A DNA stretch of 64,000 bases from the NCBI GenBank assembly GCA_008632985.1, contig QPGO01000015.1, forward strand, positions 63,998 through 127,997, written 5' to 3'. Under the pieces are notes generated by a model. The model did not search any database. It was not told where the DNA came from and worked only from the letters and a program-made list of their open reading frames with translations. A program made the position numbers and the translations under genes. Every line of letters begins with the position of its first letter. Position 1 is the stretch's first letter. The DNA comes from Psammoneis japonica. Taxonomy: Eukaryota. Below are positions 1 through 64,000 of the stretch, one piece after another.

Positions 1-3000
1 AGCATCGCTCTCGCCATGTTGGAGACGGAGCGAATGCCGCGTTCTGCGACGCCGTTCTGATGGTGGGCGTTGGTTCCGCAAAAACGTAGACGTTGTTCGT
101 GCTGTCGCATGTGTTGCACAAAAGCATTGGCCTTGAAAGCGCCAGAATCGGTAAGAAATTCTTGGATGATGACGCCGTGGTCCATCGCGTGCTTTTCAAA
201 CGCTTGCTTCACTCGCACCGTTTCCACAGCAGAGAAACCAAGTTGGTGTTCAATGTGTGGGTAACCGGAGGCATGATCCACAAAAATGCAGCCTCCTTTG
301 CATTGCTGGGACGAGGCCTTCCCGCAGGAGTCGCAGGTTCGGCCGAGGAGACGGGATTCGAAGTGATCCACGCTGACGGCTTGGCCTGGGCGTAGATGCT
401 CGGCTCGAAGAGCACCCTCACGCTCTGGAGTAGCCGCATGTTTGGCAGACTTGAGGGTTCGGCGATGTCCTTTGGCATGTTCGCACACCTCGCACCGCGG
501 AATGTCGCAACGCGAAGCATGCTTGAATTTGGGTCGGAGAAAAGGTTCGGCCCGAAGCAGGCCTTGGACACGTGGCACACTCAGGTGACCAAACCTGAAG
601 TGCCATTCTTGAAGGAGCTTCTGACCGGTGGTGAGGTTCTGGTTGTCCTCGTGCAACACAGACAGATTGACTTGAGGAGCGGGTGCCACCCCGTTGGTCA
701 CAGACGCAACCGGTGAGTGATTTGACGCACACGCGACCTTGAGCGAACCGGCGCCATCAACATGCACTCGAAATGAGTCCTCGTCTCCCTCACATTTTCC
801 TGTCACGCCATGTTCCTTGCTGCAGAGGCATTGTGGGGATAGAAGACGTTGTCCGGCCTGAGGCACATGGTGCGCCATCGTCTTGACGACGAGCTCAGAG
901 CCGTCCTCGTCATGGAAAACCCAGGAGACGGGTCCGATGCCGGCGATGGTTAAGCCATTTGCTAGACCCCCAAGCTTCAATGGGCCATCAGGGATCGTCA
1001 GAGGTCCGACAAAGTCGTTTTCATCGCAAGCAATGGCTGAGGATGCGCCAGTGTCGCATGTGACGGTGTGGCGCTCATGTGCCAGGCTCAGCAAAGCTTG
1101 CGGGTCGGCGGCGAGTTGTGCCAAAGAACGTTGGCCTGTCAACACCTGCACAGAGGCATGAGTGGGACAGGCTTCGGTTCCGTCAGTGGCTGCCTGGAGA
1201 AGCTTCACAGGGTCTTGCCATGGAGTGGTGTCCACGAAACCAAACTTGGTGGACAGCTCATCGAAACGAAAATAGTCCGGAGAGAGCTCCTCAACCGCAT
1301 CAAAGCAGTGGCTCGGCTTGGTCGGGAGCGGGCCGAGGGCTTCCTCTGAATCATAGGTGTCGAAGTAGGACTCGGGGTCTTCTAGAGCTGGAGGGATGCA
1401 GCGGCCTGGGGAAGAGCATGCGTCGTTCTCCCAGAGCTGCGTGAATTTCTTGCTCAGATGATGGTCCGGATCGCGCTCCACAAATTCGGCAAGCACTTGT
1501 CGCGCCTTGATCTTGTTGCATTCCACCAAACTGCCCAGATCTAACACTGTCTTGTCGTCCAGTTCTTCAATGATCGAGTGGACCTGAGAGCCAGCTTTGG
1601 AGAAGCGAGAGGGGACATTGGAGAATGGATGCGTGGGAAGCTGACCGTTGAAAACAGACGCCCAGACCATGACAGCTCCAGTCAGCACCATCCAGGTAGA
1701 GGGGAAACCGTGAATGGTTGGGATGAATGCCTCACGGCGTATACGACGAGGTAAGACAGGAATCGGCGCACAGCAAATGTGCAGTGCCGTTTCCCAGAAC
1801 ATGGCAAACAGCCAGAAAACTCGGAGCTTCAAGAAGTTCCAGAAAAGCTCAAGACGAGAGCTCGGCGTTGCCTCCTCGACGCCACAATCAACATCTTGGG
1901 GTTCGGGATCGTAAAATTCGAAACCGCGACACTGGGTGCTTGGAGGTAAGTGCTCGTAGCTGTCTTCGAAAGGTGGGATGCTTGCCCCGGAAACGAGATC
2001 GTCTGACACGTCGTCAGACAGACCTTCCACGTGAGTTGCGATCGTGTCATAAAACACGTCCGGATTTTGAATCTCATGCATGGCATAGGCCGGAAATGGC
2101 TCGACAGCTGACGGTAGGGAGTCAAAAGAGGAGTGAGCGTCGGAGCACTCGGAGCAATCGTCAGCGTCTTCGGGGTCAACCGTTTCAACCAAGATGGGAG
2201 CGGGTTTGGCCACGGTAGTCTCCCTCTCGGCCGATGGAGCAGGAGTGAACGTGACGGTCGTAGTCACTGGAGTCGAACTCAAAGAGTCGTCCACAGGTGC
2301 ACACCACATGCCGCAACAAACCAGCTCGTTAGGGTCAGAGGGTTCGTCTGTAGGCGGAGACGTCGTCTGCTTGGGAGGACCAAAAGGAATGCCCGAAGAG
2401 GGGTCCGACACAGCAGATAAATTTGCCGCAGCGGTGGTTTCGGTTTTGACAGACAGTTTCCCGGTGTGTTGAGCGGAGGAGTGGCCTTGACACATGCCCT
2501 TCTTGCCCGTTTCCTTGTTCACACACTTGTTGCACCAGTGCCAGGTCATGCCTTTCTCGTCGGTGACAGTGGCACCTTTGTGAACGAAACGCCAGGCCGG
2601 CTTGGGTGGTTTCTTGGAAGGGTTAGTCTGCCGGACATCCGGAGGGTCATCCTTGGACTTGTCCGCCGTGCCCTTTTTGTCCTTCTTGCATTGCTCCTTG
2701 CAGGCAGGACACGTGCGTTTGGTGTGCCCAACCTTGCCACAGCCGCAGCAATGCTTTTCCGAGTTGTCCTTGGCGAGGTTGGATTCCGGGAGCTTGGCTG
2801 CTAAGGCAGGCCAATGAACATCGCTAATGAGTTCGCCATGGGTCTTGGTGATCCAGCCAATGAGGCCAACAGGTCCAAGATCCGCATGGTCGGCATCCTT
2901 GGGGACTTCTGCCGGGTCACGCAAGCGACATTTGCACTCCAAGCGCTTGACGGAGTCAAGCTTGGCAAAAACTTGACGATTGAAAAACTCGGAGGATGTC

Positions 3001-4154
3001 TTTGACACCTTAGACAAAACAGCAGACCCAGTTTCAACTGGCAACGCATGGTCCGTCTGCATGATCTTGAGCAGGCGCAGAGCTTCGGTTGCAAGCTCGG
3101 TGCAGTCCTCACCAGGGCAGGCATCCAGAGTTAAGTCATTCAACTTTTCCTTGGCGGCCTTGACGTCAACCAGAGCACTGGCGTTGCAGGCATCCAGAGC
3201 CATCATAAATGAGACAGACCCCGGAAGATCCTTGCAGTTCTTCAAGTGATCAAACTTGGTTTCAATCTTTTCACGGAAGGTTTCGGTGATGCGCGACTTG
3301 ACGATGAGTTGTGACAAGCCGATGTCATCGATTTCACACTGATCGTAGCCTTCGTCATCTGCAGCCGCCACACGGGTCTCACATTCCTTCTCAAGGTCTT
3401 TGACAGTGAAGGCGTGAAGATGATCAAAAAGGAACACGACCTTGCCGTCGACTTTCTTGAGATGGTAGAAAGTTTCTTGTCCGTGCGACTCGATTAAGTC
3501 CTGAATGGTCTTGACGAAGTGGTCTTTGTCCAGTTCAGCACTGGAACCATTGGATGACTCAATCTGGCCGTTGAACTTGGATGTGGTTGCCGAAGCGAGT
3601 TGATCTCTGAGAGATCGCTCGATAGAGTCGACAGCTTTCGGATGGCAACGTTGCGAGGCAAAACGGTGGGTGCGGGTGTCGGTCTGCTCACACTTGTTGT
3701 TCAGAGCCGAACGACCCAGATGCACTCCATGAGAGTGGTGGACACCGCCGCGAAGCGGCGTGGGGATCGCAGGAGGGTTGGTCGAGGTTTGCATCTTGGC
3801 GAAGGCCTCAGCAAACATCTTGATGGTGTCAGGATCCATGGACATGGTTGTGGATGATTCGACATAGAGGATCGATTATTGGGTGGGGATTGCGATGTAG
3901 AAGATCGCCGTTGGATGGGATGCCGTCTGTAACGAGACGAAGGAGTGGCAGCAACTCCGTTGCGAGTTGATGCCGGTGCGTGGATTGGGGTCGTAACCAC
4001 TTGGGATACAACAATGCACTGTGTAGGATGGAGAGTTCAGGACTCTCTTGAGGTTGTACAATACAACAGAGGATGATAAGAAGCAGTTTTGGGACAATAA
4101 GATACGCTAAAGACACGAATTGTGAGAAGATCTCACGAGGGATTGGAGATGACA
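1..4154 (-). mobile_element. Ty1/Copia (CoDi-like) LTR retrotransposon, 5' half (LTR-gag-PR-IN), degenerate and TpA-mutated; continues off the window start
   Basis: Manual minus-strand translation gives: gag zinc knuckle HCCGCGKVGHTKRTCP (~2705-2755); protease VTCDTGASSAI (~1030-1065); pre-integrase WHFRFGH and CEVC; integrase core VSVDHF...FVDH...FLTDSG...HQNGVAER (1-620). PR directly followed by IN is the Copia order. Confidence 0.92.
4002..4154 (-). repeat. Putative 5' LTR (~153 bp) with adjacent primer-binding site
   Basis: Minus strand begins TGTCA at 4154 and ends ...TATCCCA at 4002. Two nt later comes TGGTTACGACCCC (PBS-like TGG start, 3999-3987), ahead of gag. The second LTR is outside the window, so the boundaries are inferred. 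Confidence 0.6.
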
Positions 4155-4675
4155 TTATGACCTAACGGGTCGTGTGTGTCACTCCGATTACTATCGCTAG
4201 AAGACTCAACGGACATTTCTTCCGGAAGAAGAGATCCATGACCGGAAGCGTCATCCGTGAATCAGACTCGGTTGTTGACTCGTGACTGGTCGAAGCCACC
4301 CGTTGCTGCGCGAAGAATCGTGCGAAAGCACCGTGCGCGAATGCACCTCGATGATGGATTTTAGTGAAAAACGTCCATTTTCCATTCACAATGATATTTA
4401 TCGCATTTTCTCAAATAAAAAATAAAAAATTCGAACTTCTGCGAAATCGAGAGAAGCTGAAGCTTCGAAAGACCGCGGAGTTCGAAAATGAGGGGAAAAA
4501 CTTAGTAAAAACAAGGAAAAATGAAAATTTCGTTTTTTCCTGCAACCCCCAGTAATGAAACAACGAAGGGGAGGTGCAGTAATTCAAGATCGATGCATTA
4601 TACAAACGCCGACCTCTCTCCGATATATGGTATATATCCACTACACTTTGGTCGTTATCGGGCTATTACAACATA

Positions 4676-5665
4676 ATGTCACAGAAGAAAGAGCATGAAA
4701 TCCCTGAAAAATCAATCAAGAAGCAGAGGAAACGTCCTCGCGTGTCGGCTGAAGAACAATTGCATCAAGAACGTACGGAACGGTACAACAAATTAGTTTA
4801 CATGGCCACCAAATCGTTGCATAAGGAAGCCAAGGTGGTGAAGTCATTTGAATGCCAAAAGGTTGTCCGAAAACTGAAGCAGCAGGGTGAGAAAGGCAGC
4901 GAAAAGTTGCAAGACAGACTCCAGGAAATAAAGAAGTTTCCTCTGGATCGTGTGGTCGACGAGTGCATTCAACGTTTAGGAATACCGAATCTGAATCCAA
5001 ACCCGAAAGATGACAAAGAAATCAAAGAAGATAAGAGTGGTAGCGTGAATAGAGATGATAGTCAGTTAATTGAACGAATGCTTCAACACAAGCGCCTTAA
5101 AAGTGCAATGGAAACTTGGAATGAGAAAGTGACCGACTATCGCCGATGGCATCTGCGACGACTCGAGCGTGTCACACAAGTCCCTGATTTCGTATCTCAA
5201 CCCACAAAAAAGAAAATGTCAGCGAAAGCAGTAAAGTCCTCAAAAAAAGAATCTGCGTCTTCTGATTTGTTTGTATGCCTCTCCGGCACAGTAGACAACC
5301 AGAGTGAGAGCAACCACTACGGTCCTGGAGAAGACGAAGACGAGTACACGTCGGTTGTGAAAAAGAAAAAGAACCGGCCAGGTCAGCGCTCCCGCAAGGC
5401 CAAAGCAATGGCAATTCAAGCACGAAAAGAGGGGCGTACTTGGGATCGTTCTCTGAATTGGCGTGAAAAGAAAGTCAAACCTGAACAAAGCGAAGAGTCC
5501 CAAGAGGACACCAGCACGGCACCGTCGAAAGCGCAGCCAGAGGAGATTGCTGCCATGGGTAAGACGTGGAAGGAAGAAGGACAAGCACACCCTTCATGGG
5601 CTGCTCAAAAATCACAGAAGGCCGGAATAGTGGAATTCACAGGGAAAAAGATTACCTTCGACTAA
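4676..5665 (+). CDS. BUD22: Bud22/SRFBP1-family ribosome biogenesis protein
   Basis: 329-aa Lys-rich ORF with the C-terminal Bud22 motifs KKNRPGQRSRK, HPSWAA and FTGKKITFD. Confidence 0.85.
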   Translation: MSQKKEHEIPEKSIKKQRKRPRVSAEEQLHQERTERYNKLVYMATKSLHKEAKVVKSFECQKVVRKLKQQGEKGSEKLQDRLQEIKKFPLDRVVDECIQRLGIPNLNPNPKDDKEIKEDKSGSVNRDDSQLIERMLQHKRLKSAMETWNEKVTDYRRWHLRRLERVTQVPDFVSQPTKKKMSAKAVKSSKKESASSDLFVCLSGTVDNQSESNHYGPGEDEDEYTSVVKKKKNRPGQRSRKAKAMAIQARKEGRTWDRSLNWREKKVKPEQSEESQEDTSTAPSKAQPEEIAAMGKTWKEEGQAHPSWAAQKSQKAGIVEFTGKKITFD

Positions 5666-5857
5666 AAAGCGAGATAGATTCGTTGGCTGTGGTGGAGACA
5701 TACTTCTGTTGAACACGAGTTGTTTTATCGCACAAGAAGCTAGATTACGGAATAAAATAGTGGAACTAAGCTTGTTCTACCTAAATTGTAAAGCTCGTCA
5801 ACATCACCACCAGTCTATAATGTGTTTTAACTTCTAACCTCACCGCACTGCGGGGAA

Positions 5858-6923
5858 CTACGATATTGTGCAATTTCCCGCGGCGGCGCGTTCATTGGCC
5901 TTCTCAACATGCTTCAACCCATCTTGCGCAAGAGTTTTGGATTCTTCCATTTGAGTCTCGATTTGATCAATTTGCTCCTGCTGGCCTCCGACAATGTGAG
6001 CTAAGTCCTTATAAATTTCATTCACTTGGTGCATGCCCTTATTAATGCTTCTTATCTCCTCTTCGCGCTCCTGCATAATCTGTTCGTTCAGTCTCTGAAG
6101 AACCAAGAGTAATAAAGGGATGAGAAGATGTACAGACGAGAACAAGGCACGATTGCTCTAAAACAAAAACTTCTGCACAAAAACCCAACAGCCTGCTTGT
6201 ACTCACATCTTGCTGAAGCTGCATTTGAAGTTGAATGTTCTCCTCCTCTGTTTCAGGTGCAGGTCGTTTCTGCTCCTCTCGACTCTGTTGTTCTATAGCC
6301 CGAGCGCGTTTTCGCTTCATATCTAGCTGGAGATTCTTAAAATTCCCCTCCACCCGACGAAAATCTCGAGTTAATTTGACATGCGTAGCCCTACGTTTGG
6401 ATGCTTCTTGCCTCGGGAGTGACTGTAGCTGTTCTTCTTGGGCACGTAGCTCTTCCTCCAGCTTATCTCCCAGTTGTCGAAGCACATCTACTTGTACCTT
6501 GTATCTATAGAAACAAATAATTTGTTAGATTGTGACACATTCAGAATTCTGCAACACGGTATGCTCAACGAGAAAACAAACGTCCATTTCTGAACTTACT
6601 GAGTGTCGAGAACTGGCGTATCCGCTTTCGTTCCCACCTGTCGCACAATTTTCTCCAGAATTCCAACATTCCTCTGTGAGCAATAATAGAATAGAAAACA
6701 CAAAAATAGTAAGATTTGCTTCTACGCTGTGTCAGTCCGGACTAAAAATAACAACGGTATGTTCACGGACCTGGTATTGAAGAATTTGGTCGCTAATCTG
6801 TGCAAAGCCTTCCGCACCACTCAAGGCCACAGCGTCTTCAGGTATCACTGCAGAAGATGATGGACGACTCTTCTGCCCTTTTCGCTTTGATGCACCCGGT
6901 TTCCCGACATCCTGAAACGACAT
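5858..6923 (-). CDS. Syntaxin-like Qa-SNARE (STX7/PEP12-like), multi-exon, no C-terminal TM, ends CTIS
   Basis: Starts MSFQDVGKP; has Habc-like KLTRDF and a t-SNARE motif (EREEEIRSINKGMHQVNEIYKDLAHIVGGQQEQIDQIE); GT-AG introns at about 6770-6676, 6599-6505 and 6207-6095. Confidence 0.85.
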
Positions 6924-7238
6924 TGCAGCGTCTTTGTCAATGAGGAAAGTGTTGTTTCGAGTTCGAGCACTCACGATTATTTTTTGGAGAGCATGTCGAT
7001 TCACATCTTCGTAGATTCTACGCACCTTGAGTACTGAGCAAAAAAAGGCAACGTGCGAATTCCAGTCTTACAACGATGTAGTAACTGATATAATATGTAC
7101 GTAATATGTCATTTATATATTAATGAATGTGTCAGTCAACATCATCATCTGTCCGACGTCCGTTGGTTTTGGAGTTTGACCGCCGCCCGATCGACGACCG
7201 AAACAAAAACACTGAAAACAGGGGCGAAGTGGTTGACC

Positions 7239-7637
7239 ATGGCGACACGAGGTGTCTTGCAATTAACCAAGCTTCGACTTGTGTATTGCGAGTATGGTGG
7301 TTCCTCGACAGGAATCAGAGAGTTTATCAGCTCAGGGCGAATAGTCAAATGGGCGGAAAATAACCCGGCTGTAGATGTCATTGTGCAAATTCGCAATGGA
7401 CATCACCCCTACATAAAAGGCCAGTATCTATCGGGGAAGCCGCAGCAAGTGTGTGTCAAGAACGAGCAAATCAAGCAAATCTATGGTGTGATGGATAAGT
7501 TGCGCAATAGGAGCGGGAGAAAAATCAAAAAGCTGGGCAAACCAATCAAAACAGCAACACCAAGTGTACAAGGCGTTTGGACCCCGATGCTCAACCTGAA
7601 GGACTCCCCATTCAAAGTGGAGGTTATCCACCCATAG
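7239..7637 (+). CDS. MRPL43: Mitochondrial ribosomal protein mL43 (L51/S25/CI-B8 domain)
   Basis: MATRGVLQLTKLRLVYCEYGGSSTGIREFI...HPYIKGQY...TPSVQGVW matches the mL43 pattern. Confidence 0.9.
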   Translation: MATRGVLQLTKLRLVYCEYGGSSTGIREFISSGRIVKWAENNPAVDVIVQIRNGHHPYIKGQYLSGKPQQVCVKNEQIKQIYGVMDKLRNRSGRKIKKLGKPIKTATPSVQGVWTPMLNLKDSPFKVEVIHP

Positions 7638-7755
7638 GAACTGTTCAAAGCTAAAAATAGTGGCAATAATCAGATTGACATGGCAAGCCATACCGTCAGA
7701 AATTGTAGCTTGCTCGTCGCAAAAGAACGAGAGAGGAATATTCTTTGGTAGTTGT

Positions 7756-10700
7756 TTAGTTCATTTGATTCTTACCCCTTCGAGTTCGTCGCTCGGCATT
7801 TCGTGTCCATTCTTTAGGAATCCTGCGATCTCCTTCTGGTAGCACTTCTTCTAAGATATCTGGTGATACAGATGCCCGCATTACCACACGAACTATACCT
7901 TTGCTCGTATGACCTGTGAAGCAACTATCTCGAAATACACCAGCCATTATTTGGTCACGCTCTAGTCCGGGAGGAAGAAGGTTTTCGCAAGCCAGCAAAA
8001 AGTGGTAATAGGCGGGACTGTTAGGCTTGCAGTCGTCGGACTCCATCATTTCAAGGAAGATACAGCGAGCGACGTGGAAAGCCCTGGCTCTTTGATCCCG
8101 AGATCCATTGGTGTATGCACATGCGTTCAAGGCTGTGGAGTAAGAGATGTGACTGGGTTTTGCTTTGTCATTCCCTTTTTCGTATGCTTTGGCCATGCGG
8201 CGCAACATAGCAAAAGCCTTGTCCGCTTTCTCGCCATCCTGGCTTTTTGCGATTGCATTAATCGTTGCATTGTAGCAATAGAAGTTGGGTCTGGTGTTTG
8301 TATCTCCGTTCCAATAATCTCTCTCCATGCGATCCAACAATCGCATTGCTCTTTCAGCTGCCTGAGGCGAACCACTCTTTGCCCATGCGTTTATGACAGC
8401 GCTGTAACTCACAGCGTTCGGCTGAATTAGAGAATCTTTTTCGTGGCTGAGCTCCTCCATTCGCTCCAAAATCGCTTCAGCTCTCTCTGGCGCACCTTTC
8501 TGTCCGCTGAGGCGAGTTGACAAACGTCAAAATGTTAATAAGAAAGGGAAAATCAGATCAATTGACAAGCAGTCCCATGCTCACCTTTGTGCCCAACAGT
8601 TGATGACCGATGAGAATGTTACCGTATCTGGTTTGACTTCCTCGTTCCCCTCGCTATACAGCTGCTGCATCTGGTCCAGTAGCGACTCCGCCTTCTGAGC
8701 GGCATCGACTAGCCCACTTCGGGAAAAGACGTTAATCATTGTGTTGAATGAGACCCTGGTCGCGCCCACGTGTTGAAGGCTCTCCATTCTTCGAAATAAT
8801 GCCTCAGCTTTATCGACAGCATCGGGCTCTTCACACTTTGAATAGGCGTTAAGAACAGTCGTAAAAGTAACATGGGAGGGCCTTAAATCCTGCCTACCTT
8901 GTTTTTCGGACAAACTGGTCATTCGTTCCAAAACCTCTTCAGCTCGGCGAGCGCTGCCTCCAGAATTGTTCTTTGCAAATCCGTTCAGAACAATATTGTA
9001 CGTAATCTCGTTTGGTCGCATGCTCTCGTGGCCGTCAGCGTACTTTTCCTCCAGCTTCTCAAGGAGCTCGGCTGCTCTTTCAGCGGCTGAGATGCCGCCA
9101 CTCTTCACCAAAGCGTCCATCACAGTATTGTAGCTGACGACATCGGGCTTTACTGTCACGTCACTTTGGTCTTCCATTTCTGCTAGGAGCTTCTCGGCTT
9201 CAAGAACAGATCCAGGTTCACGACTTTTGGCGATGCAACCAAGGACGATGTTGTATGTTTGTCGATTCGGTTTGATTCGGTCATTTCCCGCTTCGTATCC
9301 ACGCCTCATTTCATTTAAAAGCTGTCGCGACCGGTGAACTGAATTTTTCAACCCACTTTTGGACCATGCATCGAGTACAGAATTGTAGCTTACTGAGTCG
9401 GGGCCAACCCCACCAAATGAGGAAACTTCTGTATGTTTGACGCCAATATTTTCAAGTCGGGGCTTCAGTTTCTGCATGTGGCGAAGGAGCGCTTCTGCAC
9501 GTCTTACGGCGTAGTCGCTCACGTGTGGATGCTCGGACGGAAGGCTCTTGTCTCGCTTCACCGTATGTTTAGACCAGGCATCCAAAACTGTGTTATAGGT
9601 AATAAGATCGGGACAGAGATGATGATTTCCTTCGACCAGCGACTTTTCTTCTAAAGCAAATAGAATCGACTCGGCTCTCTCCACGGCATTTGCATGTTTG
9701 GATCGTGTCCATGCTAGAATGACCGAAGAGTAGCTTACTAGGTCAGGGCATGCTTCCAGATTTGAACCGCTCTGATACAAGTCTTGCATTCTACTTAGTA
9801 AGGCCTCAGCATTTGTTGCTGCTTCTGGTCTGCGTGATTTACCCCACGCATCAAGGACTGAAAAAAGACATGAACGGTCCAACAATCATGAGAGGCTGCA
9901 TACAAAATTACTCAAGCATGGCCATTTCTGTGACACACCTGTGTTGTAGCAAACAGTGTTTGGTTGTAAGTGACTTGATTCACTCTCTAACTCCATCAGC
10001 TCTAGAATCTGTTGAGCTTGATCCGGCTGTCCGGCGTTGGAAAATGCTAACATCACAGAAGCGAAGGAGCTTACATCAGGTTTCACACCCACTGGAGACA
10101 CTTGGCTATCCTTCATGCGATTCAAAAGCGAGGCTGCCAGCGTTGCATGTCTGCGGTCCCTACTCGCCCCCATCGCATGAGCAAAGAGAACAGCGTTGTA
10201 CGGTACTTCATTGAGAACAGCAGTTGGCGAATCCTCCATGGCAAGTAACAAAGCCTCAGCTTCTGAAGCTGCCTCTGGCAATCCACTGTGTGCCCAAGCC
10301 GTGATGAGAAGTGTATACGACAAGTGGTCTGGCAATGGGTATGCATCATTCTTCTCCATTTCTTGAACAAGATCACCCATTGCTTGTAAACATCCGGTCA
10401 CAGTGGAGACTCCGTCGAGCGAGTTTGATATGAAATCATCTTCCAAGCATTCACCAATATGATTCAGAAACCAACATCGCTTTGACCATAGGTTAAGGAG
10501 GAGATTGCAACTAAAACGGTCAGGAATCAGCTTCGGATAAGAACTGTTCTCGTGTAGTGCTTGCATTGTCTTCACAACTTGTGCGGCTTTTGCTAGCGAT
10601 TCCCTCAAAAACGAAATATCTATCTGCCGTCTCAATTGCATCTCACGCCATTGAAGGGATCTATTTGTCGCTCGAAAAGGAACCAAGAATGATTCAACCA

Positions 10701-11178
10701 GGTTCACCAATCCACCATTCGGAGAGTCTTCCGAGGCAATCACGACTTGTATAGATTGTGGATCTGCATGTTTCAGCAACCACTCGAGCAAGGCTTCTGC
10801 ATAACCCATTCCATTCGATTTATCCGAGAAAGACCTAGCGCGATGACCTGCCCAGTAACGAAACGCAACACGAAACTCTTGACATGCAGCTGGTGCCAAA
10901 GGCTCAACGGAGGACAGCAATCTTTTTGTTGTTTGTTGCATACGTTCGTATTCCAGAAGCGCGGCACGCTCTTGTTCCAAAGTGCGGGCAGACGGATGAG
11001 ATTCTATCGGACTTGCTGTTTGCTGTTCATTATGAATTACTGACGTTATCGTCGAGTGCTGGAGAAGTAGATTTGAACGCAATCGAGAAGCGGGGCGTAG
11101 CTGTTGCCCTGGAGCAATAATCTTGCGGGTAAAAGGACTACATCTTGAGCACGCACTTCGTACTACCGATGCCCTCAT
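7756..11178 (-). CDS. Pentatricopeptide-repeat (PPR) protein, three exons
   Basis: Three consecutive ORFs carry many PPR units (PDxxSYxxVLxAW.KS..AA.RAE.LL..M) and are joined by GT-AG introns near 9937-9858 and 8583-8509. Confidence 0.9.
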
Positions 11179-11500
11179 CTTCGTATCAGAGTAGTTTGGA
11201 TGGACATGTACCTCTACTTTATTCGTTTCCTACGATGTTCTGAGGACGGCCAATGAAGCTTACAACAGAGTCAACAGGTCAACAGGACAGAGAAAGAGAG
11301 AGAGAGATGGCGGATGGCGGCCAGGTGCGCGAACGACATCGAAACAGCGCGAAACGATCGAAGTGCAGATATTCCAAACCACCCTTTGAGAGATCTCTTG
11401 CCACATCTAAAATCTATACTCTAGCTAGTAATGATTTGTTTCTACTTTTAAATTGGAGCCTGTCGATGTGTTCGAATCGCAGGTTTGAGGCGTTATTATC

Positions 11501-12397
11501 TCAGCTTTCTTCGTCCTTTGCTCTGCTCTGGCTAGCAGCGTCTGCAAACTCTTTCCAAGTGGCATGAGCTCCAACCAATCGTCGCTTTTTCGACAATAAT
11601 TTGGATGGTTGATTAAACACACCGTGCGTCTCTTTTTGACAAATAGGACACAAATCGTTTCCCCCCTGAACCTGGTCCATGATACACTTTTCACAGAAAA
11701 AGTGTCCGCAAGACGTGACAACAGGATCCGTGAATGGTTGTCGGCAAATGTGACAAGCAAACGGCAAGCCATCATCCGTTATCTGTGAAGGTTTTGCGTC
11801 ATCCCCTGCTGCGTCAACTCCGTCAGCAAAGTCATCCATTTCTTTCTGTTTCTTTGCTTGTTCTTTCTTCTTTCGCTCCTCCCATTCCTGTTCGAGTTGC
11901 CATCCGGACATGGTGTCGCCGCGGTCATGAAGATAGATACACGTATCACCAAATCCACAGAAGCCTGTCTCTTTGTAGTCTTTACAGATGTCTGGCTGAT
12001 AGTCAAAACGACAAGTCGTTCGAACGAACGCCGACGCCTTGATGGGTCCGGCCAGAAATTTGTTTCGCGTCGAATCTCGAAAGATGCCATCGGCTCCAGT
12101 TCCTGTTTCCTCCTGTCCATCTTTTTTGTCAGGGTGATGCTGCGCTGTACTTGTTGCCAATTCAGCAGCCGAGCGCGGTTCAGCGGAAGACGGCTTGTAC
12201 TGGTGCATCACGCTGCTACTGCCTCGGGACTTTTCGTCAATGTCGCCGTTGTCGCCTTTGCGTGCTTTCTTACCGGCGCGCCGAGCCTCTTCAACTAACT
12301 CGGAGGTCGTTTTGTCTTCTTCATCATTGTCCTCTTGCTTGTCACGTTTCTTGTTTCGCAATGAGGCCTTGGCAGAACGTTTGGGTTTACGGAACAT
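11501..12397 (-). CDS. CWC24: Pre-mRNA splicing factor Cwc24/RNF113A (CCCH zinc finger + RING)
   Basis: DYQPDICKDYKETGFCGFGDTCIYLHDR and LPFACHICRQPFTDPVVTSCGHFFCEKC; probable start MFRKPK. Confidence 0.95.
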   Translation of the reverse strand: MFRKPKRSAKASLRNKKRDKQEDNDEEDKTTSELVEEARRAGKKARKGDNGDIDEKSRGSSSVMHQYKPSSAEPRSAAELATSTAQHHPDKKDGQEETGTGADGIFRDSTRNKFLAGPIKASAFVRTTCRFDYQPDICKDYKETGFCGFGDTCIYLHDRGDTMSGWQLEQEWEERKKKEQAKKQKEMDDFADGVDAAGDDAKPSQITDDGLPFACHICRQPFTDPVVTSCGHFFCEKCIMDQVQGGNDLCPICQKETHGVFNQPSKLLSKKRRLVGAHATWKEFADAASQSRAKDEES

Positions 12398-12768
12398 GGT
12401 GACGTTGTCGTTTGTGTTTATTTGTGTTGGAGTTGCGCAAAGTCTAAAGTGGCTGAAATTTTTTTGCGCGCGAAATTTCCCATCACTCGCGGAACGCGCA
12501 GGAACAGATTCGAACAACTCGACCCAATGTAAAGCTCATAACCGTGTTTATCATGAACAGTTCCGAAAACTGCGCCGCCACATTTTTTGAAATAAATGAA
12601 GAGAAGAAGCGAATGAATGATTTCGAACTCTCTGTGTTATTCTCTCATTGTCCCCTCATCACTTAGCTACTTCTATTGTTGAGAGTCGTTACTGTACCAG
12701 CGATGCCAAGCCCGATGTCGGTCAAAGCGGTGTGTATAAAAAGGCCAGTGTCTATCGCGAGAATTTCG

Positions 12769-13932
12769 TCACTCGCTCTCTGGAGGCTTGCCACCCGCCA
12801 TGACCCAGAACGGTAGCTTCCAGTCAGGAATCATCCAATCAGGAACTTTTTCTCTTGTTTCTTTGTCAAAACCATAAGTAGGAAGTAGAAATTTTAGGGA
12901 TCGAATACTAAGCGGCTGACTGCCATCGACATCAGAGAATCCGTATTCTTGAGCAAGCTCTGCGACCACCTGGAAGCTTCCGGATTTTACAATATTGTTT
13001 GGGTCAGTTGCAACGGCTACAACCGCCCGCCCAGTAAAATTCGGAGTCTCTGCAATATCCAAAGGAAGTCCGACAAACTCATCCCAGTCTCCGTTGTTGA
13101 CCATTTTCTCTGTTCTCTCTGTCATGACTACTCCAGGATAAAATGATGTAACACAAAAATCATCATGCCGCAACTCATAAGCCATATCTTTCGCTAGTCG
13201 GTCAACAGCCGCTTTTGCCACTCCATATGGTAAATTGAATGTGTATGACAACCCTCCAAATGACGAAATCATTCCGACAAACGGACGTTTCAGTTTTGAT
13301 CCGCCATTGACATTTCGTGATTTCAACATGAGAGGGACGGCGTAGAAGGATGCCACAAAATGACTTCTTGGCCCGATAGTGTTCTGCAGATCCCAAATAT
13401 CAATACCTTGCTCCCAAAACTTCCCAAAAAGCTTAGATGGTCCACCCGGAGGAACTCGAAATGCATTGTTGATGAGAATGTCGAGCCGCCCTTGTTCTTT
13501 CTCAACCTGTTCAAAGAGGGATCGTACCTCTTCATCATTGGCGTGATTACAAACTACCGGTATACCCTTGCCGCCCACTGATGATACCATTTCTGCAGTT
13601 TCCTCAACAGTCCCAGGCCCGCCAACGTCGTCGTTGGTTGCATATTTGCCATCTCGAGACTTCTTGTTTTTACTTGACGACGACGTTCCAGTGACATAAA
13701 CTGTCGCCCCTTCCTTGCCTAGTTCTATAGCAATCCCTTTCCCGATACCCCGGCTTGCACCCGTCACCACGCACACGCATCCATCCAAGCTGCCAGCGCC
13801 GGCGGACGCGACGTTGTCTGTCGACGAGAACAGTCGTAGATTCCGCGGCGTTTTTCTCGAAGTAGAAAAGGAGCTGGCTACTCCAATCATTACCAGTATG
13901 AGAAGTACAAAAATGACGCGCACCATGATCAA
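12769..13932 (-). CDS. Short-chain dehydrogenase/reductase, DHRS1-like, with N-terminal signal/targeting peptide
   Basis: VVTGASRGIGKGIA, LDILINNA and catalytic YGVAK motifs; hydrophobic N-terminus. Confidence 0.9.
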   Translation of the reverse strand: MIMVRVIFVLLILVMIGVASSFSTSRKTPRNLRLFSSTDNVASAGAGSLDGCVCVVTGASRGIGKGIAIELGKEGATVYVTGTSSSSKNKKSRDGKYATNDDVGGPGTVEETAEMVSSVGGKGIPVVCNHANDEEVRSLFEQVEKEQGRLDILINNAFRVPPGGPSKLFGKFWEQGIDIWDLQNTIGPRSHFVASFYAVPLMLKSRNVNGGSKLKRPFVGMISSFGGLSYTFNLPYGVAKAAVDRLAKDMAYELRHDDFCVTSFYPGVVMTERTEKMVNNGDWDEFVGLPLDIAETPNFTGRAVVAVATDPNNIVKSGSFQVVAELAQEYGFSDVDGSQPLSIRSLKFLLPTYGFDKETREKVPDWMIPDWKLPFWVMAGGKPPESE

Positions 13933-14210
13933 GGCAGCTACTGTTCAATTAGCACATTCGTAGGATTCAATGAGGTATGAACATTGGACCAGGTCTCGAC
14001 GATGTCTCGGCCAGCGGCCGCAGCGATCTTCCTTGCATCCTATTCTTCAAACATGCTTCATTTTCTTTACAGTAGGCCCTATGTCGTTTGATTGGCGCGC
14101 AATGACGTCATCGTTCTCCGATCTTTTCAGTTTTCTTGAGTCAGATTATTGAGGAGACAATGACAGACACAGTGTAAGAATAGAGAAGACGCCTGTTGTG
14201 TGAAGTGTCG

Positions 14211-16237
14211 ATGGTCTGGTATCGCTGCAGGACTCCAGCATCGCTTTTTCTATTGGGAACAACACTGAGCAGAGCATTTTGCAGTAGATCCGCATTTCCT
14301 CCGCGACACGCTACATTCATATCTCTTCGGACAATGTCGACGAAAAAGAAGTCGAAAGTCACAGCGTCAGCATCGAGTGTCCCTCATGTCGAGCTCGACG
14401 GCTTGCCGGACTGGATGCAAGTGGAGCGTACACGAGTCTTGACAGAGGATGTTACGAAACCTAAGAGCACCGGAGAATGTGTCTTGTACTGGATGCAGCG
14501 AGATGTGCGCTCCGTTCACAACTGGGCGCTTTTGTTTGCTAGGCACCTCGCAAAGAGCGACAATGTTCCTTTGGTGGTTTGTTACGCTCTTCCACCGCCT
14601 CCTGATACGGATGATGACGACGAGGAAGAAGATGGCATACCGCCAAAAACAACAGAGACTCCTCTCACGGAACGCTACGGATCATTCATGCTCGGCGGAC
14701 TCCAGTGTGTTCACAAAGAGTTCACAGACGCTGCTGTTCCATTTCACGTTATTCAACCGACCTTGTCAACTGCGGTTGGAGATGCTCTCATGGGTATCGT
14801 AGATCAGCATAAGCCCAATGTTGTGGTTACGGACTTCAGCCCTCTGCGTAATTCCCGTGAATGGACTGAAAAACAGGCTGCGCCGCTTCTCCGAGAACAA
14901 GGACTACCGCTTTATCAAGTAGATGCGCACAACGTTGTCCCAGTCTGGATAGCTTCGGATAAAAGGGAAGTAGGCGCACGGACACTTCGTCCAAAGCTCA
15001 ACAAGCTATTACCTCAGTTTCTTACGCCATTCCCCGACTTTGAGGGAAACTCTCATGTCAGTCCCAAACCAAAACTCCCTCCATTCGAAATGGATGCATA
15101 CCGCGAGTTCCTCCGTTTAGACCCCACGGTTAAGCCTGTTGATTGGGCCAAGCCAGGAACAAGAGCTGGAATGGAACAGTTCCAAACATTTTGCCGAAGC
15201 GGGTTGAAACATTTTGACACCCTTCGGAATAACCCCACAGAGCGCCACATTTGCTCGCGGCTTTCGCCTTGGATAAACATGGGGCACGTCTCCTTCCAAC
15301 GCATTGCGAAGGAAGTAAAGGCACTGAACAAATACGCAAACGGCACAGCCTCGTTTATTGAGGAAGGCCTGGTACGACGCGAGTTGGTACGTGGGAAAAA
15401 AGAAGTTAAAGTCGCTTTTTGTATATTGTTTCTGACATTGGTCTTGCTAACCTTTTTCTGCGTTCTCCGAAGAGTGATAATTTTGTCTTCTACGCCCCTG
15501 ACAACTACGATTTTCTTGAATCTGCTGCTCAGTGGGCCCAGGACTCACTCGAACTCCATTCATCTGACGAGCGTGAGTATATCTACACCCTAGAGCAATT
15601 TGAACGCGGGGAGACCCACGATGACTTATGGAACGCCGCTCAGCTGCAAGTGGTGAGGGAGGGAAAACTTCATGGCTTTGTGAGTAGCTTTATACTATTT
15701 TCCTTTCTCGCCTCTCTCGTGTACCCCAGTCTCTCATAAGCCCCTTGCCTCTTCTGCGCTGCTGTATCGTCCCTCGAACTATGCTAGCTTCGAATGTATT
15801 GGGCGAAAAAGGTCTTGGAGTGGACACCTTCTCCTGTGGTAGCTCTACGGACTGCCCAGTATCTTAACGACAAGTACGCCCTCGACGGAAATGATCCAAA
15901 TGGCTTTGTCGGGGTTGGCTGGAGCATCATGGGAATTCATGACATGGGCTGGAAAGAGAGGCCAATCTTCGGCAAGATTAGATTCATGAACTACGCGTGA
16001 GTCCCGCAGTTTGATTGATATATTTGTATTCAGTCATGTCGCAGTTCTCTAACATTGTGTGTGTTCATTTGCAACTCTATAATGCTGTTATATAGAGGCT
16101 GCAAGCGCAAGTTTAAGGTGAACGATTTCGTCGAAATGTACGAAGGAGCAAAAGAGAACTCGTTGAGCGTTCAGGGAGACAATGGTCAATCGGCTAAGAA
16201 GCAGAGCGGCAAGAAACGGAGCCGTGCAGAGAAATAG
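14211..16237 (+). CDS. Class II CPD photolyase
   Basis: VLYWMQRD.R...[53 protein letters not shown] and FGKIRFMNY motifs; introns at about 15387-15472, 15680-15788 and 15997-16096. Confidence 0.95.
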
Positions 16238-16365
16238 ACAACCATCAAAATGTAGCGTTTCGACCCTCGCCGCGAGACCGCCGGGAAAGATCGTTCAAAG
16301 CACAGTCGCAGTTTGTGTGCCATAAGAATTACAGAATATCTACGGTAGCAATTTACCTAAAGCTG

Positions 16366-17491
16366 CTACCCGTAAAAAGTACTGTTTGAAACGTCCTCGA
16401 TAGAAGCGCAACGTAGAACGGGCCGACGCGCAAGGCTCATTTTGGTTGACGCAGCTGCGCAAATATCCTTGCCGAGACTTGCAATATCATTTTGAACTGA
16501 TTTCAGGTCTTCTCCAATAGTCTCAAACGGCATCGTCCAACGAAAATCATAATCCAGCTGTGATTCGTCTTTCGAATCCAACGCTATCTCCAAACAAGAT
16601 GGAGAATTAGCTTGTTCCACCTCTTTGAGACCACATTGTGCGTTTGCTCGGGAGTGCATGACGTTTGCTTCGATGGAGTTAATTTTTTCTTGTTGCGATT
16701 CCACAACGCGACCCAATTCTTTGTAAATTTCTTTAACTTGATGCATAGACTTGTTAATTCCTCTCACTTCTGTCTCCCGCTCTCGCATGGCACGAACAAA
16801 AAAATCTTCTTCCTGTTGGGCAATCATTTTCTGCTGAATCTCAGCTGGACTTAGCCACTCTACTGGAGCAGGGATATCTTCATCATCGTCCGTTCCAATG
16901 TTGTACCGTATCAAGAGTGACTGAAAGGAGTCATGTGCGCGACAGTAATCACGGGTGAGTTTTTCGTGCAACAGTTTCGTCTTTTGATCAGGCATGCTTG
17001 GAGAATAATTCATATCGGTGAAGTAGTCTTGGAGTTTTTGACATATTTCGACATCCGCTTCTTTTGCTGATCTAACCATGATTCGTGATCTCCAATGATC
17101 TTCGGGAGACTGGTCTCTTCGTTTCAAGGTCGATTCAATCTTCACTACTAATTTCTGCCGGCAGAGAAAGAACAAATAATACAGTACAAGGTTAGATGAC
17201 GCGTTGACACTATTGGATCATGTTGTGAGTGGTTTGTGATTTACTCACCTGAAAATGAACAACCTCATCGGAAATTCTGGACTTGGTTCTCGAAACAAAA
17301 CCTGCCGGTGGAGTCACAACCCTGGAAGTGCAGGACTGGCGTCGTTCAGGAGTGCGAAACTCATTGGAAGGTTCGACACTAAACTCGCTGCACGGTGCTT
17401 GATGAATGGACCTCTTTTTAACGGTTCGCTTTTGGTGGGCTTGCTCATGAAAGGGTACACGGCGTGGTCTGCCTATATCTTGAAACGACAT
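16366..17491 (-). CDS. Second syntaxin-like t-SNARE protein (paralog of 5858-6923), no TM anchor
   Basis: Starts MSFQDIGRP; has KLTRDY and the SNARE motif ERETEVRGINKSMHQVKEIYKELGRVVESQQEKINSIE; intron at about 17248-17156. Confidence 0.75.
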
Positions 17492-17894
17492 TGGAAAGAC
17501 TGGGCGTTGTTGGTGGTCATAATTTTTTCCCTTGCATTTCGCGGCAGAAGGGAAGCGTCGAGCTTGCGGGAAAGAAAAAGCGGCGAGCCTGGCAAATTTG
17601 TGAGGGCAAAGTAGCGATTGTTCCTAGCATATTAATGTATGAACATTGGATAATCCCAAATTTTTGAATATTATTACTCCGTTGTACCTTATTCAACTAT
17701 TAAACTCCTAAGGAAGAATTAATTTTTAACACGAATCAGAATTAATATGTATTCATGGTTTAATAAAATATTGTGTTTGTAACTGATGCGACAGTCTGCG
17801 ACGGACGGACATCGAACATCGAAGTGCGCGCGGCGCTGCGCGGCGGGGATCAGGGGTTGCGACGGTTGAGGTTCAAGTTCCAAAGAGGAAAGAG

Positions 17895-20800
17895 GGCAAT
17901 TTTTTCATGTTCGTGGCCGGTTAAAGGAAAAGAGAAAAAAAGAGGGGAATCAACCGTTGAACACACACACACAATTGACCATGCAACCATGGCCAGAGTT
18001 GCACTGGCTTCTTTTGATCCAGGGTGGTTGCTGCAGGTGCAAAGAGTGGGGCACATTGCAGTTGCAGGAGGGTGACAATGTGGCACTGAGTGTGTGCCAC
18101 CAGGCTGAGCAGCCCAGCTTGGGTGTCAGCCAAGCCCTGCCAGGCCAGCTGCCCTGGCTCCAGCTGCTCTTCCCAGTGCACGTGAGTTGTTGAAGGAGCA
18201 CCACATTGACTCAAAGGCTGTGTTTTAAGTGGGGCAGAGAGAAAAAAACTGTTGTCTTGGCTGGTGCTTGCTTCAGACCCTGCATCATGAGTGCAAGCTC
18301 CTCTTGAGAAATGAGCAAGAAAACAGCCATTTTTGGCGCCTCTCTTTGGTTGCCCACTTGGCATTGCCAACAAATCTTGAACCAAACTTCACTCACAGTT
18401 TCTTCACTCTTCAACCACAAAACCAGGTTCAACTTTTTGTTGGCTTCTTTGTGGCTGGGGTCGCTGTTGCAGGCACAAATGGTGGGCACATGCCATGCGG
18501 CTGCTTGGCAACAAGAGAATGTGATGCCAAGCATGTGCTGCACACCAAGGAGCCAAGCAGCCCAGCTTAGCTTTGAATGGAGCCCCAGGACAGCAGCCAA
18601 CTCTGGGTGATCTCAGCATGGTGTGCTTGTTTGGGCTGTGCTGCACTCACCCCACAGTGCTCTGTGTTGTGGTGGCTTGTTGTGCAAGCCGTGTGGGTGA
18701 GGAGCCAGCAGCCAGCCAGGGCCCATCTTGCAAAGGCCACACATGTTGACCCTGTGCAAAGCTGTGTGAGGGGGCAGGCACAGGGATTTGCAATGATGGC
18801 TTCACAGCCGTTGGCCCCAAGCTGGCATTTGATTGGGAGCCAGTGCTGAGGGGCTGTGAAGTGTGGGGTTGGGAGCCCAGCCAGCTCGCACTCTCTTTGT
18901 TGTCACAAAGTGCTGCCACAGCTGTCTTTGCATTGCAACCAGCCAGGTGCGGTTGACCCCAAGTTGGCACTTGATTTGGGGTGACTGCCAAGGAGCTGTG
19001 AAGTGTGGGGTTGGGCAGTCCAGCCAGCTCACACTCTTTGCTGACAGCAGAAAGCGCTGTCGCAGCTGTCCTTGCGCACACATGGCCAGAGCAGCCTTGG
19101 CACATCCTGCTGACAAAACTGACAAAGACAGCGACTCTTGTGGTTGAGCCACTCAGCACGCAGGAGATCTGGGCACACTCCTGGGAAGTCAAACAGGAAG
19201 GAGGGCTGAGCATTGCCGCCAGTGCCAGGCACAAATGTCAGCTTGTCTTGAGAGAGATTCGAGCCCACACAGCCCCGCGTTGGGCATCTTTGCTGGCAAA
19301 ATGGAAAGCATTCTTGAGCACATTCTGGCATGTGGGCAGCACTGTCACCAAGAGGGCTGCTCTGCAGAGGAAGAGGGAAACAGGCAACAACATTTTGCAA
19401 GAACTGTTTTGTGTCAATGGTCGGGTGGGATGTGGCAGCATCTGGACTTTGATGGAGCATTTGGCGGACAAAGCTTGAGCACAGAGAGTTGTCCACTCAA
19501 GCTCCACAAGTGGCACTTTCCAAAGGTGACACCACACATGGGCCATGTGTTCATGCATCAACATGCCTCAAGCTGCAAGTCACACAAAAAAACCACCACC
19601 AACCTTTCAGCCAACCACCATCATGGACAGAACAGGTCAAGAGGTTCAAAACAAGAGCGATTCATTGACTCTCTTCTGGTTCCATGCATTCAAGAGCTTC
19701 TTGTCCTTCTCAAATGTTTGTTGTGCATTGTTGTCTCTTTTAATTCAAGTGCAAAGAGGAGTCACTTTTCTTGTTTCCATCTCTTGAGATGTTGTTGGTT
19801 GTTGAGTGATGCAACTTTTGTTGTCACATTTTTGGAAATGTTGGCAAACCCGATCACTGCTTGACTGTCAACCCATGCACTGTTTTGAGTCTCCATGGCA
19901 TAAAATGCCATAATTCCAGAGCCCTCAATTGTTTCATCAAACGCAGTGCTTTGAAACACGTCCAACATCAACTCGACTCAGTTGAAATCCCAGTTTGTGG
20001 GCGATGAAAAATCACGAATGTCAAACAAATGGCTGCTTTCGACATCAAGATCCCCGAGTTCAATCCAAATGTGACGGTGCGCCTCACAGCTTGTGGCCAT
20101 GACACATGCAAGCATGCCTCATTGTTGTCATCGCGTCGAGTGCTCGTATCGAAAATGCCGATAGATCAAAGTTCAGGAAAAGGATGGAATACAAATTCAT
20201 TTGTGCATTCATTAGTGGCATTGGCGTAATGACATTTACGGCAGAAGCAATCTAAAATCCTTGTTCATCAAAGGTAAAGATTTCATGCTCGTGGCTGGTT
20301 AACGATAAGCCCATAGCCCAATCTCTTTGTCTGACTTCGAGCCAAAGTAAGCTAAATGGTTAGTGTAAATCGTTAAGTGTCATTTCCACTTCGACACAAA
20401 GAAAGCTAAATGGTTAGTGTAAATACTTAAGTGTCATTTCCACTTCCATACAAAGACAGCTAAATGCTTAACGGTAGTGGTCAGATTTCAAAATCTGAGC
20501 AATACAGAAATGTCAATGATGAACAAGGATTTTAGATTGCTTCTGCCGTAAATGTCATTACGCCAATGCCACTAATGAATACACAAATGAATTTGTATTC
20601 CATCCTTTTCCTGAACTTTGATCTATCGGCATTTTCGATACGAGCACTCGACGCGATGACAACAATGAGGCATGCTTGTATGTGTCATGGCCATAAGCTG
20701 TGAGGCGTACCGTCACATTTGGATTGAACTCGGGGATCTTGATGTCGAAAGTAGCCATTTGTTTGACATTCGTGATTTTTCATCGCCCACAAACTGGGAT

Positions 20801-22891
20801 TTCAACTGAGTCGAGTTGATGTTGGACGTGTTTCAAAGCACTGCGTTTGATGAAACAATTGAGGGCTCTGGAATTATGGCATTTTATGCCATGGAGACTT
20901 AAAACAGTACATGGGTTGACAATCAAGCAGTGATCGGGTTTGCCAACATTTCCAAAAATGTGACAACAAAAATTGCATCACTCAACAACCAACAACATCT
21001 CAAGAGATGGAAACAAGAAAAGTGACTCCTCTTTGCACTTGAATTAAAAGAGACAACAATGCACAACAAACATTTGAGAAGGACAAGAAGCTCTTGAATG
21101 CATGGAACCAGAAGAGAGTCAACCAACTGCTCTTGTTTTGAACCTCTTGACCTGTTCTGTCCATGATGGTGGTTGGTTGAAAGGTCGGTGGTGGTTTTTT
21201 TATGTGACTTGCAGCTTGAGGCATGTTGATGCATGAACACATGGCCCATGTGTGGTGTCACCTTTGGAAAGTGCCACTTGTGGAGCTTGAGTGGACAACT
21301 CTCTGTGCCAAGCTTTGTCCGCCAAATGCTCCGTCAAAGTCCAGATGCTGCCACATCCCACCCGACCATTGACACAAAACAGTTCTTGCAAAATGTTGTT
21401 GCCTGTTTCCCTCTTCCTCTGCAGAGCAGCCCTCTTGGTGACAGTGCTGCCCACACGCCAGAATGTGCTCAAGAATGCTTTCCATTTTGCCAGCAAAGAT
21501 GCCCAGTGCGGGGCTGTGTGGGCTCGAATCTCTCTCAAGACAAGCTGACATTTGTGCCTGGCACTGGCGGCAATGCTGAGCCCTCCTTCCTGTTTGACTT
21601 CCCAGGAGTGTGCCCAGATCTCCTGCGTGCTGAGTGGCTCAACCACAAGAGTCACTGTCTTTGTCAGTTTTGTCAGCAGGATGTGCCAAGGCTGCTCTGG
21701 CCATGTGTGCGCAAGGACAGCTGCGACAGCGCTTTCTGCTGTCAGCAAAGAGTGTGAGCTGGCTGGACTGCCCAACCCCACACTTCACAGCTCCTTGGCA
21801 GTCACCCCAAATCAAGTGCCAACTTGGGGTCAACCGCACCTGGCTGGTTGCAATGCAAAGACAGCTGTGGCAGCACTTTGTGACAACAAAGAGAGTGCGA
21901 GCTGGCTGGGCTCCCAACCCCACACTTCACAGCCCCTCAGCACTGGCTCCCAATCAAATGCCAGCTTGGGGGCAACGGCTGTGAAGCCATCATTGCAAAT
22001 CCCTGTGCCTGCCCCCTCACACAGCTTTGCACAGGGTCAACATGTGTGGCCTTTGCAAGATGGGCCCTGGCTGGCTGCTGGCTCCTCACCCACACGGCTT
22101 GCACAACAAGCCACCACAACACAGAGCACTGTGGGGTGAGTGCAGCACAGCCCAAACAAGCACACCATGCTGAGATCACCCAGAGTTGGCTGCTGTCCTG
22201 GGGCTCCATTCAAAGCCAAGCTGGGCTGCTTGGCTCCTTGGTGTGCAGCACATGCTTGGCATCACATTCTCTTGTTGCCAAGCAGCCGCATGGCATGTGC
22301 CCACCATTTGTGCCTGCAACAGCGACCCCAGCCACAAAGAAGCCAACAAAAAGTTGAACCTGGTTTTGTGGTTGAAGAGTGAAGAAACTGTGAGTGAAGT
22401 TTGGTTCAAGATTTGTTGGCAATGCCAAGTGGGCAACCAAAGAGAGGCGCCAAAAATGGCTGTTTTCTTGCTCATTTCTCAAGAGGAGCTTGCGCTCATG
22501 ATGCAGGGTCTGAAGCAAGCACCAGCCAAGACAACAGTTTTTTTCTCTCTGCCCCACTTAAAACACAGCCTTTGAGTCAATGTGGTGCTCCTTCAACAAC
22601 TCACGTGCACTGGGAAGAGCAGCTGGAGCCAGGGCAGCTGGCCTGGCAGGGCTTGGCTGACACCCAAGCTGGGCTGCTCAGCCTGGTGGCACACACTCAG
22701 TGCCACATTGTCACCCTCCTGCAACTGCAATGTGCCCCACTCTTTGCACCTGCAGCAACCACCCTGGATCAAAAGAAGCCAGTGCAACTCTGGCCATGGT
22801 TGCATGGTCAATTGTGTGTGTGTGTTCAACGGTTGATTCCCCTCTTTTTTTCTCTTTTCCTTTAACCGGCCACGAACATGAAAAAATTGCC
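17895..22891. mobile_element. 5.0-kb palindromic (foldback-like) element with ~2.37-kb inverted arms and a 246-bp spacer
   Basis: Left arm 17895-20270 starts GGCAATTTTTTCATGTTCGTGGCCGGTTAAAGG; right arm 20517-22891 is its reverse complement, and the ORF track is mirrored. GAG flanks both ends (possible 3-bp TSD). No transposase recognised. Confidence 0.8.
20334..20470 (+). repeat. 54-bp tandem repeat (~2.5 copies) in the palindrome spacer
   Basis: GCTAAATG recurs at 20351, 20405 and 20459; unit CAAAG..AGCTAAATGGTTAGTGTAAAT..TTAAGTGTCATTTCCACTTC. Confidence 0.9.
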
Positions 22892-23059
22892 GAGGAGGAG
22901 GTGTCGTCGTGGAGCGAGGAGCGTGACTATGTGGAGCTTGGAGGCCTCTTCCAAGTAGGTAAGTCTCAATGCTCAAGGTTGAAGGTGCATCGACTTCAAA
23001 CAGCAACGCGGCGAAGTGATTTGATTTTCCTTTTCGCCTTAAAGTCGAAAATATAAGGG

Positions 23060-24037
23060 ATGTCTCGGTTGTTGAGTAACAGAAGATGGGGGTTGCCTTT
23101 CTCAGCATTGATGCTCTCGTCTAGAAGCGCAGGCGGCTTCGTTCCGCGGTTGACTTTGCCCTCTGCCACATCGAAAACTGAGAATTTGAAGTCAGCTGGT
23201 AGTTTGATTGCGCGTAGCATGTCGTCAGAGTACGGTATAGGGATGGATCAAGCGGCCATGATGGAGAGCGATCAGTTGGTGGCTGTCGATAGAAACGACG
23301 TGTTGATAAACGGTGCCACTATATCGAAACGGAAGGCTCACGAGTTTAACAAAGAAAGTCCGAGAGGAATCGCGCATCGTGCATTTTCAGTTTTTCTATT
23401 TAACGAGGAGAACGAGATGCTCCTTACTCGAAGGGCTGACTCAAAAATTACATTTCCAGGAGTTTGGACAAATGCTTGCTGCTCGCATCCACTCTTTGGA
23501 ATGAAACCGGAAGAAGTAGACGAGGTTCCAGCGGCGTTTCCTGATTTCCCCGGAATAAAATACGCGGCAATTCGGAAGCTGAAGCATGAGTTAGGGATCG
23601 ATCCAAAATTCGTTCCTCATGAAGATTTTCAGTTTGTGAAGCGATTTCACTATTGGGCTGCAGATACTTTGACGTACGGTCCAGACACTCCATGGGGAGA
23701 ACACGAGATAGATTACGTTTTGTTTCTCAGATGCGCTGAGCAGCCTAAAGTCAATCCTAATTCAGAGGAAGTGTCCGATTTCAAGTATGTTTCGATTGAG
23801 GCGCTCAAGTCTATGATGGAAGAGCCTGACTTGAAGTGGTCGCCTTGGTTTCTGGGAATTATGGAGCGTGGATGCTTTGACTGGTGGGCTGATTTAGATG
23901 GAGCCCTAGAGGGGAAGTATGTTGATCCAGAAGTGACATATTTTGCTTGTTCGGAGGAGCACTCTGCAAGCTACAACCTGCCATCACACTCGGAAGATGT
24001 TGGAGTTCTTTCTAACGAGAAGGAGCCATCGTTCTAG
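23060..24037 (+). CDS. IDI: Isopentenyl-diphosphate delta-isomerase (type 1, Nudix fold)
   Basis: HRAFSVFLFN, KITFPGVWTNACCSHP, WGEHEIDY and WSPWF motifs; N-terminal extension consistent with organelle targeting. Confidence 0.95.
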   Translation: MSRLLSNRRWGLPFSALMLSSRSAGGFVPRLTLPSATSKTENLKSAGSLIARSMSSEYGIGMDQAAMMESDQLVAVDRNDVLINGATISKRKAHEFNKESPRGIAHRAFSVFLFNEENEMLLTRRADSKITFPGVWTNACCSHPLFGMKPEEVDEVPAAFPDFPGIKYAAIRKLKHELGIDPKFVPHEDFQFVKRFHYWAADTLTYGPDTPWGEHEIDYVLFLRCAEQPKVNPNSEEVSDFKYVSIEALKSMMEEPDLKWSPWFLGIMERGCFDWWADLDGALEGKYVDPEVTYFACSEEHSASYNLPSHSEDVGVLSNEKEPSF

Positions 24038-24273
24038 CCAAGTAGGTCTCTTTATCACGAATTGTATCCTCTAATAAGCTAGAGTAGACATTCCACTTGA
24101 TGATACAGTATGACTCCCGTATCCCGAAATCAATCTCAGTTCCGTCAAAAGTCAAAACACAAACTGAAAACACACTGAGTCCACACAGGCGCGCATCGCG
24201 CACCGTGGCCACTGGAAACGATGAAGCGGTGCTGTAATAGCATTGAACGCCACAAAGCTTCAAGCTCGGGGTG

Positions 24274-25218
24274 ATGACGATGTCGTCGATGGAATCCACT
24301 GCAGACAATGAAAGCTCTATCAAAAGGAAGCGGAAAGTGGGACGTTCAGGAAGAAGGCGGCTAGCCAAGGTTCGCGCCATTCAAAAGGCCGAACAGACGC
24401 TGTGGGAGAACAATGGCGAATCCCTTGGCGAGGAGGCTTCTCGCCCAGCGCTCCCGTTTGACCGGGAAAAAGTGTTACCAGGAGTGTTGGAAAGGCGCAA
24501 AGGCGTTCTTGGTGAGCAAGAAGAAACTGCTCTTGTTGGCCAACTTGGTTTCCTTCCCGGGAACGCTATCGAAATTGCGGCTAGAGCTCGAGTGCTTCCC
24601 TCGTTGCCAATTGACAAAGAAACGCCGATTGTGCTGAAACTTTATCCGTTAGCTGTTAGGGAGGCATACGCTGGAGGAAAATCTGACGGTCGAAAGTTTA
24701 AAGGGAGAAAGAGGGGAAGTGATCATGATAATTCAGGGCAGGCGACAACCGAGAAAGCTGGCACTGGAGAAGGTACCACGCTGTTGGAGCCATTTCCAAC
24801 TCTCTATTGGGTAACCCACCCGTTGCTTCGAACTCTTATTTCCAAACTTGAAGTTGGATCAACACATAATGTAGGTATCATGGAGGAACGATTACAAGGA
24901 GATAAAGAAGCATTGGAATCTATGAAACGGGCGCATCACGCTTATGGTACAGAAAGGTGGGAAGTTCTGACAGAGTCGGATCTGCGAGAGGTGGAGTCTC
25001 GAAAGTGGCAAACAGCACTCAACGCCGAACGTGGAGTAGCAGGTATCAGAAAACGTGATAAAATCAAGTGCTTGCATGCCCATGCTGCTCACTACTTGAG
25101 TGGCGGTAAAGGAAGTGCCGATAATGTGGTTGGCAAGTGGGTAGTTGAGGCGGTGATAGAGATTCTAAAGGAACGAGAGACGGCGACAAGGGGCGTTATC
25201 GCAGATTCTGACGTATGA
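24274..25218 (+). CDS. DUF501-family protein
   Basis: EPFPTLYWVTHP and IKCLHAHAAHYL motifs typical of DUF501. Confidence 0.8.
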   Translation: MTMSSMESTADNESSIKRKRKVGRSGRRRLAKVRAIQKAEQTLWENNGESLGEEASRPALPFDREKVLPGVLERRKGVLGEQEETALVGQLGFLPGNAIEIAARARVLPSLPIDKETPIVLKLYPLAVREAYAGGKSDGRKFKGRKRGSDHDNSGQATTEKAGTGEGTTLLEPFPTLYWVTHPLLRTLISKLEVGSTHNVGIMEERLQGDKEALESMKRAHHAYGTERWEVLTESDLREVESRKWQTALNAERGVAGIRKRDKIKCLHAHAAHYLSGGKGSADNVVGKWVVEAVIEILKERETATRGVIADSDV

Positions 25219-25265
25219 AGCAGCTAGAGTATCACACTTGTCATGAGAGCTGATGGATTACATTG

Positions 25266-26375
25266 TCAGTCGATGTCAAAGTAGGCTTTGAAACGCTCCA
25301 TGACGTCCTTGTCGGCCGTTGCCTGTGCATCCGGGTGTGACAACATATCTGTGCACTGCTCCGCTGTAGTCCCTACTCGGTAGCTTTGCTCTACAAGATG
25401 CCCAATAGAATCATCATCACCTTGGGATGCAGCCCATTTGTTCACTGCCCGCTGGATCGCATTTGCCGAACCCACATCCGGCAGAGTCAAATTACAGGCA
25501 ACTTCGTAACGACCTTTGCTGTACGGCAGTGTCAATGCCTCGACTCCCGCCAAGCCCCCATCACGCTCGCGTAATACTCTTGTCAAAGATTGTGCCATCT
25601 TCTTGGTACATCTTGATGTAAGTCGTACATTCCAGTTCTCTACAAAAGTCGGCGGTGAACCAACGGTTGCAACTCCCATGTGTCGACATTTTTCCTCGAC
25701 ACCAGCATCATCCAAACCTCCGGACTTGAAAAATGCAGTTTTTTCTCGTCTAACAGTTGCAAGAGGTGTACATTGCTCATCAGCAGTTCCGTAGTAGTAA
25801 ACGGTTACCCCCGCCTCACTCAACGCGCTCCCAATTAGTCGTGCAGCCCAACCAGCGTTCCTGTTGTCGGGACCGTCCGTTTGCAATCCTTCTGAAAGGT
25901 CCTTTCCTGTCTCAAGCGGCATGACAGCAACATGATCTACAAGACCGACGAAAGGATGTCGAGAGGTTTGATCGGAAGTTTCGGTCTTGTTATCTTTGAA
26001 TGACGATAGAGCCTCTACGGCCTCAACAGCTACGTTGCTTGCTACAGTCGCAACGTGGGTGGCAGCCCCCGCCAAGTGAAAGGAAGACCGATCATACGGA
26101 CCGTCAGCAAAAGCATGAATGACAGCAACGGATCCACCATTTTGTTGGTTTCTGAGAATTTCGCATTTACTCTTCGAGGATATTACCGTACGGTCGGCGA
26201 AAAGCGAGTGAGAAAAAGAGTCGTTTTCTGAGGTTGCACGGGCGAACAATACTTGCTGATGAAAAGAAAAAGTTACCTGTGCTCGTTGAAGTAGCTTTAT
26301 CAGAATCTCCTTCTGTTTAGATCGTCCAGCTGATACATAGACATTGCAGGCCACCAACGGAATTCTTGTAGCCAT
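25266..26375 (-). CDS. Glutamate formiminotransferase (FTCD N-terminal domain)
   Basis: LVACNVYVSAGR, D.PYDRSS, HPFVGLVDHV and GVEAL motifs; probable in-frame intron at about 26276-26175. Confidence 0.8.
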   Translation of the reverse strand: MATRIPLVACNVYVSAGRSKQKEILIKLLQRAQVTFSFHQQVLFARATSENDSFSHSLFADRTVISSKSKCEILRNQQNGGSVAVIHAFADGPYDRSSFHLAGAATHVATVASNVAVEAVEALSSFKDNKTETSDQTSRHPFVGLVDHVAVMPLETGKDLSEGLQTDGPDNRNAGWAARLIGSALSEAGVTVYYYGTADEQCTPLATVRREKTAFFKSGGLDDAGVEEKCRHMGVATVGSPPTFVENWNVRLTSRCTKKMAQSLTRVLRERDGGLAGVEALTLPYSKGRYEVACNLTLPDVGSANAIQRAVNKWAASQGDDDSIGHLVEQSYRVGTTAEQCTDMLSHPDAQATADKDVMERFKAYFDID

Positions 26376-26604
26376 CGTCGTGTTCCGCTTTCCAAATGTA
26401 TTGGGTATGGTAAGCGCACCATGACCAAGAGCCGAAGCATGGCGAGGTCGGAGGGAGGTCGAAAAATTTCAAAAATGTTGTGACGTCATGCCATGCCAAA
26501 AACACCGCGATGAAGCATCAAACACGATGACAGAGCGAGACGAGCGGACAAGAATAGCCAAAGCTTGCAGGCAGCCAAAGGGCCATGTGCTGGCTGCTGC
26601 ATCC

Positions 26605-27537
26605 ATGGGAAAGCGAAAAATTGTTTTCGTGACCTTGCTCTTGTTTTTGACTAAGAGATTTGCAATGACAAATGGTTTTTCGGGTGCTGGCGGCCAAAAC
26701 GTGATTTCCAATCAACCAGGGGCTCCCCGCGTCCACTCGCGTAACAAAAGATGGGTAGGAAAGGACGGGTCTAACGAAGGTTCTCACCCGGAAGACTTAA
26801 AAGCAGATGAATCGTCGTCCAGAGGATTTGTGGCTTCAGTGGGACCGCCATTCTTGGCTCTGGTGACGGAGCCAGACGCATGCGACAATTGCGACCGAAT
26901 TGAAGAAACATTACAGGCAGTTCAAACGACAGTATCGACCAACAGAGTAGCTCTGGTCTCCGTCAGAGTCACTAGACCTCAAAACATTCAGGAAAAGGAG
27001 TTTCAAGAAAGTGTGACGGCATTGACTAAACGCCTCGTGAAGTTGGCTCAAGATAATTCCTTTTTCGTTGTGGTTTCGAGTGATTGGACGGAAGCTGCCG
27101 TAAACGCTCATGCGCATGGGATTCATGTAAAGGAACACCACAGATCGCTTATTCCTGCTATTCGCCAGCAGTTCAACCGAAAACTCATTATTGGAACCTC
27201 AGCTCACAGTGTTTCTTCAGCTATTGAAGCATACTCGGCGTACCACGTTGACTACCTGTTTGTTGGTACGTGTTATGAAACGGCTTCTCATCCTGGAAAG
27301 GTAGATCTAGAAGGACCGCGTCTTCCTGGTGAAGTTTGTCGTGCCCTTGATGATAAGGCTGGCTCGATGCGAAGGCCTGTTGTCATGGGGATAGGGGGAA
27401 TCGATGAACACAATTGTCATGAACCTGTCGTTTTGCATGGCGCTGACGGTGTTGCAACCATTCGTTCTGTCTTGCAAGCTAGAGATCCCGCCAAGACTGT
27501 TCGACTGATCCAACGCAATATGCGACAGCAGGCATGA
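26605..27537 (+). CDS. Thiamine-phosphate synthase (ThiE/TenI family)
   Basis: AHGIHV, IIGTSAHS, DYLFVGTCYETASHPGK, VMGIGGID and GADGVATI motifs; start codon uncertain. Confidence 0.85.
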   Translation: MGKRKIVFVTLLLFLTKRFAMTNGFSGAGGQNVISNQPGAPRVHSRNKRWVGKDGSNEGSHPEDLKADESSSRGFVASVGPPFLALVTEPDACDNCDRIEETLQAVQTTVSTNRVALVSVRVTRPQNIQEKEFQESVTALTKRLVKLAQDNSFFVVVSSDWTEAAVNAHAHGIHVKEHHRSLIPAIRQQFNRKLIIGTSAHSVSSAIEAYSAYHVDYLFVGTCYETASHPGKVDLEGPRLPGEVCRALDDKAGSMRRPVVMGIGGIDEHNCHEPVVLHGADGVATIRSVLQARDPAKTVRLIQRNMRQQA

Positions 27538-27808
27538 ATGTACTGTGTCCTCTTTTTGCGGCGTATCCACATCAGGCAGTAATTGGCCACCCCTACGGAC
27601 CGGATAGATCAGTGTTTTTTTTTTTTAGCCAAGTCGATGGCGATGCTTCTACAACAACGATGTTCAAAAGATCCCAAGAGTCCTGTTCCCTCATATTCCC
27701 TTGCATGCTTACACAGCTTTAAAATTTACTGGGTCTACGGTACTCAAATGGTAACAAAAAAGTCGATGAGAAAACAAAATTGACATCTTTGCTCCATTCA
27801 CGTTAAAA

Positions 27809-28821
27809 TCACGAGTTGCCGGCACGGTCGTTCTCATTCGCTTCTAAATCTGCTGAAGCATCTTGTATATTTACATCTGCAGCCGCTTCTCTGTTCTCTT
27901 CCTCCTCGTTGCCATCGTTATGCGTCACTTGTAAGCTGCTAGCGATTTCTTCAAATTGTATTGAAACAGCGGGGGTCTCACAAAACTCTTGTCTGCAGCA
28001 AGGACATAATGACTCCTCTTTCTTTGCCAGCCATGGTACAATACAATCCTTGTGGAAAGCGTGCTTGCAGTGCTCCTTGGGAGCCCAAGTCACTACATCA
28101 CCCACCTCGTATTGACCAAGACAAATCGCACAGGCCGGTGGCACAATTCGAGCTCCATTGGGCACGGGACTTCCATCTTGCTTAGACGGTAACCTTAGAC
28201 TTGAATATTTATGGTCCCCATCATCAAACACATCAACATCTGCATCATCATCCCCCATTTCTTCGTCTGCTGCGTCATCATGATCTTCAGTATCATCATT
28301 CTCAGACGATGTAGCCGAAACCCCGGGCCTTTCAACAAGATCATCCTCCGAAACAGTCTAACGGGAAGCACCAGGTAAAAGAATAAGTATATCTGCAATG
28401 GCGCACAGAACCTTCAACATAAGCCTTTTCAAGCACTTACCATTGTAGTGACACCGATTAGCTCATGTATTTTAGCAGTCCTCTTCTCCCTGATGCGCTC
28501 ATCGTGACTTTCCAAAATTCGACGAGCATCAATTTCACCAGCCACAAGCGTGATTGGCCTTCCGTCTGCAGTAGAGCCCCTGATATAAACAAGCGACATT
28601 CTCCGTTGGCGCATCCGACGTCTCCGATAGGCACATGCCGCTGGCACCACACAACACAAGACAAGAAACAGGTACCAACAAACAAAGGCCACAAACTCAT
28701 AAACATCTCGTCCGTCGTCACTACTGTTGTCCGTTGGAGCGTTGTTCCCGCTGAAAATTGTGGTGTTTGTTACTGGCTCACTTAGCAAACGAACATTGTG
28801 GAAAAGCCTTGAATTCTGCAT
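27809..28821 (-). CDS. Transmembrane RING-H2 E3 ligase (ATL-like)
   Basis: TM segment [21 protein letters not shown] followed by RRRR; RING-H2 CAICL...[14 protein letters not shown]...CPCCR; intron at about 28440-28358. Confidence 0.85.
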
Positions 28822-29385
28822 GTTCAAACCGTCTCAAGAATCGACAAAGCGTTGCGGTTTCTTGCAGCGCCAGCAAACCGAACAATTTTCACTCTTGCCA
28901 AACTGAGTAGCGGATGATGATTTTACCGCTCGAGACTCACTACGAATCGTCAGCAATGTAACAATGGTCTTCCTGTTGCTCGAGATGTGACTTCGACCTC
29001 CTTACAGTAACGCTCGGCGTTGTCGCACTCCCATTTCCACTCCAATCTTTTATGTTCATTCGTTCTGGTTTGTCGGGTGCGTGCGTCGCCGCGGTGTCTT
29101 GTCGCTTGTCGTATCGTGTTCTTCAGTTTCGCCGCACATTATGTGTGTATTCATGCTTTAGAATATTTAGTATTCTTCCTCCTTCCGTTGAACCTCTATC
29201 AGAAAATCGAAAACTCCATCCAAAGTCTGGCCGATGTCCGTGGAAATGCCAAAAATCCGAAATATCGCTGCACTCGAGCACACTGCACATCATCGCATCT
29301 GCTTCTGCATTCGGTGAAGTCTAAGTACCGTAGATAAGCGACCCCCGCCTTTCGCTGTAATTGCATTGTCCTCAGCTCGGTGACA

Positions 29386-30632
29386 ATGAGTACAGAGTCG
29401 TCTTGTAATGAAGAGAGGTCGTTTCTAAAAGCGCGCGAATCGCGTCAGTCAACTTCAAAGCAGAGTGAGCACCGAATAGTACGAAAGACACATGAGTTGC
29501 ACGAATTTTGGAACGGATTGCATGGCAAACTCGCTTATTGGAAGGAACGGTTGGATCTCGTCGTTGCTGATCATCGCTCTCCAACATCGGCAACGCAGTG
29601 CCAGGAAAGTCAGAAAGCTGTCGAAGAGCTTTCGGAAGAAATAGTTAGTCTCCGTAGATCATGCCTGTCCGAGTTGGATGTGATGGATTTTCCTCCTGCT
29701 GATGTGCGCCTTTTGCACGAGTTGTTACTGAAACATTCGGCATTTTTGGACGAAGCCAAAGAAGAGATGTCGCCAAAGTCAAAATTCAGATTCAAACGAT
29801 ACAGGCAAAGAATGCAAACCCGCAAATATGGAAAGGAGAACTCGGAGTTGCCGCCGAAAGAAATTGAACCAATGACGGACGAATCATCTTTGCACAAGGA
29901 TCAGGAAGACTTTGGTGGAACCGTTGTCGAAAATACCTCTGATTCCACAATAATTGTGGAAGCTAGTGGATCCGTAAGAATACTGAGTGCGGATATACCG
30001 GGCTGCACTGAACAGAATGCTGGCGAAAATTCTACCACCTCGCTCCGTCCTTCCTCTACTTCCATTCTGTTGCAGAATTTGGTAGATTGCAACGTTTTCT
30101 TGTAAGTTTGTTGACACGCACAGTGTCTCGACAGATCAAATTTCTTTCCTCACGGACGGGTTCTTTTTCATCTGTTCAGGCGCGGATCGTATCAAGCTGT
30201 TCAAATACGAAGTGTCAATGGTGGTCGCGTGGAAGTATCCAGTGTAATGGTGGTGCTTGTCACGTGAGTTCTTCCAGTGGCCTTTACTTGAAAGCAGCGG
30301 CTCATCAACTGCGCCTCCACGATTCACACAATCTATCCTGCTTTGTGCACGTTGCATCCTCGCCTATTCTTGAGGACTGTACTCATGTTTCGTTTCACTA
30401 TGATCCGTGTGATGAGACGAACGCTGTTTCCGGAGCAAAGGACTTCAATTGGTTACGAAATGGTATTCCTAGCCCAAACTTTTCCTTAGTCCCAATCCGT
30501 GGAGGTAGGCTTGATCAGAGTAACTCAACAAGAAAGACCGAAACTGATTCCTCTTCTGACATTGGCGGTTACAATGTTTTGTGCAGAAAGCAGACGGACA
30601 GCCACGGTGAAAGCGATGACGACGAGTTGTAG
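29386..30632 (+). CDS. TBCC: Tubulin-binding cofactor C
   Basis: PKSKFRF motif and C-CAP segment AHQLRLHDS...SPILEDC...AKDFNWLR...SPNF; intron at about 30102-30179. Confidence 0.8.
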
Positions 30633-30805
30633 GTTTTAACACTGACTCTAATTACAGACTCATTCCAGTGCATGCGTTATGGATGACAGTCTACATAGAG
30701 GGTAACCGGAAGTGTTTTGATACCTGGATTGGATATAGTGACACAACAGTTTCAGCCACCGATCTCTCTCCTTACGGAAATTCTCGACTTTTCGGAGTTC
30801 TTTTA

Positions 30806-33729
30806 TTATTTGCTTACACGTTTATTTGAGTGAAGAAACCAGTGCTCGTTCAAAAGTCCATTCTTGCCCACAATTGGTGGCCGTAGTTCAGCGTCTCGTT
30901 GCAAGCATAATTTCATGGCATCAAACGCAGCTTCATCGACGTTATCAGGAAAGTAGATTTGGTGGTCAGGGTTGACTATAGCCTGGAGTTTTTGGATCAT
31001 ATGCATATCCGCAAACGGAGTCCTTCCAACAACCATTTGGTAGAGAATGCAGCCCAAGGACCATATGTCCGATGCCTATGTAGTGGGGACAGGGCGAAGT
31101 AAATATTTCCTTAGCTCGAAGCACCCAGAACCTCAACAAAATGTAATTGTAAACTTACCCTTCCGACTTTCATTTGGGCGCCATCCTGTCCTGCTCCAGT
31201 ATCCAGAATAGCTTCCGGCGACATGTAATTCAGCGTACCAATCTGGCTGTCTCGATAAATGTTTGTTGTGTCATCACTTTGAATAGCCTTGGCGATACCA
31301 AAATCGATGAGTTTCAACGCCCCGCGAACGAATAGAAAGTTTGCGGGCTTGAGATCCCCATGAATGATGCGCTCCTCGTGAATGGAATGGACAGCACTCA
31401 ACATTTGTTGCCAAGTCAACCGAATGAAATTCATACTTAGCGACAGGCGCTTCTCAGAGCCAGCTTTTCCAGCGGTTACCGTATGGTTTAGTAATACCTG
31501 GCTGAGATCAGCCTCCCCCACCTCCATGACAACGAAAATTGCCTTTCGCGACAGGTCCACCTCACTGTCGTACATCTGAATGATATATGGATTTCCCTGA
31601 AGTCGCTTCAACAGTGAAATCTCGTTTGCGTACCCATTAATCGCCTTCTTATCCATACCCCCAAGCTTGACCTTTTTAACGGCCAGTACAGTCAATTCTT
31701 TCGAGAGCACACGGTAAACTTTGCAAGAACCACCCTTGCCGATAACCGCTAGTTTTGCGTAGGGAATGTTGTTGACTCGAAGCATGTTGTTCTCGCTGAC
31801 AAGGGGAAGGAAATCTGGGTTCAATTTTGCAACATGAGAAGCTTCCGACTGCGGAGTTGAAAATGCGACATGATTTATTTCTCCATCTTGTGTCGTCGGT
31901 TTTTGCTTCGTTGTATGTTCCGTGAGCTGGGGGAGTTCTCGTGATCTAGATTGGGATGATGGTGCGGACAGAGACGAGGTAGAGGTAGAAACCGCGCTTT
32001 TTTCGGAGGCCGATGCTTCGTCAATTTTGGGAAGAGTGAGTATTTTCGCTTGGGGGTGCGGTGTCTCCATAGTTTGAGGAGAGACTGAGTGGCTCGTGTC
32101 TTTCTGAGACGGCCGAGTTTGTTGAGGATCCCAGTTTAGCATGTAGCTAAGGTCCATTTTAGTAAGTTTGGGCACGGGTTTGGATCTCGACAGACCAAGC
32201 GATTCGTTTGTCAAACTGTCAATCACCCCTCCCTCCTTGCACGACACCTCCTCGTGATCGTCGTTTTCGTCTTGACTGTCTTCACTGTCGTCGAGATGAT
32301 TATTTTTCGGACTCACTCGTTGTGCTCCGCCTAATCCCAGCCTCGTAAGGCGGGCCTTGGAGGCGGAGAAGAGAGGATGCCTGCTTCGCATAGCCGCGCT
32401 GGTCAAGGTCTGTGGCGTTACACTGGACTTGCGGCCAACTGTTGCTACTCCGACTTTGTCAATGGCCCTAGGTCGTTTTCGATGTGTTGATGAGGGTGTG
32501 GTATGTGTTTCATGAAGGCCTTTCTTGTCCTCGACAGACGAGAGATGTACTTCCTTATTCGAAGCGCCGTCCCTTGAAGGTGCATCGTGATCTGAAGACG
32601 GGGAGCTTTTGCTAGACGATGATTTGATCCTCTGGATAGCTTCTATTCCCACCTGCCCGCGATCCGGATAGATTGCTTCCGCGTCAAATAAAGGTGATGC
32701 CACCACGTTGGGAGAGGGATGTCGCCCCGAATCGCTTTCCTCGACACGCGACCTTTTTGGCGAGAGATATGTAGACTCTGCCTTCCGTTTCGTTGGACGG
32801 GAAGCGCCTCTTTGAAATGGTAGTGGTGGAAGAAGGGAATTGAACGTTGAACTTCTAGCCTTCTCGGTTGCGTTCTTCTTCATAAGACGCGACTCTGTAG
32901 AGACAGGGTGATCTTCTAATGCCAGTAAGGCCCGTTTCAAATCTTCAACTGGCTCAGCGTTCTGAAGTATGCCCCTCTTCAACGTTTCTTTCGCCTTCTC
33001 CGAGTCATCTAGAACTTCAAACTCGGCAAGAGCAGCGTAAAAAGCAGCACTTCCGGTATGAAGACCCTTCTTTTTCGATATTACAGTATGTGAGACGTGC
33101 CTCGTCGCGGGAGCCGTACTTTATCTGCGCACAAGCGTACGACAACCACATTGATAGCACCTCTCTCCTATGGTCATCTTTTAAGACTGAACAGGATGAA
33201 AACCTAGACGTTGCACGACGGTGAAGTCGCATCAGATCCTCACCTGCAGGAGAAAAATGAGAACGGTACTTGTGATGAAAATTACGGAAAAGCGTCGCTG
33301 GTACATGAAGTATTGTCCAACGCAGTATGGCTTACCTCTCGAAGAAGTACCTTCATCTCGAGAAACATCCTCAGACGCAAGTTCGAGAGCACGAACCCAT
33401 GATGCTGTGTCGTTCGCGAGTGAGCCGTAGGCAATGTCGTTGCTCAAAGCTCGGTGTTCAGGATGACTGTCGTCTGTGAGGCAAAAGAGAGAGTCTAAAG
33501 TCTCACCGTACCGAATAACGTTTCGGGAAATACCACGTGCAAGGAGCGCACGGGAACTTTTGGGTTCATTCGACTTTTCGGCAACATCACGTGCGTTTTG
33601 GTTGCGACGAACGTTCTCCTTGTCGTTAAGAGGGGAAGCATACGCCCGAGGGAACGCAGGAAAGCTAGACGACTCGCTATTCCTTTCAGTTGCACTCATG
33701 GATTGTAGCGCTCTCCTTAAAATGAGCAA
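30806..33729 (-). CDS. MPS1: Mps1/TTK-family spindle-checkpoint kinase
   Basis: IGKGGSCKVY, HGDLKPANFLFV.G.LKLIDFGIAKAIQSDDTTNIYRDSQIGTLNYMSPEA; N-terminal TPR-like helical region; several introns; start approximate. Confidence 0.9.
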
Positions 33730-34819
33730 CGCCCCTCTCTTGTCTCCTCGACACTCCAGATGCTTTCTGCTACTACTGGAGTTAGAGGTAAGTAGGCCCT
33801 ACCTTTATGAGCACGGTGCTGCCTACCTGCACTGTCAAGCGCATCTCTTTTTTTTTTTCGTTTGGCTTGCAGCTTGCAGGCCGGAATTTAAAAAATGATC
33901 CTTCGTTCATAAAGTACCAAAACCTACGTATGTGAGATTCACGTGACTCATGGTATTACGGCGTCAATTATTGGGATTAGATGGTTGTACTGTACTCTGA
34001 GTCCATTACATAAGGTACTGTAACCTACACACGATAGATTGGCACGATTCGGCCTATTGTACAGTTTCGCTCCCGTTGAAAGCTACGGCAATTTGTACTA
34101 CACCTGTAGCTCGTGCGAAAGATAGATAGGCCGACGACGGGACGGAAAACAAAAACAACAGAACAATCATCTCGACACAAGATAACCGGAAAGAAAGTGG
34201 CGTCAAAGGCTCCGCAGCGGAATTCCCGACCTTTCCTCTAATCCTGTGATGGAAGGCCAAGATAATTCTGACGCGTCCGGGAGGCAAGGGCGATGGACTT
34301 GCGAAGCATGTGGATGTCACACCAATACCGCCGACAGCGTAAGCTGCGGAATTTGCGGGACGCGTCGTGGTGAGTTGAATTCCTCTTTGTAGAAATTTTA
34401 GGGAATTTCATAGGGTGTTTTTTCCAGAAAGGGAATCCTGGTTTTTTGTCGTTCACTTACACATACTCCCAATCGTTGACAACGCCGACTATTCTTTAAC
34501 TGCAACTGCTTATGCTATTTGCAATCTTTGAACTCTACCTGCCATAAATGCTTCCAACCTTTTATGAATATACATTGTTCATTTCTCTCGGCATCATCTT
34601 GCTTTCCTCTGTATGGTCATTTTGCTGTGTACTCGTGAAAATTGCGACACACATGAATTACAATCGAAGAGTCGCGTTTCAGTCCTGTACAAGACTAAAT
34701 ATTTACGCAGATCGATCACTCGCTGTGGTGTTTGCTGTCACATTTTTTCAACTCAACTGATTGATCACGCATTTTCCTTATCGCGCCTGTTTCCTCACCG
34801 TCGTCTGCTTTTTCTGCAG

Positions 34820-37800
34820 TTTCTTCTTTGTTAAGACGAGCTGGGCACGCCACGGCGTCTCGCTTATTCTCGAGAAGCTTTGCTGCGCGAAGGGCCGCCG
34901 GTCTCGACATGGATGATGTGGATTTGGACGAGATGGGGTTCAGTCTGGGTGGCGGAGATTTAGACGAAATGATGGCAGACAATGATGATCATGCCGCTGC
35001 AGCACTTGCTTTGGAAGCGTCGGGAGTAGCAGGCGCCGCGAGACTGGCGAGTGCGCAAGGGTCTTTGAACAGAAGGCTCCGTTCGATGGGTGCTGCGTCT
35101 AGTAGTGAAGACAGAGCCACACGCCCATCTCCGGATGATATCCTGTTTCTTGCCAATGAAAACGCACCACTATATCAACCTACATGGGAGGATCCATTGG
35201 CCCTCATTGGAAGGAATCGGGGGGTTAACGAAATTACCGTGAGTGGTAAAGGAAACCGCAATGTAGCTCATCTCGCTGTTGGGGCGGGAGAAGGTAGAGC
35301 CATTCGAGCGGCGGAGCCATTTCCTCGAGCGCCGTTACCTTCAAGTGGCTCACGCCAATCCCCTTCCGCAAGGAAAAACCGAAGGATATTCGGATTCAAG
35401 GTTGCTTTTGATCACCCTCGACGGGAACGCGGCGCAAACTTGGGAGGCTCGTACTTATTGGGCGTTTCCACATCTTCTTTTCACGCGTTTGGGGAGCGCA
35501 ACGGATTGCATCAATCTCGCTATTTTTGGGGAATCGAAGACGGCGGGAGCAAGTTCGAGGGCACAAGAAACGGTAATTCTTCAAGAAGCTCCGGTCGAGG
35601 CGGCTCTTCAAGCTACGGAATTGCAATTCCACGAAGCGACGCTCCTCGAAATGCAGACAATGTGCTCTTTGGTTCAAGAGAAGTCGTTTCTGTAGTGGTG
35701 GACATGGAATCCCGAACCCTGACTTATTGGAGGGATGGTAGACTTCTTGGGACGCTGGTATCCAACCTCCCTCGCACAGGCAATCTTTATCCGATCGCTG
35801 TGCCCTTCAATGCAGGAGTCAGCATTGTTATCACGGGAATGGACCATAACCCTTTGCCATTGTATGTTTTTGTTGATTGATAATGTTGAAATGCTTTGCT
35901 GAATCGCTCAAACTGTGTATGTGCGTGTTGTGTATCTTTACAGGTTGCAAAGTTATGTTTCTGAGTTGGAAAGATCTATCAGTGAGCAGCAAGAAACTCA
36001 ACGGCAGAAACTTGTCCAGCAGAGGGCTGTTTTGATTCGTAATGGGCGACTGACCCCTGAGCTAGCCGGTGTGTTGAAAATGATTTTCTCACTATATGCG
36101 CAAGGCGGCGAATCCCAGGTCGACGCCGTTTCAGCCTGTAGATTGTGGTATCGATGTGGGATGAAACTAAGTAGCCTCGAATCAATATTCGAGAACAGGA
36201 GGCCCAATGCAGAAGTGAAGGAAAGCATGCCCTTGATGCTTAGCATGGGCGATTTTATAGAGGTTATGGAGAAGATCGCGAGAGAAGATGAAGATTTTGT
36301 GTCGGGATTCCTAACCCTGGCTGGTGGTTTGCATGATCCTGTCGAATGCAAGGTGCGCTTGCTGTTTTGCTTCGGTCTGAAATTGAGACAGGACTGAGGA
36401 CTTTTCTTTTCCTTTTACATTATAACTCATGTTTATTCTTGATTTGTTCAGGTTGGAGATGTCGTTGAGTTGGTCGAGGGGTACGAGAGATTTGGTGACG
36501 CATCCGATGGGCCTCTTCAACGTGGTGATAGGGGAGTTATCCTCGAAGTTAAGGAAGGACCAAAGGGCGAAAGGTGAATTCCGTATTTTGTGGGTTCGCG
36601 TTTATGAATATTTGTTGTTTGCTAAGAAACCGACTTCTGACTCGACACAAGCAGGAATTCCGTTCGCGTCCTCTGTAACGGGTGTCGATGGTATTATCAA
36701 CCTCAAGCACTCCTCACTGAGCGTTCAGGATTGATTGAAAGCCCTGCAGTTTGGTTGTTTCGCACTGTTTTGCGTTCCCATGCGTATGATCATAAGTCTC
36801 TCCAACCGCTCTCGGGGAAGGAAGTTACACCATTATCTTGGGAAGTCGGAGATTTTGTGTCTCCGAAACTGAGCGTCGAGGGGCCTCATCATTCAGTAGG
36901 TTTACCTTATTTTGGACGAATCGTATCTGAGTCCTGCAAAACGCCACGCGGACAGGAGTCCGAAATGGTGTCAGTCGAATTTGTTGGCCATGCGGATGGG
37001 TTTTTGACCGCAGGTGAAGACGTGGAAGAATCAAAGCCGGAGCTTCGTTGTCAACATGTGAAGGTGAGCGAGCTCATCCACACTTCATGTTTCCCTAGAT
37101 TTGTAGCTACGGATGAAGTTTGCCCATCAAACAACAGAACAGGTGAGGAAACAGAGACGGAAGGAAGAACGTCCCCATCGCAAAACAGTGACAAAGGTGT
37201 AAGAAAAAACGAGACACCAGAAGGTGTCACCGTCAGCGAAAGCCTTCGTGCTGACATTGCTGGCGTATCTCTGATCCGAACGTCCGCTATCGATGCTGTT
37301 ACGAAAGAATGTGAAAAAGGTCCCGCATCTCTGGCCAGTTTGTTCGGTGCCGGTTTACCTGACGCGCTGATTTCGTCCCTTGCACGAATGGAGTCGGCAT
37401 TGGCCGAGGCTGAGGATGTCTCTGTTGCCATATCTCAGATAGGAAAACTCGCGATTATCATATCGAAGAGTCTTTTTCCTAACTGCAACGATGAGGTTTT
37501 GGGATTTCCACATAGCTCTTTGTTAGCAACGGAAGAAATTTCACGCGACAGCTCGACGAGGGATCGTCGCCGTCGTAATCTTATCCCACAGCAGGCGGCC
37601 TTGGAAGATGCAGTTCCAAGTCATGTTCAGAGTAGGAGCATGAGAGAGTTGCTTCGCGGCTTGAGCGATACTGGCGATGCCCCAGCTCTGCAACATCGAA
37701 GGATGATGCTTCATGCTTTAATGGCTGGCTCACGGATGAGCGATGGCGGCTTCTCTGATAGAAGACAAAATTGGAATTTTGACCTTGGTTTTGACGACGG

Positions 37801-40800
37801 AGCACTTCCTTCAAATCCCGCCGAATTTTTCTCGTCTTTATCCCAGCTTCGTCCGGGTGATGGACTTCCCCCTTTTTCCTTTCGGCAACCAAATTCGCCC
37901 CGCAGAAGAAATGTCGGTTCTGCTGAGGACTTAAGGTATTCTGGTCAGCTGAATGCTCCTGGCAATAACGACTCGAGCGACAACGGCGCAACTGATTCTA
38001 GTCATGGAGCTAAAGATATTGCGGGAGGTGCTTTGCCTGTTCTTGGGTCTGTCGTCCGAGGAAGATGTAGCGGTGTGGCTACCCAGGAGAATGGTAAACG
38101 CGCGGGATATTCAATGTGTGCCCAAACGAAATCATTGATTCATAGTGGCTTGCTGCCGAATAGCCTCCTGTGTGTGAAGTCGATGACCGATTGTAAGGGA
38201 TCACCGCCGGACTCATCTCGCAGCTTGCCCATCTCTGTGGCAACGAGCACAGACGAGGAAGGATCCTCTCTTCTATTTCTTGCTGTTTCGCTTGGATGTT
38301 CAGATGCAATCGTCGAGCATTTGATACACGCTGGTGCATCTGTTGATGCAAAGGAGATCGAAAGGGCTGCTCTCACTGCTCAACCCAAAGCGTTGTCGGT
38401 GCTTCTTCGTCACGCAGTGTATTCTGACGGCGACTTAAATCTCGATCGCTGCACTGCTGAAGTTAGAAGTGTCCTTCGAGCGGCTCAGGAGCGCCGGAAG
38501 GTTCAAGAAGAATTGATGCGAAACCGCGGCAGATCGTTTGTGTCTGTGCTTTTGACGAAGCTTGTTCGTCTCGCTCTTAGCTGCTATCGCAACGGATCGA
38601 AGCAAAGTCTTCTTGTCGGCAGATCCGTCGCTGAAACGCTGGTCGGGAAGTTCTCCTTCACACCATGCATCAGAGCCAGCACGAAGCAAAGGTGTTGGCA
38701 AAAGGTGTCGCATCGGCGGAAAGCGTTTCTCATGGAGAAGCCGATTCGGAAGATGGCAGAGTTCCGTGTTTTTGCTCTGACGAAACGTCAGCTCAAAGTT
38801 CACGAACGCCACGTTCACCGCTTTGCCTGCTGGAAATCCTACCAGCTGATGTGTTATACGATACCTTTTCTTCCTCAGACGACCAAGACGTTACACCAGC
38901 TCTAATGTCGTTCCTTTCGTTAGTGGAGACTTATCTCTGGAGCCGAAGTGTCCGCGATGTTGCGGTGGGCCTAACGATGATCCTTGTTGCCTTGCGTAAA
39001 ATACCTCTCCTTCGTACGAGTACCGTTCTTGAAAGGTTTGGCTTCAGAGCATTGGCACTCTCGCATGAAGCGTTCGCCAAGAGATTAGTGGTTGATTTAA
39101 ATGCACGCAGGCAATCTTCTAGCCTCTCTGATCACTATGCAGACGACCGTATTTCAAGAAATGTTGCTGAAGAACCCCCTGCCATCACAGGCGTTGTTTT
39201 GTGCCCTAAAAAACATGTTGCAGAGCTGCATCTAACACGGCACTCTTCTTTCCGCTGCGACATCTGTGGAGTGGGAGTTGAGCGGGGTGTTCCCATGCAT
39301 GGATGCCGAGCATGCGATTGGGATGCGTGCGAAGACTGCACAGACAAAGCGGAAGGAGGGGTTATGAAATGGCGATACATTCAAGGTATGGCTAGAGAGT
39401 GCCAGAGGTTACTCTCAACACCCTCGACTTTGAGTGAGCTGAGCAGCAATAGCAGAAAGCAGGACACTGACCTCCTTGACGCCATCAATGCTTACTGCGG
39501 CAGTGTCGATTTTGTCCCACTAGAACAAGGGCTAACGCAGCATGATGTTGGAGCTCTAAAGGAGCTTTCGTCATACCTTGATACCCCAGGTCGAATTACA
39601 ATGCATGAGTTCAGCTCGAGCATCCTTCCCGCAATCCATTCCGCTCTCATTTTGAAGCAAAACGACCGTCGCAATGTCGACCGGGGGACTGTTGATCTCG
39701 GGGCAGCTTGGAATAGGCGTCGCAAGAAGCCCCGGGTTGGAAAGTCGTTCCACGAAACGGACCAAACCTCTGAACTAACCGGCAGCACTGCGACTTCTGG
39801 TGAGGAATTCAGTAAGATGGTCGTTGAGCATCTTGTTTTGATTCCGGATACCAATTTGGATACGGATACGTCTCCTTCTGAAGTTTCTGGTTTGGGTGAA
39901 TCAAAGTCTAACATTCATCACGCGCAGACGCATGACGCTGAAGATGAGATTGGAAGCGACGACGATAGTTCCGATCACAAGGCGGGGGAGATTCAGAAAA
40001 TGCAGAAGACTCGGCTTTCGCCCGAGATTCTCCGACGTGTTAATGTCGTGTTGGCTTTCAACGAGCGAGCGCTTGTGATTAACAACAAGTCCGGAAGGAA
40101 CTCCGCTAGCACGTCCGATGTCGGTGGCTTGAGGTCCTTGACTACGCCAATTGAGATCGATCTACGTGCTGCGGTCACGGAAAGTGCGAGCTTCGCCCGT
40201 AGCCAACAAGGAGAAGGGCGAGGTGCTCAAGGTTATATCATCTCTGTGGAACCACTTGTTTCGTATTCTGCTTTAGAGATGCATGTTCTCCGTGCGTGCC
40301 AAATACATCACCCAGGGTATACTCAGTTTTGTCGAAGGTATGCATATGCACGAAACAAGATGAACTGCTTTTCCTCGTTGTCGTTGACGGACATATAATG
40401 ATATCGCGTTTTCTGAACTATTGTAGGTTGGCTCTAGACCGAGCGCTCATTGCCGAAAGACCAGCGTTTACCAGTTCTCTTGGGGGTTTGCCTTGTAGGC
40501 GTCTAGCCCAGGTAGTCTCCTACGATGAAAAGTTGGGAGTGCATGGGGTTCGTTATGTTTCCAGGACCACCGGGAATTCCGACGAAGTTAACTTGACACT
40601 CGATTCACCGCATATTGAACAACTTGAGTTCAAGGATACAGAAGACCTGGTTGTACTTGCAGCCAAGGATTACTATATCCTTCACCGTAGTCGGACCTCG
40701 TCTTCGGAAAATGCCGGCCCGTTGGATATGGATACCGAGCTGTTGCTGACCGACGCTGATTTTCTCCTAGCCAATGAAATAACCGTAGCTAGTACAGGAA

Positions 40801-43800
40801 ACCAACCGGGGGTGCACCTGAGCCGCAATTCTGGTTCTGAGCCGTGCTCTCCTTTGCATTCTGTGGGTGTGAGAGTGGAGAGTCGGTGCGGGTCACCAGA
40901 TGAGATGTGGCGTGCGTTCACGGTGATATCGGTTGAACGTCATGACGAGCGCAGTCAGGCTGCTTGTCTTCCTAATTACGTTCTCGTTTCGGACGAAGGT
41001 GACGCGTATCGTGATGTCGAAATGGGAGATGTTCGTAGTTGTGACTCGCAAAATTTTAATAACAATACAGAACGTGAAAGAGACCGAGCTGTTAGACGGA
41101 ACTATGGTGCTGGAGCCTTGGTTGGCTCTAGTCGAGTTGCAGACGTTTCTGGTGAACGTAGTTACCCATTCTGGGGGGGTCGCAGAACCTCATCGGACAC
41201 CGGAAGTCAAGATTTAGAAGAAAAATCTCCCTCTAGCACAGGAGTGCTGAAGAGAACCTGGTCAGCTTTGTCGCCGATAAAGGACATGAACCCATTGGAG
41301 TTAAATGCCCCCGCGCTGAGCGACAAGATGCTTTCTGCTGGCGGAAAAAATGCACGAAAGTCCTTGACGTGTAGCACTTGTAGCAACAAGGTTGAGGTTG
41401 TGATTGATCGTCGTACATTCGAGACGCCACCTGGTCTCTGCGTAGAGTTTAGCGCGCACGAGGACCTCCCAACATGTAGTTTGGGCACTTCCGGGGAGCT
41501 TACGGTGTTTGGTGCTTTGCGTCGTCTTTTAGATAGAGACGACAAGACTCGCCCATGTGCTGTTCCCTGCGGGGGTCGATGTAAGCTTTTCTTCTCAATA
41601 TCGGTTGAAGATCGACTTCCGAAAGGAGAAGGGGTGAACCTAGCCCGATTCGAAATAGAAGAATTCCTCGCCCCCGTAGATGCATCGTGTTGGTTGGAAT
41701 CTGCAGAACGAGGCCGGCAGGTTGAGAATGATTTGCATAATCGTGGGAGAGGGGTATGTGAAGCTTTTGATGAGACTTGCTTGCAGTGCATGGAAGTCCT
41801 TAGCGCGTTGGCTGATGCTGCGGAGAGACACACACCCAAGTTAAGGGACGGTGCGGAGGAAACGGACAAGCCCATCGAATCCGAGAATGACTTGAAAACT
41901 AGTGTTGAGTCATTCGCTTTTTTTGAATCCGTGGCTCTAACTGAGAAGCTGTTGGACCAGCTTGAGGATCCTCTCATTGTTGTTAGCGGTGCGCTGCCTG
42001 AATGGTGCACTGCTGGTCCTACAAATTTTTGTCGCGTTTTCAGTTACGCCTCTCGTCGTCTCTTGCTAGAACGAGCAGCATTTGGTGTTTCGCGCTCGGC
42101 TTTGAAACAACAGGAGGCGAAAGTCGCCGTCGGCCCGCTGCGCCAGCGCATGGCTGCTCTGCGAGGAAGGGCAGTCGAGCTCGTTGGCGAGGCGTTTTCA
42201 GGCGAAGCCTTGGACCCCACAGCTCTGCAATTACAAGCTGACGAATTGTATGGGATGGAAGAAGCGCTAGCTTCGAGGGTAAAGGCGGCATTTCGCGCTC
42301 AGCGTTGGGACGAGCGGTCGCTTCAATGCGCAAAAGCCGCCGTGCGCCGGGGTTCGCTTCTGTCAGATGCGTACTGCCTCATGGAGCACTATGCAAATGA
42401 CAAGAGAATTTTGCGTAGGAGGCTCGAAGTTCGATTTGATGGCGAATCAGGTTTTGACTTAGGTTCAGACGCTGAGGCTGGCGTAACACGAGGTTTCTAC
42501 TCGGACATTGCAGAGCAGCTGCTGAGCTGTGAACACGTTTCTGGTCTGTATTGCAAGGCTCTCTGTGCGGGGGATAGTGATATGGCTGATGCAGCCGACT
42601 GCGTTTCGATTTTGCCGGCTCTTTCCACTCAAGCTAAGCTGCCGTTGTGGATTCCCGATATGGATTCGAGTCGACTTGTTGTGATACCGACACCACGTGC
42701 AAATCCTCGGAGTGGGCTTGGAGTGTACCCTCGTAAGTTTCTTTACATTGATTGGAGATACGGTATTGTTTTGATGTATGATGCATACCTAACTTTTGTC
42801 ACTTCTCCCTCTCTTAACAAAGGCCCACTGTCACCGCACCATCCTCAGCTCAACGCGGTCCTCGATCAGTTTCGTTTTATGGGCCGCCTCTTTGCTTCAG
42901 CAATGAGGGACGGCTTCCTTTTTCCGCTCCCACTGAGCACAGCCTTTTTGAAGTTGGTCCAGCGCGGGGATGAATTATGCAATCTGTCAGAGTCGTTGAA
43001 ACATGTTCAGAAACCTGGCGCACCAAATAATGCCGCGCCAGAATTGGACCAGAATTTGTCGACTGAAGAGATGAGTGTTAGCGACGTGTCAGTTGCTTCA
43101 TTGAAACGGACCGCTAGCTTGGAGCTAACCAGCTTCGATTTGCCTCGTCCTGGATTCCTCGGAGGCGAAGTATACGCAGCGCAAATTATATGCCAAGCCC
43201 TGGATGAGTTGGACGAAGCTTGCCCGCCATTATCAAAAGAAGAATACGAGAAGCAGTGCAAAATAATTGCTTCGGATAAGAATTTTGCGAGGAAAGTTCT
43301 AGGGAAGGTGTACGATTGTTCTTTCGAGCAATATTTTGAAGACAGACGTTTTGTTGACCCGTTAGACCCCGTTCAAGGCGAAGAAGCTTTGCCATTGTGC
43401 CACAACGGCCATATGTGTCCTGTGACCATTAGCAACGTTCGGGAATGGGTGTCACTCGCGAAGGATTTTATCCTTCGTGACGGAGTGCTGCAACAGGCAC
43501 TTGCCTTCCGTCAAGGTATCGCGGACTTCTTTCCTGCGGATTATCTTCGCCTTTTCACCGCAGACGAACTTCAACGCGACGTTTGCGGCGGAGGTGACAA
43601 TGTCGACAAGTGGGACGAGCCGTCGATTCGGCAACTCTTTAAGCTTGATGGCGGTCGAGGAGCAGCTGAAGCTTTGGTTGCTGTCGCAGCAATGGGAGGA
43701 GAAGGAGGAGCAGCCTTAAGTCGCCGCTTTGGTCCAGGGTCGCCTACCATAGGTTACCTCGTGAAGGCGTTGCTGGAAGCATCCCCTACAAAGAGGCGAC

Positions 43801-44045
43801 AGTTTTTGAGTTTTGTTACGAGCGTCCCCATAGTTACACCTGGTCGAATTGAAGTGGTACCAGTGGTGAATCCATCAGGAGAGTTCTTGCCAATGCACGA
43901 CCCCGGGTGTCTGCCAAGAGCTAATACCTGCACCCGCAAGCTTTACCTTCCAAAGTTTGAGAGCTATGAGTCTTTTACTCAAGTGTTGTGGGCCGTAGTG
44001 CGGGAAGAGAGCAGGTTCAAAGGTTTCTACGAATGGCGCGGATAA
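34820..44045 (+). CDS. Large multi-exon HECT E3 ubiquitin ligase (SPRY-like, ankyrin-like, ZZ-like zinc finger, HECT)
   Basis: SPRY-like VDMESRTLTYWRDG; CDICG...HGCRACDWDACEDC; HECT motifs LEVRFDGESG, GVTRGFY, FRFMGRL and LPRANTCTRKLYLP. Start uncertain; apparent frameshift near 38650. Confidence 0.85.
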
Positions 44046-44051
44046 GTGTGG

Positions 44052-44305
44052 TTCGAGCCGCCTATACTACGAAAAGCAAACGCTTTTTCGTTTCTTAACA
44101 TCTAAACACTACACACTTGTTATTCATTCCCACTGAAGCTTGGTTTCTTCGCGAGACTCAGTTCATTTTGTTCCTTCTTTTCCTTGTCATCTTTCTGCGG
44201 CAGACACATGCACTCACGAGAGCGGTCCAAACAATGGAGGTGAGCAAAACAGCATTCAGGTGGTGCCTGACAGGTGTGAATTTAAGTTGAGCAACTGAAT
44301 CGGTG
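44052..44305 (-). pseudogene. Decayed duplicate of the 3' end and 3' flank of the Mpv17/PMP22 gene
   Basis: AAGCTTGGT..GCGAGACTC..CCTTCTTTTCCTT..CATGCACTCA.GAGAGCGGTCCA.ACAATGGAGGTGAG..TGGTGCCT aligns with 46262-46512. Confidence 0.85.
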
Positions 44306-46260
44306 AAAGGGATAAATCTGTGCATTCAAGCTGCTGCTGCACTGGCTGGCATTGCTGCTGCTTTTGGATGCAGGGCCCTGTCCTGCATCTTGTGCAGGTC
44401 GCTTGGTCCCAGATTCAACATTGATCTCAATGCCTTCCTCGGCAACTGATGTGTCGACCCCAGCCAATCTTGCAAGCTGACAGAACAAGAGCAGGAGTCA
44501 AAATCACCGCCTCATCCACAGCTGCCTTCTGCAGAGCCTGCTTGAGCAAACATGGCTGAGACAGCCAAAAAAACAGACAAAGAGCATGCAACAACAGAGT
44601 TGCAGCAATCAACGGTTTCCCCGCAAAATTGAGAGCGCACTGGTCCATGATTTGTGCAACTGTTGTTGACAGAAGCTCTGGTTGCTGGAAGCAACTGGCA
44701 AACATGCACCGGTGCACAATGTGAAAAATGCCCTTTCTGGTTGTCATGCAAAAGACATGGGAGGGGTGACAAATGATGCAATGTGAACAACTTGGACATG
44801 CCGGGCACTTCTTCAACCATGAGTGCATGAGCACAGATGACAGAGTTGCAGCAATCAATGGGCTCTGCAAACCTTCTGAGAATGCCACTCCAGTTTGCCC
44901 TGCTGTTGTTGACAAAAGCTCTGGCCACTGAAGGCAACTGGCAAACATGCTTGCACGCACAACATGAGACACACCCTTTCCATGCCCTTTCTGTTCATGA
45001 CACACCAAAGCACATGATGTGAACAACATGGACAAGCCACACACTTTTTCAACCATGAGTGCATGAGCACAAAAAGCATCAGCAAATCTCACCGCATTCA
45101 CACTTGCTTTCTGACGTCCACTGCATCAGGCTCGACCTGGCACAACAACAAATTGAACAAAAATTCAGTTGTTGTGACACCGGTGTTTTTAACACCAAAG
45201 AACAATGGCTGCTCAGCAAGAAAAGTTGGCAAGGTTCTTGCTGATGCTGACACCACAAAACAAAAGAGCAACCCACCAAAACAAGGTGCAGTGTGATGCC
45301 ACAACAAAGTTGAGAGACCACTGCTGTGCTGAGCTGCGGCACAAGTGCACAAGCTTTGAGTCAAGAAGAAAGTTTCCTTGGCGACTTGCCACTGCTTCAT
45401 TTGCTTGCAGGCAAAAGTGACCACAAAAAATGGGGAGGCTTCAGACAATGTCAAGCATCAGCAGCTCAGAGCAACAATCGTTGCAAAGTCAACAGAGCTT
45501 TGGCTTGTCTCTGCCACACACAGTGGTCAGAGACATGCAAAAACAGTGTCTCCAGTGCCAGCAGGAGCAGACGCGACAGTGCCAGCCAACAAAAAAAGGC
45601 GCAGATGTGCTGCTGACAAAATTGGCCAATGATCACATTTTGCAAAAGCAGGATCTCACAACACTGGACAAAAAGCTTGATCATGGTGGTGAGTGTCAGT
45701 GTTGGTGGCAGTTTGTTCCGATCTCCTCATCACACTGGGCAGCGTCAAAGCGCTCGCTGGCAACTTCGACCAGAGGTGCAGCAACATGGAAAACCTTCTA
45801 CCAGGAGAAACATGCCACCATGTCATTTCAGAGCTGATGTGTCTCATGAGGCATCTCTGGAGCAAAGGTTTTGGTCATGAAAGCACAATGGCTGCAGCAA
45901 AAAAAGCACGATGGACTTGGCAACATTGTTCATTCAGTGACTTTGTTGTCTCAAAAAGTTGCTGGCACCATGTGGGCAACACAATTGCACTTGAGAACAT
46001 TTTCAACTTCTCAAGTCTGGGATGAGACCATAAGCTGTTGTAAGAACAACAGACCAAAGTGCATTGCCAATGTGGCAGTTGAAATGAGACACTGTGGCTC
46101 TAATGGCAATTGTGTGGGTTGATTTTCACACAAGGGGAAGAGCTTGGTTGCTGCTGCCATCAAATCTAATTGAGATTCTTCACGTTGTTGTTTCATGTGA
46201 GAGTTTTGCACCAGGTCAAGTGCAGTGCTGTTCTCTCAATTTCAGATGATGACCATGAGG
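44305..46260. repeat. TG/CA-rich, TpA- and CpG-depleted island (decayed element or pseudogene) with an internal ~240-bp duplication
   Basis: Almost no TA by eye; ACAGAGTTGCAGCAATCAA at ~44593 and ~44840; TTCAACCATGAGTGCATGAGCACA at ~44812 and ~45048. Confidence 0.75.
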
Positions 46261-46352
46261 ATTTCGAATAGCCGCCAGATAGAACATCACGTCTTTTCCT
46301 CAACACTTCAAAACTACATACTTGTTATTTCATGCCAACTAAAGCTTGGTCT

Positions 46353-47334
46353 CTATGCGAGACTCTCTTCGTTTTGCTCCTTCTTTTCCTTATCTTCTTT
46401 CTCCGGCGGATACCATGCACTCAAGAGAGCGGTCCAGACAATGGAGGTGAGAAGAACGACGTTCAGCTGGTGCCTAACCGGGATGAACCGGAAATTTAAC
46501 AACTGGATCGGAATCCAGAATCCCCACTGACATTTTTGAAGTGGCAAGAGTTCCTCGGCGATTCTCGTTTTGATCCTTGAAGCACTTTGTCCCTCCATTG
46601 CAGCCATGGCTGCTAGGTAAAGGCTATTTGAAAACCAACTCCAGTACACAAACTGCACGAAGCAATAGACGCACGTTAGAAGTGAAGGTCAAAGGAACAC
46701 CAAGCGAGCAAAATCAACCTACCTGTTCCATAAACGCCTTAAAAACTGGAATTTTGAGACCAGTCAGGCCAGCACGAACCGTCATCCACTCAAGAAAATT
46801 GAAATGAACGTGCGAACACGGTGCATGAATCGCAAACCCAAAGAATGCTGCTCTTCCTGTCCGAGTATAGTCATAAGGATCCGCTGGTTCGTTCGACTTT
46901 GAAACGACTTGAGGAACGATTTGAGCGACCCAATCACCAACACCCCAAAGGATAGCTCCGGTCACCATTTTCGTCGGCACCGGCCTCGCCTGTAAGTGAG
47001 ACTCGTACCACTGCAACATGCTGAAACCTCCGGGAGACGCCGCAGCTGTGGTAGAGGTCCTTTTCGCCGCGTCTCCCAACGCACGAGACGTCGTCGAGTA
47101 CTGCGGAAACAAAGACCGTGAAGCCTTGCTATCCATTTTGTTGGCGACGAACCGAGGGGTTGTGGAATACGAGGATGCGATGATTCGGTTCAACGAGTTG
47201 GAGACGAGTCGATTAGAGGCAGATACCGTTCCTTTTTCTCCGAGCAATGTCGATGTGGTCGTCACAGCAGCAACAGCGCCAGCCGGAGCCATGGCAAACC
47301 GACCCACGCGTTGGCACAAGATCGACCTCGCCAT
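46353..47334 (-). CDS. Mpv17/PMP22-family membrane protein
   Basis: WYESHLQARPVPTKMVTG...GDWVAQ, DYTRTGR and WGFWIPIQLLNFRFIPVRHQLNVV...WTALLS; intron at about 46721-46655. Confidence 0.92.
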
Positions 47335-47608
47335 GGTTGGATGACCTCCTTCCTTCTTTTCTTCCACCACTCAAGAGGAAGAATGAAAGATTTGTCGCGC
47401 AGTCTTTCAGGCGAGGGGTGCCATTCTTCGCACTTTCGTCCGGCACTTTCGACGCTCGCGTATGGGAAGACAGACCGTCTATAGATTAAAGAGCTCGTTA
47501 GCTCGTACCCAAAGAAATGAAGCATTCGGACGACATACGTACAGACTGTCCTTGTTCCCGCCAAAAATGGGCTGAATCTGGCGGGGCTCAAATAAACTGG
47601 AAACTACA

Positions 47609-48321
47609 ATGCCGCGGCTTGGCACCGCAGCGGCAGGGACACCTGGCAACGGGGGAGATGGTTCTCCTAATAGACGACGCGCTGTTACAGCTTATCCTAG
47701 ATTGGCAAGAGGAGGATTTTTGACGAAAGTGATTGCGCTTGTTTTCATCACGTTCATGCTGCGCAATTTGTTTTTCAAGGTATGGTGTGCATTGCGAATG
47801 CGTCTGAGTATGAAACAATGGTATTCTTGCATTTTTCTAACGATCGCTTGTAATTCTTTGGATTTTAGGACTATAGAAAGGCAGAAATTGAACGATTGAG
47901 AGCTAGTGGAAAGACGCAAGAAGAAATCGACAAGCTGGTACCTCAAACCGCAAGCGAACGCCGGGCCAACAAATTGAATGAGTTGAAAAACAAACACACC
48001 GAGTATGAAAAATTGGTATCTGAAGTCGAACAATTGAAGGAAAGAGTGAAGGAATTGCAGGATCACATACTAGTGACAAAGGACGGTGGTGAGCCAGCGA
48101 CGGGAAGTGGCAACACACATGAAACCAAAAGTGACGGTGCGACTGACACCGATGTTGCTGCCGACGCAAAGGAGGAGGTTGCAGCAAGCAAAAGACGTAT
48201 AGAGCCGACAAAGAAACGTCAGGACCTTAATCATCACAAATCACATCACGAAAAAAACAAAGACGATCTAGTCGAAAAGAAGGTGACAAATTTAAGGGAG
48301 AAACAGGCAAGAAGTACATAA
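47609..48321 (+). CDS. Hypothetical single-pass membrane coiled-coil protein
   Basis: Exon 47609-47779 with a TM segment, GT-AG intron to ~47868, then a coiled-coil exon. Confidence 0.55.
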
Positions 48322-48735
48322 GGGAGAAACCGAACCGCTACGGTAGCGATGGAGGCTTTCTATGATGCTCCCATGCCAAAGTGATCAATTCTTTCTTACT
48401 TAGCCATGTTCGCTGTGATTGTTAAGTTTTTAGTCACTATCTACAATTTCAAGTCGGTTTGTTCGGACTGTCGGTAGGTCACGTTGCGTTGTTGGTTGGA
48501 CGCGCCGAGAATGTCAGCAATTCATTTTCATTAGAAAACATTATTTGAGCCCACAAAATTTGAGCTGTACATAGAATATAGATCCTAGCTATAATGACTG
48601 ATAAATTATCAATTTCCGAGGGCGCTTCTCTGAACTGTAATCTGTGTTTCCGCTATACCCCGCTGGTGCTCTTTGTCAAAATGGGAAAGCTATTCTAAAT
48701 TCAACAAACAATCAATCGTTAATGAATTTACGCAG

Positions 48736-49431
48736 CTATATGGATATGCAAGTCAACAGCCACATGGACAATTTACTCCCAAAAGGATTCCCATGCGCCC
48801 TTGATCCTGTCCTTGGAAGTAATCCGGAATTCCTTGGCGTAAGGCGGAGGTTCAAAGAAAAGACAAACGAAAGACGAGTGTCCGCCTCCGCACCCTCGTT
48901 CGCCGCACAGACTTGGTGCTTGTGCGTATCGTTTAGCGCAAGCGGCATAAAGTAAAGGTCCCCAGCCTTTGGCTCCATCTCTTGGACTTGTTTCGTTTTA
49001 TTGTCGCGAAACTGAACCTTGCGCGTCGAACCAAGGGACAAGACGAAAATCTGCCCACCATACGTGTCCTTGTGCCAGTCGATTCGATGCTTAGGATCCT
49101 GAAAGCGGTTGCAGTACACATCTGTGACTTTCACATCAAATGTGGTTTCGATTCGCTTGCATAGGTCCTCTAGCTTTGCGAGTCCCACACTATCCCGCAC
49201 AGCGGTTGCTATCTTTTTGGATGAAATAGACCGACGATGATGATAGGCATGCTGTGGAAGCGAATATCCATACAACTTCGGCTTGAGATTCCAAGGAAAC
49301 TGGTCGCTGTCGAGCACCGTCAGCGCATCATTGGATTCTTGCGGTGAAAGAAAACCTTCAAAAAGATACAGTCCTCCACATTCTTTCTTTGCTGAGCTCA
49401 ACTGGTCAAGAAAGAGGGTTGGTTTTGACAT
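48736..49431 (-). CDS. AlkB-like 2OG-Fe(II) dioxygenase
   Basis: CNRF...IDWHKD (HxD), VLSLGSTR, HKHQV and RLSFVF motifs; the C-terminus may be frameshifted near 48860. Confidence 0.8.
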   Translation of the reverse strand: MSKPTLFLDQLSSAKKECGGLYLFEGFLSPQESNDALTVLDSDQFPWNLKPKLYGYSLPQHAYHHRRSISSKKIATAVRDSVGLAKLEDLCKRIETTFDVKVTDVYCNRFQDPKHRIDWHKDTYGGQIFVLSLGSTRKVQFRDNKTKQVQEMEPKAGDLYFMPLALNDTHKHQVCAANEGAEADTRLSFVFSLNLRLTPRNSGLLPRTGSRAHGNPFGSKLSMWLLTCISI

Positions 49432-50069
49432 AAAATGTAACTCGGTGATCAGGTTGTTCGAATTATGAATTGTGAGCTGTTGGGCGGGGGCAAATGCGAT
49501 GCAGAGGAGAGACTCGAAGACGACCTCTCACTCTCACGAACCTCCCCCCTCCCCGAGCGAGCCCCGAGGAATCGAAATCATGAACAGAAAAAATAAGTCC
49601 CGTGCAGGATTCTGGGTCACGTCTTCAATCTTGCAAAAACCGACTCGTGACTGATGATGAATTCAGTCATGGCTCACCGTTTGTCGTTCTTCAAGTCGGC
49701 TCGGCCTCCGGCGGTACATGCTGTCCTCCTGCGCGCGTCCGTTGAAAACTTTTGTCAAATACCTCAAGGTGACCAAATCCGAACAGCGAATTTTGCGGGG
49801 CAAATTTAGAATAATATCGTTCCCCGATTTTTGACCCCGCACTATATCTACTGGCATATCACGTACATTTTACCCTTCCCGTGGCACGTCCCAGAAAAAA
49901 GCGGACCCCCCCACTCCCCACTTAATCCAAAGCCCTAAATCCGAACCCCGCGTGTCAGACCGCGGCGGCGCCGCGCATCTTCTTCTCAATCATCGAACAG
50001 GAACCGATTTCCGTGGTCACACAAACAACAAGGACGTTGAACGACAACGAGAAACACATCAGACAAACG

Positions 50070-51785
50070 ATGAAGCTTGGACTCTTTGCAGCAGCGCTGC
50101 TTTTCCACTTAGGTTACGCAGACGAGAGCGCCGAGCGCTATGGTGTTGATGTCTCTTTTCCTGTTCATCATGGACTTTCGACAAACTACGCCTGGCTTCC
50201 ACACAACGTGGACCCCAAGAATAATCCCGTTCCGAAGGAGTATGAAGGCATGCCTGTTCAGACTCTCGGCAATAAGGAGGCGCTCTATAAGGAATTCATG
50301 GATGGATGCAGGTCTTACTATGGAAAGCGTGGAAGCCAGTGCGATCAGACCGAAGAAGACAGGCTCGCAATGAGCGTGCGGCAAACGCAGTCCATGAGGG
50401 TACGTTTACAAAAATGACTCTCGCCGTATGCTCTCTGTTCTTTTTCTAATAATGTCTCATCCCTCTTTTGCTAAATTGACTCTCGCTGTACGCTCTCTGT
50501 TCTTGTTTCTAATAATGTCTCATCCCTCTTTTGTACAGAATTACACAGAGACTGGTTTCATGAAGATACGTGCGCCAGAGGAAGTGATGAAGCTTCTTAG
50601 AGGACACTGGGATGAACACCACACGAAGCAAACGCAGGAGCGATGGCCGGCTGGAAACACATATACAAATCACTGGAAGAGTCCACGCTGATGGTAAGCG
50701 TGGAAGATGCCAAGCTGCGAGGTGGTGGCGTTCGTCTGAAGAACGATATTTGGAACGCTGTGAAGCCAACGATTGAAGAGTGGACGGGAATGGAGCTTGA
50801 ACCTGCAAGCTTGTACGGAATTCGAGTTTACACCGAAGGCGCCATCCTCAGTCCGCACGTAGATAGGATCCCGTTGGTTAGCAGTTGTATTATTAACGTT
50901 GCGCAGGATGTTGACGAAGATTGGCCCCTTGAAGTTTATGGTACGTCTTGTTGCAATTCAGACAAATAGCTTCTGAAATATGCTTGTGCTCACGTTCACG
51001 AATCTTTTAATGCTGCTGCAGATCGAGAGGGCAAGGCGGTCAATGTTACTATGGCTCCTGGCGATATGGTGCGTAATACTCTCTGGATTAGACTCAGACT
51101 GACCATGTCTATGCCGTAGTATTCTTGTGCTCACGTTTGCTAATATTTTTTCAGGTGCTGTACGAATCGCACTCGCTGATTCATGGCCGTCCCTTCCCGC
51201 TCAAGGGAAGGTACTTCGGTAAGAATTTTGACCCGTTCGCATCTTTATCTGTCTCCTTATTATTACATTTGCTCACGCCATTGTTTGTTGCGGCGCTAAA
51301 GCTAACACCTTCATCCACTTCCAGCCCACGGGCAAGAGCAAACGTCCTGATATTCCGGACTACTTTCAACAGGATCTCCCCCCATACATTGTTAGAGGCA
51401 CCCCAGAAGAAGCTTACTGGAAAAGGCTCAACCCTGGTGGATGGAAAAACCCTGGACCCACCGCGACTCAATATGAACTAGGCGAGGTACACAAGGCCGC
51501 CGCTTATGGCGACATTGAGACTCTGGAACGCTTTGCAAAGGAGAATGAGAGCTCTCTTCATGCTAAGGATAGAAATGGTTGGAAGCCAATTCACGAGGCT
51601 GCTCGCGGGGGGCACAAGAACATTGTCGAAAAGCTCCTTAGCTACGGGGCCGACATCAATGAGCGTAGCAATCATGGAAAGGGAGGTTCGCCGCTGTACC
51701 TTGCCATTGAACACCAGGGCGAGGACCACGCCCTCTCACAATACTTGAAGCAGTTGGGAGCATTGAAATTGGCCCCGAGCTTTAA
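50070..51785 (+). CDS. Secreted prolyl-4-hydroxylase-like 2OG oxygenase with C-terminal ankyrin repeats
   Basis: Signal peptide; YGIRVY.EGAILSPHVDRIPLVSSCIINVAQD, LYESHSLIHGRP; ankyrin GWKPIHEAARGGH; five introns; two apparent 1-nt frameshifts. Confidence 0.8.
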
Positions 51786-51950
51786 TTGTCGCGCGGTACA
51801 CTTGGCGATACAACACAAACTAAGAAACTTGAAAACATCACACACTATCTTGGTATCCCTAGTTGCTACTGTGCTAGCTACTCTAGTAGAAGCTCTGTGA
51901 GCTCCTTCCATAATACTTCCCAACCACGCTTCCCGCATACAATGGGCGCA

Positions 51951-54900
51951 TTAGCAAGCGGAAAACTGCCAAACCGGCTCTTGGACCTGTCGAGAAAGAG
52001 AATCTAAGGAAGTCACAGCATCTGGAACGAAAGCTTTTGGTGTATCACCCTTCTCTTTCAGCCTTTTCTTGCTGCTATCTCGAAGTGGCGGGGTTGAAGT
52101 TGATCGCCTTACTTTCGTTCTTTTCGACTTGTTTCGGGCTGGACGGTTTTCCGAAAGGCTTGCTTTCTCCACAACCGTCACTTCCTGTGCGCATGACGCC
52201 GTCGTCTTCTTGGCGCTATTCCGTACAATCGAAACCTGTCTAGGCAGATCACACACCTCCTCTCGAAATCTTTCAGGCTTCTCATTAGAGGCGTCGGCGA
52301 GGGAGAAATGTTTCTTCAACTCCATTCTTTGGGCGTAGCCAATCACCTCATCGGGGCTCTTGAAGTAGTCGATGCCATCAATTCCCACTTTGACATCGTG
52401 CCCGGGGCGAACGAAATACCAGTCATGCAACGGGTTCGACGGACGCACTGCTTTCCATCCGGCTTCGGTCAGGTGGGACCACAGATTAGTCCACACGTAA
52501 AAGTCGTCTTCAGGAGCATCTTCGCAACGAAGCTTCTTGCTCTCGTCGGACTCATTGATGCCATTGCGCTTCCGTTTTCGTGTTGCCGGTTTGCGCTGGT
52601 TGCTCTGCGTGGTTGGTAGGCCTACAAGGCTCTCCTGTAATTCTACCGTTTCACAACTTCCTAGGGAGAGGCCTATCGTGGACGCATCGCTGTCGGGCGG
52701 TAGTGTAGACACGTAGGAGAACGACGCACCCTGCTGTGAATCGTCGTCGAGGGCAGTGCTAGAAACTACCTCTTGATGACGACTTGCCTCTTGAGTGGAC
52801 GCGGAGATTTGTTCAGGCTGGTTCGAAGGCGAAATATCCTCACTAGGTGTGGCGCCCGCCTGTTCCGACGACATACTGGCAAGTCGAAGTAGCCAATTTG
52901 ATTCTGCGCTATCTTCTGCGCCCCGTTCCAACTCCAAATCAACAACCTCCGACTGCTCCGCGAGATCAGAAACGTCGAAAGGTTCGTCAGCATTGTCATC
53001 TGCGCGGTCATCGAGAAAAGGTCGGTCGATATCCACGGGGGTGTTTTTCAAGGTGAAATCTGCCTTCAGCTCCAACGAGACGGATGTTTTACCTAAGGTG
53101 TCTTTTTCCGGAGACTTTACGCTTTGATCATTCTCCACGTCTCCAACCACAGGGCCGTTTGGGTTTGCTGCAGTTTGTCCGACAGTTGGTCTTGATTTAG
53201 ACGCCAAAGTCTTTGTCTCGTCTCGAACCTCTACAGGAGGAGTAACAGTGTCATTTTCTGCTTCCTCCTTCCTCGCAGCCGACCCATCTTGAACCGAGGT
53301 GAGATTCCTTTCCTCGGGATATCGCGAAACAGATATCGTGCCCGGAATCTGTTCCGTTTGAAGCTCCGCAGTCCGTATACAAGTGACGACTTCTTGCAAC
53401 GCCGAATCTGAGTCTGAATGGTGGGGACTTGCTTCAGAGGGACCAACAGTCGATGTTGGAATCTCTTGTCGGACCTGTGCAGGAGGAGAAAAGATGTCAC
53501 TTTCAGTTGGTTTTCTTGTACCGGTAGAGTACCCGGCTGCTGTTTTACTGTCGACGTTCTGTTCGTTGGGCTCCTGCAACACGGATATCGTGCATGGTAC
53601 TTCTCGCGCCTCAGGCCTCCCGCTTACACGACGGTCAACGTCATCGATGGCGACCAAACTTGTGTATGCTTCTGAATGGGAGAGACGGTCTGTCACCGCC
53701 GCAGGCAATGCGTCGTCTTGTACCTGCGCAGGAGGAGATTTCACCTTGTTTTCGTCAGTGTCTTCCTTTCTTGTTGAAGAGCAGTCTTCTTCTTTGTCTA
53801 TTTCTGCAGCGAAAAGATTGGTTTTTGTGAATGGATTCTTTGCTGCGTCTCGAACGGCAGCAGGAGAGAGCAGCAAGGCCTTGTCAATTTTGTCCCTCCT
53901 AGGGGTGGGCAAGATATCTTCTGCCACGGCAACAATGGACGTTGCAACAGAGCGCTCGTCGGATTGTCTCCAGCCAGTACAAGCATCAAGATCTGGTTCG
54001 TCGAAATGATAGTTCGAGTCCACCATTTTCTCCTCTCGGAAATCAGCACCATTGGAGTTGCATTGACCACTCGAAGCCTTCCCGTTCGTATCCTTCTTAT
54101 GCGAGCACTGAACCCCTGCATCTATTTCATGACTGGTAAATACGGATTTCTTGCACGGTCCTTCTGCTGTCGCCAGACCCACGCTTTGGCCGGGTCCACT
54201 CACATTTCCGCCTACGCCTTCGTTCGAACGACGACGACTGACTTCAGAAAGACTGCTTCTGGACGGTATTCCTTTTTCAGTTTCCACAGTCTTCGATGCG
54301 TCAACTTCTCCCACTGACCGGCCCAAGGAAGGTTCAAGACATACTTCTGCGCGGGTATCACCAACATTGCGGGCGCTATCGCTACTCCCACCCGTGTCGA
54401 TCATATCCTCGTGTTGGGTGATAGAGTCGTTCGGTGGACTCGTACTCATGAAGCCCGCCTCTTGCACGGGTCGGACATTCGCCTCCAACAAAAGCTCATC
54501 AGATGACGACGCCCCCTCGTCCCGACTTCCAAGTTTTCCGGAATTCCTGTTGCATTCGTCATTCGAAGCCTTCCCGTTCGTATCATTTTCATGCGAGCAA
54601 CGGACACCTGCTTCCTCCGAAACGGACTTCTTGCGTGATTCCTCATCTGTCGACAGACCCACGATGACACCAGGTTCAATCAGAATCTTCTCTGAATTTC
54701 TTTTCGAATGACGGAGACTGCCTCCGGAAGGACTGCTTCTGGACGGTATTCCATCTTTAGTTTCCACAGTATTCGTCGCGTCAATTTTTGAAGGTTCAAG
54801 AGGCAGTTCTGGTCGGGTATCGCCAACATTGCGGGCCCTCGCACCCGAATCGATCATATCCCAGTGTTGGGTGTTAGAGTCGTTCGGAGGACTCGTGCTC

Positions 54901-56927
54901 ATGCCTACGCCCACATCTTGCATGGGCCGAACATTCGTTTCCAGCAAAAGTATACCAGATGAGTGAGACCGCTCGCCCCCACTTTCAAGTTCTCCTGAAT
55001 TGTTGATGCATTCAGCGCCTTCGTCAGCATTCTCATTCACTGGATATGTTTCTGAATAATCAGAGTTACCATTGGAGCGACTGATTCTCGATGTCATATT
55101 CTCCGCAGCGTCTTGGTCCGTCGAACTGCAAAGCATCGTGTCATTGGTTTCTCCCAATACGGTTGGGGGCGAGTTGTCCCGTACGCTTCCACTAGCCAAC
55201 AAAGAGGCTGAACGTTCTTCAAACAGTTTTCTACCGATGTTTCTCCCGTGATCTGGTTGATGACCTGCGTTCAAGTTAATGTCTTGCATTTCCTCGATGT
55301 GGTCGTCACCGCTGTTGGAGGCATCCGAGCTACTCGTACTCGCATCGTCTACTACGAATTGCACGTTTGCCTTGTTTTCATGACTTGCCGGAGTGACGGT
55401 GGGGCATCCCTTCACCGTACCAGTCGCGGAAACCGAGCTCATGGATTGTCCACGGTCATACACAGCTGGTGGTGCTCCGCAAGATTGGGGGAAGACAATG
55501 CGATCACCGTCAAGCTCAGAAATATCAACAAGTGTACGTTTGAGCTTGGGAGGCAAGTAAAGTCCTTGGTTCCTATCAGCTTGAGTATCAGCTACATTGT
55601 TCTTTTCCTTGTCAACGGCTTCTCTTTCATCCAAAACAGTCTCATGGCTAATAGATATACCTTTATTGTCTTCGTGATCACTTGGGTAGTCCTTTTCTGC
55701 GATAGTTTCTTCGACAATCGATTTCCTGGAACTGTCCTCGTGGCTGCGAGAATGCGAGCCACTGTCACCTTGAAAAGCGCTTCTCTCAATGAATGCCAAA
55801 TCTGCGTCGTAGTTGGGTGATTCGATGATGCGAGTATTCGATTGGTCGGTTTCTGATGGCTCCATGAAAAATATGGTTGCGACGAGAAGGGCACAAAGGC
55901 CCATAGCGCCAACAATAAGCCAGAGGCCATCAGACGCCAATGAATCGGTCAATAGTTGACTTTTCGAATGCTCTTTAGTTGATACCTCAAAGGTTGTGTT
56001 GCCCTCGAGTGTCATGGAAACAATCAAGCTCGATCCCGGTGCTCGCCTGTAGTCCAAGCCATGCATATGAAATCTTGGAATAGTTGCAAGGCGTCGAGCC
56101 AAAACTGTACGAGACTTGTCAACCAGCTCATTTATAAGCGCCACAACAAGAGTTCGGTCGCTGTTGGATCCCGTCTCTACCGGAGGAATAAGTAGTGGAA
56201 TCAAGACCCCGAGATTCTCCGTCGCTTGAAAGCGCATCCCGTCTTGAAGCCACGTTAGCTCAAGCAGCTGTTCCATGTGAATCGCGGATGAATTGTCCAC
56301 GGGTGCGATCTCGTTCATAGTTACTAGCCAACTCCCGCCGATTCGAGGTGATAAGTCGTTGACTGAAGCGTTCGTCACGACACTACTAGATGCCGCGTAG
56401 AAATTGCAGCCATCACATGGAAACGCTGTGACAGAAACATCAATCGCAAGGAAGGCGTGCCGGTTGATATCAATTCTCGCCGTCGAGTTATGCATGTCTC
56501 CAATAAGAATCCGCTTCTTGATTTTGCTCTTGTCTACTCGTCGTTCTTGTTCTTTGCGTCGCGCTGGATTCGCAACATACGGTACCGTCACACACAACAG
56601 AAACAACAAATGGGTCAGAACAAAACTACTATCATCAAGTTGCAACTCGTTCTCCCATAGCAACAATTTCATCAACCTACCGACAAAATCCCCGGTATCC
56701 GCAAGATCGTCTTGTGTTTCCGTCAACGGCGCCGATACCAAAGCTGATGCGTCAAGCGCAGACGTGATCAAGGTGGCGACAACGACAATCAAGCCTGCCG
56801 TTCTCGACGTTCTGGGTCTTTTCTGTCGCTCTTTTTTCACTCGAACAACATTTTGATGCAAACTTGAGTGATGTATACTTTGACTAGTATTCATTGAAGG
56901 GTACAACATGGACGGAGGCGACGCCAT
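51951..56927 (-). CDS. Large hypothetical membrane protein with acidic low-complexity internal repeats and a compact Trp-rich C-terminal domain
   Basis: Open ~1658 aa from MASPP; three hydrophobic segments; duplicated ~155-aa blocks; C-terminal WSHLTEAGWK...WYFVRPG...GIDYF. Confidence 0.65.
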   Translation of the reverse strand: MASPPSMLYPSMNTSQSIHHSSLHQNVVRVKKERQKRPRTSRTAGLIVVVATLITSALDASALVSAPLTETQDDLADTGDFVGRLMKLLLWENELQLDDSSFVLTHLLFLLCVTVPYVANPARRKEQERRVDKSKIKKRILIGDMHNSTARIDINRHAFLAIDVSVTAFPCDGCNFYAASSSVVTNASVNDLSPRIGGSWLVTMNEIAPVDNSSAIHMEQLLELTWLQDGMRFQATENLGVLIPLLIPPVETGSNSDRTLVVALINELVDKSRTVLARRLATIPRFHMHGLDYRRAPGSSLIVSMTLEGNTTFEVSTKEHSKSQLLTDSLASDGLWLIVGAMGLCALLVATIFFMEPSETDQSNTRIIESPNYDADLAFIERSAFQGDSGSHSRSHEDSSRKSIVEETIAEKDYPSDHEDNKGISISHETVLDEREAVDKEKNNVADTQADRNQGLYLPPKLKRTLVDISELDGDRIVFPQSCGAPPAVYDRGQSMSSVSATGTVKGCPTVTPASHENKANVQFVVDDASTSSSDASNSGDDHIEEMQDINLNAGHQPDHGRNIGRKLFEERSASLLASGSVRDNSPPTVLGETNDTMLCSSTDQDAAENMTSRISRSNGNSDYSETYPVNENADEGAECINNSGELESGGERSHSSGILLLETNVRPMQDVGVGMSTSPPNDSNTQHWDMIDSGARARNVGDTRPELPLEPSKIDATNTVETKDGIPSRSSPSGGSLRHSKRNSEKILIEPGVIVGLSTDEESRKKSVSEEAGVRCSHENDTNGKASNDECNRNSGKLGSRDEGASSSDELLLEANVRPVQEAGFMSTSPPNDSITQHEDMIDTGGSSDSARNVGDTRAEVCLEPSLGRSVGEVDASKTVETEKGIPSRSSLSEVSRRRSNEGVGGNVSGPGQSVGLATAEGPCKKSVFTSHEIDAGVQCSHKKDTNGKASSGQCNSNGADFREEKMVDSNYHFDEPDLDACTGWRQSDERSVATSIVAVAEDILPTPRRDKIDKALLLSPAAVRDAAKNPFTKTNLFAAEIDKEEDCSSTRKEDTDENKVKSPPAQVQDDALPAAVTDRLSHSEAYTSLVAIDDVDRRVSGRPEAREVPCTISVLQEPNEQNVDSKTAAGYSTGTRKPTESDIFSPPAQVRQEIPTSTVGPSEASPHHSDSDSALQEVVTCIRTAELQTEQIPGTISVSRYPEERNLTSVQDGSAARKEEAENDTVTPPVEVRDETKTLASKSRPTVGQTAANPNGPVVGDVENDQSVKSPEKDTLGKTSVSLELKADFTLKNTPVDIDRPFLDDRADDNADEPFDVSDLAEQSEVVDLELERGAEDSAESNWLLRLASMSSEQAGATPSEDISPSNQPEQISASTQEASRHQEVVSSTALDDDSQQGASFSYVSTLPPDSDASTIGLSLGSCETVELQESLVGLPTTQSNQRKPATRKRKRNGINESDESKKLRCEDAPEDDFYVWTNLWSHLTEAGWKAVRPSNPLHDWYFVRPGHDVKVGIDGIDYFKSPDEVIGYAQRMELKKHFSLADASNEKPERFREEVCDLPRQVSIVRNSAKKTTASCAQEVTVVEKASLSENRPARNKSKRTKVRRSTSTPPLRDSSKKRLKEKGDTPKAFVPDAVTSLDSLSRQVQEPVWQFSAC

Positions 56928-57084
56928 GGCGCTCGTCTCTTCGACAGGGATCTCTCGTGCTTCCCTCGCATTTGCATTCCAATGCGCGCGGCCGCGCTTG
57001 AAAGAACTGGCGCGCAAAAAAGTCGGATTTCTTCGACTAACATTCCGGCCCTCTGATGTGAACGCGTGACGCTTCGCCGCACTG

Positions 57085-58045
57085 CTGTGTCTCACTGTCT
57101 CTGCAATGGCAGCACAACAATGTGCGACTGTGATGACTGGTGTTCAAACGCAAAATGTGTCATTGTCAAAACAATGACTTTAAGAAGAGCGGGGATGTTC
57201 GTCGACGGCAAATTGCCAAGAGACTTCCAGCCACAAAGCTCAGGAGCACAGCTGCGCGCCTTCCACGGACGTTTCATCAGCACCACCTTCATCACAGGGT
57301 CTCTTCAGTTAGCTTGAACATTGTTGTGGTGGCTTGCAAATGATCTAGTGCAATTTGTTGAGAGCTCAGTGGATGATGATGGCCAGCTGCTGGGGAAAGT
57401 GATTGTCTGCCAGCGCGGCAAACTTGGAAAGAAACACACACACAGAGCCGAAGGGGACAGACACAAGCACAGAAAGTTGTTGGTGACACCCTTGAGCACA
57501 GAATTAAGAGCAAGCATCATGAGCTAATTACACATCTAATGCTGGGTGCACTGTCAATGGCTTCCACAGCATTGCATCACATTTGCTGCTGTTTCCAGCA
57601 AGATGCTGTCGCGCACATCTCTTGCACTGCTGTTGGAACATGGATCGAGCAGTTCACAGAATTTTCAAAGACCCCAGATGTGTCAAAAAAAGACATTTTG
57701 ACTCCTGGCATGGTTTGATGGGTGACTCCTTGTGAGAAATGTTTTGTTGTCATCAATCTCTCACCTTTCAGCTTCACCTCACTCTTTGGAGTGAATCATT
57801 TGGTCAAAAGTGTCCATGGTGACTCTGTGCCATCAGACACAACAGCCATGGGATGCCAGGATGCACTGCAAAAGAATGAGTGCAAAGAGAAGGAGCTGGA
57901 GTGTGAGCATGGAGTGGAGCCAAGTGACTGCTGTGAAAAAGCAAAGCAGTTTGAAGATGACAAGACAACTGGCTGCACTTGACAGAAAAATGAAGGCAAA
58001 TGGCAAGAATTCAAACAACAACTCCTTGCTGCTGTCTAAATGGCA
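57085..58045. repeat. TG/CA-rich, TpA/CpG-depleted island (decayed element or pseudogene) next to the Copia LTR
   Basis: Abrupt compositional shift at ~57085; Cys/His-rich remnant ORF at 57722-57982 (GCQDALQKNECKEKELECEHGVEPSDCCEK). Confidence 0.6.
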
Positions 58046-58047
58046 GA

Positions 58048-58256
58048 TGAGTCTCCGCTCAGAGACCGTTGCAGGAGCCGAAAGACGTGCAAGTCGGTAC
58101 AATCGGGCCACTGTCATCATTCTTGTGAGCCTTGTGGCTCGAAAGCAAACTGCGTCACGTGCGAACGCGCGGAACTAAAGCACACAAAACTGTGCGCGGT
58201 AAACTAAACAGCGCGCGACACTTCGCGCGCACCCAAATCCTGTTCAAATCCTGTCA
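58048..58256 (-). repeat. Putative 3' LTR
   Basis: Begins TG immediately after the PPT (CTGGGGAG|TGACAGG); the distal CA end near 58048 is a guess. Confidence 0.5.
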
Positions 58257-61200
58257 CTCCCCAGTTTGCTTGAGGAGTCACAGAAACAGATTCGACTTCG
58301 GATGGAATGAAGTTCCAGAACATGAGGGGGCGGAGAAGGTCCCAGATTTGGGAGTGACCCCAATGCTTGCTGAGAATGTCAGCAGGGTTGCGGGAGCGTT
58401 CGATGAAGTGGAACTCAAGGCAACCAGAGGCAATTGCCTCACGCACACGGTGGAACGACAGTGCGGTGTGTCGCTTGTGTAACTTGGAGTGCGGGATGGT
58501 GGCACTGTCTACAACTGACTTGTTGTCACCGAACATGTAACTGACATTGCGGATCGGGACGCCAAGGTGGCGCAGGGTGATGCGCAGGTCGACAATCTGC
58601 TCAACACAAGTCCTTGCGGCAACAAATTCAGACCCGCAGGTCGCAGTCTCCACGGTGGCTTGCTTCTTAGAGAACCAATCAGCCGGGAATTTGTTGAGGG
58701 AGTGGAGCATTCCCATGACAGAGCGTCCGGTGAGCATGCAATGGCACAAGTTTGCATCGACGTAGTGGGTGGCAGTGACGAACTTGCCAAGGGGCGGTGG
58801 AGCGTCCTTCGGGATCATCTCTTCTGCTTCGCCACACACGGAATGCATCCATTCACAGGCCGGAGCAGGGAGATCCGAACAGTTGGGCTCTTCCGTGCAA
58901 ATGCGGAGAGCACCGTGTCGCATCTTGGAGAGGTGCCCACAGACGCGTTTGGCACGATCCAAGTGGCCTTGACGGGGCGCAGCTCGGAAGCCAGAGAGTG
59001 ACATGACGGCCGTGGTGATGTCAATTCGACCAAGGGACACTGCCCATTGGAGTGAACCAACAAGAGACTGGAACTTGTGAATGCCATCGGGTCCCAGCAG
59101 TTCGGAAGTGTCCAGCTCGGGGTGGTCACCCTTCTCCAGAGGTGACAGGGCGTTGGTGGTGGGTTTCTCCCCAAACAGTCGGGCGCAGCTGTCGACCATG
59201 CGCTCGATGTACTTGCGTGGAGACAGGCACAAGGTTCCGTCGGGATCCCGGGAAAAGTCGCAACCCAGATGGAACTCAATGGGTCCCGCACCCTTGAGCT
59301 TGAACTTGCACTTTTCCGTGAGAGTGTCGACGAAAGATTGAGGGTCCTTCATGGCAATGGCGAGGTCATCCACATAAACGGCAATGCATTCACAGTGGTC
59401 GCCGTTCCTGCGCATCCAAATGTTGGGTTCGGCGCGGCAGGGGAAGAAGCCTTCAGCTCGCAGGCAGTCGGCGAAGCGCTCGTGCCAGTGGAGACCGGAG
59501 CTGCGCAGTCCATACAGTGCCTTGTGGATGACAAGGATGTGTCCTTCGAGTTTGCCAAATTCGGGTCCGGCTGCAATGTAAAGCTTCTCCTTGGTGGTGG
59601 CTTCAAGGTGGGCATTGCCAATGTCGGTGGCCCATGTCTCCAACTCGTTGAGTTCGGCCAGGAAAATCATCAGCCGAAGGCCACGGAGGGAGACTGCTCC
59701 GGAGCAGACACTGTCGACAGGCACGTCCGTGAGGTGCCCGTCGGCTGCGAGTCGTGCCTTGTGGCGACCGTCGTGTTTCACGTCGCACACTGGGTGCACT
59801 CGGATCTTCTTGTGTCCCGCAGGAGGAGTGGAAGACTCGAAGGGCCCGCAGTCATGGAAGACTTCGTATTCGTCGAGTTGGTCCATCTCAAGATTAGTTG
59901 CGTCTCCCCACTTGCGGTTGCCGTTGCGTTCGTCTAGTGACATGGCGTGTTTGCAGTTCCGGGGAACTTCGCATCCGCACTTGCAGCGAGGTGCAGTGCG
60001 GAAGGAGCGAAGCTTGGCTTGGTTGGCCATGCGAAACAGCTTCTTTTGGCGCCTCGCGATGGTGCGGAACCGCTTCCAGCCATCCGTGTCAAGGAGTCCG
60101 TTCTCTCGTGCATAGATGGCACAGGTGACGGGGTCGTCCTTGGCGATGATGGCAAGAGGCTCGGACGTGATCTCCCCACTTTCCCATTCAAGCATGATGT
60201 TGTAGCTTGAGCCTTTCCAGGTTGGGTCGTGAGGCTTCAGAGGTCCTTCGTGTGACACGATGCGTCGAAATTTCCAAACAGTGGTGTCTTCATCTTCTTG
60301 CTCAATGTGATTCATGATGTCATTGCAGGCAAGGACTTCCTCGCATTCGTCATTGTTGACAGAGCAGATGAACTCAGTGAGCTCGGGATTGCCGTTCACT
60401 TTCCATTCGTGGTCTTCAACGGCCTTGACGATGCGAGCTCTGTGGCGTTGTCCGTCCTCTTGTGGCTGCATGAGGAAGGTACGTCCAATGATGTCTTGCA
60501 GATCGAAAACTGGCATCTTGGGTGTCCTGATCTCCCCATCAGGAGAATCGACGGAGTTGTCGTCATGGCGAGATTTGATGATGGGTTCAGGTGGCTCCCC
60601 ATCAGGAGGATCAAGACGCAGGTTTCGAACGGCAGGATCGGTGGCAGCGGAGCGGACGTTGGACCGGCAGAGGATCTTCTGAGTCTCGTCAGATAGAATC
60701 TTGAAGGTCATCTGGTGGCCGACGTGCTCAGCAATGCCAACGAAGCGTCCGCGCAACTCACGGGATTCAGACGGCCAATCGGAGTCATCGAGGTGGAAGC
60801 ACACGGGTTCCCACCAGTGAAAGTGAAGCAATGGGCTGATGTCCGGGGTGGAGCCAGTGAGAGTCTCGAGGGGCATGCGCCAGTGGAGACGTGGGGACGC
60901 TGCATGGTTGAGTGTGAAGCACACATGCATGAGCACCAGCAGCCATGTGTGGGCGGGCGAACCAAAACGATCCATGACAGTGTTCACCATGCACTTCACG
61001 GTCTGGCATCGATGCTCGGCAAAGTTTTGGTGTTGCTGGTGAGGCTCACTTTGCCAGCTGGAGATGAAGAGGGTGCGCAGGATCCCAAGCACTTTGTTGC
61101 TGATCTCAACTTGAGCACGGTCGCCAATGAGTTTGGATGGGGCACCATGTTCACGGATCTGATCCTCGAGTGTGTTGACAAACTCTTTGTCCGTCTTGGT

Positions 61201-64000
61201 GCCGCAGATGTCAGTGATGGTAGACTCGGTGCCAACAAACAGTTGGGCGCTGGTGCAACCAGAGTCGACGGCCGGGGTGTCGGCATGAACGGTGTCAGTG
61301 GCGACAGGCTCGTTGCGGCGGTGCACATTAAGGGCGGGGTTGGGTGATTTGCAGGCCTTCCTAAGGTGTGCACCGGCGGGCATGCGGGCGCACTGCGTGG
61401 TGCAGTCAAAAGCACAACGGACCGCATCGGCAGGTGGGAAGCCAAAGCAAGGCTGAAGAGACTCAAAGGGGGGGTCCTTGGGCTGTACAGTGCGCTCCGG
61501 AGGCGGAACGTCGTCACCCTTGGGGTCAATCGCGTGCAGATGACACTCGTAGAACACGTCGTCGTTCGGAATGAGGTGATCATCGAGGGTGGACGCGTGA
61601 TCAGCAGACAAGGAAGCAGACATGATGGTCTTGTTGACAACGACACGATGACGGTAGTTGCCGTGTTCGTCAAATGGGTTGGCAGTGGGATCGTCCTGCA
61701 GGTCAGAGATCGCGTCGCACCACTGGTCGTCGTCAGTGACAGAGTGATCGAGGACGGAAGGGTCCCATGTGTCATCACCGGTGAGGATGACATGGGGCAG
61801 GGTGTCCCATTCGGCATCAGTGTAAGGTCGCATGGCAACACAAGGCAGGCCGGCCTTGATGTCAATGGGGATGACACAGCCATCAGGAGTGGCAATGCGT
61901 TGCAAGCCGTTGGGCACCTTGACAGAGCGATCGTTGACATCCTGTTTGCACCATTCGAGCTGGCCGCAGGAATGGATGGTCTTGCCCTTGCCCGTGCATG
62001 CGCACTGATGGAGGATGGCGATGACGGGACCACGCTGGGTCTCAATGACGGCACCAGCGGTGACAACAGGGATGTCCACCAATTGATGATCGTCAATGCC
62101 CTGAACGTCAACTTGGCGAGAGGTGCGTGCAATGATGCGAACGTCGTCGCCAGCAATGCCGCTGTTGGCCCCACGATCGACTGGAGCGCCAGTGCGTGCA
62201 GAGCGATGAGCAGAGGCAGAGCAAATGACATTGTGGCTGTCAACGCGGCGGCAAGTGCGGCCGTTAAGTTCCATGTCATCTGCAGAAGCTGGCGGGGTAG
62301 AGGGAGCGGCGGATGGCCCCGGTCGACTGGCATTGGTGGCTTGGTTGGGAGACAACAGACGTTGCAGATCACCGGGTGGCAGTGGCTTGCGCTTGGTGAG
62401 GTGCGCCAGGATGGGATTATCCGAAGTGGCGTCCACATTTGGAGCGGAGTCACCAGAGTCAGCAGGAGTCGTGTTGGACAAGTTGACATCACCGTCACTC
62501 CCAAGGCGTTGGTCGTGAAGGTTGGCCGTAACAGACTCATGGCAGTTGCTGGCTCGCGGGTTGCGGGGAGGCGGACGAGAATGCTCAAGGATGATCGCCT
62601 TGGAGGAATCGGGCAACGAATCCCAGATCCGTTGGTGGTCGGGGGGGAGACGTTTCCATTGGTCACCGGCGAGGCTGGGACTGCGGGTGCAGGCAGCATT
62701 GGCCTGAAGGACGTCAATGTCGCTGTCAATGTCGTAGAACACATCGTCGGACGGTTCCTCGGAGCAGACGTCGTGTGTGTGTGTGGCGCGTCGGGGAGCT
62801 CGAGGTGTCGTCTTGGGTTAAAACGTGCTGTTGCACTGAGCTGCCGCGGAGAGGAGCAAGCCACAGCATTGATCGCATGTGAGGCTCTTGCCACTCTGCG
62901 TGCGATGCTGATCAGCTTGGTTCTTGACAGCACGGAGTTCCTCGACAGGGTGTGCGGCATTCTCGAGCATGACGCGCTTCTGTCCTTCAGAGAAGTGGTC
63001 ACTGGCCGGGATGAGTGCCTCGCACTTGCGCAACTGATCTTGCCAATGAAGGATGAACCCGTGGGTCGGACCTTTCCAAGTGCCATCACCAAGACGTGCA
63101 GTGGCAAGGTGCGTCAGCAAGGTGGATGACTCAACAGATGCGCGGGTGGAGGCGAGCGCGTGCTCAGACAAGGCGCGGCAGACGGTCTGGGCGTCAGAAG
63201 ACCCCACATTTTCGCGGATGAGAGCCTTGCCCTTGGTGAGAAGGATGCGTTCGAAGACGGCGAACATGTGCTTTTGCTGTTCAGCAAAGAGCAGTTTGTC
63301 TTCGGGGCTGGTTGGTTTGTACGACGAGTCTAGAATGCACTCGACGTCTTGGGCACGGGCTTGTGCCACAAGTGAGGTGTGCCAAGTGTGCCACTGCTTG
63401 TCGGATTTGAGAGCCGTGAAAGCGGTGGGATCACACTTGATGCCTCGCTTGAAGTCCCGCACCGGGTCGCGTGCCTTGGACGGGTTGGTGACATGCGGAG
63501 GTGCAAGGGGTGAGCTGCCGATGGACACAGAAGACATGCAGTCGGGGCTGAGGCGGCAGGCAAGGAACTCGTCATGCGTGAACAACGAGGAGTCATTGGC
63601 AACGTCAAGACCTTTGTGTGCTTTGACAATGTGCAGACTGACTAGAGCTGCTAACATGTTCTTATGACCACGGGGCAAAGGGATCACATTGGTGCCGTTG
63701 TCGCACTCAAGCGAGTCGATTTGGGACGGCATGAACGTGAACAGTTCTTGATGCGAGTCCGCACCGTCTTGGGCCAAAGCCAAACGAAGAGGGCTCCCAG
63801 CACCTTGGGCAAGCACGGTTCCAACAACGTGCTCGAAACCATCGGTTTGTTGCTGACGAGTGAGAACCATGGCAGACAAAAGTGGTGTCAGGACAAGCAA
63901 TTCTTGTTGGGAAGCGAAGGTGGGCTTGAAGCTTGGGCGAGAATGGACTTGACTTGAAACAGACTTGACTTGAAATCTTGATCTGTCTTAAAATCAGAAG
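58048..64000 (-). mobile_element. Ty1/Copia (CoDi-like) LTR retrotransposon, gag-pol plus 3' LTR, heavily TpA-mutated; 5' LTR outside the window
   Basis: gag at 62818-63900. Pol at 58204-62742 contains PR (VDRGANSG), IN (VATDTV, SEPHQQHQNFAE), RT (DIGNA, KALYGL, YVDD) and RNase H (YVDAN, GSEF, NPADILSK). Polypurine GGGGAG is followed by TGACAGG at 58256. Confidence 0.95.

Follow-up and report, generated by a model that had tools for sequence, protein, structure and literature searches.

An inverted pair of transposon copies

We analysed a 64,000-nt window of the Psammoneis japonica assembly (GCA_008632985.1 QPGO01000015.1:63998-127997), whose Pfam content is eukaryotic. The first-pass annotation had described a palindrome in this window, and a gapped alignment of its arms confirmed an inverted repeat (17895-20270 against 20517-22891, with a 246-nt spacer between them) that differs by 25 mismatches and one 1-nt indel. 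Because of the indel, at 19478, the mirror positions sum to 40786 across the outer 1583 nt and to 40787 across the inner 792 nt. The inverted arms are thus real, but they are not a simple palindrome: the 5-kb structure is a head-to-head pair of copies of one high-copy, non-coding transposon of ~2.6 kb, bounded by terminal inverted repeats, and what looked like a spacer is the head of the right, full-length copy. An IDI gene lies at 23060-24037, and its best named matches are from diatoms, with identity up to 72%. The features of the locus are as follows.

17892..17895, no strand: final four bases of the unique left flank, which together with AGGA from a run contig give the same 8-mer as 22892-22899
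17896..20270, minus strand: left copy of the element, inverted and lacking the first ~242 nt of the head (arm alignment; summed word depth 3000-10000 against 59.9 in the flank)
17895..17924, minus strand: tail terminal inverted repeat of the left copy (pattern match at 17903-17924 and alignment)
17922..19741, no strand: left-copy body, CpG-poor and TA-free but for two TA dinucleotides; longest TA-free run 1173 nt
20008..20229, plus strand (mirror 20558-20779, minus strand): small putative ORF in the TA-bearing inner part, with Tyr in the right copy where the left has Cys, Cys and His
20271..20274, no strand: filler of four bases that separates the truncated left copy from the right-copy head
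20275..22891, plus strand: right copy, full-length, ~2.6 kb (other family copies diverge exactly before 20275)
20275..20302, plus strand: head terminal inverted repeat, identical to the reverse-complemented tail at 22 of 28 positions
20334..20470, plus strand: 54-nt direct repeat within the head, with normal TA content (observed/expected 0.8 for the spacer)
21045..22863, no strand: right-copy body, TA-free and CpG-poor; longest TA-free run 1358 nt
22862..22891, minus strand: tail terminal inverted repeat of the right copy (pattern match and alignment)
22892..22899, no strand: 8-mer GAGGAGGA, which follows the tail immediately and may be a target-site duplication

The element belongs to a family of ~50-150 copies in the nuclear genome of this pennate diatom, as judged from the ratio of arm and spacer depth to flank depth (~50-170) in Logan contigs of public runs (X1 and X2). 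Words of the arms and spacer reached the summed depth given above in 351 contigs, among which variants at 95% identity or more were numerous; the spacer itself lay at 5700-10100. Loose contig ends showed that other copies part from the window sequence exactly at 20275 and 17895, where their flanks differ, and the 22-nt core of the terminal repeat occurred three times in the window and never in 100 shuffles. These observations fit a non-autonomous TIR transposon. None of the 19 ORFs of the right copy matched a Pfam family at E<=0.01, and thus neither a hAT transposase nor a reverse transcriptase (RT) was recognised among them. Elements of the hAT superfamily make 8-bp target-site duplications; as the right-copy ORFs gave no hAT transposase match, hAT-like membership is a candidate assignment only. 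The 8-mer match is weak: it combines the end of an X1 contig with the right flank of the window in a GA-rich region, and a similar purine run precedes the head in other family copies. For the small ORF we found no family and no true homologue.

TpA depletion in mobile DNA

In the outer arms, observed/expected ratios were 0.02-0.04 for TA, 0.19-0.20 for CG and 1.83 for CA/TG, and the flanks had TA at 0.57-0.60. Runs free of TA extended to 1358 nt, compared with a median TA spacing of 18 nt in the window, and the edge of the depletion at the element end fell within ~30 nt. By comparison, 1-kb bins of host genes had TA at 0.41-0.83, mostly ~0.55. Four TA-poor islands lie in the window, each of them mobile or decayed DNA, with TA at 0.02-0.24 and CA+TG at 1.24-1.9. 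Those outside the element are the following.

1..4360, minus strand: TA-poor island; its 1291-aa retroelement gag/pre-integrase ORF stays open up to the edge of the window and contains 0.9% Tyr, 3.6% Cys and 4.6% His
44121..46031, no strand: TA- and CpG-poor island, at whose edge (44091-44303) lies a decayed copy of the last exon of the neighbouring gene
57346..64000, minus strand: TA-poor island with a Copia-type element (ORF 58204-62274), used for a test of polarity

Where the exon copy at 44091-44303 and the intact Mpv17/PMP22 exon (46296-46511) differ in this respect, the gene has TA and the fragment CA or TG in five cases, against none of the opposite kind. The arms and island 44121-46031 were poor in both TA and CpG; the two retroelements were TA-poor at normal CpG (0.85-1.0), which shows that TA loss does not need CpG loss. 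Within the element, the head was spared (TA 0.8) although it is repeated equally with the body, a contrast for which a process triggered by repeats alone does not account.

Differences between the arms

Transitions account for 22 of the 25 arm mismatches and transversions for three; nine mismatches toggle between TA and CA or TG, and seven between CG and CA or TG. It had been noted from the sequence that the left arm has TG or CA where the right has TA at eight mirror pairs (20035/20752, 20079/20708, 20093/20694, 20108/20679, 20206/20581, 19878/20909, 19887/20900 and 19585/21202), with the reverse case at 18569/22217. The alignment contains all nine, and the mirrored small ORFs read as had been described, with Cys, Cys and His on the left and three Tyr on the right. 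Adjacent CA/TG double differences also occur among copies, for which descent from CpG is possible as well as from TpA.

The enrichment for TA among these mismatches depends on whether they are polarised. Unpolarised, TA toggles made up 9 of 22 transitions, where composition predicts 23.3% (p = 0.05), a borderline result because the arms are very rich in CA and TG; in the inner part they made up 8 of 15 (p = 0.012). Polarised as A:T>G:C, TpA accounted for 7 of 9 changes against 3.4-11.7% expected (p = 2e-9 to 9e-6), and 7 of 32 TpA sites had changed compared with 2 of 242 other A/T sites (p = 5e-6). The expectation of a TA-enriched spectrum was therefore borne out significantly in its polarised form and only marginally in its unpolarised one.

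Polarity and asymmetry of the changes

We took polarity from the X1 and X2 contigs, which omit rare variants and come from one sample, probably the assembly's own. Both arms carry states absent from X1 contigs (at 18179/80, 18822, 18980, 19877, 19879 and 20233), so that the two are sisters, and the left-arm states are by parsimony the derived ones. Variation at the TA/TG sites had been suggested as a check, and in X1 contigs the right-arm letter indeed has a share of 0.65-1.00 at 19815, 19865, 19878, 19887, 20035, 20079, 20093, 20108 and 20206. Two features emerge.

19815..20206, no strand: block of nine left-copy-private A:T>G:C changes (arm alignment and X1 contigs)
22217, no strand: sole right-copy-private TpA loss, TA>TG in left-arm orientation, with partner 18569, where no alternative letter is listed

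Seven of the block sites are TpA (19878, 19887, 20035, 20079, 20093, 20108 and 20206). The other two, 19815 and 19865, are in ApA context, in agreement with the AA-context differences noted earlier. All nine changes are A>G (five) or T>C (four). At 19585, by contrast with the earlier claim that the right arm keeps an original TA, run contigs show the left-arm C only, with no alternative letter.

The action, which had been taken to be independent on each arm, was lopsided. Of the 16 TpA in 19801-20270, seven are gone from the left copy, whereas all 16 survive in the right (Fisher p = 0.007); by read-based polarity across whole arms the losses were seven and one. Such an asymmetry has the appearance of an episode that struck one copy and not of steady decay in both, and we infer that the left-copy changes arose in place. 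TA loss is mostly common to the whole family and hence older than these two copies, which leaves ~8 events that bear on the behaviour of each arm. Changes private to the right copy include five G:C>A:T and five A:T>G:C outside TpA, assigned from absent contig alternatives alone. With the right-copy share assigned in the same way, the polarised arm differences comprise ~15 A:T>G:C, 6 G:C>A:T and 3 transversions.

Because the locus consists of two inverted copies of a high-copy transposon, some differences may have been inherited or gene-converted from elsewhere, and gene conversion, or polishing from another copy, may be the source of left-copy states. In the extreme, ordinary drift and gene-converted patches would suffice, TA toggles being common simply from the richness in CA and TG. 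The borderline unpolarised test fits such an account, as do the many family variants, a cluster of four changes at 19659-19664 that resembles a conversion patch, and the left-copy states at 20035-20206, which occur at depth 96-504 so that other copies may share them. Yet seven of the nine polarised changes fall on the small minority of A/T sites that lie within TpA, and states acquired by conversion would only move the question, since the donor copies would bear the same signature of TpA loss. The overall spectrum is, moreover, biased towards A:T>G:C, and spontaneous mutation spectra are usually biased the opposite way. A preprint on Bigelowiella natans also states this opposite bias of the spontaneous spectrum (Mettrop et al., bioRxiv 10.64898/2026.01.13.699255, 2026 preprint). 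We therefore regard drift and conversion with no special process as unlikely.

The duplication or the arm differences might instead stem from assembly, from polishing with reads of other copies, from haplotype collapse or from base-calling of modified DNA. An X1 contig of single-copy depth (59.9) joins the flank at 17895 to the head at 20275 through four other letters, bypassing the left arm; among the contigs listed, none spans the left junction as it stands in the window. No aligned X1 contig has the left-arm letters at 19815-19887, so these four sites lack read support independent of the assembly, and the runs probably derive from the very sample that was assembled. However, a second allele with a single copy explains the bypassing contig equally well, the flanks are different unique genes, a structure that a fold-back chimeric read would not yield, and the junction of spacer and right arm is present in both runs (X1, depth 1902; X2, in a 909-nt contig). 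Read errors would give mostly indels and not 22 transitions with one indel, and context-driven errors in base-calling would be symmetric on reverse-complementary arms, where we see seven losses against none. The TA-free composition is also reproduced in accurate contigs (depth 60, longest 315 kb). An artefact is thus an improbable source of the pattern.

Direction of change in retroelement proteins

To obtain polarity at the protein level we aligned the Copia ORF with 41 homologues and took as conserved Tyr the 35 columns with Tyr in at least 80%. At these columns the ORF has Tyr 9 times, Cys 16, His 7 and Phe 3. It has lost 26 of 35 conserved Tyr but only 59 of 646 residues at other conserved columns (587 kept; p = 2e-18). 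The Tyr changes are TAY>TGY or TAY>CAY in 23 of 26 cases, and the three transversions are all to Phe; among 32 conserved Lys, six have become Arg. At 0.88%, its Tyr content is the lowest among 121 sequences, the 120 homologues all having at least 3.03%.

These data bear on the possibility that the polarity of the arm differences is reversed, with a RIP-like process or ordinary C>T change at CpA/TpG having made new TA in the right copy while the left remained unchanged. Taken without an outgroup the arms fit this, 12 of 16 inner differences being G/C in the left arm and A/T in the right, and the contigs at 19585 agree with the left-arm C. So polarised, 8 of 12 lie at CpA/TpG, near the 48% expected from composition (p = 0.16, not significant). 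Against this, the right-arm state is the family majority at all nine block sites, conversion of CpA to TpA would enrich TA in an element that is almost free of it, as are all other mobile islands, and conserved Tyr codons of the Copia ORF became Cys or His, not vice versa. We consider reversed polarity highly improbable. Fungal RIP as such (C>T at CpA, with gain of TpA) was rejected on the same grounds, its polarity being opposite and TA being depleted here rather than enriched.

On the sense strand of the two retroelement ORFs, CA and TG counts were 373/343 and 315/300, without strand bias. With the mixture of T>C and A>G in the left-copy block, this upholds the view that both strands are hit. 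It also favours a DNA-level process over RNA editing, as had been argued from the failure to recognise an RT in the element. ADAR-like RNA editing fixed through reverse transcription was rejected on the near-equality of sense-strand CA and TG, the lack of an RT in the element and the occurrence of both T>C and A>G in the block.

A probable TpA-directed process acting on mobile DNA

The best overall explanation, and a likely one, is that the two transposon copies have been subject to a TpA-directed A:T>G:C process that acts on mobile DNA. Such a process would turn TpA into TpG or CpA by transitions on both strands and would act less strongly at ApA, its second context. In the long run it would have stripped nearly every TpA from the 1.9-kb element body, the two LTR-retroelement ORFs and the third island, leaving host genes untouched. 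As no stop codon can arise through A>G or T>C change, affected elements would keep long open but dead frames. Of this account, the data themselves show the structure, copy number, composition, direction of change and confinement to mobile DNA. After the two copies separated, the left would have lost 7 of 16 TpA in the inner 470 nt and changed at two ApA-context sites, and the right would have lost none there and one elsewhere.

The first-pass annotation had likened the context preference to that of Pol eta. In this alternative, a real TpA/ApA signature would be made by error-prone repair synthesis with a WA motif at silenced, methylated DNA. The order of contexts, TA first and AA second, agrees with it in both the arm differences and the Lys>Arg changes, and the joint depletion of CpG and TpA, seen in the arms and in the island at 44121-46031, would be consistent with repair set off by deaminated 5-methylcytosine. 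However, a large share of Pol eta errors at A:T are transversions, which make up only 3 of 25 arm differences and 3 of 26 conserved-Tyr changes, and the retroelements are TA-poor with normal CpG. Events in B. natans are likewise transitions in 230 of 231 cases (bioRxiv 10.64898/2026.01.13.699255). The rarity of transversions makes Pol eta fit less well than deamination, and we think it quite unlikely as the cause. The interpretation drawn from the sequence at first thus holds as regards a TpA-directed A:T>G:C process, which explains the densest block of differences, but needs change as regards the action on the arms, which is lopsided, and Pol eta.

Under the TpA-directed process, the agent would most likely be a DNA adenine deaminase of the ADAT2/TadA-like kind put forward for B. 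natans; this identity, like the manner in which mobile DNA is recognised, is what we infer from the pattern of change. We found no published report of TpA-directed hypermutation in a diatom. More tentatively, and with somewhat less than even confidence, the observations together may reflect a defence of diatom genomes that mirrors fungal RIP in reverse. In it, an activity that deaminates adenine in DNA and is aimed at transposons would convert TpA, and less often ApA, to TpG or CpA on both strands in episodic bursts. With their Tyr and stop codons erased, dead elements would retain long open frames. This defence would share a common origin with the chlorarachniophyte system, and the inverted dimer could be a source of hairpin-RNA guides. 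If this is true, DNA-editing immunity would be old and widespread in the SAR supergroup.

Comparison with known systems

The closest known case is that of B. natans, in whose mutation-accumulation lines integrated giant-virus and virophage DNA undergoes A/T>G/C hypermutation at TpA only, episodically and in only some lines, the agent proposed being a DNA adenine deaminase of ADAT2-like type; TpA-depleted, CpA+TpG-enriched clusters in that genome are enriched for transposon domains (Mettrop et al., bioRxiv 10.64898/2026.01.13.699255, 2026 preprint). As described there, the two systems share almost exclusive A>G and T>C change at TpA on both strands, confinement to foreign or mobile DNA and a long-term trace of TpA depletion with CpA+TpG enrichment. 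They differ in host (a diatom, hence a stramenopile, here and a chlorarachniophyte there) and in target (a DNA transposon family and LTR retroelements here, viral insertions there). Depletion is near saturation here (observed/expected 0.02-0.2) and 0.45 in their viral region. ApA is a second context here, and two islands here also lack CpG. The Bigelowiella type is further characterised by a de novo rate raised by orders of magnitude in only some lineages; the asymmetry between the arms here is no more than suggestive of such episodic action.

RIP of fungi makes TpA from CpA and creates stop codons. Like RIP, the process in P. japonica acts on DNA itself and disables repeated or mobile sequences by directed, dinucleotide-specific transitions whose signature is limited to the element. 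It runs in the opposite direction, however, destroying TpA in another lineage in such a way that stops cannot arise. Moreover, the equally repeated element head (depth 5700-10100) keeps TA at 0.8, though all affected islands are repeats or mobile DNA.

In animals, APOBEC3 and ADAR edit cDNA or RNA of retroelements with strand bias, ADAR preferring a 5' U/T beside the edited A. Deaminase-type hypermutation fixed in genomic copies of mobile elements is common to those systems and to this one; here, in contrast, a DNA transposon without an RT is affected, and CA and TG are nearly equal on the sense strand of the retroelement ORFs. Pol eta mutagenesis at WA motifs in somatic hypermutation, which is tied to immunoglobulin loci, favours TA over AA at A:T. 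The same hotspot order is found here, but transversions are many there and transitions make up 88% or more here.

The arrangement of the locus, with a truncated copy in inverted orientation to a complete one, resembles Mu killer of maize, an inverted transposon duplication that triggers silencing, and the double-Ds structures of hAT elements. By analogy, the inverted copies could give a hairpin transcript, and a link between such a transcript and targeting would be a matter of speculation.

Two copies of a high-copy transposon form the inverted repeat

The window is eukaryotic nuclear DNA in which genes are long and mostly uninterrupted, and its Pfam content comprises PPR proteins, a photolyase, a HECT ligase, a kinase and a Copia-type reverse transcriptase. 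The isopentenyl-diphosphate isomerase gene adjoining the inverted repeat (23060-24037) has diatoms as its best named relatives, at no more than 72% identity. Another open reading frame (ORF), at 51951-56927 on the minus strand (1658 aa), is without a Pfam match and contains a diverged tandem duplication of about 490 nt at 54057-55013, with 71-84% identity.

The inverted repeat, described as a palindrome in the first-pass annotation, is real, its arms (17895-20270 and 20517-22891) lying 246 nt apart, but the object proved to be a dimer of a high-copy transposon. Gapped alignment of the arms, which contain many overlapping ORFs, gave 25 mismatches and a single 1-nt indel, at 19478. The inner 792 nt account for 16 of the mismatches and the outer 1583 nt for 9. 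Because of the indel, mirror positions sum to 40787 inside that point, the value first proposed for the whole repeat, and to 40786 outside. Four of the differences fall within six bases at 19659-19664/21123-21128 (two A/G, one G/A and one C/G), a cluster that resembles a small patch of conversion or complex repair more than a set of single hits.

The left flank, left arm and 246-nt spacer were compared with contigs of four public sequencing runs, which represent one sample from one study and may be the assembly's own. Word depth was 59.9 in unique flank and, summed across 351 contigs, 3000-10000 over arm and spacer, where single contigs had a depth of about 2000-3000. This excess over the flank indicates a family of some 50-170 copies, of which both arm and spacer are part. 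Other family copies diverge from the locus at exactly 17895 and 20275, and the junction between spacer and right arm is itself high-copy, with a depth of 1902 in one run (X1) and a 909-nt contig in a second (X2). The first 28 nt of the stretch starting at 20275 and the reverse-complemented 28 nt preceding 22890 agree at 22 of 28 positions, as terminal inverted repeats; their 22-nt core, absent from 100 shuffles, is present three times in the window, and the 22-nt pattern had no matches in public metagenomes. Depth, divergence points, junction and terminal repeats together show that 20275-22891 is one complete element of about 2.6 kb, of which the spacer is the head. A second copy of the element, inverted and lacking the first ~242 nt, forms the left arm. 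No Pfam family was found in the element at E<=0.01 (four arm ORFs, and 19 right-copy ORFs searched at E<=1), and with no protein family in those 19 ORFs it is therefore either non-autonomous or fully decayed.

One X1 contig of single-copy depth skips the left arm, running from position 17895 of the left flank through AGGA into the head at 20275. Together with the last four bases of the flank, AGGA makes up GAGGAGGA, the same 8-mer that follows the element tail at 22892-22899. As a lead, based on 26 letters of GA-rich sequence, this suggests one insertion with an 8-bp target duplication, either on a second allele or as an ancestral state.

TpA is depleted in sharply bordered islands

Observed/expected TA is 0.04 and 0.02 in the two outer arms and 0.57-0.60 in the adjoining flanks. 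The outer arms are also low in CG (observed/expected 0.19-0.20) and high in CA/TG (1.83), and the longest TA-free runs in the element reach 1173 and 1358 nt, the window median for TA spacing being 18 nt. TA-free sequence begins abruptly, near 20987 (mirror 19800). By contrast with the body, the element head has a TA observed/expected of 0.8 and normal CpG, and it is repeated as highly (depth 5700-10100). TA dinucleotides left in the inner 470 nt number 9 in the left copy and 16 in the right. The TA-free body also carries an internal direct repeat of 142 nt with about 80% identity, at 18807-19075 and, in mirror image, 21711-21979.

In host-gene bins, TA observed/expected ranges from 0.41 to 0.83. 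Most bins lie at about 0.55, a value that itself appears low for ordinary genes. CpG is normal in the two retroelement islands listed below and low in the arms and in the island at 44-46 kb.

Other TA-poor islands in the window
1-4360: contains a gag/pre-integrase ORF of 1291 aa (3-3875, minus strand)
44121-46031: also CpG-poor, with a decayed copy of an Mpv17/PMP22 exon at its edge
57346-64000: Copia element with an ORF at 58204-62274, minus strand

Conserved tyrosines and a decayed exon give the direction of change

We aligned the Copia ORF with 41 of its 120 listed homologues. At the 35 columns in which at least 80% of homologues have Tyr, the ORF has Tyr at 9, Cys at 16, His at 7 and Phe at 3, whereas 587 of 646 other conserved columns are kept (p=2e-18). 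Most of its other replacements are also of A:T>G:C type (Lys>Arg 6, Ile>Val 3, Thr>Ala 3, Val>Ala 3 and Leu>Pro 2). Tyr content is 0.88%, the lowest of 121 sequences, all 120 listed homologues having at least 3.03%; the gag/pre-integrase ORF has a like make-up, with 0.9% Tyr, 3.6% Cys and 4.6% His. These retroelements are dead and nevertheless retain open frames of 1291 and 1356 codons, because A>G and T>C changes cannot make stop codons; the arms have their many overlapping ORFs for the same reason. Frames of this length with conserved Tyr replaced fit a mutator that is unable to create stops, and gene finders would call them intact. Sense-strand CA and TG are nearly equal in both ORFs (373/343 and 315/300), which is evidence against editing of a sense-strand RNA genome.

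A second local pair lies at the 44-46 kb island. The segment 44091-44303 is a copy, decayed by stops and a frameshift, of the last exon of an Mpv17/PMP22 gene, and the exon is intact at 46296-46511. Among 30 substitutions between the two, the gene has TA and the fragment CA/TG at five sites, with the reverse at none; the gene has CG and the fragment CA/TG at four sites, against one. The direction of change is the same in this pair.

In the arms, a small mirrored ORF reads Cys, Cys and His on the left and Tyr, Tyr and Tyr on the right, as the first-pass annotation had observed. Two hits to this ORF, from a search of 1.84 billion representatives (E 7e-8 and 6e-4), were rejected for polarising these residues because each is a short, repeated motif within a long unrelated protein.

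TpA loss is concentrated in one of two sister copies

Transitions account for 22 of the 25 arm mismatches; nine mismatches swap TA with CA/TG and seven swap CG with CA/TG. All eight pairs first reported to have TG or CA on the left and TA on the right are present in the alignment, as is the reverse case at 18569/22217. A random transition in the arms toggles TA at 23% of positions. Left unpolarised, the TA toggles are 9 of 22 (p=0.05), a weak excess because the arms are so rich in CA/TG, and 8 of 15 in the inner part (p=0.012). Significance therefore depends on polarity: if the right arm is taken to have changed by C>T at CpA, 8 of 12 changes conform, as expected from composition (48%, p=0.16), whereas if the left arm is taken to have changed by A:T>G:C, TpA receives 7 of 9 changes versus 3.4-11.7% expected (p=2e-9 to 9e-6). 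The TpA enrichment originally proposed for the mismatches is thus clear in the latter polarity and borderline without one.

At nine arm differences between 19815 and 20206, X1 contigs show the right-arm letter at a share of 0.65-1.00. The two arms have states in common that are absent from the contigs compared (at 18179/80, 18822, 18980, 19877, 19879 and 20233), which makes the arms each other's closest relatives. At the nine sites the derived letters are, on parsimony, those of the left arm. All nine left-copy changes are then A:T>G:C, four as T>C and five as A>G, with seven at TpA and two in ApA context. At 19878-19879 there are three states, the right arm having TA, the left arm CA and the majority contig TG. 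Within 19801-20270, TpA losses are 7 of 16 in the left copy and 0 of 16 in the right (p=0.007), and the hit rate is 7/32 at TpA sites versus 2/242 at other A/T sites (p=5e-6); the arm comparison alone is a small sample, and its polarity rests on contigs from one sample.

The left-copy changes form a block of T>C at 19815-19878 followed by A>G at 19887-20108, with 20206 as an exception (n=9). This strand switch could reflect divergent transcription or a break. A TadA-like preference for C at +1 was not significant, TAC being present on a strand at 5 of 8 lost and 4 of 10 kept TpA.

Thirteen of the remaining arm differences have no alternative letter among the contigs, which drop rare variants, and this hints that the right copy is the derived one there. 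If so, its changes would comprise one TpA loss (the partner of 18569), three CpG transitions, five other A:T>G:C, two other G:C>A:T (including 19585) and two transversions. The initial view that the right arm keeps TA thus holds in direction at the other listed pairs but finds no support at 19585, one of the eight. Likewise, a mutator acting on each arm agrees with TpA losses in both, but these are lopsided, seven versus one.

The signature fits adenine deamination in DNA

The case draws its strength from the signature seen across the window, beyond the arm comparison. The process acts on both DNA strands and on mobile or decayed DNA only, has sharp borders, and is almost purely transitional, with a preference for TpA and then ApA. 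The first-pass proposal of a TpA-directed mutator operating at the DNA level was largely right in kind. We suggest that adenine would be deaminated in DNA and then read as G at the next replication; TadA/ADAT2-type enzymes favour a 5' T or U. Repair synthesis of the Pol eta type, to which the first-pass annotation likened the context preference, yields the same WA motif but is expected to produce many transversions. These are few, at 3 of 25 arm differences and 3 of 26 changes at conserved Tyr, and Pol eta fits less well than a deaminase.

Because TA and CG both become CA/TG, we also considered a base-calling artefact from modified bases, for example a thymine modification at TpA. We rejected it as the main cause, since the TA-free sequence also appears in accurate deep contigs and since a literature search for 5-hydroxymethyluracil and diatoms gave, among the records retrieved, dinoflagellate papers only.

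That one of the two sister copies has lost TpA heavily suggests that the process acts episodically and copy by copy, and the locus is a natural example of copy-specific, clustered action in which one sister copy was hit and the other spared. The spared element head argues against simple repeat sensing as the trigger. The inverted dimer is a putative source of hairpin RNA.

Comparison with known systems

The closest known case is the chlorarachniophyte Bigelowiella natans, in which, according to the text of a 2026 preprint, the process acts on integrated viruses (10.64898/2026.01.13.699255). Of 302 nuclear mutations in its mutation-accumulation lines, 231 lay within an integrated giant virus and a virophage; 230 of these 231 were A>G or T>C, all 230 at TpA, and the TpA mutations arose in some lines only. 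The same text describes 124 genomic clusters that are depleted of TpA and enriched for CpA and TpG, reports an enrichment of transposase and reverse-transcriptase domains among TpA-depleted coding sequences, and proposes an ADAT2-like candidate deaminase. Its abstract, Results and Discussion make no mention of diatoms, and we found no report of a TpA-directed process in a diatom in the literature searched. The stramenopile-specific deaminase-fold proteins catalogued by Iyer et al. 2011 (PMC3239186), a source that also notes stramenopile deaminase-SAM-Tudor proteins, would be possible enzyme candidates.

If this reading is true, the process would extend to a second, ecologically dominant SAR lineage and to transposon targets, and would do so in a tractable system, because diatoms are transformable and can be grown as mutation-accumulation lines. 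It would also account for oddities of diatom repeat annotation, namely long overlapping ORFs, GC-rich TA-free islands and 'intact' polyproteins poor in Tyr and rich in Cys and His, and would offer a simple compositional marker for silenced mobile DNA.

Fungal RIP is a functional analogue with opposite chemistry, and is excluded as the family because the changes here do not run in its defining direction. Compared with Bigelowiella natans, as the preprint text describes it, the targets here are a DNA transposon family and LTR retroelements, and the signature is near saturation. We rate the diatom signature as a member of a kind that has been described once before, in another SAR lineage.

Follow-up and report, generated by a model that had tools for sequence, protein, structure and literature searches.

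To investigate why a Copia-type retrotransposon of the diatom Psammoneis japonica contains hardly any TA dinucleotides, we analyzed the stretch of DNA that carries it at its full length of 64,000 nucleotides (the window). A preliminary description had proposed a repeat-targeted hypermutation of TpA to TpG and CpA that spans positions 58204..63900 and differs from both fungal RIP and CpG decay.

The Copia element and the size of the TA loss

The element is a gag-pol unit on the minus strand (58204-63900, 5697 bp) with a GC content of 0.573, compared with 0.481 in host DNA. Its pol part matches Pfam RVT_2 (E = 7e-25) and can be aligned from end to end with gag-pol proteins about 1900 aa long (identity up to 73%), and the gag part aligns with the N-terminal part of the homolog consensus. 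The homologs each consist of one ORF of about 1900 aa; the element is open over 1899 codons except for one TAA. Towards its 3' side a single-copy contig (depth 58) stops at 57802, and the summed contig depth climbs to 3e4-4e5 from bin 57755-58005 on, with the maximum in bin 58006-58256. At the other side the depth is still high at position 64000 and the element extends past the window end, so that the 5' LTR lies outside the view. It represents a single copy from a very abundant family of Copia-type retrotransposons in a diatom. The features of the window are as follows.

1..3850, minus strand: another Copia-type retroelement, unrelated to the first, with gag, protease and integrase; truncated at the window start; ORF 3..3845
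17781..20146, no strand: TA- and CG-poor zone by composition, left arm of a 2.4-kb inverted repeat (arm 17895-20270)
20909..22927, no strand: TA- and CG-poor zone by composition, right arm of the inverted repeat (arm 20517-22891)
44122..46030, no strand: third TA- and CG-poor non-coding block by composition, between two host genes
56903..57800, no strand: single-copy flank that separates the element from a host ORF (ATG at 56927); TA-poor, CG-poor from 57271
57801..58203, minus strand: 3' untranslated or LTR part of the repeated element; TA-poor, partly CG-poor
58204..62742, minus strand: pol part, Ty1/Copia-type (CoDi-like) polyprotein; 1512 codons, open, TA heavily mutated
62818..62820, minus strand: lone in-frame TAA between gag and pol, which share the frame (sequence reading)
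62818..63870, minus strand: gag part, 350 codons from the ATG at 63870 (ORF list)
63871..64000, minus strand: 5' leader of the Copia element, with 1 TA in the last 100 bp

Only 35 TA are present in the element (obs/exp 0.13), and all 1-kb windows of pol lie between 0.08 and 0.20. The host ratio predicts about 124 (Poisson P = 2.5e-21). In the 46758 bp of the window that lie outside the TA-poor blocks this ratio is 0.56, with CG at 1.02, and none of the 87 one-kb windows of host-type DNA falls below 0.35; the contrast between element and host genes that had been noted at the outset was thus confirmed. About four fifths of the element's TA dinucleotides have turned to TG or CA. The Tyr content of pol is low (Tyr 0.9%, Cys 3.5%, His 4.7%) compared with 240 homologs (Tyr 1.7-5.0%, median 3.5%; Cys median 1.4%), and gag contains a single Tyr among 361 residues and 6 TA. 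The triplets TAA and TAG occur at 1.7 and 1.8 per kb, compared with 8.4 per kb each in host DNA. Since A:T>G:C transitions create no stop codons and remove TAA and TAG, a dead gene remains open. In the element CG is barely depleted (obs/exp 0.88), whereas the adjoining region 57271-58055 is strongly CG-depleted, a contrast that a simple spreading model does not predict.

Direction and context of the changes

Columns with Tyr in at least 80% of 60 homologs were regarded as conserved (n = 33). Only 8 of them are kept in this copy; 15 were changed to Cys, 7 to His, 2 to Phe and 1 to Trp. Altogether 92 departures from conserved residues were classified: 34 can be explained by a single TA>TG/CA change, 11 by a single CG>TG/CA change and 5 by A:T>G:C transitions outside TA, and 42 need transversions or multiple changes. 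Further G:C>A:T transitions beyond CG>TG/CA were not found among the 92. The A:T>G:C replacement changes therefore fall on TA in 34 of 39 cases, although only 19% of the A/T bases of the relatives lie in TA (P = 1e-19), and of the 10 A>G changes at first codon positions, 8 come after a codon with a final T, compared with a background of 23% (P = 2e-4). Both strands are affected: on the sense strand the changes at TA read A>G in 24 cases and T>C in 10; the split at Tyr codons is 15:7 (P = 0.13). Along the gene the changes show no clustering (14 runs, 15.1 expected). The loss of TA is a TpA-specific A:T>G:C mutational signature on both strands, as the preliminary description had stated. Its separation from RIP and from CpG decay also holds; CpG>TpG/CpA decay accompanies the process and is minor in this copy and strong in the non-coding blocks.

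The changes had originally been read from eight motifs in Copia pol and a presumed Copia/CoDi consensus. All eight motifs are present in the pol translation, and at most of the changed sites the presumed residue is also that of most of the 60 homologs: Tyr at aa 1013, 1045 and 1369 (60/60 each), 1463 (57/60), 922 (56/60), 930 (55/60) and 920 (43/60), Val at aa 999 and 1016 (60/60 each) and Leu at aa 984 (43/60). Three of the presumed Tyr turned out to be minority states: at aa 924 Tyr is found in 12/60 and Phe in 46/60, at aa 986 Tyr in 16/60 and Phe in 44/60, and at aa 1333 Tyr in 17/60 and Met in 34/60.

TA loss in other copies and at other loci

The family was surveyed in 12043 short contigs with at least 80% identity to the element, all from the one sample that contains it, and 40 out of 399 variant places are shown. 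Among these, Cys of the window is matched by Tyr in 31% (aa 1013), 47% (aa 930) and 38% (aa 800) of the depth, and at the sites shown other copies retain Tyr or TA in 28-92% of the depth. At aa 790 the window has Glu and the consensus Lys is found in 79% of the depth; conversely, the invariant Tyr at aa 1077 is kept in the window and replaced by His in 73%. Four dinucleotides (58568/9, 59160/1, 60645/6 and 63762/3) occur in the family both as TG and as CA. Moreover, TA obs/exp is 0.46-1.06 over the match in 80 metagenome loci encoding pol relatives, and none of the 80 lies below 0.46. The TA-poor state was acquired copy by copy and is not ancestral to the family; an ancestral state, which had been named as one finding that would speak against hypermutation, disagrees with the 80 TA-normal relatives and the sample copies that keep Tyr. 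In many copies the same product is found at a site (e.g. Cys in 53-69%), so part of the load may be inherited through transposition of mutated copies.

The TA-poor tract around the element is wider than originally delimited and extends from 56903 up to position 64000, where the window ends. Four further TA-poor blocks are present in the window. The element at 1..3850, whose relatives have gag_pre-integrase and RVT_2 and comprise, among others, proteins of Fragilaria crotonensis, contains 38 TA (obs/exp 0.20; CG 0.90). None of its 4 conserved Tyr is kept (2 Cys, 1 His, 1 Phe) and 7 of 21 departures are of the TA type. Its TA-poor zone ends near the gag ATG; the 350 bp upstream are TA-dense, which is unexplained if they belong to an LTR. 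The other ORFs of at least 220 aa with a Pfam match are all ordinary host genes with normal TA. Hence both recognisable transposable elements of the window, and none of the host genes, carry the signature.

The two arms of the inverted repeat are 98.9% identical and contain 6 TA (obs/exp 0.04; CG 0.33, TG 1.66, CA 1.88) in the left zone and 4 TA (0.03; CG 0.22) in the right zone. They differ at 9 of 21 TA steps, every time TA against TG or CA, compared with 7 of 45 CG steps and 9 of about 2244 other positions (TA steps against other positions: odds ratio 186, P = 3e-15). The right arm retains 8 TA present as TG or CA in the left arm. The arms have changed at TA since the duplication, with the direction deduced from the overall depletion and not from an outgroup. 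This excess at TA suggests that the mutations arose in place. On one arm the TA-poor zone has its edge about 250 bp further inward than on the other, and the innermost 124 bp of the duplication (20147-20270) show normal TA density, with 7 TA steps common to both arms. The block 44122..46030, with 4 TA (obs/exp 0.03; CG 0.29, TG 1.94, CA 1.77), is flanked by direct repeats of about 216 bp with 80% identity (44091-44303 and 46296-46511). At the gathering cut-off no Pfam family was detected in this block (weak MafB19-deam, E = 0.073, 13.4 bits compared with 27) or in 17781..20146 (weak DUF5134, E = 0.0016, 18.9 bits compared with 29). The remaining TA-poor sequences adjoin the Copia element: 57801..58203 has 4 TA (obs/exp 0.17) and 15 CG (0.61), and the single-copy flank 56903..57800 has 8 TA in 898 bp (0.14). 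Either the process leaked into this flank or the flank is an old decayed repeat. Because the flank is single-copy and TA-poor and 124 bp of a duplication were spared, the process seems to be directed at a chromosomal zone and not at homology as such, and the earlier term "repeat-targeted" can be kept only as a hypothesis.

Candidate origins and known systems

We consider it probable that a TpA-specific process converts TA to TG or CA in chromosomal DNA, in place, on both strands about equally and in each copy individually, and spares neighbouring host genes. The target would be silenced DNA, in a zone whose limits can differ from those of the repeat, and ordinary CpG>TpG decay alongside would leave old targets rich in TG and CA and without TA and CG. 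The closest known case is found in Bigelowiella natans, where viral DNA integrated in the genome undergoes hypermutation at TpA only (Mettrop et al., bioRxiv 10.64898/2026.01.13.699255). According to this preprint, mutation-accumulation lines acquired 231 mutations in two such viral regions; 230 of them were A>G or T>C, and all AT>GC changes occurred at TpA, giving TpG and CpA, in single-copy silent DNA. As in the diatom, foreign or selfish DNA is affected while host genes keep a normal spectrum, and the lasting trace is TpA depletion with an excess of CpA and TpG, also in reverse-transcriptase and DDE coding sequences of the B. natans genome. The systems differ in the host (a stramenopile diatom here, a rhizarian chlorarachniophyte there), in the targets (high-copy LTR retrotransposons and non-coding blocks here, a giant-virus and virophage insertion there) and in depth, since TA obs/exp of 0.03-0.20 is far below the 0.45 of the B. 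natans viral region. Furthermore, CpG decay co-occurs here and is not discussed in the available text of the preprint, and the B. natans process was observed in mutation-accumulation lines whereas ours is deduced from sequence.

The chemistry may well be a deamination of adenine after T by an ADAT2/TadA-like or other deaminase acting on DNA; enzymatic oxidation of thymine in TpA followed by mispairing with G is a more doubtful candidate. Because TA is self-complementary, A>G after T looks the same as T>C before A and sequence does not separate the two routes, so the adenine deaminase proposed originally stands as one of two chemical routes. In the thymine route a TET/JBP-type dioxygenase would hydroxylate the T of TpA in repeats and the oxidised base would pair with G, and T>C before A yields exactly the observed TG and CA. 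The need for oxidised thymine to be sufficiently mutagenic counts against it. Dinoflagellates are another lineage of the SAR supergroup. Their 5-hydroxymethyluracil, made by TET/JBP homologs, stands in for T with a preference for TA and TC; it is concentrated in repeats and associated with the silencing of transposons (PMC11572971). It is a modification and not a recorded mutation, and in the available text it is not reported for diatoms. Also against the thymine route, a TC>CC signal is absent in our element (TC obs/exp 1.25, CC 0.79).

A rather improbable alternative is editing coupled to retrotransposition, in which an adenine deaminase with 5'-U/T preference acts on element RNA and minus-strand cDNA, so that each new insertion would carry mutations from the start, in the way that APOBEC3 acts on retroviruses except that the change is A>G. 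LTR retrotransposons are indeed the two clearest targets, mutated sites vary among copies with many states shared, and tRNA-type adenosine deaminases act on U-A, with ADAT2 as a candidate in the B. natans preprint. Such editing is difficult to reconcile with the occurrence of both sense A>G and T>C without strand-coordinated runs, the same loss in non-coding blocks unlike retroelements and in a single-copy flank, the divergence of the inverted arms after duplication, and a B. natans process that works on resident single-copy DNA. That TA avoidance is an inherited trait of the family, kept by selection (for example against UA-cutting RNases or TA-specific insertion), is very unlikely: the family is very abundant and its frame open, but an open frame is expected anyway, and the reading is contradicted by the loss of 25 of 33 conserved Tyr, the TA-normal relatives and the TA-bearing copies of the sample. 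GC-biased gene conversion among the many copies would agree with the raised GC content; it is contradicted by the TA specificity and by the same loss in single-copy and two-copy blocks, and is extremely unlikely. We also considered an artefact of base calling or assembly in which G or C is called for a modified base at TpA in repeats, since only 57% of the sampled 31-mers of the element occur in the sample's contigs and the record does not give the library type of the runs. This is highly improbable, because an independent 5892-bp contig (depth 58) reproduces the TA-poor flank with 1 difference in 1303 bp, TA and TG/CA versions coexist at intermediate shares, and 2910 of the 12043 contigs are at least 99% like the window.

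Compared with other systems, the TpA process resembles fungal RIP in its dinucleotide-specific transitions in transposable elements, its possible leakage into flanks and its skewed dinucleotide index. RIP acts in the opposite direction: its C>T changes, mostly at CpA, give rise to TpA and to stop codons (PMC2621366, PMC7296669), whereas here TpA is lost, the GC content increases and ORFs remain open; with the innermost 124 bp of the arms spared, dependence on duplication is not evident. Vertebrate APOBEC3 likewise hypermutates LTR retroelements by base deamination and leaves its record in integrated copies, but deaminates C to U on minus-strand cDNA, read as strand-biased G>A (PMC4866542); the diatom changes are A:T>G:C at TpA on both strands, also outside retroelements. 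ADAR hyperediting and tRNA-type ADAT2/TadA convert A to I, read as A>G, and prefer U/T before the edited A. They are RNA enzymes with a graded neighbour preference, and for tRNA-type ADAT2/TadA activity on DNA is reported in amphioxus and Trypanosoma (via 10.64898/2026.01.13.699255), whereas the record here lies in both strands of DNA with near-absolute context (34 changes at TA, 5 elsewhere).

A literature search found no report of TpA hypermutation in diatoms, in line with the novelty first assumed, although the matching chlorarachniophyte process qualifies it. Since both recognisable transposable elements carry the signature and the host genes do not, a role in genome defence is a reasonable reading. 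Taken together, the locus represents a diatom case of TpA-only hypermutation of invading DNA, for which a matching process has already been described in a chlorarachniophyte (2026 preprint).

TpA depletion of the Copia-type element and its surroundings

The element analyzed here is a Ty1/Copia-type retrotransposon on the minus strand, identified by the RVT_2 reverse transcriptase in its gag-pol polyprotein; the term "CoDi" is a label of the preliminary description only. In its homologs, which are up to 73% identical, gag and pol form one protein of about 1900 aa, and the alignment with the element spans the full length.

Coding regions of the element and other TA-poor blocks of the window (TA and CG as observed/expected ratios).
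1-3850, minus strand: second, unrelated Copia-type element, cut by the window start; TA 0.20, CG 0.90
17781-20146 and 20909-22927: TA-poor zones in the two arms of an inverted repeat; TA 0.03-0.04, CG 0.22-0.33
44122-46030: non-coding block; TA 0.03, CG 0.29
56903-57800: TA-poor stretch adjoining the element
ATG at 63870 to in-frame TAA at 62820-62818, minus strand: gag, from the ORF list and the sequence
same frame as gag, down to 58204, minus strand: pol, 1512 codons; Pfam RVT_2, E = 7e-25

The element continues past the window end at 64000, and of its two ends the window contains just the 3' one, at about 57801-58203. The repeated part begins near 57801, where a single-copy contig stops and the summed contig depth rises from 58 to 3e4-4e5. 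With a summed contig depth of 6e4-4e5 vs 58 in the flank the family is very abundant, depth not being the same as copy number. Among the sequencing runs searched, only four runs of one sample, all available as contigs, contain the element, and no RNA run containing it is listed.

Between 58204 and 63900 the element contains 35 TA steps (observed/expected 0.13), vs 124 predicted from the host ratio (P = 2.5e-21), and the ratios of TG and CA are 1.33 and 1.58. The DNA outside the TA-poor blocks has a TA ratio of 0.56, and none of its 87 one-kb windows is below 0.35, which agrees with the preliminary description that the flanking host genes are not nearly free of TA. The GC content is 0.573 in the element vs 0.481 in host DNA. 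Both retroelements and three non-coding blocks show TA ratios of 0.03-0.20, and the host genes are spared: the ORFs with normal composition and a Pfam match belong to ordinary host genes such as PPR, RING, photolyase, kinase and HECT. The host is a diatom, as shown by the IDI gene next to the element, for which the best named relatives come from Amphora, Ditylum, Attheya, Craspedostauros, Epithemia and Mayamaea, and by the Fragilaria crotonensis proteins among the relatives of the second element; a protein atlas search with the IDI protein gave uninformative taxa.

Among 80 metagenome loci encoding pol relatives the TA ratio ranged from 0.46 to 1.06, with 0/80 below 0.46. In pol, Tyr makes up 0.9% of the residues, Cys 3.5% and His 4.7%; 240 homologs contain 1.7-5.0% Tyr and a median of 1.4% Cys. 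Across the 80 loci the TA and CG ratios correlate positively (Spearman 0.42, P = 1e-4). In five of them (L003, L006, L022, L038 and L044) the pol match has CG ratios of 0.21-0.42, together with TA ratios of 0.55 in L038 and 0.47-0.49 in the other four; all five lie in the lower TA range, and none of the 80 loci nears 0.13. These loci give a faint hint of joint decay elsewhere.

Mutation spectrum and variation among family copies

For the analysis of the spectrum, pol was aligned with 60 full-length homologs, and departures in columns conserved to at least 80% were scored at codon level. The window copy agrees in 582 of these columns and differs in 92. All eight motifs quoted in the preliminary description are present in pol, and most residues of its consensus were supported by the 60 homologs, except that Tyr at aa 924, 986 and 1333 turned out to be a minority state.

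Departures of the window copy from conserved columns (n = 92).
Single TA>TG/CA change: 34
Single CG>TG/CA change: 11
Other A:T>G:C transition: 5
Other G:C>A:T transition: 0
Transversion or multiple change: 42

The 50 departures by a single transition consist of 39 A:T>G:C and 11 CG>TG/CA changes, and the number of remaining G:C>A:T changes is 0. The A:T>G:C changes were located at TA in 34/39 cases, vs 19% of A/T bases lying in TA steps in the relatives (P = 1e-19). Where A>G affects the first codon position (Thr>Ala, Ile>Val and similar), the preceding codon ends in T in 8/10 cases vs a background of 23% (P = 2e-4). On the sense strand the TA-type changes comprise 24 A>G and 10 T>C (15:7 at Tyr codons, P = 0.13), and strand-coordinated runs along the gene are absent (14 runs vs 15.1 expected). 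A:T>G:C change in TpA context on both strands, as originally proposed, is supported by these counts. ATA/TAT contexts are rarer among the surviving TA steps (7/35 vs 47% of TA steps in the relatives, P = 0.001), and their lower survival suggests an extended context preference.

From the 33 conserved Tyr residues 8 are kept, 15 are changed to Cys, 7 to His, 2 to Phe and 1 to Trp. The gene is still open despite the loss of 25/33 conserved Tyr because A:T>G:C changes make no stops and remove TAA and TAG, which are found 1.7 and 1.8 times per kb in the element vs 8.4 times each in host DNA. The same property accounts for the ORFs of 703 and 587 codons in other frames. Long ORFs without homologs cross the element on both strands, 60996..63107 (minus, 703 aa) and 61366..63129 (plus, 587 aa) being two examples; they are by-products of the scarcity of TAA and TAG, and gene callers would be misled by them.

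CpG decay is a second, separate component, which accounts for 11/92 departures and cannot remove TA. The contigs of one sample, from which the other family copies are known solely as short sequences, included 12043 that match the element at 80% identity or more, and their variants comprise 343 transitions vs 51 transversions. For at least about 15 of the 40 variant places listed out of 399, the window copy reads TG or CA where about 100% of the other copies read CG, and several of these private CpG>TpG/CpA changes undo a conserved Arg, Asp or Val.

Copy shares per site, expressed as shares of family depth, were likewise taken from these 40 places. Among them, the window copy has Cys at aa 1013, 930 and 800, where Tyr is present in 31%, 47% and 38% of depth, and Glu at aa 790, where the consensus Lys is present in 79%. 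At aa 1077 it retains the invariant Tyr, and His is found in 73% of depth. At four dinucleotides among the places listed both the TG and the CA version occur in the family. The preliminary description had named an ancestral TA-poor state as the finding that would speak against it; this was tested and is not so, because other copies read Tyr or Lys and keep TA, and the family holds both TG and CA. The copies bear differing subsets of TA>TG and TA>CA changes. At some sites the same product is common to many copies, and part of the TA load may have been inherited via transposition of already mutated copies.

Other TA-poor blocks and changes in resident DNA

In the second element 0/4 conserved Tyr are kept and 7/21 departures are of the TA type; its relatives include Fragilaria crotonensis proteins. 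The first TA lies 222 bp into its ORF, and the TA-poor zone ends near the gag ATG. Just upstream of this ATG, at 3846-4200, 18 TA occur in about 335 bp, which is a normal to high density. The element may be truncated at its 5' end here, or else the process spared its leader or LTR.

The inverted repeat is a palindrome of about 5 kb (17895-22891) with two 2376-bp arms, which are 98.9% identical, and a 246-bp spacer; the spacer contains a tandem repeat of about 54 bp (20334-20416 vs 20388-20470, 89% identical). The arms differ at 9/21 TA steps, in every case as TA vs TG or CA, at 7/45 CG steps and at 9/~2244 other positions (P = 3e-15 for TA, odds ratio 186). All but one of the nine TA differences appear to be losses that occurred in the left arm, close to where its TA-poor zone has its inner edge, and this edge is located about 250 bp further inward than its counterpart on the right. 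At the inner ends of the arms, 124 bp of each (20147-20270 in coordinates of the left arm) have TA steps common to both at normal density. We infer from this pattern that resident DNA was mutated after the duplication and that the edge of the zone is mobile, the losses not being an effect of the duplication itself.

The contigs show the stretch at 56903-57800 to be single copy (one contig of 5892 bp at depth 58, with 1 difference in 1303 bp), and the TA-poor tract stops at the ATG of a host ORF. It fits leakage into neutral flanking DNA, or it could be an old decayed repeat. Across the junction between this flank and the 3' end of the element, at 57271-58055, 6 CG are present in 785 bp, and the CG ratio in the interior of the element is 0.88. 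TpA loss and CpG decay have differing boundaries. The 1658-codon host ORF at 51951..56927, which has no Pfam family, contains an internal tandem duplication of about 500 bp (54057-55013, 71% identical).

Direct repeats of about 216 bp (44091-44303 and 46296-46511, 80% identical) flank the non-coding TA/CG-poor block, with the left copy lying inside the zone of depletion and the right one beyond it. By eye, five TA steps of the right copy are TG or CA in the left copy, in an alignment of about 80% identity with ragged ends and no clean spectrum. The region 44091-46511 may be a small LTR-like element mutated along part of its length. A comparison of ten ORFs from the TA/CG-poor stretches with Pfam gave no family at cut-off and three weak sub-threshold matches (E = 0.0016-0.073); these frames are probably by-products of missing TAA and TAG.

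Comparison with known systems and possible mechanism

Fungal RIP converts C:G to T:A at CpA, creates TpA and lowers GC. The process described here is its mirror image: unlike in RIP, TpA is destroyed, GC is raised (0.573 vs 0.481) and non-CpG G:C>A:T changes number 0. APOBEC-type editing of cDNA leads to sense-strand-biased G>A changes, and ADAR-type hyperediting fixed by reverse transcription leads to clustered A>G changes on the transcribed strand only. From both the process is set apart by base, context and strand pattern: non-CpG G>A is 0 with 24 sense A>G and 10 T>C, so that 10/34 are sense T>C, and the 14 runs vs 15.1 expected give no sign of clusters.

The closest match is the chlorarachniophyte Bigelowiella natans (2026 preprint), where nearly all changes in invading DNA are also A>G or T>C (here 39 of 50 single transitions, the rest being CpG), are confined to TpA with TpG or CpA as products, and hit foreign or selfish DNA with host genes spared. 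In its mutation-accumulation lines, 231/302 nuclear mutations fell into two integrated viral regions; A>G or T>C accounted for 230/231 of these, with TpA as the site of every such AT>GC change (10.64898/2026.01.13.699255). They arose de novo in bursts at about 1000 times the background rate, and the coding sequences for reverse transcriptase and DDE proteins are TpA-depleted in this genome (10.64898/2026.01.13.699255). In the parts of this preprint available, diatoms and CpG are unmentioned (10.64898/2026.01.13.699255). The present case differs by its host from a second supergroup lineage, by high-copy retrotransposons as targets, by a much deeper depletion and by evidence for zone-like action in place. 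Resident DNA may be the target here too, as suggested by the arms (9/21 TA steps vs 9/~2244 other positions) and by the TA-poor single-copy flank, the direction of the changes and the nature of the flank being presumed.

Editing during retrotransposition would account for retroelements as targets; it fits less well, being at odds with the unclustered changes on two strands, with the non-coding blocks and with the arm differences. An inherited composition of the family is contradicted by copies which retain TA, GC-biased gene conversion by the context specificity, and an assembly artefact by the contigs. We consider it likely that chromosomal copies in silenced zones are subject to a transition process specific to TpA: it would hit resident copies there, CpG decay would run alongside, and the targets would drift toward TG/CA-rich sequence. 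The chemistry is ambiguous because TA is its own complement. By one route adenine would be deaminated after T, and the authors of the B. natans study propose adenine deamination with an ADAT2-like candidate (10.64898/2026.01.13.699255). By the other, thymine before A would be oxidised; in dinoflagellates, TET/JBP homologs make 5-hydroxymethyluracil, which marks repeats and preferentially takes the place of T in TA and TC (PMC11572971).

More tentatively, an old defence common to diatoms and chlorarachniophytes, possibly to all SAR, might rewrite TpA on resident DNA. According to this broader reading, a zone of silenced chromatin would be marked and every TpA within it changed to TpG or CpA, at a higher rate per site than in CpG decay (43% of TA vs 16% of CG steps changed between the arms), and the process would spread outward to the promoters of neighbouring genes. 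In combination with 5mC decay it would turn old elements into unrecognisable TG/CA-rich DNA; coding capacity would be destroyed without stop codons, and long ghost ORFs would fill the genomes. The enzyme responsible would be either an adenine deaminase acting on DNA or a thymine oxidase, as yet unassigned to this role.

No description of TpA loss in diatom elements was found in the literature searched, which covered few subscription journals, nor by term look-up in papers on diatom transposons and mutation, namely the available parts of PMC2806351, 10.1101/2025.10.24.684338, PMC6604790 and 10.64898/2026.07.24.739820, in line with the initial impression that the phenomenon is undescribed in diatoms. 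Within this literature, TpA-only hypermutation of invading DNA so far rests on a single preprint on one rhizarian alga, and we rate the diatom case as a further instance of a very recently described process.

For annotation, the mutated elements retain long open frames in several phases, by which gene callers are misled, and their proteins are Tyr-poor and Cys/His-rich; similarity searches miss old targets, and divergence-based dating of transposable elements is wrong without masking of TA sites. If true, the same and deeper scar in diatom retrotransposons would mean that the process is widespread among major marine phytoplankton and not a curiosity. It would mirror fungal RIP with GC raised and no stops; each genome would offer hundreds of natural targets on which rules of targeting and context could be worked out, such as the fuller loss of ATA/TAT seen here, and tractable diatoms would open a route to the enzyme.
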